In this document: piece by piece, positions 1-33,254 of the stretch
Layout of the letters: each line of letters begins with the position of its first letter
Position numbering within the stretch: the stretch's first letter is position 1
Made by a program: the position numbers and the translations under genes
Notes under the pieces: model-generated
The model's input: the letters and a program-made list of their open reading frames with translations, nothing else
Told to the model about the DNA's origin: nothing
The model's database searches: none
Source of the DNA: Clostridia bacterium
GTDB lineage: Bacteria; Bacillota; Clostridia; TANB77; CAG-508
DNA length: 33,254 bases
NCBI GenBank assembly: GCA_022795675.1
Contig: JAAWHY010000001.1
Span: 1-33,254 of the forward strand
Direction: 5' to 3'

Positions 1-88
1 CAGTTCATGGAACGGCTTTTCCTGCTTTGAGTTCCGTATCTTCTCGTAATAATCGGCAATGCGGCGGTCTGCCCTTGTCTGTTTCTCG

Positions 89-1171
89 TTATATCTCTGC
101 TTGATATTGTTTTTCCTGCTCATATTGTATTTGTTCTTTTTCATTTCTTCTATAAACATTTAGTTCATATTTTTTATTTGTTATACCATCTTCTGCTATT
201 ACATTTATTTGGATATAATTATTTCCAACTTTCATTTCATTATTTCCTAGTATTGATACTTTGGCTTTTTCGCTTTGGGGTATTGCTAATATTTCTATCT
301 TTGTTGTTTCATTTGGGATCTCTATTTTATAATCTGTTATATTATAGTTAAATTCTGGATTGAGGCTCCCTTCTCTTACTGCTAGAATCTCTAAATTGGC
401 ATTTGCAATTTCTATATTTGTAGTTTTTGTTACATATATTTTATAGCTATCTTTTTTTGTCTTATCTTCTGAAATAACATCTATTTCAATTAAATTTTTT
501 CCTATTTTTAAGTTTTGATTTCCTGTTATATTAACAGTAGCATTTGGATTTTCAGGAATAGCAGTTACCTCTAAATTATCTATTTTATCATCTGTTACAA
601 AATAATATTCTTTTTTATCTTTTTGAAATTCAGGACTAATTCCTTCATGATTTAGTCTTAATACACTTAAACTCGTTGAGTCACTTGCTCCGACTTGTTT
701 CATTGTTTCTGATGTTTCTGTCATACTTTTTTCATTTTCCTTGAGTTCTAATTCTATATTACTATTTTCTATTTCTATTTTTTTACCTTGTTCATTGTAG
801 AATTCTCCTAAGACTGTAATATTAGCATTTTCTTCTTTTAAAACTTTAAATTGAAATTGTTCTGTTTTTATATCCTGCTTATTTTTTCCTGTATTACTTA
901 CCCATGTATAAATTATTCTATTATTAGAATAATTTGAGTTATCTGGCCCTTGTAAATATTCCAATATTGACGAATCCCAAAATATCTCTAATGTAAAAGC
1001 TGCAACTTGTGCATTTTTTATTTCTACTTTTATGTTTAATTCTTCATCTTGTTGTATTTCCTTTTTGTCAGTGACTATATTCATTTGTGTTTCTGCATAA
1101 CTTTTTGTATTTATTAGTGAACACAAAATTATTATTATAAATAATATTACTATATTTTTTATCTTTTTCAT
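89..1171 (-). CDS. secreted surface protein: N-terminal cohesin-like domain plus two cadherin-like beta-sandwich repeats
   Basis: 360-aa ORF with signal peptide MKKIKNIVILFIIIILCSLINTKSYA. AAFTLEIFWDSSILEYLQG resembles a cohesin-type module. Two ~85-aa internal repeats (LSVLRLNHEGISPEF...LEVTAIPENPNATVNITG...IGKNLIEIDVISED and LEILAVREGSLNPEF...IEILAIPQSEKAKVSILG...VGNNYIQINVIAED) fit the cadherin-like beta-sandwich pattern. The stop codon sits at the composition break (~88), so the native 3' end is uncertain. Confidence 0.6.
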   Translation of the reverse strand: MKKIKNIVILFIIIILCSLINTKSYAETQMNIVTDKKEIQQDEELNIKVEIKNAQVAAFTLEIFWDSSILEYLQGPDNSNYSNNRIIYTWVSNTGKNKQDIKTEQFQFKVLKEENANITVLGEFYNEQGKKIEIENSNIELELKENEKSMTETSETMKQVGASDSTSLSVLRLNHEGISPEFQKDKKEYYFVTDDKIDNLEVTAIPENPNATVNITGNQNLKIGKNLIEIDVISEDKTKKDSYKIYVTKTTNIEIANANLEILAVREGSLNPEFNYNITDYKIEIPNETTKIEILAIPQSEKAKVSILGNNEMKVGNNYIQINVIAEDGITNKKYELNVYRRNEKEQIQYEQEKQYQAEI

Positions 1172-1345
1172 AATTTACCTCCGCTTTTTAATGTGTTATA
1201 GTTGGCAAACTTAAATGTTCTACCCACTACATCTTCTTAAAATTAATCAATATACCTTTATTGTTCTATTGTTTTCAAAGTTAATATATGTCTTTGTATT
1301 ATTAATAAATCTAATGAAGAAGGATTTTGTCCGTTTTTGTTTATA

Positions 1346-2305
1346 TTACCGTGCTTTTAGAAAAGTTTCATTTAATCTTTGTATTTCTAATATATGTCTT
1401 TGTAAAACTAATAAGTCCAAACTATTTATTTTTCCATCTCCATTTACATCTCCATAGATTATAATATAATATTCCATTTTTATATTATTATTTTCATCTA
1501 CTAACCTAATTTTACTTCCTGTTCCTACCTTTTGCCCTTCTTTTAATTCGTTTCCTTTATAGTCATATATTTCAATATTGTATATTGTTTCTATTTTCTC
1601 TTTTACATTTTCTACATTTAATTTCTCAATGTCCCACCCTGTTATCTCATTTTGCATTACCTTCAAGCTTTCATCAAACTTAATTTCTCCTTCACTTAGT
1701 TCTTTTACTACTATAACATCTATTTCACTTTCAAAACCGCCATCTTCTGTTGTAACAGTAATTTTTGTATTTCCTTCTTTTATAGCTGTTATATTTCCAT
1801 TAGTACTTATTTTTGCAATTTGCTCATCTTCTGATGTATAAATTACATTTTTATTGTCTGCATCTGTTGGAGTTATAATAGGTTTTACAGTAAATGAATC
1901 ACCTATTTGCATAACTATATTCTTATTAGTTAACTCTATACCTGTTACAGGTGTAAATACTTTTATTTGGATTTCTCCTTTTACATTATTTTCTTTTGCT
2001 TTTACAGTTATTGTTGTTGTTCCAGATTTTATAGCCATTATATTTCCCATACTATCTACTGTTGCCACTTTTGGATTACTAGAAATATATTCTACTTCAT
2101 GCTCTTTTGCTTCATCTGGCAATATTTCTACTTTTAATTTTATAGTTTCTCCTTTTTCTAATTGAGTTTTATCTAATGTAACATTTATAGCTTCTATTTG
2201 TCTATTTGGTACTTCTTTTAAATAGTTCTGGAATACATATCCTATAATTCCATTAGGAAGTATTACTCTATCCCATAATTCTCCGTGATTGTCTCCCTTT
2301 TGCAA
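1346..2305 (-). CDS. C-terminal fragment of a frameshifted cell-wall hydrolase gene: rest of an SH3b domain, two Big_2 domains, one dockerin repeat
   Basis: ORF opens with TTG inside the upstream ORF. DNHGELWDRVILPNGIIGYVFQNYL completes the SH3b domain begun in ORF 2268..3506. Two Big_2-type repeats are present (VTLDKTQLEKGETIKLKVEILPDEA...SSNPKVATVD..G.I.AIKSGTTTITV and ELTNKNIVMQIGDSFTVKPIITPTDA...TSEDEQIAKIS..GNITAIKEGNTKITV). The C-terminal GDVNGDGKINSLDLLVLQRHIL is one dockerin EF-hand-like repeat, and the ORF stops where a second repeat is expected. Confidence 0.65.
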   Translation of the reverse strand: MQKGDNHGELWDRVILPNGIIGYVFQNYLKEVPNRQIEAINVTLDKTQLEKGETIKLKVEILPDEAKEHEVEYISSNPKVATVDSMGNIMAIKSGTTTITVKAKENNVKGEIQIKVFTPVTGIELTNKNIVMQIGDSFTVKPIITPTDADNKNVIYTSEDEQIAKISTNGNITAIKEGNTKITVTTEDGGFESEIDVIVVKELSEGEIKFDESLKVMQNEITGWDIEKLNVENVKEKIETIYNIEIYDYKGNELKEGQKVGTGSKIRLVDENNNIKMEYYIIIYGDVNGDGKINSLDLLVLQRHILEIQRLNETFLKAR

Positions 2306-3506
2306 TTCTTGTCATTACTACATTTCTATCAACTTTTGTTAATAACTCATATGAGGTCGATGGTCCTGAACGTACATTTAAATTATCTGTTACATCTGCA
2401 TAAACTTTCGTATTGTCTGATATATAATCACTTTCTAAGATGTTTGGATTTTGTACCCACATATTTGGCATATTATTATAAACAGGTATTATAAAAGTCA
2501 TACTATTTCCTAATATTCCAGTTTTACTATAACCATTATAAATAGACAAAGATTCACTATATGGTGCTAATACATTTGTCATATACTGATGCCAAAATAA
2601 TTCACCTCCTGCAACATTTGTAACATGAAACTTTTGTAAATATAAGGTGTCTTGTCCTACATTAATATAACTAGAACCAATGAATTTTCCTCCACCAGTA
2701 ATTGCTCTTTCTTTTGTATTCCATGGGATTAAATATTTGTTTTTAGTGGCCTCACTCGCTCCATTTCCATCTCTTGCATATTTTAGCCCATTTTTTATAG
2801 CTCCCATTGGCTCAGATGAACTTGTTGCTCCTATATTATAAAAATTATATAAACCTTCAAATCCTTCTACCCTTCCACTAATAGAACTATGTGATAAAAA
2901 AGGACCTACCTCTTGTTTTATTCTTGATGCTAAATGGTAGGTGCTTACTGTAGAAGTTCTTCCTGCTGACAATATAAGGTCTGAGTATTTACTATTCATT
3001 GTTATGATATTTCCTGCACTTGTAACATAGTCTACTATTCTATTGTGAAATTCAGTTCCATATAATATTTTTTCAATTCCATCTAGGTTATTTGTTTTTT
3101 CATCATAAGAAAGTGCCTCAAATTGAAAAATTCTTACTTCATTTAAAAAATTTCTAGGATCCATTGTATATTCTAAAGACCTCCTAGAGGCATCCACCCA
3201 ACCACTATCAACTTCCACATTATATTGTCCTGGAGTAGTATTTTTCCATCTATCTGAATATGATTTTGGCACTAGATTTTTTCCAAATACATTTTCATTA
3301 TTTATTACATAATTCCAATCTAGGTTTGTATATAGAGACACAAACCTCCAATTTGGATGATTTTTTTGTAATTCCTGTAAGTATGGTTTATAGCTATCTG
3401 GAAAACTTTCTATTCCTTCTTTTTTATCTGCACAATATGATATATTTATGAAGACATTCAAAAATAAAATTGCTATTATTATAAAAAATATTTTTATATA
3501 TTTCAT
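2268..3506 (-). CDS. N-terminal fragment of the same hydrolase gene: signal peptide, GH73-like N-acetylglucosaminidase domain, start of SH3b
   Basis: 412-aa ORF with a signal peptide. SFPDSYKPYLQELQKNHPNWRF, YNFYNIGA and GQDTLYLQKFHV are typical of clostridial glucosaminidase/autolysin domains. The C-terminal NVRSGPSTSYELLTKVDRNVVMTRIAKG is the first half of an SH3b domain, followed by 8 out-of-frame residues and a stop. Confidence 0.7.
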   Translation of the reverse strand: MKYIKIFFIIIAILFLNVFINISYCADKKEGIESFPDSYKPYLQELQKNHPNWRFVSLYTNLDWNYVINNENVFGKNLVPKSYSDRWKNTTPGQYNVEVDSGWVDASRRSLEYTMDPRNFLNEVRIFQFEALSYDEKTNNLDGIEKILYGTEFHNRIVDYVTSAGNIITMNSKYSDLILSAGRTSTVSTYHLASRIKQEVGPFLSHSSISGRVEGFEGLYNFYNIGATSSSEPMGAIKNGLKYARDGNGASEATKNKYLIPWNTKERAITGGGKFIGSSYINVGQDTLYLQKFHVTNVAGGELFWHQYMTNVLAPYSESLSIYNGYSKTGILGNSMTFIIPVYNNMPNMWVQNPNILESDYISDNTKVYADVTDNLNVRSGPSTSYELLTKVDRNVVMTRIAKGRQSRRIMG

Positions 3507-3556
3507 ATTACACCCTTATTCTTTTTTTAATTTTTTATATATGTTTTGTTATTAAT

Positions 3557-4192
3557 CTAATTATTTGCAATAGCTTGTACTATAAGTCTACTCTTAGAAT
3601 AATTAACACATGTAATTAATGTAACTATTTTGTTACCATTAGTTTCTTGTCCTATCGGTGATATATTTTGAGGTTTTACTCTATATATATTGTATATAGT
3701 ATAGCCAATCTTTCCATTATTATTATCTGTTAAATACAGTTCATCTCCTTTTTCTAAGTCAATTAAATGATTAAACATATTCTCTCTTTTAGTATTATGA
3801 CCAGCTATACAGAAATTTCCTATTTCATTAGGTTCTGGACCATAAAATTTTGAACTACATACCTTCATACCTTCAATTGTATAATTCTTTAAAACATTGG
3901 TTTCTAATTGTATTTTTGGTATTTCTAACTTAGCTATTACATCATAATTTAAATATTTCTGAGGAACAAGTTCTTGTTCTATTTTTACTGGAGCAACAGA
4001 GTTTATTTTAACTTCCTTGGATACATTTTCTATTATAATTTGTGGATTTTCTTCTTCTACTAACTCTATTTGTTTTTCTTTATAAAAACCAAATCCTGAA
4101 TATATTATAATAGAAAAAATAATTCCTAAAATAGCAATTCTTAATTTGGATTTTATCTTATCTTTTATTATTTTTTCCATTATTAATTTCAT
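3557..4192 (-). CDS. sortase (cysteine transpeptidase)
   Basis: 211-aa ORF with an N-terminal membrane anchor (LRIAILGIIFSIIIYSGFGF), catalytic His context CIAGHN, the TLITC active-site motif and a downstream Arg (SRLIVQA). It lies next to an LPKTG substrate gene. Confidence 0.85.
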   Translation of the reverse strand: MKLIMEKIIKDKIKSKLRIAILGIIFSIIIYSGFGFYKEKQIELVEEENPQIIIENVSKEVKINSVAPVKIEQELVPQKYLNYDVIAKLEIPKIQLETNVLKNYTIEGMKVCSSKFYGPEPNEIGNFCIAGHNTKRENMFNHLIDLEKGDELYLTDNNNGKIGYTIYNIYRVKPQNISPIGQETNGNKIVTLITCVNYSKSRLIVQAIANN

Positions 4193-4223
4193 TCCTTTCT
4201 AAGGTATATTCATTTTTTAACCT

Positions 4224-4257
4224 TTATTTTAAAAGAGCAGGCACAAGGCCTGCCTCT
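4224..4257 (-). terminator. rho-independent terminator after the LPKTG protein gene
   Basis: The minus strand reads GGCAGGC-CUUGU-GCCUGC followed by UCUUUUAAAAU. It is a GC-rich stem in otherwise AT-rich DNA, just after the stop at 4262. Confidence 0.7.
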
Positions 4258-4261
4258 ATTT

Positions 4262-5326
4262 CTACTTACTTTTCTTATTTCTTAATGACATATATGATAT
4301 TGTTAGTATTGCTATTACTGATAATATACTTAAATATATTGTTCTACCTGTTTTAGGTAATACATTTGGTGTTTCTGTTGGTGTATTATTTTCTGTAGTT
4401 GATGGTACTTGTTCACTTGGCTGTTGTCCATTGCTTGATGGCGGTACTTGATTATTATTAACTGGTGGAACTACACCTGTTGATTGTTCTTGTACTGCAA
4501 TTGTAAAACTTTTACTTTCAATTACAGCATCTGCATTATCTCTATCTATTAGTTTTAAGGTAATAGTATAGTCTCCTTTACCACTAAATACTCCTCTTGT
4601 AGTAATTTTTTTAATTACATCTTTTCCACCAATTGGATCACCGTCAGCACTTCCCCATCCACTTTGAATAATATCATGTTCTAAATTTTGGTTATCTGTT
4701 GAAAGTAATCTTACATTTTCACCTGTTGGAGTTATTGCTTCTGCTAATATTCTTGTGTGTGCATAGTTTTTACCCATACTACTTGAAATAACTATTTCCA
4801 TTTCTTTTTCTTCGTTTGGTATTATATCTCCTGTATAATTTAGGGCAATATTGTAATCAACATATACTGGTTCTACTATTAAGTTTTTAATAATAGGAAC
4901 AGTAATATCATCAATTGGGTTTGCATCTGGAGTTCCTAATCCTGTTAATGTAATACTTAAATCAGTAGGGTTTGTAGTTATCATTCCTTCTTTTGCCTTG
5001 AAAGTAATACTCATTGTGCTACGTGGTGCTGGATCTACACCTGCATTATAATGGTATACTACAATAACTTTAGAACCTGTATTATTTGCGGTACCTCCTT
5101 CTGCTGATATATATTCTAATAAGTTTTCATCATAATCTACATTTACTGTATATGCACCTAGATCTTGTCCGAAATCAATATTTAATGTTACTGTCTCTCC
5201 TGGATGCACTGTTGTTTTATCTGTTGTTATGTTTAAATTGTTTAGAGTTGCTGCATAAACATTTGCTGTGAAAGTTAGTAAAAATAAAATAAAGAAAATC
5301 GTAATAATATTTGTTAATTTTTTCAT
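4262..5326 (-). CDS. LPXTG (LPKTG) cell-wall-anchored surface protein with an N-terminal cohesin-like domain
   Basis: 354-aa ORF with signal peptide MKKLTNIITIFFILFLLTFTANVYA. GAYTVNVDYDENLLEYISAEGG is cohesin-like. A P/T/N/Q-rich stalk follows, then LPKTG (nt 4346..4360), a hydrophobic segment and an RNKKSK tail. Confidence 0.85.
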   Translation of the reverse strand: MKKLTNIITIFFILFLLTFTANVYAATLNNLNITTDKTTVHPGETVTLNIDFGQDLGAYTVNVDYDENLLEYISAEGGTANNTGSKVIVVYHYNAGVDPAPRSTMSITFKAKEGMITTNPTDLSITLTGLGTPDANPIDDITVPIIKNLIVEPVYVDYNIALNYTGDIIPNEEKEMEIVISSSMGKNYAHTRILAEAITPTGENVRLLSTDNQNLEHDIIQSGWGSADGDPIGGKDVIKKITTRGVFSGKGDYTITLKLIDRDNADAVIESKSFTIAVQEQSTGVVPPVNNNQVPPSSNGQQPSEQVPSTTENNTPTETPNVLPKTGRTIYLSILSVIAILTISYMSLRNKKSK

Positions 5327-5487
5327 TAAAAATTTGCCTCCTTTTTTAGTTTTATAAAAAATATTATTTCAATTTTTTGTATTTTTATATTTGAAAGTTT
5401 TTGCACTCTCGGAATTTTTTTCTAAATTTTAAAAATGTGACTGAAAATATTTATAAATCTATAGAACTTTCCTAAGAATAGACAAAA

Positions 5488-5528
5488 GTGGCTTCGCCAC
5501 ACGGACGCCCAAAGGGCGCCCCTACAAT
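5488..5528 (-). repeat. short REP-like GC-rich hairpin element, copy A
   Basis: Plus strand: gtggcttcgccac-a-cggacgccc-aaa-gggcgcccctacaatt. The minus strand starts AATTGTAGGGGCG followed by two hairpins. It is the same element as copy C (19451..19492). Confidence 0.8.
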
Positions 5529-5569
5529 TTGTGCAATTTCTTCGAAGAATTATAATCGATTTTTCCTAT

Positions 5570-5602
5570 TTAAAATAAATAAGACACGATATTCGTGTCC
5601 TT
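5570..5602 (-). terminator. rho-independent terminator at the end of the Tad-like operon
   Basis: The minus strand reads GACACGA-AUA-UCGUGUC followed by UUAUUUAUUUUAAAU, about 15 nt after the stop of ORF 5618..6136. Confidence 0.75.
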
Positions 5603-5617
5603 ATACATATTATTTTT

Positions 5618-6136
5618 TTACTGTCCATCTACCATTACTACTCCTGAATGTTTAGATGTTATAGTATTTCCACTATTTCCTGTTATTTTATAGAAAAAAT
5701 TTTTTAAAACTTCTGCTACAGTTTGATTATTGTTTACTACTCCTGCTGAAAACATATCTCCTTGTTTCAAATATACTGTTCCATCATCAAGTTCCTCTTC
5801 AATTTGTGTAGTATAAATTGAATAATATGTATTTTCACCTATTCTTTGCTCATTGGCACTTGCTGTTTTTTTACTTGGGTTTTCATCTAAACGTCTTAAT
5901 TCTAAGTCTACTGAATATGTATTTCCTGTGGAGGTAATTGTTTGTATAAAATCATCGTAACTGTCTTGTGTTATTTTTCCTGTTTGTCTTACTCCATCTA
6001 CAAACTCTACTGTAGCTGTTTGGACTGCTATTTGTGATATATCATCTGTTCTATCTGCTAATGTTATCATTGGAAATACAAATAACAGTATTGCAGCTAA
6101 TATGATTGTTATAATAGTAATTAAAGAATCTCCCAT
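5618..6136 (-). CDS. pilus-operon protein with an N-terminal hydrophobic helix (possible minor pilin or assembly factor), unknown family
   Basis: 172-aa ORF with N-terminus MGDSLITIITIILAAILLFVFPMITLA and an AGGAGGG RBS. It is the last gene of the operon. I recognise no family motif. Confidence 0.45.
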   Translation of the reverse strand: MGDSLITIITIILAAILLFVFPMITLADRTDDISQIAVQTATVEFVDGVRQTGKITQDSYDDFIQTITSTGNTYSVDLELRRLDENPSKKTASANEQRIGENTYYSIYTTQIEEELDDGTVYLKQGDMFSAGVVNNNQTVAEVLKNFFYKITGNSGNTITSKHSGVVMVDGQ

Positions 6137-6176
6137 TTAAATTCCCTCCTTTATATAATGTTAAAACAAAAGTGCA

Positions 6177-7040
6177 TTAGTTATTTTTTATATAAATTAT
6201 TTCTCTTTTTTTAGTATAACGGATTGTTCCGAATACTAATAGACCTGTGTCTTGGTCATTTTCATCCTTGATGTATTCATTTCTGTCTAACTGTACAATA
6301 GATTCTGTAAAAGTATCATCTTTATACTTTTCTAATAATCCATTGCTATAAAATGATTTATGTTTTCCAGCTATATAGTTTAGATCAGTTTCATTAACAC
6401 CTGGGTTTTTTAAACTGAAATTTGTAATTCCTCCATACATATCACAATTTACCCTCTGTGTTACATTATTATTTTGATATGTATTTGCACTTAACCATGA
6501 TGTATATACAAGTTCCTTTTTAGGATCTGTTTCTCCTGTTGAATATATTTTTTTTACTAAAATATCTAAAGAGTTTTCATCTAAATTAGTCATAGATGTT
6601 ATATTTGGTTCTAAACTATTTACTTTTGATATTATATTATCATTTAAATATTTACATATTTCAGCTTTTATATCATTACTCTTCTTTTTTTCAATTTGTG
6701 ATGCACTATGATACCTATCATTCCAAAAACAACTAGACACTTGTGATTCAGTGTCTAAGTCAAATCTAGCTACAATTTCACCAGAATCTATTATTGTTAC
6801 TCCATATCCTTCCTGAGCATATCTGTATATTGTTGGTATCATATCTTGGAACTTTACTTTTCTATTAGCTCCATAACTTGTATCTGCATTATAATTTACA
6901 TATGTAGTTTTATCTATCGCTTCAAATATCTTATCTGTAGTATCCTTTGCAACAGAGGTCATTCGGAAAAATACACTTAAAGCTAATGAAAATACAAATA
7001 CAGCAAAAAACATTTTTAAGGCTTCAGCCGCATTCTCCAT
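6177..7040 (-). CDS. large pilin-like protein with the MENAAEAL N-terminus (candidate minor or tip pilin)
   Basis: 287-aa ORF. It starts MENAAEALKMFFAVFVFSLALSVFF, sharing the M-E-N-A-x-x-A-L start and a single hydrophobic helix with three upstream paralogues. It has a GGAGG RBS. Confidence 0.55.
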   Translation of the reverse strand: MENAAEALKMFFAVFVFSLALSVFFRMTSVAKDTTDKIFEAIDKTTYVNYNADTSYGANRKVKFQDMIPTIYRYAQEGYGVTIIDSGEIVARFDLDTESQVSSCFWNDRYHSASQIEKKKSNDIKAEICKYLNDNIISKVNSLEPNITSMTNLDENSLDILVKKIYSTGETDPKKELVYTSWLSANTYQNNNVTQRVNCDMYGGITNFSLKNPGVNETDLNYIAGKHKSFYSNGLLEKYKDDTFTESIVQLDRNEYIKDENDQDTGLLVFGTIRYTKKREIIYIKNN

Positions 7041-7060
7041 TTAATTTCCTCCTTATATAA

Positions 7061-7489
7061 TTATTTTCTTGTTATTGATATTTGTTCAATATATCCATCA
7101 GCACTCTTTTTTTCCATTACTACATCATATCTTGCTGAACTAACTATTTGTGCACCAAATTTTGTAAGTTCTGTTGAATCTGACATTTCCTTTTTCTCTA
7201 TTGATAGTTTACTATCAGTCATTATAATTGTTATTATACGTCCACTAGAGTTTGTAGCATTATTTGTAGATACAGTATTTAATAATGTTTGTACTGCAGA
7301 TCCTTTTTGAGTACCTTGATAAGTAGTAAATCTATTATTAAATGCAGTAATTTCTTGTTCTGTTGTCATGTCTTGTGCTTCGGTTACAAGTCCTTGTGAT
7401 GATTGTACTATTACCATACCTATACTAATTAAAACTATAACAATTAAAATAGCTCCTGCTATTAATAGTGCTTTTGACGCATTCTCCAT
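7061..7489 (-). CDS. pilin-like protein (candidate major subunit)
   Basis: 142-aa ORF starting MENASKALLIAGAILIVIVLISIGMVIV. The ITAFNNRFTTYQG...GSAVQTLLNTVSTNN motif is shared with paralogues. It has its own near-consensus promoter (7580..7608) and a GGAGG RBS. Confidence 0.6.
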   Translation of the reverse strand: MENASKALLIAGAILIVIVLISIGMVIVQSSQGLVTEAQDMTTEQEITAFNNRFTTYQGTQKGSAVQTLLNTVSTNNATNSSGRIITIIMTDSKLSIEKKEMSDSTELTKFGAQIVSSARYDVVMEKKSADGYIEQISITRK

Positions 7490-7579
7490 ATTTATTCCTC
7501 CTTTGATATATCATATTATTTTTATATTTAGGCTTTATTATGCATAAATCGACATTAAAACCTTTTTTCACCTATTATT

Positions 7580-7608
7580 ATTATCGCACAAATTATGTCT
7601 AAAGTCAA
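7580..7608 (-). promoter_or_regulatory. sigma-A type promoter internal to the operon, upstream of the 142-aa pilin-like gene
   Basis: The minus strand reads TTGACT, a 17-nt spacer, then TGC-GATAAT (TG-extended -10). It lies about 90 nt upstream of the ATG at 7489. Confidence 0.55.
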
Positions 7609-7623
7609 TACAAATGTCAGATA

Positions 7624-8067
7624 TTAACTTATGAGTTCAAATACTAGCTTATTCACTCTTCCATATGAATTGTAATTTATATCAACACATTTAAAGTCCA
7701 ATACATTAAAATTTTTTACAAATCTTTCTATTCCTAATGAGTTTATTGTTTCCATCGAATATGTTATAATTTGTTCATCATCTTCCGAACTTAACATTCT
7801 AATCTCAATTTTCAAACAATATTTATCATCATCTATGTAATTTCCATTTCCATCTTTTTCAATATTATATTTTTCATTATTATTAATTGCATAATTTATT
7901 AAAGAACCAATATTTGTACCATATATAGTTTTATCTTTGTATTGTTCATATTCTAAATTAAATCTGTTTATTTCATTTCTTTCTGCCCTAAATTGTGATA
8001 TTACTAGAGTTAGTGATGTAATAACAACAATTACTAAAATTATTAATATAATAATTATTTTTTTCAT
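7624..8067 (-). CDS. pilin-family paralogue lacking the MENA leader (signal-anchor type N-terminus)
   Basis: 147-aa ORF starting MKKIIIILIILVIVVITSLTLVIS. It shares FNLEYEQY...YGTNIGSLINYAINNN and the C-terminal FKCVDINYNSYGRVNKLVFELI with the 227- and 165-aa paralogues. Confidence 0.5.
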   Translation of the reverse strand: MKKIIIILIILVIVVITSLTLVISQFRAERNEINRFNLEYEQYKDKTIYGTNIGSLINYAINNNEKYNIEKDGNGNYIDDDKYCLKIEIRMLSSEDDEQIITYSMETINSLGIERFVKNFNVLDFKCVDINYNSYGRVNKLVFELIS

Positions 8068-8119
8068 TATAAATATGTTCCTTTCTAGTAATTAAATATT
8101 ATCCTTATGCATACATATT

Positions 8120-8148
8120 GGGCGGAGGCAAGCCCCGCCCCTACAATT
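8120..8148 (-). repeat. short REP-like GC-rich hairpin element, copy B
   Basis: Plus strand: gggcgg-a-ggc-aa-gcc-ccgccc-ctacaatt. The minus strand starts AATTGTAGGGGCGGGG. It lies between two pilin-like genes. Confidence 0.75.
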
Positions 8149-8168
8149 GTTTCTATTTATATACAAAA

Positions 8169-16310: not shown

Positions 16311-16650
16311 CAGTTTGCGACTTTTGTAATATAAACGTCATATCAACGTAATATTTTTGTAATATTCATATAATAATCCAATGTGATATACGGAAAGTCC
16401 TAGTTTTTATATTTCTATCAAGCACAAATGGATTTTAAAAATTAGTATATTATTATCAACAAGTTCGAAATTAATGACACTTACTTTTATATTTAATTTC
16501 ACATATAGTTTACAATGTTGTATACTTAATTTTTTTGAAAATATATTCCTTTATTTATTTTAAAATTATTAAATTTACTAATACATAGATTTGTTTTCCA
16601 TTTTTACCAAATTTTTCTTGTTTATTTTTTTTTATATTGCACAATATATA

Positions 16651-16685
16651 CTATGAAATGATTTGGTGACCAAATTGTTTCATAG
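16651..16685 (+). promoter_or_regulatory. 35-nt palindrome / 5'-leader hairpin just upstream of the SASP gene RBS
   Basis: ctatgaaatgatttggtgaccaaattgtttcatag forms a 16-bp stem (two G-U wobbles in RNA) around a 3-nt loop and ends 17 nt before GGAGG. Confidence 0.5.
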
Positions 16686-16716
16686 CGAAACGTTTTATTC
16701 TAGGAGGTGAATGATA

Positions 16717-16920
16717 ATGGCAAACAATTCTAACAAAAAATTAGTTCCAGAAGCTATGGACGCTTTAGATAAATTCAAATATGAAGTAGCTAGTGAAGTT
16801 GGTGTAACTTTAAAAGATGGTTATAATGGTAACCTATCTTCAAGAGACGCTGGTAGAATCGGTGGTAACATGGTTAAAAAGTTAATACAACAAGCTGAAA
16901 ACAACATGGCTAACAAATAA
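16717..16920 (+). CDS. ssp: alpha/beta-type small acid-soluble spore protein
   Basis: MANNSNKKLVPEAMDALDKFKYEVASEVGV...LSSRDAGRIGGNMVKKLIQQAE carries both conserved SASP blocks. The ATG at 16717 sits 9 nt after GGAGG (16703..16707), whereas the track start at 16711 is too close. Confidence 0.9.
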   Translation: MANNSNKKLVPEAMDALDKFKYEVASEVGVTLKDGYNGNLSSRDAGRIGGNMVKKLIQQAENNMANK

Positions 16921-16983
16921 TTAAATTACTAGCTTATAATTTTTGCAGGAATATTTCTTTCCCACTTTTATGTTTATACATAA

Positions 16984-17016
16984 GGGCAGGAACTAAATGT
17001 TCCTGCCCTTTTATTA
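16984..17016 (+). terminator. rho-independent terminator after ssp (possibly bidirectional, also facing the purM end)
   Basis: gggcaggaac-taaat-gttcctgccc followed by ttttatta. Confidence 0.8.
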
Positions 17017-17065
17017 TTCTAATAACTTTAATTATGCACATTTTTTTACGTCTCCAATGTGCATT

Positions 17066-18106
17066 TTACCAATTAAATTCTCCTACTACCTCTACCTGTT
17101 TATTTCCTGGCACTATTTCTCCTATTTCGTAACAATTTACTCCTTGCATCTTTATGTGATTTATTATTTTTTCTGCATTTTCTTTTTTTGCTACTATTGT
17201 TAATCCAACACCTAAATTAAATGTTCTTAACATCTCTCCCGCTTCAACATTTCCATATTTCTTTATTAGCTTAAATATGTCCAATATTTTATATTTGCTT
17301 GCATCTATTTTTGCATTTACATTTTCAGGTAATATTCTATTTAAGTTTTCTTTTATTCCTCCACCTGTTATATGTGCAAGTCCTGTGATAATATTTTCTG
17401 AAAATAAGTCTTTTATTGTTTTATAATAACATCTATGTGGTTCTAATATTGCTTCAATAAAAGTTTTTTCTCCTACTTTTTCTTCTAATATTTCTGGTGA
17501 TTGTTTCATTATCTGTCTTACTAATGTATATCCATTTGTATGAACTCCACTAGATTCAACTGATATTACTACATCTCCTACTTCTATTTTTGATCCATCT
17601 ATTATTGATTCTTTATCTACTATTCCTACTATACTTGATGTTAATATATATGTACCTGCTTCTAATACTCCTGGTTGTTCTGATGTTTCGCCCCCTGTTA
17701 ATACACATCCTTGTGCTTTACATGCATCTGATACTGCTTTTACTATTTTGTTTATTGCTATTTTGTCCATTTTTCCACAGATTATAGCATCTTGAACTGT
17801 TAATGGTTTTGCTCCCATTACTATACAATCGTTTATTAAGTGATTTATCATGTCATATGATACATTTTCTAATTTATCATATTGTGCTGCTATTAATTGT
17901 TTTGAACCTGGTTCTTCTGTTTTTAATACTAATACTGGATTTTTATATTCTTCAAATTTTATATCATATAGTGATGAGAATGCTCCTATTTTATTTAATA
18001 CTCTTTTGTTGTCTGTTGCTAAACTGTCTGCCATATCCTTTTTTGCTTGATTTGCTTCGTCTATGTTTACATCATATTTTAAACTATTATTTTCCATGTT
18101 TTTCAT
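17066..18106 (-). CDS. purM: phosphoribosylformylglycinamidine cyclo-ligase (AIR synthetase)
   Basis: 346-aa ORF with PurM-typical blocks: GAFSSLYD, DCIVMGAKPL, GCVLTGGETSEQPG, GVHTNGYTLVR and GLAHITGGG. Its start overlaps the rimO stop (ATGA). Confidence 0.9.
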   Translation of the reverse strand: MKNMENNSLKYDVNIDEANQAKKDMADSLATDNKRVLNKIGAFSSLYDIKFEEYKNPVLVLKTEEPGSKQLIAAQYDKLENVSYDMINHLINDCIVMGAKPLTVQDAIICGKMDKIAINKIVKAVSDACKAQGCVLTGGETSEQPGVLEAGTYILTSSIVGIVDKESIIDGSKIEVGDVVISVESSGVHTNGYTLVRQIMKQSPEILEEKVGEKTFIEAILEPHRCYYKTIKDLFSENIITGLAHITGGGIKENLNRILPENVNAKIDASKYKILDIFKLIKKYGNVEAGEMLRTFNLGVGLTIVAKKENAEKIINHIKMQGVNCYEIGEIVPGNKQVEVVGEFNW

Positions 18107-19410
18107 TCCTTTCTTAATTTCCCAATTAGGTCGTATTCTTGTACATTTACAATCTCCACATCTACAAATTTTCCTATTAAATCTTTGTCTGTGGTATTTT
18201 CTATAAATACTACTCCATCTTCATCTGGAACATCCATATATGTTCTTCCTATTAAATATTTGCCATCAAAAGATCTTTCTTCTATTAAGGTTTTATAAGT
18301 TTTTCCAACTTTACCTTTTAGAATTTCTTCGGATATTTCCTGTTGTAATTTCATAATCTTATTATATCTAGCTTTTTTAGTATTTAGATGAATTTGATTT
18401 TCCATTTTTTCTGCTGGAGTTCCATCTTCTTTTGAATATATAAAAGTACCTAATTTATCAAACCTAGTATCTCTTACAAATTCATATAATTTATTAAAAT
18501 CTTCTTCTGTTTCACCTGGGAATCCTACTATTAAGCTAGTTCTTAAAATGGCTTCAGGAATTTGATTTCTTATCTTGTTAATTAATTTTCTTATGCTTTC
18601 TCCATCACTTTTTCTATTCATTCGTTTTAATACTTCATCTGAAATATGTTGTATTGGAATATCAAAATATTTACATATTTTATCATTTTCTTTTACTACT
18701 TTTATTAATTCATCTGTAATACTTTCTGGATATGCATATAAAAATCTAATCCATTCAATACCATCTATTTTGCATAATTCCTGTAAAAGTTCAGCAAGTC
18801 TTGGCTTTTTATATAAATCAATTCCATATTTTGTAGTGTCTTGGGCAATTACAATTAATTCCTTTATGCCTTTTTTAGATAAACTTTTTGCCTCTTCTAT
18901 AATTTCCCCAAATTCTCTTGAAATATATCGCCCTTGTATCTTTGGTATAGCACAATATGTACAATGATTACTACATCCTTCTGCAATCTTTAAATATGAC
19001 ATTGTATCTCCTGTTGTGATTACTCTATCTTTCCAACTTAAACATTCATTAGATATTTCTAATTTTAATAACTCAGATATTTTTGTCCATATTTTATTGT
19101 AATCTTTGATTTTTATAAATAAATCAACTTCGGGTAATGCTTTTCTAAGTTCCTCTTCATATCTTTCTACCATGCAACCTATTACAATAAGATATTTACA
19201 TCTCCCATCTTTATATTGTGCCATCTCAAGTATAGTATCTATTGCCTCTTGCTTCGCAGATTCAATGAAACCACATGTATTTATAACAATAATAGCTGCA
19301 TCTTTTTCATTGTTTACAATAGTAAAATTGCGCTTTTTAAATAGTCCTATTACTTCTTCTGTTACTACTAGATTTTTGCTACATCCTAGTGATATAAATC
19401 CTACATTCAT
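18103..19410 (-). CDS. rimO: ribosomal protein S12 methylthiotransferase
   Basis: 435-aa ORF with an N-terminal ISLGCSKNLV..E block, the radical-SAM motif CSNHCTYCAIP and a C-terminal TRAM-like domain (GKFVDVEIVNVQEYDLIG). Confidence 0.85.
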   Translation of the reverse strand: MNVGFISLGCSKNLVVTEEVIGLFKKRNFTIVNNEKDAAIIVINTCGFIESAKQEAIDTILEMAQYKDGRCKYLIVIGCMVERYEEELRKALPEVDLFIKIKDYNKIWTKISELLKLEISNECLSWKDRVITTGDTMSYLKIAEGCSNHCTYCAIPKIQGRYISREFGEIIEEAKSLSKKGIKELIVIAQDTTKYGIDLYKKPRLAELLQELCKIDGIEWIRFLYAYPESITDELIKVVKENDKICKYFDIPIQHISDEVLKRMNRKSDGESIRKLINKIRNQIPEAILRTSLIVGFPGETEEDFNKLYEFVRDTRFDKLGTFIYSKEDGTPAEKMENQIHLNTKKARYNKIMKLQQEISEEILKGKVGKTYKTLIEERSFDGKYLIGRTYMDVPDEDGVVFIENTTDKDLIGKFVDVEIVNVQEYDLIGKLRKE

Positions 19411-19450
19411 TGTTTTCCCTTTCTTTTCTAGAAACTTATTTACAAGAAAA

Positions 19451-19492
19451 GTGGCTTTGCCACGCGGACGACCAATGGTCGCCCCTACATTA
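19451..19492 (-). repeat. short REP-like GC-rich hairpin element, copy C
   Basis: gtggctttgccac-g-cggacgacca-a-tggtcgcccctacattaa has the same architecture as copy A, with compensatory changes in the inner stem. Confidence 0.8.
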
Positions 19493-19537
19493 ATTATTCA
19501 TTATTAATGATTCACTATTAATATTAAATGGTGACAT

Positions 19538-19653
19538 GGTGCACCCAGTAAAATTTGCTTCGCAAATTTTCCAAGCTTTATTCATGAAAGCACAAAATAA
19601 AAAAATACTTTTCTTATTTTGTGCTTTCTCTCATCTCCACGTATCCCTACGTT
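19538..19653 (-). repeat. long modular REP-like element, copy F
   Basis: Contains the identical 28-nt module (19546..19573), a perfect 14-bp hairpin aaagcacaaaataa/ttattttgtgcttt (19587..19627), and then ctctcatctccacgtatccctacg abutting the DUF1292 stop codon. Confidence 0.8.
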
Positions 19654-19960
19654 ATTCTTCATCTATAAAATCGAATTCTTCCTTAAATTTTTCTTTAAAC
19701 ATGTTAAATACTGTATTAAGAATTTCTTCATCTTCAACACTTACATAAGATTCTTCATCTTCTGAATCAGTATCTTCAACTCGTAAAATAACTACTTCAT
19801 CAGCATCTTCTTCCTCGCTTGCTGGTAACAACACAACATATTCTTCTCCGTCTAACTCTATCAAATCTAAGAACTCGAACTTAACTTCCTCTCCATTTTC
19901 ATCATTTAAAACTATAACATTTTCTAGTTCTTCTTCCATTCCATTTTGTTCGTTATCCAT
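19652..19960 (-). CDS. DUF1292 family protein
   Basis: 102-aa acidic ORF. VLNDENGEEVKFEFLDLIELDGEEYVVLLP...VVILRVED is the DUF1292 signature, and the conserved neighbour ruvX is present. Confidence 0.8.
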   Translation of the reverse strand: MDNEQNGMEEELENVIVLNDENGEEVKFEFLDLIELDGEEYVVLLPASEEEDADEVVILRVEDTDSEDEESYVSVEDEEILNTVFNMFKEKFKEEFDFIDEE

Positions 19961-19991
19961 TATTAATTTCCTTCCTTTCCACAGTTTAAAA

Positions 19992-20417
19992 TTATAAATT
20001 TTTATTTATATATGTTTCTAATATATATCCGGCAGATATTGTATCTACTATATTTCTTTTATTTTTCCTATTTACATTAAGAATATTCATAGTTTTATGT
20101 GCTGCTACTGTTGTTAATCTTTCATCCATAGTATCAATCTTAATTTTATTAAATTTGCATTTTAATTTATGTAGAAATTTATTTGTTATTTCTACCCTAT
20201 CAGAACTTGTCCCATCCATATTAAAAGGCATACCTAGAACTATTGTATCAATTTCATATTCATTCAAAATTTCTTCTAATCTTTTTAATACTTTTTTATC
20301 ATTTCCGTCATGATGTATTGTTTCTAATCCTTGAGATGTTATTCCTAAAGGATCTGAAATAGCAATTCCAACTCTTGCATCTCCATAATCTATACCTAAT
20401 ATTCTCATATTATTCAA
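19992..20417 (-). CDS. ruvX: Holliday junction resolvase-like / pre-16S rRNA nuclease (YqgF)
   Basis: MRILGIDYGDARVGIAISDPLG and DERLTT blocks are present. The true start may be the ATG at 20408. Confidence 0.88.
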   Translation of the reverse strand: MNNMRILGIDYGDARVGIAISDPLGITSQGLETIHHDGNDKKVLKRLEEILNEYEIDTIVLGMPFNMDGTSSDRVEITNKFLHKLKCKFNKIKIDTMDERLTTVAAHKTMNILNVNRKNKRNIVDTISAGYILETYINKNL

Positions 20418-20664
20418 TTATTCCTATATAATTTTCTACCATTCTTTCTAATAGTTCATCACGTTCAATTTGTCTTATTATATTTCTTGCATTTTTGTGA
20501 CTTGTAATATATGTTGGATCACCTGATAAAATATATCCTACTATTTGATTTACAGGATTATATCCTTTTTCAACTAGAGCATCATAAACTTGTCTTAAAG
20601 TTTCCTTAGTCTTTAAGTTTTTGTCTTTTTCTAATTTAAAATTCATAGTTTTATCCATTTCCAT
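20410..20664 (-). CDS. ireB: IreB / UPF0297 family regulatory phosphoprotein
   Basis: 84-aa ORF. VYDALVEKGYNPVNQIVGYILSGDPTYITSHKNARNIIRQIERDELLE is the UPF0297 signature. Confidence 0.85.
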   Translation of the reverse strand: MEMDKTMNFKLEKDKNLKTKETLRQVYDALVEKGYNPVNQIVGYILSGDPTYITSHKNARNIIRQIERDELLERMVENYIGIIE

Positions 20665-20683
20665 AATCTTTTCCTCCTATTTT

Positions 20684-21805
20684 TTATATATTATTTACAT
20701 CGTATTCTGTTATTGGTGCATTATCTAAGTATTCCTCTTGCTTCTTTAAAATTTTCTCTAAAGCTGTACCTTTATAATATGTGGTTAATACAATATTTAA
20801 CTTAATCTTAGCTATTCTTTTATTGTCTTTTTTATTATTCTTTTCATTGTCATCAACCATTTCTATTTTTAAATTTTCTACAGCATTTTTCATATCTATA
20901 ATAAATCTTGTAACTCCATCTACTTCTGCTCCTGAAAATGCAATTACAAATTTTGGACCCATATATCTTACAAATATGTATTCATTTGATAAATTCTCTT
21001 TTATATAATCACACATATCTATTATTACCTGGTTTCCAGTTTCTCTGTTAAATTGTTTATTAATTTGTTCTAAATTTGCAATTCCAATCATACATATTGT
21101 TGAGGTAGTATATCTATCAATTATTTTTCTTCCCTCGTTAAATAAATATTCGCTTGTCTTTAAGGCAGAATAGTAGTCGTCTCTTGTTAAACTTTCAACA
21201 ATATTTTGATAATTAACAATTCTAAATACAGATAATATATTATCTTTTACTACCTCAAGTATTGTTGTATCTATATTATCAAAAGCATGTGGTAGACCAC
21301 TTTCTATTATCCAATATCCAATATAAACATTTTCTATATATAGTGGAAAAAATATTGCTGCCTTTGCTCTACCAAATTCGCTTTTTTGATATGGTAATCT
21401 TTCATCTTCATTATCTACAGTAATATATTTAGGTGTAGCAGTTGTTATACTGTCTTTAAACACATCTTCATTGTGTAGACTTCTAAGGTTGTCCCAATGC
21501 TTTTCTTCAACATTTGAAGCTTTTATTACATATTCTGTTCCATTAAATTCTACAATAGTAGAATATTTTATGTCATATTCTTCTATTAAAATTTCATTTA
21601 TTTTCTTTATTTTCTGATCTACAGTTAATGTATCTCCAGCCGTTGCCATAAAATCCTGCAATACATTTAATCCATTTATCTTCTGATTTATATTTTTGTA
21701 ATTGTTTATTTCTTTATGTATTTTTATATTAAATAAGATTAACATGATTATTATAACAACTAAAACTATTATTACTCCTATTATCCACATATCAGTCCAT
21801 GTCAC
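20684..21805 (-). CDS. membrane-anchored GAF-like plus degenerate GGDEF domain protein
   Basis: 373-aa ORF with an N-terminal TM helix. The C-terminal domain aligns by eye to the GGDEF fold (ICMIGIANLEQINKQFNRETGNQVI...IFVRYMGPKFVIAF), with MGPKF (nt 20948..20962) in place of GGDEF. Confidence 0.6.
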   Translation of the reverse strand: MTWTDMWIIGVIIVLVVIIIMLILFNIKIHKEINNYKNINQKINGLNVLQDFMATAGDTLTVDQKIKKINEILIEEYDIKYSTIVEFNGTEYVIKASNVEEKHWDNLRSLHNEDVFKDSITTATPKYITVDNEDERLPYQKSEFGRAKAAIFFPLYIENVYIGYWIIESGLPHAFDNIDTTILEVVKDNILSVFRIVNYQNIVESLTRDDYYSALKTSEYLFNEGRKIIDRYTTSTICMIGIANLEQINKQFNRETGNQVIIDMCDYIKENLSNEYIFVRYMGPKFVIAFSGAEVDGVTRFIIDMKNAVENLKIEMVDDNEKNNKKDNKRIAKIKLNIVLTTYYKGTALEKILKKQEEYLDNAPITEYDVNNI

Positions 21806-21812
21806 TCCTTTT

Positions 21813-24320
21813 CTATTTATATTGTCTTTTCATCTCATCTAAAGTACTACTCATATTATTTGAAAATCTTGATCTACTTTGTTCATAATTCATATAACCT
21901 GCATTACCTACATTTTCTCTATTTCTTCTCTTAAGTGTACCGCCTGATATAACTGGATATACTTGATCTGCTAATCTATTTAAGCAATTTAGGAAAACTT
22001 TATTATATCCTCTAGTTGATATTTCACAATTTGCAATTCCTGATAGATAATTAGAATATGCCTCCATATCAAATGGAATTACTATTTTGTTTATTGTTTT
22101 CATATCAAACAACCTGTCTTGTATAGACATTTCTGGATCATTATATGTTGACATTCCCCCAACTATCATCTCTTCATTGAGTCCTCTTACTTTTTGAGCT
22201 TTGTTTATAACAGCTCTCAATTTTTCTGGTTGTAAAATATTATTTAGCTTTAACTTTCTTAAGAATTCTGTTAATGGTTGTATTGTTAATACATCCATGC
22301 TTTGAACCATATATATTTCCTGTGCTACTCTGAAATATTCTTTATTTGTTGAATAATCACAATCTAATAATACTAAAGAATAATTTTTAACTAAAGTTGA
22401 TAGCATATTTTCTATACTATAGTCTGAATTTTTAATGTTAGGTGATGAAGTATATACAGTTAAATTTCTATTTACCTCTATTCCTGCAGGGTTTCCTTGT
22501 TTTAAGTTTTCCATAGATGAATACGCAATTTCTCTTAATTCTTCTCTATTTTCTGTATATATATAATATGAATTCTTATTTTTTGTTAAGTCTACTACAG
22601 CTGTTTTTATTCCTCTATTTGATAGTATATCAGCAATATTATTTACTAAAAAAGAGACTCCATTTTTTGATGTACCTACAAAAGATACTACCTTTTTATC
22701 TTGAGTTAATAGATATGAAATATCTACTATTTTCCCATCATCTTCAATTTCTTCTAAATCCTTACTTGGTGATACACCATAATTATTATTTCTGTATGTA
22801 CTGTCATTTACTGGAGAAGTGTTTATTCTATTATCATGTATATCTTGTAGTATATTATTTTCAAAACTTGGTGTACCATAGCTTTGTGGTTCTTCAATTC
22901 TATTCATTTGTATAGCTTCTTTTTCCCTAAAGCTTGACACTCTTGGTTGTCTTCTTTCCCCAAAATTCGATAATTTTACAGGTTCCTCTTTAAAACTTGG
23001 TAAAGCTGGAGATTCTTCTTCAAAACTTGGTAAAATTGGAGATTCCTCCTCAAAGCTAGGTAAAACTGGTGGTGTTTCTTCAAATCCTGGTAATTGTGTA
23101 CTTGTATCTTCTTCAAATCCTGGTAATTGCTGTATTTGTGTCCCAATTTCAGTATTTGGTATAACCTGCTCCTGCATCTCTGTATTTGGAATAGGATTTT
23201 TTCTAGGTCTTCCTCTTCCTCTTTTTGGAGTTTCTACTTTCTGTTCTGGTTCGACTATAATTTTTTTAGGTCTTCCTCTTCCTCTTTTTACAGGTTGATC
23301 TGCTGGAGGAGTTATTCCTTCAACTTCAAGTTCTATTGAAGCTTTTATTGGAGCTGTCGATTTTATAGAAGCTATTGTTTCTATTGGTTCTATTGGAGCT
23401 ACTCCTTCTATACTCTCTATTTCTTCAAGTATTGCATTTGTATCATTTCCAACAAACTCTGTTCTTATTGGTTCTGGAGTTGATTCTGCAATTTTTCTTA
23501 CCTCATTATTTTTTCTAATATTTGATGGTATTATAACTGGTCCCATTGGTTGACTTGAGTGGCTATCTACAATCTTAGAAACATTTATATTGCTTTTCTT
23601 TATGGCTTCTTTTCTTGGGGTTGTAGCTGTACTATATGTCATTATAGATTGATATTTAGGTGACTCTGCTTCAAGCACTGCTTTTACTTCCATTGGTAAA
23701 AATTTTATTATTATCTTTAGTTGTTCATCACTATATTGCTCTGCTATACTATTAAAACTTTCAACATATTTGCTTTCATTTTTTCCTAGCTTTCTGTAAT
23801 GTGTTAAAATATTTTGAATTTCTACTTCACTTACATTTTTATCATCTTCACGTTCATATTCTCCTTGCTCAATTCTGTAATATATTTTAGCTTCTTTTTT
23901 TGTTCTTGGTTTATTTAACAAATTGCATACATTTTCTATGGTTCTATCGTTTCCAATTAAGGCATCATATACCCCTATTGAAAACAATTTTACTAATAAA
24001 TTATCAGATTTTTCTCTTCTCTCTGAGCAAATTACAACTATTGGTATATCTCTTCCTTCTCTATCAATTGCTTCATCACTTATACCATCTAATTTTTCAA
24101 ATATAAATTTATCTATTGTGTCATAATTATTATTAGTAAATGGCTCTAAATCTTCACTTATTACTATTCTATCATATGTTTGATTTCTTTGTAATTCTTT
24201 AATGATAGCATTAAAATAATAAACATTTTTTGAAGATATTATTTCTTTATATTCTGTTTGATATACTTTAACTATTTTTTCTGCTATATCTTCTGTACTA
24301 ACTGCAAATAAAACTTTCAT
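21813..24320 (-). CDS. REC-like domain, disordered linker with two AT-hooks and PxFEE repeats, then a degenerate MinD/ParA-like (CpaE/TadZ-like) domain
   Basis: The track ORF starts at 24380, but the ATG at 24320 (MKVLFAVSTED...) follows a GGAAGGAG RBS and lies 6 nt after the upstream stop. KRGRGRPKK is at nt 23262..23288 and KRGRGRPRK at 23199..23225. LPGFEE/LPSFEEE repeats span 22983..23126. The C-terminal VVSFVGTSKNGVSFLVNNIADILS...TAVVDL...LVLLDCD has a MinD-like fold pattern without GKT. Confidence 0.6.
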   Translation of the reverse strand: MKVLFAVSTEDIAEKIVKVYQTEYKEIISSKNVYYFNAIIKELQRNQTYDRIVISEDLEPFTNNNYDTIDKFIFEKLDGISDEAIDREGRDIPIVVICSERREKSDNLLVKLFSIGVYDALIGNDRTIENVCNLLNKPRTKKEAKIYYRIEQGEYEREDDKNVSEVEIQNILTHYRKLGKNESKYVESFNSIAEQYSDEQLKIIIKFLPMEVKAVLEAESPKYQSIMTYSTATTPRKEAIKKSNINVSKIVDSHSSQPMGPVIIPSNIRKNNEVRKIAESTPEPIRTEFVGNDTNAILEEIESIEGVAPIEPIETIASIKSTAPIKASIELEVEGITPPADQPVKRGRGRPKKIIVEPEQKVETPKRGRGRPRKNPIPNTEMQEQVIPNTEIGTQIQQLPGFEEDTSTQLPGFEETPPVLPSFEEESPILPSFEEESPALPSFKEEPVKLSNFGERRQPRVSSFREKEAIQMNRIEEPQSYGTPSFENNILQDIHDNRINTSPVNDSTYRNNNYGVSPSKDLEEIEDDGKIVDISYLLTQDKKVVSFVGTSKNGVSFLVNNIADILSNRGIKTAVVDLTKNKNSYYIYTENREELREIAYSSMENLKQGNPAGIEVNRNLTVYTSSPNIKNSDYSIENMLSTLVKNYSLVLLDCDYSTNKEYFRVAQEIYMVQSMDVLTIQPLTEFLRKLKLNNILQPEKLRAVINKAQKVRGLNEEMIVGGMSTYNDPEMSIQDRLFDMKTINKIVIPFDMEAYSNYLSGIANCEISTRGYNKVFLNCLNRLADQVYPVISGGTLKRRNRENVGNAGYMNYEQSRSRFSNNMSSTLDEMKRQYK

Positions 24321-24325
24321 TTGTT

Positions 24326-24736
24326 TTAACTCCTTCCGAATTTTACTACAACAACAAATATAAATGGCAATACCTGACATACTATAAGTATCGTTACAAA
24401 AGCTATCATAGCAAAAAATCCTTTGTATCTTGTACCCATATTTCTAATTCCTAATGCATATTGAAATATAGCTGAAATTGATATTCCTAAAAAACATAAT
24501 GGTATACTTAAAAATCTAATTTTATTTAATATGTAAGCCGTAAATCCGTAAGTTTCATTGCCATATGCTTCTATATAATCATCCAATTCTTTCAATGATT
24601 TTTCTTTTATCTCAATTAATTTTCCTGCTGTATCTGATTCTAATAAAGCTTCTCCACTTGATGCATAAACTTTATATGAAATAACCATAGATAAAATACA
24701 TATCACTACTAACAAAGCAATTACCATCTTTTTCAT
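24326..24736 (-). CDS. small integral membrane protein, unknown function
   Basis: 136-aa ORF with an N-terminal signal/anchor and about three further hydrophobic helices. It appears translationally coupled to the next gene. Confidence 0.5.
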   Translation of the reverse strand: MKKMVIALLVVICILSMVISYKVYASSGEALLESDTAGKLIEIKEKSLKELDDYIEAYGNETYGFTAYILNKIRFLSIPLCFLGISISAIFQYALGIRNMGTRYKGFFAMIAFVTILIVCQVLPFIFVVVVKFGRS

Positions 24737-24770
24737 ATTTTATTCTCCTTATATTTCTACTTAAAATAAT

Positions 24771-24865
24771 GTGAAAAATTTGCTTAACAAATTTTATGGA
24801 AATCTATATAAAAAATATACTTTCTCATATAGATAAAATTGATATAAATATCATACACTACAATT
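24771..24865 (-). repeat. long modular REP-like element, decayed AT-rich copy H
   Basis: gtgaaaaatttgcttaacaaattttatgg (compare the 28-nt module), the hairpin atctatat/atatagat (24802..24834), the ctttctcat block and the tail cactacaatt all appear in the same order as in copies E/F/G. Confidence 0.6.
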
Positions 24866-24878
24866 AAAAAAATATCAA
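24850..24878 (-). promoter_or_regulatory. sigma-A type promoter for the 136-aa/835-aa gene pair
   Basis: The minus strand reads TTGATA, a 17-nt spacer, then TATGAT. The spacer and -10 overlap the tail of repeat H, so most of H would lie in the 5' UTR. Confidence 0.45.
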
Positions 24879-24925
24879 GTTTTTTTTATAATTTAATTAA
24901 TTATTTCCGTAACTATTTAATAGTT

Positions 24926-33254: not shown

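Follow-up and report, generated by a model that had tools for sequence, protein, structure and literature searches.

Clusters of GC-rich DNA stand out in an AT-rich genome, and the locus considered here raises the question of what its short GC-rich hairpins are and which enzyme, if any, placed them there. They lie in a 33,254-nt stretch of DNA from a Clostridia bacterium (hereafter the window). A sequence-only reading of the window had located four such hairpins, with a common architecture and a single orientation, and had proposed that they are REPs of the type recognised by RAYTs (REP-associated tyrosine transposases).

Four GC-rich hairpins between co-directional genes

All four hairpins are located where they had been reported, and the strand bearing the GTAG head is the minus strand in every case:

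REP copy A, 5502-5525, minus strand: GTAGGGGCGCCCTTTGGGCGTCCG; 8-bp stem including one G·T wobble, 3-nt loop
REP copy B, 8120-8144, minus strand: GTAGGGGCGGGGCTTGCCTCCGCCC; longer-stem variant with a CGCCC foot
REP copy C, 19465-19488, minus strand: GTAGGGGCGACCATTGGTCGTCCG; commonest variant in the family
REP copy D, 25807-25830, minus strand: GTAGGGCCGAGCATTGCTCGTCCG; begins directly after the truB stop codon

The minus-strand consensus of the four elements is (A/T)TGTAGGG(G/C)CG-NNN-loop-N'N'N'-CG(T/C)CC(G), and the minus strand is also the coding strand for every long ORF of the window. All four short copies, together with the three long forms described below, are intergenic within these 33 kb. 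Searching for TGTAGGGGCG-N9-CGTCCG with at most 3 mismatches retrieved copies A, C and D only, on the minus strand, and gave 0 matches in 100 shuffles. Both ends of the motif are over-represented, with 5 occurrences of CCCTACA in the window (1.4 expected) and 8 of CGTCCG (0.25 expected). A covariance model trained on non-window copies only scored C at 40.6, A at 39.1, D at 36.8 and B at 13.2 bits (E 0.41 for B), and its search of the window returned no copy beyond A-D. The frame once thought common to the four copies holds for A, C and D; B is a longer-stem variant that ends in CGCCC, not CGTCC. As the window has a GC content of only 25-33%, the elements are conspicuous islands of 67-77% GC.

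Each copy folds into an 8-bp stem closed by a loop of 3-5 nt, B being the variant with a longer stem. On the GTAG strand, the anatomy reads GTAG-GGGCG-NNN-loop-N'N'N'-CG(T/C)CC. Five outer pairs are conserved, one of them a G·T wobble, and three inner pairs are free to vary while staying complementary. GTAG abuts the foot of the stem in all four copies, REPs being expected to carry a 5' GT[AG]G within 0-2 nt, and the stem and loop lengths of the copies, along with compensatory changes in the family, agree with the further expectation that the palindrome of a REP is GC-rich, has ~7-20 bp in its stem and 2-5 nt in its loop, and is kept paired by compensatory change. The recurring "unpaired A" of the earlier description turned out to be the complement of the T in the minus-strand wobble, where the stem runs continuously over 8 bp. 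Stems are more stable on the minus than on the plus strand (A, -22.8 vs -18.1 kcal/mol; C, -20.8 vs -15.9 kcal/mol). Since the pair that is G·T (G·U in RNA) on the minus strand becomes an A·C mismatch on the plus strand, the GTAG strand must be the one whose fold is used, whether in single-stranded DNA or in RNA.

The short copies of the window are singletons and do not form the two inverted REPs at a fixed short distance that define REPINs and BIMEs. An Rfam search found nothing at the elements, either at the gathering score or with E up to 10, and only the latter gave matches elsewhere, at chance level. A tRNA scan of the window detected no genes.

A REP family common to gut Clostridia

One genome per species was scanned with the pattern AWTGTAGGGSCG-N9-CGTCCG, in which the N9 was left free. 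At least 118 loci matched, showing that the motif is not confined to the window. Nearly all of the matches listed are from MAGs of gut Clostridia of 24-59% GC, with Oscillospiraceae, Ruminococcus, Faecousia, Acutalibacteraceae and uncultured Clostridiaceae among the hosts, and the inner stem ACC/GGT of copy C was present in 40 of the 129 matches listed. Viral contigs yielded only 8 matches to the REP pattern.

The inner stem varies but mostly remains paired. Three Watson-Crick inner pairs were observed in 117 of the 129 matches listed, and 41 of their 53 distinct N9 inserts were fully Watson-Crick paired, compared with 3.2 (maximum 9) in 1000 shuffles. The four copies alone are too few to establish the covariation claimed for them, which is strongly supported with 54 distinct members: their alignment contains 62 double-change cells vs 20.4±3.3, a value reached in 0 of 500 shuffles, and slid controls collapse. 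Inverted doublets are frequent in the wider family (97 of the 242 matches listed), with their two copies 13-35 nt apart.

Fifteen fixed bases of the head and foot recur across genomes of 21-66% GC. The class-wide spread of the family is a direct observation, and a head and foot common to one bacterial class over so wide a GC range is unusual for REPs. The evidence supports the view that the four hairpins are genuine REPs of the GTAG-headed "canonical long" type and belong to one family common to many gut Clostridia.

Association with RAYT genes

All ORFs of the at least 118 REP loci were clustered all-against-all. The top-ranked cluster groups RAYT-like ORFs and is the only protein cluster present in 5 REP loci among the loci listed, while phmmer identified RAYT-like homologues in 4 of the 118 loci listed. 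The clustered protein is ~160 aa long and contains the motifs MPNHVH (HUH), IWQK and Y..ENP. Across the RAYTs, the motifs seen were MPNHIH, MPNHVH or MPDHIH, followed by IWQK and by YIENNP, YIDENP or YIQNNI. The best NCBIfam match of these proteins is NF047646, the REP-associated tyrosine transposase (E 1e-16 to 1e-19), with scores of 58-69 bits that lie under the curated equivalog cut-off of 80 bits; a best family that still scores below its cut-off points to a divergent clade. The only PDB match to a profile of the family was 4ER8, TnpAREP of E. coli (E 7e-11). The associated proteins, all encoded outside the window, display the traits of RAYT subclass 2.4: NH[IFV]H, WQ, a YIxNNP-like tyrosine motif and in-frame REPs.

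A further 80 RAYT loci were drawn from metagenomes by peptide patterns alone, so that their choice was independent of the REP. A strict REP occupied both in-gene sites in 21 of the 80 loci (21-27 of 80 with in-frame REPs). Others exhibit the classical REPtron arrangement, REP(+) upstream and REP(-) downstream. RAYT genes flanked in this way are seen in L130, L131, L140 and L186 as well as in L211-L216 and L219-L221. In loci L211-L216 (GC 0.21-0.25), aattGTAGGGGCGCCCTTTGGGCGTCC ends ~30 nt before the ATG start codon and its reverse complement begins 25 nt past the stop; compared with copy A of the window, these flanking REPs are identical at 27/27 and 28/29 positions. The same REP is located 86-107 nt upstream of the RAYT gene in L219-L221 (GC 0.28-0.30), where it is 24/24 identical to A. 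Given these identities, copy A is the cognate REP of a low-GC RAYT clade. In L183, another low-GC RAYT (27% GC) is followed by GTAGGGGGCGCCCTTTGGGCGTCCG, and its homologues constitute a large family of ~150-aa proteins, some of which were named RayT by JGI.

The REP family is therefore associated with REPtrons, a cognate RAYT gene with inverted flanking REPs being found at the family level. The proposal that a GTAG head followed by a palindrome denotes a RAYT-type REP is borne out by GTAG at the stem foot, by the at least 118 loci and by RAYT-type Y1 genes flanked by the same REP. The RAYT/TnpA-Y1 gene that the sequence-only reading had suggested looking for exists in the family with such flanks, but none is encoded within the 33-kb window. 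GC-rich REPs had also been thought unusual for a genome this AT-rich, an expectation at odds with the REPtrons of gut-Clostridia contigs of 21-30% GC.

Among the RAYT loci L123-L202, genes carry two in-frame REPs, inverted and at fixed sites that bracket the HUH-coding segment. The sense copy is translated as VGAxxxRP and the antisense copy as GRxxxAPT, and the inner stem is equal within a gene and different between genes. Examples are:

L125, 1343-1810: RAYT locus with an in-frame REP pair
L137, 6001-6468: RAYT locus with an in-frame REP pair
L141, 6001-6450: RAYT locus with an in-frame REP pair

In-frame REP pairs cannot be regarded as novel in themselves, Quentin et al. (2018, PMC6006769) having already listed in-frame insertion among the features typical of subclass 2.4. 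What may be new in detail is that the two sites form a fixed pair and that the copies in them change in concert. In other low-GC RAYT loci the gene is flanked by a different GTAG REP type, GTAGGGG(T/A)CGGCGTCC(T/C)CGACG(A/T)CCC, indicating that several REP types coexist in this RAYT group:

L197, 4449-5152: different GTAG REP type
L165, 211-1708: different GTAG REP type
L164, 476-675: different GTAG REP type, also in frame inside the gene

Copies, strains and strand bias in the host of the window

The window belongs to a mouse-gut bacterium whose nearest available relative is MAG MGBC122997 (L023), ~89% identical over 7.6 kb. Metagenomes holding the window also hold RAYT-like contigs ~80% identical to L183, with the following depths:

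X1: RAYT-like contig 14, window contig 15-16
X2: RAYT-like contig 11.7, window contig ~10-13
X9: RAYT-like contig 25.3, window contig 22.3
X49: RAYT-like contig 35.7, window contig 34-38

A cognate RAYT in the organism of the window is suggested by this depth matching only, which is co-abundance evidence and not proof.

The REP is multi-copy in the host metagenomes. The k-mer depth of the exact A variant is ~7x the single-copy depth in X1 and ~6x in X5; for X2, with its uneven single-copy depth, 10x is a very rough figure. Some metagenome contigs bear three A-type copies within 400 nt. Because other inner-stem variants go uncounted at 90% likeness, the true REP total is higher.

Copy D occupies the orthologous site in L023 and, being kept in a relative only ~89% identical, is old and stable rather than recently mobile. 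An extra REP, GTAGGGGCGATTAGTAATCGCCC, is present in L023 at 6892-6914, 20 nt past the D orthologue and opposite window position ~25780, where the window has none. The truB ORF of L023 runs into REP sequence, its TGA stop missing there. In place of the spacer containing copy B (8068-8183), one strain has 11 nt and another has 89 nt; the strain with the 11-nt replacement possesses an exact 28-nt copy of B at a different site, on a contig of 11.7 kb. No indel with exact REP borders and no clean insertion or excision was detected among the strains compared, B being absent only along with a larger replacement of its spacer.

GC skew of the plus strand is negative across the whole window, which puts the GTAG strand of all 7 elements on the G-rich strand, i.e., the mRNA strand and lagging-strand template. 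A strand bias relative to replication, suggested by the sequence-only reading as something to look for, was found in the singleton REPs of the 118 loci listed, where the GTAG strand is on the G-rich strand in a ratio of 62:22 (p = 1.5e-5), a bias confounded with gene orientation. Single-strand transposition at the replication fork is established for IS608 and ISDra2; apart from this confounding, the GTAG-strand bias would fit such a process.

Second hairpins and a putative role in transcripts

An additional hairpin follows copies A and C:

Second small hairpin after REP A, 5484-5500, minus strand: GTGGCGAAGCCAC then TTTT; 1 nt past REP A; intrinsic-terminator-like
Second hairpin after REP C, 19447-19463, minus strand: GTGGCAAAGCCAC then TTTT; in the terminator scan list

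Both had been noticed before, and their GCGAAGC core had been equated with an exceptionally stable DNA mini-hairpin. The hairpins are real, but we rejected the mini-hairpin idea as this core is not conserved, relatives having GAGGCAAAGCCTC or GTGGCACCGCCAC. Each consists of a 5-bp GC stem, a 3-nt loop and a U4 tail. Such a GC stem with a U-run is found in the second hairpins of A and C and neither in the REP hairpins themselves nor at B and D. A small GC hairpin with a T-run also follows the REPs of the low-GC relatives L002, L042 and L075, and the stems of the module covary (GAGGC/GCCTC, GTGGC/GCCAC). With the core not kept and the stems covarying, the conserved feature is a terminator-like hairpin; taken with its T-run, what follows A and C is better read as a small intrinsic terminator to which the REP is joined than as a mini-hairpin. 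Just downstream of copy D is the best promoter-like site (25799-25771) of the scanned region 13000-27500.

These positions suggest a function at the RNA level. The copies of the window stand between co-directional housekeeping or pilus genes and, as the GTAG strand is the mRNA strand, they would be transcribed as stable GC hairpins. Judging from their position, such hairpins most likely serve as 3' exonuclease barriers or partial terminators, and A and C, joined to a 5-bp GC hairpin and U-run, may act as compound terminator-like modules.

Long forms and an invariant palindrome

Three elements of ~120 nt with REP-like ends, absent from the sequence-only reading, were also identified:

Long form 1, 13588-13706, minus strand: GTAAGGGCGGACG ... 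AT-rich hairpin ... invariant 27-mer palindrome ... GGGCGTCCG
Long form 2, 26788-26904, minus strand: GTAGGGGGCGGCG ... hairpin ... 27-mer ... GGGGCGTCCG
Long form 3, ~19530-19650, minus strand: degenerate ends GTAGGGATACGTGG ... CCATGTCACC
Invariant 27-nt perfect palindrome GGAAAATTTGCGAAGCAAATTTTACTG, 26797-26823, 13601-13627 and 19546-19572, minus strand: inside the long forms

On the minus strand, the long forms start with GTA(G/A)GGG...CG and two of them end in GGGCGTCCG. Long form 1 has a REP-like outer stem, CGGACG/CGTCCG, around ~105 nt, and in long form 3 this stem is altered on both sides (ACGUGG/CCAUGU). The interior contains an AT-rich hairpin with several compensatory changes, observed in four sequences only. 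Long form 2 is ~95% conserved at the orthologous site of L023, the only match outside the window when nhmmer was run with the long-form core; the core is absent from the viral contigs searched. The long form is confined to the lineage of the window, with one additional copy end at another site in another strain, X5, where it stands beside position 9383 and the window has none. An exact look-up of the 635-aa ATPase of the window retrieved no record, and that of its 233-aa protein retrieved only Logan contigs of 2.5-3 kb, which end inside long form 1.

The 27-nt palindrome is a repeat family in its own right. It reaches ~13 copies per genome equivalent by k-mer depth (182 vs a single-copy depth of 13.8 in X1, 106 vs 8.3 in X2, 282 vs 22.4 in X9) and often has flanks unlike those of the long form. 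It may serve as an operator, or else form a small repeat family of its own. A promoter was considered and rejected, there being no convincing -10 element at the right spacing. Likewise, the long form is not a simple insertion into a REP loop, as no complementary remnants of an inner stem remain beside the insert. Long forms might instead be "REPs with cargo", in which a RAYT-recognisable outer stem (GTAGGG...CG / CGTCC) surrounds a 105-nt module made of the covarying terminator-like hairpin and the invariant palindrome. We regard this as a speculative and rather improbable idea; were it true, a transposase system would be placing preassembled regulatory units, each a terminator with an operator or small RNA, between housekeeping genes.

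Other repeats and hairpins were noted in the window. An imperfect palindrome of ~130 nt (9381-9510), with the centre CCGGAGGCGTAC-TTTTT-GTACGTCCGAGG, fills the spacer between two pilus-locus genes, and strain X9 has 58 other letters instead of the stretch 9366-9476. The pilus locus is Tad-like, with a T2SSE ATPase (11620-13527), a cohesin-domain surface protein (4262-5326) and a run of pilin paralogues: positions 7421-7489, 8598-8666, 9282-9350 and 7012-7059 are the paralogous 5' ends of four small genes with Flp/pilin-like N-termini (MENASKALLIA...). Other strains carry a divergent allele in place of the pilin gene at 7071-7390. A 77-nt direct repeat (28261-28337 and 28379-28455, 83% identical, 118-nt spacing) has one copy in the spacer after the start of a 1020-aa ORF, probably infB, and the other within its first codons. 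A strong bidirectional terminator-like hairpin, AAGGGCAGGAAC...GTTCCTGCCCTT, is found at 16886-17020 and has weak sub-threshold Rfam matches to L20_leader and Termite-leu.

Origin of the hairpins

As a whole, the observations are very probably best explained by a class-wide REP family that was made by RAYTs and whose copies in the window may now have a role as RNA. The hairpins might alternatively be relics, laid down by an ancestral RAYT that has since been lost or inactivated, the copies being either co-opted as RNA hairpins or neutral. Such an origin would explain why copy D and long form 2 have kept their orthologous positions in a relative only ~89% identical, why no precise indel was seen among strains and why the 33 kb contain no RAYT, and it has precedents in the genomes with REPs and without tnpAREP noted in PMC6006769. 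It seems unlikely to us in view of the depth-matched RAYT-like contigs in four metagenomes with the organism. Moreover, the ~6-7 copies of the exact A variant, some of them tightly clustered, argue for recent copying or homogenisation, and the window lacks both the extra REP found 20 nt past D in L023 and the long-form end found at 9383 in X5.

The remaining explanations dispense with RAYTs altogether. All copies of the window are downstream of genes and in sense orientation, and A and C have a hairpin with a T-run, as would be seen with ordinary, locally evolved terminators or mRNA stabilisers whose GTAG...CGTCC frame arose by convergence. Yet the REP hairpin itself has no U-run and the same 15 fixed bases occur in genomes from 21% to 66% GC. 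Convergence cannot explain inverted doublets, copies inside coding regions and identical REPs flanking RAYT genes, so this scenario is already contradicted and we give it hardly any credence. Selection at the RNA level only, as for a structured regulatory RNA or a protein-binding RNA motif, is equally implausible. It would agree with the sense orientation in the window and with the strand-specific fold imposed by the G·U wobble, but the same strand specificity is expected of a single-stranded DNA substrate; no Rfam family matches even with E up to 10, and the family occurs next to unrelated genes and, as doublets, in both orientations (97 of the 242 matches listed). Lastly, the hairpins could be ends or miniature derivatives (PATEs) of IS200/IS605 elements, moved by a multicopy TnpA(IS200) and not by a RAYT. 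The enzymes do share the HUH-Y1 superfamily, with weak matches to NF033573 and PF01797, and a hairpin with a 5' guide tetranucleotide is a logic common to both systems. The proteins are nevertheless matched far more closely by the RAYT model (E 1e-17) than by the IS200 model (E 1e-3 to 1e-4, 18-22 bits), and they contain WQ and Y...N(P), which are motifs of class 2. Furthermore, the hairpins flanking their genes are identical and inverted instead of being distinct left and right ends on one strand, and no tnpB adjoins the RAYT genes in the loci examined, which makes an IS200/IS605 origin very improbable.

By analogy with E. coli TnpAREP and IS200/IS605, we propose that the RAYT, a HUH-Y1 single-strand DNA transposase of a subclass 2.4-like kind, would bind the folded hairpin, read the 5' GTAG and cut and rejoin single-stranded DNA beside it, most likely on the lagging-strand template. 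Such cutting and rejoining could be how REP copies arise, spread and stay alike.

Comparison with known REP/RAYT systems

Nearly everything established about REP/RAYT systems comes from Proteobacteria, with genomics adding Cyanobacteria and Bacteroidetes. The kind of system described here is already known; in the literature searched, neither this REP family nor any REP/RAYT system of Clostridia/Firmicutes hosts is described. That literature mentions Clostridia in two places only, one line stating that Group 1 RAYTs are present and another placing the IS200-type subclass 1.1 there. A large REP/RAYT family in gut Clostridia includes genomes of 21-30% GC, in which a 70% GC hairpin stands out. The covariance model and a matched candidate enzyme/substrate pair, a P0136-type RAYT with GTAGGGGCGCCCTTTGGGCGTCC, are available for biochemistry. 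One head and foot across a class bears on the question of whether RAYTs are domesticated, vertically inherited partners or are moved horizontally. In practice, these repeats break short-read assemblies of gut MAGs and extend or end ORF calls, as in the truB gene of L023.

The closest known systems are those of subclass 2.4 TnpAREP, equivalent to Group 4 of Bertels (Quentin et al. 2018, PMC6006769; Bertels et al. 2017, PMC5581495). This subclass is described as having the motifs NH[IFV]H/WQ/YIxNNP (Table 1, PMC6006769), in-frame REP insertions and "canonical long" REPs with three G-C foot pairs, and is plentiful among Cyanobacteria and Bacteroidetes and "scattered" elsewhere (PMC6006769). The clostridial system shares with it the 5' GTAG at the foot, the three G-C (or G·T) pairs at the bottom of the stem, the RAYT gene with inverted flanking REPs, the in-frame REPs and the NH[IV]H, WQ and YIxNNP-like motifs. 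It departs from it in the 15 head and foot bases kept class-wide over 21-66% GC, unlike described REP families, which tend to be confined to a species or genus, and in that the low-GC RAYTs nearest to the REP of the window (L183, L211, L219) have no in-gene insertions.

More distant likenesses were also apparent. The REP/BIME system of E. coli, with its TnpAREP of subclass 2.2 (4ER8, PMC3479197), likewise combines a GTAG guide 5' of a GC-rich imperfect palindrome with an HUH-Y1 enzyme, and its REPs are also extragenic, between co-directional genes, where they are thought to stabilise upstream mRNA. Unlike the clostridial ones, E. coli REPs are longer (~35 nt), have bulged stems and are arranged in BIMEs; the two enzymes share only their core and belong to different subclasses, the clostridial pair being known from sequence alone. 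Doublets 13-35 nt apart that could fold into a larger hairpin relate the wider family to the REPINs of Pseudomonas (Bertels & Rainey 2011, PMC3116915), from which the window differs in that its four short copies are singletons and its long forms are one REP-like stem around ~105 nt, not two REPs. Finally, the 5-bp GC stem, 3-nt loop and U4 tail just past REPs A and C resemble Rho-independent terminators, unlike the REP hairpin, which has no U tail, and unlike B and D, which have no second hairpin.

Follow-up and report, generated by a model that had tools for sequence, protein, structure and literature searches.

Uncultured gut Clostridia encode a conserved protein in which a ParA/MinD-fold domain that has lost its catalytic residues is joined to a long, variable linker carrying two AT-hooks and a recurrent acidic motif. 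We designate this protein ATH (AT-hook / pseudo-ParA protein) and describe it in a 33,254-nucleotide stretch of DNA from a Clostridia bacterium (GCA_022795675.1, JAAWHY010000001.1:1-33254), hereafter the window. Given the hooks, the acidic tail and the loss of the ATPase residues, the probable role of ATH is to link AT-rich chromosomal DNA with a membrane-associated complex rather than with the pilus machine encoded nearby. Our best explanation, which we hold with slightly less than even confidence, is that ATH would serve as an ATP-independent nucleoid-binding scaffold or tether; that the family consists of unnamed Clostridial scaffold proteins is part of this explanation and shares its strength.

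The open frame of ATH extends to 24380, beyond the ATG at 24320. We place the start at 24320 because MKVLF begins all homologues and because a Shine-Dalgarno sequence, GGAAGGAG, lies 8 nt 5' of this ATG. The gene noticed at 21813-24320 in an earlier note on this DNA is real, a minus-strand reading frame of 835 aa. The protein is laid out as an N-terminal domain, a small helical domain, the long variable linker and the ParA/MinD-fold domain (Table 1). Its homologues number more than 6650, not one of them named or assigned a Pfam domain; no Pfam, NCBIfam, PHROG or PADLOC model exists for the family, which is called ‘hypothetical’ in every source. Among uncultured gut Clostridia it is found in ~580 or more species-representative genomes, and we assign the clade of this window to the uncultured gut order TANB77. 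The gene occupies a core, single-copy, housekeeping position. A defence-system or phage origin was considered and rejected, with no matches to defence or phage families. In the literature that was searched, the combination of AT-hooks with a ParA-like domain was not found in any paper.

ATH sits within a co-directional string of genes that is conserved across 84 loci: the small membrane gene, ATH, a GGDEF-like gene, ireB, ruvX and a DUF1292 gene. Only 5 nt separate the stop codon of the small membrane gene from the start of ATH, whose Shine-Dalgarno sequence falls inside the last codons of that gene, an arrangement that indicates a translationally coupled upstream partner. This gene precedes ATH in 79 of the 84 loci and is also present in clades whose ATH relatives lack hooks. 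Its predicted cytoplasmic loop is only ~11 residues long, so direct docking of ATH on the exposed loop is uncertain. When a T4SS-pilin model was run against the small membrane protein, one of eight orthologues scored 25.8 bits (cut-off 26.6) and the others gave no score, which we record as a lead only. On the other side, 7 nt downstream of ATH, the GGDEF-like gene bears the degenerate signature RYMGPKF, is syntenic in 84/84 loci and likelier starts at the ATG at 21790. The earlier note had described both a degenerate-GGDEF neighbour and a co-transcribed small membrane protein, and both genes lie beside ATH. The 189-bp intergenic gap that precedes the small membrane gene contains a promoter-like site, only consistent with a promoter because the regional total of matches is not above chance, and a regional scan for terminator-like sites found 3 against 1.0 expected, with one hairpin following the DUF1292 gene. 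No MinE/MinC, ParB-like, parS or DivIVA linkage was seen among the neighbours of ATH in the loci examined. Genes for SASP and Spo0A occur in related loci, and a gene for a PBP5-type carboxypeptidase adjoins the ATH/membrane pair in distant clades.

Table 1. Features of the ATH gene and its surroundings in the window (positions counted from the first nucleotide of the window; residues are those of ATH)
Feature	Coordinates	Strand	Basis
ATH gene (AT-hook / pseudo-ParA protein, 835 aa)	21813..24320	minus	ORF, homologue start, Shine-Dalgarno
N-terminal conserved domain, residues 1-150, without family match	23871..24320	minus	Strong conservation
Small conserved helical domain, residues 160-232	23625..23843	minus	AF2 helices, pLDDT ~80
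PVIIPS peptide before hooks, residues 261-266	23523..23540	minus	Conserved island in variable linker
AT-hook 1, KRGRGRPKK, residues 345-353	23262..23288	minus	Pfam AT_hook, 20.9 bits
AT-hook 2, KRGRGRPRK, residues 366-374	23199..23225	minus	Pfam AT_hook, 15.2 bits
Five acidic LP(G/S)F(E/K)E repeats, residues 399-446	22983..23126	minus	Post-hook linker
ParA/MinD-fold domain, residues 531-792, predicted ATPase-inactive	21945..22730	minus	AF2, Foldseek
Degenerate Walker A, GTSKNGVS, residues 549-556	22653..22676	minus	Alignment to CapB AGKS and E. coli MinD GKGGVGKT
C-terminal tail FSNNMSSTLDEMKRQYK, residues 819-835	21816..21866	minus	Conservation; predicted short helix
Small membrane protein, 136 aa	24326..24736	minus	Signal-peptide-like N-terminus, two-helix transmembrane hairpin
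Promoter-like TTGATA-17-TATGAT	24850..24878	minus	Best minus-strand match, 10/12
Membrane-anchored degenerate GGDEF-like gene	20684..21805	minus	Pfam GGDEF, E 1e-7
ireB, ruvX, DUF1292 gene	19652..20664	minus	Pfam families of homologous loci; synteny 83-84/84
Terminator-like hairpin and T-run after DUF1292 gene	19451..19463	minus	Regional scan

The C-terminal domain has the MinD/ParA fold. Its AF2 model reached a pLDDT of 81 and a pTM of 0.80, and Foldseek against the PDB returned ParA, MinD, FlhG, Soj and FleN as top matches (E 2e-8 to 1e-6, probability 1.0), among them 3ea0, 5tvk, 4v02, 4rz3 and 3q9l (E 2e-8 to 7e-7), with TM-scores of 0.5-0.68. A profile search with the domain matched the BY-kinase CapB. 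The domain shares with MinD, ParA (Soj) and FlhG a Walker B-type DCD motif and the switch I aspartate, but in place of a P-loop it carries the degenerate sequence that the earlier note had pointed out. Because GTSKNG(T/V)S aligns to AGKS of CapB and GKGGVGKT of MinD, both MinD lysines are replaced in ATH: in the MinD register K11 becomes T, K16 becomes V or T and D40 becomes T, while S matches T17 and D38 is kept (VDLT). The hhalign segment from which this register was read is short and of low probability, and it agrees with the CapB HMM alignment; hhalign of the domain against a single MinD, o233 (a TadZ-like protein of the pilus cluster) and o280 gave weak local matches, which served to set the register and not as proof of homology. 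Across 75 species-level orthologues, a G[TS]xKxG[TVI][ST] loop and a DxT motif are present in every one, GK[ST] in none, and DCD is almost invariant. Such constancy of the variant loop, DxT and DCD in 75 species indicates that the site is under selection and not decaying. We predict that the ParA-like domain no longer hydrolyses ATP, and its conserved non-canonical loop might still bind nucleotide. ATH further differs from MinD and ParA in having no MinE, MinC or ParB partner gene beside it, and from ParA in that its DNA contact would be made by AT-hooks and not by an ATP-dependent dimer surface.

The N-terminal domain is the best-conserved part of ATH. The earlier note had taken it for a receiver-like domain, and the alternating hydrophobic/amphipathic pattern on which it drew is visible in an alignment of 36 sequences, where it is compatible with a (beta-alpha)5 flavodoxin-like fold. 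A profile of these 36 sequences found no match in the PDB, to receivers or otherwise, and a second profile of the domain was likewise negative there; none of the 36 members matched Pfam Response_reg (PF00072), even at E values up to 10; and an hhalign comparison with a profile built from 11 true receivers (E. coli CheY, CheB, UvrY, RcsB, AtoC, OmpR, PhoB, NarL and NtrC, and two Spo0A) gave a probability of 0.5%. E56 and E59 are among the near-invariant residues. Conservation is seen neither for a phospho-acceptor aspartate where the presumed beta3 ends, nor for an acidic pair following beta1, nor for a lysine following beta5, receiver residues having been mapped by eye because no significant alignment could be obtained. 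AF2 modelled residues 1-150 at low confidence (pLDDT 33-47), so the Foldseek matches to that model are noise and carry no meaning; a model of the N-terminal 270 aa, built from a 15-sequence alignment, had a pLDDT of 50 and was confident for residues 160-228 only. The receiver-like call is thus unproven, and of the two terminal folds proposed for this protein the C-terminal one stands, and the N-terminal domain has no detectable sequence or profile similarity to receivers. The small helical domain that follows is kept in all clades, and its profile returned nothing significant from the PDB or Pfam.

Across clades the ~300-aa linker is hypervariable, in composition as well as in length, and orthologues share the hooks and the short acidic motifs within a region that otherwise does not align. 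Both AT-hooks noticed at the outset are present; when each was scanned alone, hook 1 scored above and hook 2 below the Pfam cut-off of 17.4 bits. The RGRP core of hook 2 lies 21 residues after that of hook 1. Exactly two hooks were found in 75 of 77 species-level orthologues, at 44-98% identity, with a modal spacing of 21-22 aa and with their basic flanks kept. The hooks are therefore not the lineage-specific accident, absent from orthologues, that the earlier note had allowed for, and their constancy makes DNA tethering the best reading of the linker. The motif itself predicts that they bind AT-rich DNA. AT-richness of the genome is not supported as the reason for their presence, for hookless relatives occur in equally AT-rich genomes, with loci of 22-24% GC. 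A search of PDB sequences with the AT-hook region gave no match, since the query is short and compositionally biased.

After the hooks the linker is acidic, with medians of 25% D+E and 3% K+R across orthologues and a pI of 4.2 in this protein. A ΦLP(G/S)Φ(D/E) motif, scored as [LIMVF]P[GS][LIMFV][EDNSY], occurs in 68 of 75 orthologues and was observed 139 times against 1.6 expected, ~85-fold over shuffled sequence; LFxLG exceeds the shuffled expectation more than 1000-fold. The five tandem repeats already described for this protein are seen at the DNA level as 30-bp and 33-bp tandem arrays (22983-23139) of 77-93% identity, which are recent duplications whose copy number differs between close relatives. 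Ahead of the hooks, P[VI][VI][IV]P[STG] is found in 61/75 orthologues, and at the far end of the protein an AF2 helix (297-306 of the C-terminal domain model) coincides with the conserved tail FSNNMSSTLDEMKRQYK. Two other readings of the short motifs were rejected. As a beta-clamp-binding motif (QLPGF and [VI][ND]LFxLG were considered), LPGF was ruled out by eye, the glutamine at -4 not being conserved and the residue at -1 being glycine; as a sortase LPxTG signal, LPGFE has no T-G and no signal peptide and lies in a cytoplasmic context.

Two hooks together with an acidic stretch bearing the ΦLP(G/S)Φ(D/E) motif make this part of the linker an HMGA-like module. HMGA proteins are defined by AT-hooks and a flanking acidic region, with CarD as the bacterial precedent, and as of 2010 no prokaryotic HMGA-like protein was said to be known apart from CarD and its orthologue (PMC2919716). 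The ATH module resembles the C-terminus of Myxococcus xanthus CarD, and HMGA1, in its RGRP hooks flanked by K/R and in its contiguous acidic region. It differs in having two hooks where CarD has four and HMGA1 three, and in placing after the hooks an acidic region with defined motifs; unlike that of CarD, it is an internal linker and not the tail of an RNAP-binding protein, and its hosts are Bacillota, not myxobacteria. The sequence of hook 2 is presumably the same as that of the first human HMGA1 hook.

In relatives without hooks the linker is swapped but both the N-terminal and ParA-like domains are retained, as is the membrane partner, and in distant hookless clades a basic ...KKGLF tail stands in place of FSNNMSSTLDEMKRQYK. 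We take this tail to recall the MinD membrane-targeting helix, as a lead only. The kept domains, the swapped linker and the ...KKGLF tail suggest a membrane-associated core with an exchangeable adaptor. The existence of hookless clades shows that DNA binding is not the ancestral core function of the family, and the hooks are a late addition to an older family that did not bind DNA.

The Tad-like operon that starts 5.5 kb from ATH, at the distance first noted, is the published TANB77 pilus cluster, and the earlier note had cast ATH in a CpaE/TadZ role at the Tad machine and looked to co-occurrence with pilin loci. ATH would then be a TadZ/CpaE-type localiser of the pilus whose hooks anchor the machine to the nucleoid. 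There are resemblances in several respects: an N-terminal domain of alpha/beta appearance precedes a ParA/MinD-fold domain; like the TadZ Walker-A-like consensus K/RGGXGXS/T (bioRxiv 10.64898/2026.07.08.737194), the loop of ATH lacks the Walker A lysine and retains the final S/T; ATH, too, is probably a non-oscillating docking protein; and o233 is weakly similar to its C-terminal domain (E 1e-3, probability 20%). Yet the cluster encodes its own TadZ-like (231-233 aa) and CpaE-like (280 aa) proteins directly upstream of TadA, and linkage of ATH to the cluster is seen in only 5-6 of 84 loci, those of the closest relatives (the T2SSE gene lies within 10 kb in 5), leaving ~78 where the cluster is not within 10 kb, whereas the ireB operon in which ATH is paired with the small membrane protein is linked in 84/84. 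Hookless relatives occupy this same operon with no tad genes nearby. ATH has T-S-K where TadZ has K/R-G-G, its N-terminal domain has no detectable receiver similarity, a ~300-aa disordered HMGA-like linker separates its domains, and TadZ is not named among the 50 Foldseek matches listed. Neither the proposed role nor the proposed co-occurrence is borne out by these comparisons, and we consider a pilus localiser quite improbable.

The hooks and acidic region also match the layout of HMGA and the CarD C-terminus closely enough to raise the idea of an architectural transcription factor of the CarD/HMGA type, in which the hooks would bend promoters, the acidic motifs would make contacts to a co-regulator or to RNA polymerase, and signal sensing would fall to the ParA-like and N-terminal domains. 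The acidic-hydrophobic motifs resemble activation-type peptides, and the degenerate GGDEF-like neighbour is a possible signalling partner. We think this unlikely: no CarD_TRCF or other RNAP-binding domain was found in ATH, both the tight coupling to a membrane protein and the tails of membrane type in hookless relatives suggest the envelope rather than promoters, and the hooks came late to a family that did not previously bind DNA. A role in anchoring or segregating chromosomes at division or sporulation, in which AT-rich DNA would be pinned to the pole or septum through the ParA-like domain in the functional manner of RacA, Soj or Noc, is likewise not probable. It would suit a spore-forming organism (SASP and Spo0A being present in related loci), a protein that unites a ParA/MinD fold with a DNA-binding module, the PBP5-type neighbour of distant clades and the core, single-copy location, and by inference ATH would resemble Noc and RacA in joining a DNA-binding module to a membrane- or pole-directed one. 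However, neither shares sequence or fold kinship with ATH; Noc (ParB-like with an amphipathic helix) and RacA (helix-turn-helix with a coiled coil) recognise specific sites, whereas AT-hooks are nearly non-specific and would have little sequence preference for an origin region. Nor do the loci examined show any parS, ParB-like, DivIVA or MinC linkage, and such a role is a specialised form of the tether and not a clear alternative to it. Finally, the hypervariability of the linker and the changing number of recently duplicated repeats in close relatives could mean that hooks and repeats are functionless low-complexity by-products of a fast-evolving disordered spacer. Conservation of two hooks with their spacing and basic flanks at identities down to 44%, and motif enrichment far above shuffled expectation, make that very hard to believe.

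We therefore return to ATH as an ATP-independent scaffold or tether, for which the following mechanism may be envisaged. In the clade assigned to TANB77, the linker would have acquired an HMGA-like module of two hooks ~21 residues apart and an acidic stretch. The hooks would rest constantly in the minor groove of AT-rich DNA, replacing the ATP-dependent binding of a true ParA, and at the membrane the inactive ParA-like and N-terminal domains would serve as static modules for dimerisation or docking, with the co-translated membrane protein probably taking part. The acidic motifs might bring in several copies of a partner or, like the acidic tail of HMGA, hold the hooks in check. Such a protein would be hard-wired between the nucleoid and a membrane-associated complex, and would not be an oscillating positioning ATPase. 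The fullest form of this proposal, in which a catalytically dead ParA scaffold with permanent AT-hook binding couples the AT-rich chromosome to the envelope throughout TANB77 and contains the first HMGA-like module in Bacillota, is a tentative one whose truth in every part we regard as somewhat doubtful.

If true, ATH would be the first ParA/MinD protein in which ATP-switched nucleoid binding has been replaced by permanent AT-hook binding of the eukaryotic type, and would define a new way, independent of ATP, of organising the chromosome relative to the membrane. It illustrates a route from ParA/MinD ATPase to pseudo-enzyme scaffold in which the disordered adaptor can be exchanged, and it would add Bacillota to the range of modules that combine AT-hooks with an acidic tail, until now associated with CarD of myxobacteria. 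TANB77 is an order that has been linked to cancer-immunotherapy response and whose cell biology is almost blank; the two hooks, two short motifs and dead P-loop of ATH may offer handles on chromosome and envelope organisation in an AT-rich, small-genome anaerobe.

All genes of the window, whose GC content is 25–33%, lie on the minus strand. They are transcribed in the order nusA, infB, rbfA, a DHH-family gene, truB and a HAD-family gene; then the small membrane gene, the gene for ATH (the protein with AT-hooks and a ParA/MinD-like C-terminal domain) and a GGDEF-like gene; then ireB, ruvX and a DUF1292 gene; then a pair of genes encoding radical-SAM/TRAM and AIRS domains; and last a Tad-like pilus cluster, beyond which come genes for surface proteins. 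The open frame of ATH extends upstream to 24380. We place its start at the ATG at 24320 because all homologues open with MKVLFAV and because a Shine-Dalgarno sequence, GGAAGGAG, stands 8 nt before this codon, within the final codons of the preceding 136-aa gene.

Coordinates of ATH, its neighbors and other features of the window (window positions unless a locus is named)
Feature	Position	Strand	Remarks
ATH gene	21813-24320	minus	real gene, 835 aa
GGDEF-like neighbor	20684-21805	minus	one N-terminal transmembrane helix
Small membrane partner	24326-24736; related locus L086, 7577-7996	minus (window)	signal-peptide-like N-terminus and two-helix hairpin
Tad-like operon	5618-16239	minus	matches published TANB77 signature pilus cluster
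233-aa ParA-like pilus-cluster protein	14557-15258	minus	upstream of pilus ATPase
280-aa ParA-like pilus-cluster protein	13714-14556	minus	upstream of pilus ATPase
Surface-protein genes	89-5326	minus	downstream of pilus cluster: cohesin-domain protein, sortase, dockerin + Big_2 protein, cadherin-like protein; together a cell-surface or cellulosome-like set adjoining the pilus genes
IF-2 ORF	28363-31425	minus	unusually long, 1020 aa, TTG start as listed; ~440 residues ahead of IF2_N domain

ATH is translationally coupled to the small membrane protein and sits inside an invariant operon. The GGDEF-like gene, ireB and ruvX follow it in 84 of 84 related loci and DUF1292 comes next in 83, while the small membrane gene lies upstream in 79, the exceptions being loci in which the sequence ahead of ATH is short or missing. 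A single operon agrees with two further features, a promoter-like site ahead of the small membrane gene and, past the DUF1292 gene, a hairpin resembling a terminator, although their statistics are not compelling. The earlier note had described the adjoining gene as a degenerate-GGDEF gene, and this description holds: its signature reads RYMGPKF in place of GGDEF and the upstream RxxD inhibitory site is absent, so the encoded protein is, judging from its sequence, probably not a cyclase. Its start is likelier the ATG at 21790, after AAGGAG, than the listed GTG at 21805. Two motifs of the small membrane partner, SIPxCFxG and QxLPxIF, are conserved across all clades. We treat its VirB2/TrbC-like topology only as a lead, since Pfam T4SS_pilin scored 25.8 bits (cut-off 26.6) in one distant orthologue and gave nothing in seven others.

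The C-terminal domain had been read as a degenerate MinD/ParA domain with a GTSKNGVS-type loop, and structural prediction bears this out. An AF2 model of residues 528–835, built from a 25-sequence alignment, reached a pLDDT of 81 and a pTM of 0.80, and the top of its Foldseek list against the PDB held only ParA/MinD-class structures (3ea0, 5tvk, MinD 4v02 and 3q9l, FlhG 4rz3, FleN and Soj; probability 1.0, E 2e-8 to 1e-6, TM-scores 0.5–0.68). The family profile matches the MinD-like BY-kinase CapB, placing GTSK-NGtS opposite the CapB Walker A AGKS, and a local hhalign segment with E. coli MinD gives the same register. In this register the signature lysine K11 is replaced by T and the P-loop lysine K16 by V or T, while T17 is matched by S; in switch I, IDFD stands opposite VDLT, so that D38 is kept and the catalytic D40 becomes Thr. 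None of 75 non-identical species-level orthologues contains GxxxxGK[ST], and in the same set the variant loop G[TS]xKxG[TVI][ST], the DxT motif and a DCD resembling Walker B hardly vary. Given the fold, the replaced catalytic residues and the near-invariance of the variant motifs, we conclude that purifying selection maintains the domain as a pseudo-ATPase of ParA/MinD fold and that the gene is not decaying. It may keep residual nucleotide binding.

The linker (residues 233–530) is rich in proline and glutamate and aligns poorly between orthologues save for short conserved islands, the first of which, PVIIPS, occurs in 61 of the 75. The two AT-hooks noticed earlier, KRGRGRPKK and KRGRGRPRK, score 20.9 and 15.2 bits on Pfam AT_hook when each is scanned alone, the first above the 17.4-bit cut-off; the second has the same sequence as the first hook of human HMGA1. 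The earlier note had named absence of the hooks from orthologues as a finding against it, and they are kept: exactly two RGRP cores occur in 75 of 77 full-length orthologues from species-representative genomes, with three in one and one in another, most often spaced 21–22 residues apart. Every one of the 120 best database homologues has hooks as well, 117 of them exactly two. The linker beyond them is acidic (median 25% D+E and 3% K+R; pI 4.2 in ATH of the window). Its five tandem repeats of LP(G/S)F(E/K)E, likewise seen at first reading, are encoded by tandem arrays in the DNA with units of 30 bp and 33 bp and 77–93% identity, and their copy number differs among relatives. The generalized motif [LIMVF]P[GS][LIMFV][EDNSY] occurs in 68 of the 75 orthologues (139 observed against 1.6 expected from shuffled linkers), and a second motif, LFxLG, in 36 (49 against 0.04). 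That hooks and repeats are a low-complexity accident is highly improbable. A contiguous acidic region beside AT-hooks is described as the defining mark of HMGA proteins and of the myxobacterial CarD C-terminus (PMC2919716), and by its sequence the ATH linker qualifies as such an HMGA-like module.

The N-terminal part fared differently. Residues 1–150 are the best-conserved part of the protein, and it was their alternation of hydrophobic and amphipathic segments that led to the suggestion of a CheY-like receiver. This identity failed every sequence test and could not be substantiated. A 36-sequence profile found no match in the PDB, none of the 36 members matched Pfam Response_reg with E up to 10 allowed, and comparison by hhalign with a profile of eleven true receivers put the probability at 0.5%. 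The alignment has no conserved Asp at the phospho-acceptor position, where a nearly invariant Glu (E56) stands instead, and lacks the conserved Lys after the last presumed strand. AF2 on a shallow alignment gave pLDDT 33–47, and Foldseek on that low-confidence model returned noise. Residues 160–232 are confidently predicted by AF2 to form a small helical domain, for which no match was found.

ATH belongs to a large family. A word-indexed search returned more than 6650 homologues, the best 120 of which align over their full length at 44–98% identity, are named 'hypothetical protein' throughout and carry no precomputed Pfam domain. Among cluster representatives at 50% identity, which were searched exhaustively, 563 match at E <= 1e-3 and 217 of these at E <= 1e-30. 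The Pfam matches (AT_hook, MipZ, CbiA) are all sub-threshold, and NCBIfam, PADLOC and PHROGs gave no significant match. At least 583 loci occur in GTDB species-representative genomes; all 80 listed belong to uncultured gut Clostridia or related bins, such as Clostridium sp. CAG:273 and Candidatus Merdicola. Distant relatives (32–43% identity) retain the N-terminal, helical and degenerate ParA-like domains and the upstream membrane protein, and adjoin ireB where the recovered contig suffices, all without hooks or acidic motifs. Their linkers (P0204, P0232, P0254, P0250, P0179, P0185 and P0195, from loci L085, L086 and L094-L096) consist instead of long ER/K-rich repeats, possibly single alpha-helices or coiled coils, PKVEP repeats or N/Q-rich tracts, and in many a basic ...KKGLF(G/K/R) tail replaces FSxxMNxTLxxMKxxY. 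As some of these loci are 22–24% GC, AT-richness alone does not predict hooks.

The earlier note had suggested for ATH a CpaE/TadZ role at the nearby Tad machine. The signature pilus cluster of the uncultured order TANB77 comprises CpaB-like, TadZ-like (231 aa), CpaE-like (280 aa), TadA (640 aa) and fused TadB/C (693 aa) proteins, then pilin-like proteins (PMC11680825). The window cluster matches it in size (CpaB-like, 320; 233; 280; T2SSE ATPase, 635; fused TadB/C-like, 694 aa) and continues with several pilin-like proteins, four of which start MENA(S/A/A)(K/E)AL. This match places the window in TANB77 and means that the pilus machine owns two TadZ/CpaE-type proteins, both ParA-like in look and lacking a P-loop (GFIGAYDKAN and NNSKRGHIGQTAS). 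A Tad-like ATPase lies within 10 kb of ATH in only 5 of 84 loci, all from the closest relatives. Within TANB77, CAG-492 species are reported to lack the cluster. ATH also departs from TadZ in gene context and in the K/R-G-G motif. A pilus-positioning TadZ analogue is therefore improbable. The 233-aa protein weakly resembles the C-terminal domain of ATH (hhalign E 1e-3, probability 20%), a hint that degenerate ParA-like proteins may have diversified in the ATH-bearing clade. The near-identical locus L001 carries a gene for a small acid-soluble spore protein (SASP) on the opposite strand (10442-10645), in the stretch from the AIRS-domain gene to the pilus cluster that lies at about 16240-17065 of the window; with Spo0A in related loci, it indicates a spore-forming way of life.

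In ATH, a ParA/MinD fold lacking the catalytic lysines and catalytic Asp is joined to a conserved pair of AT-hooks followed by an acidic tail that bears the short motifs. The hooks would stay bound to AT-rich chromosomal DNA at all times. At the membrane, docking or dimerization would fall to the N-terminal domain and the dead ParA-like domain as fixed modules, and the acidic motifs might recruit a partner in multiple copies or else dampen the hooks. As some relatives lack hooks, we tentatively favor, at somewhat under even odds, a family core that is a membrane-associated scaffold, with DNA tethering added in the clade carrying the window. A division- or sporulation-specific chromosome anchor, really a special case of this favored reading, is unlikely, and equally so a CarD/HMGA-type architectural regulator. 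In action, we propose, ATH most resembles a ParA-like docking protein without hydrolysis, of the TadZ/CpaE type, combined with an HMGA/CarD-type DNA module; from catalytic ParA/MinD it differs in Walker A and switch I. We found no paper on an AT-hook and ParA-like combination in the literature searched. The pairing of AT-hooks with a pseudo-ParA domain, whose function we infer, is unusual and strongly conserved in a medically noted uncultured clade.
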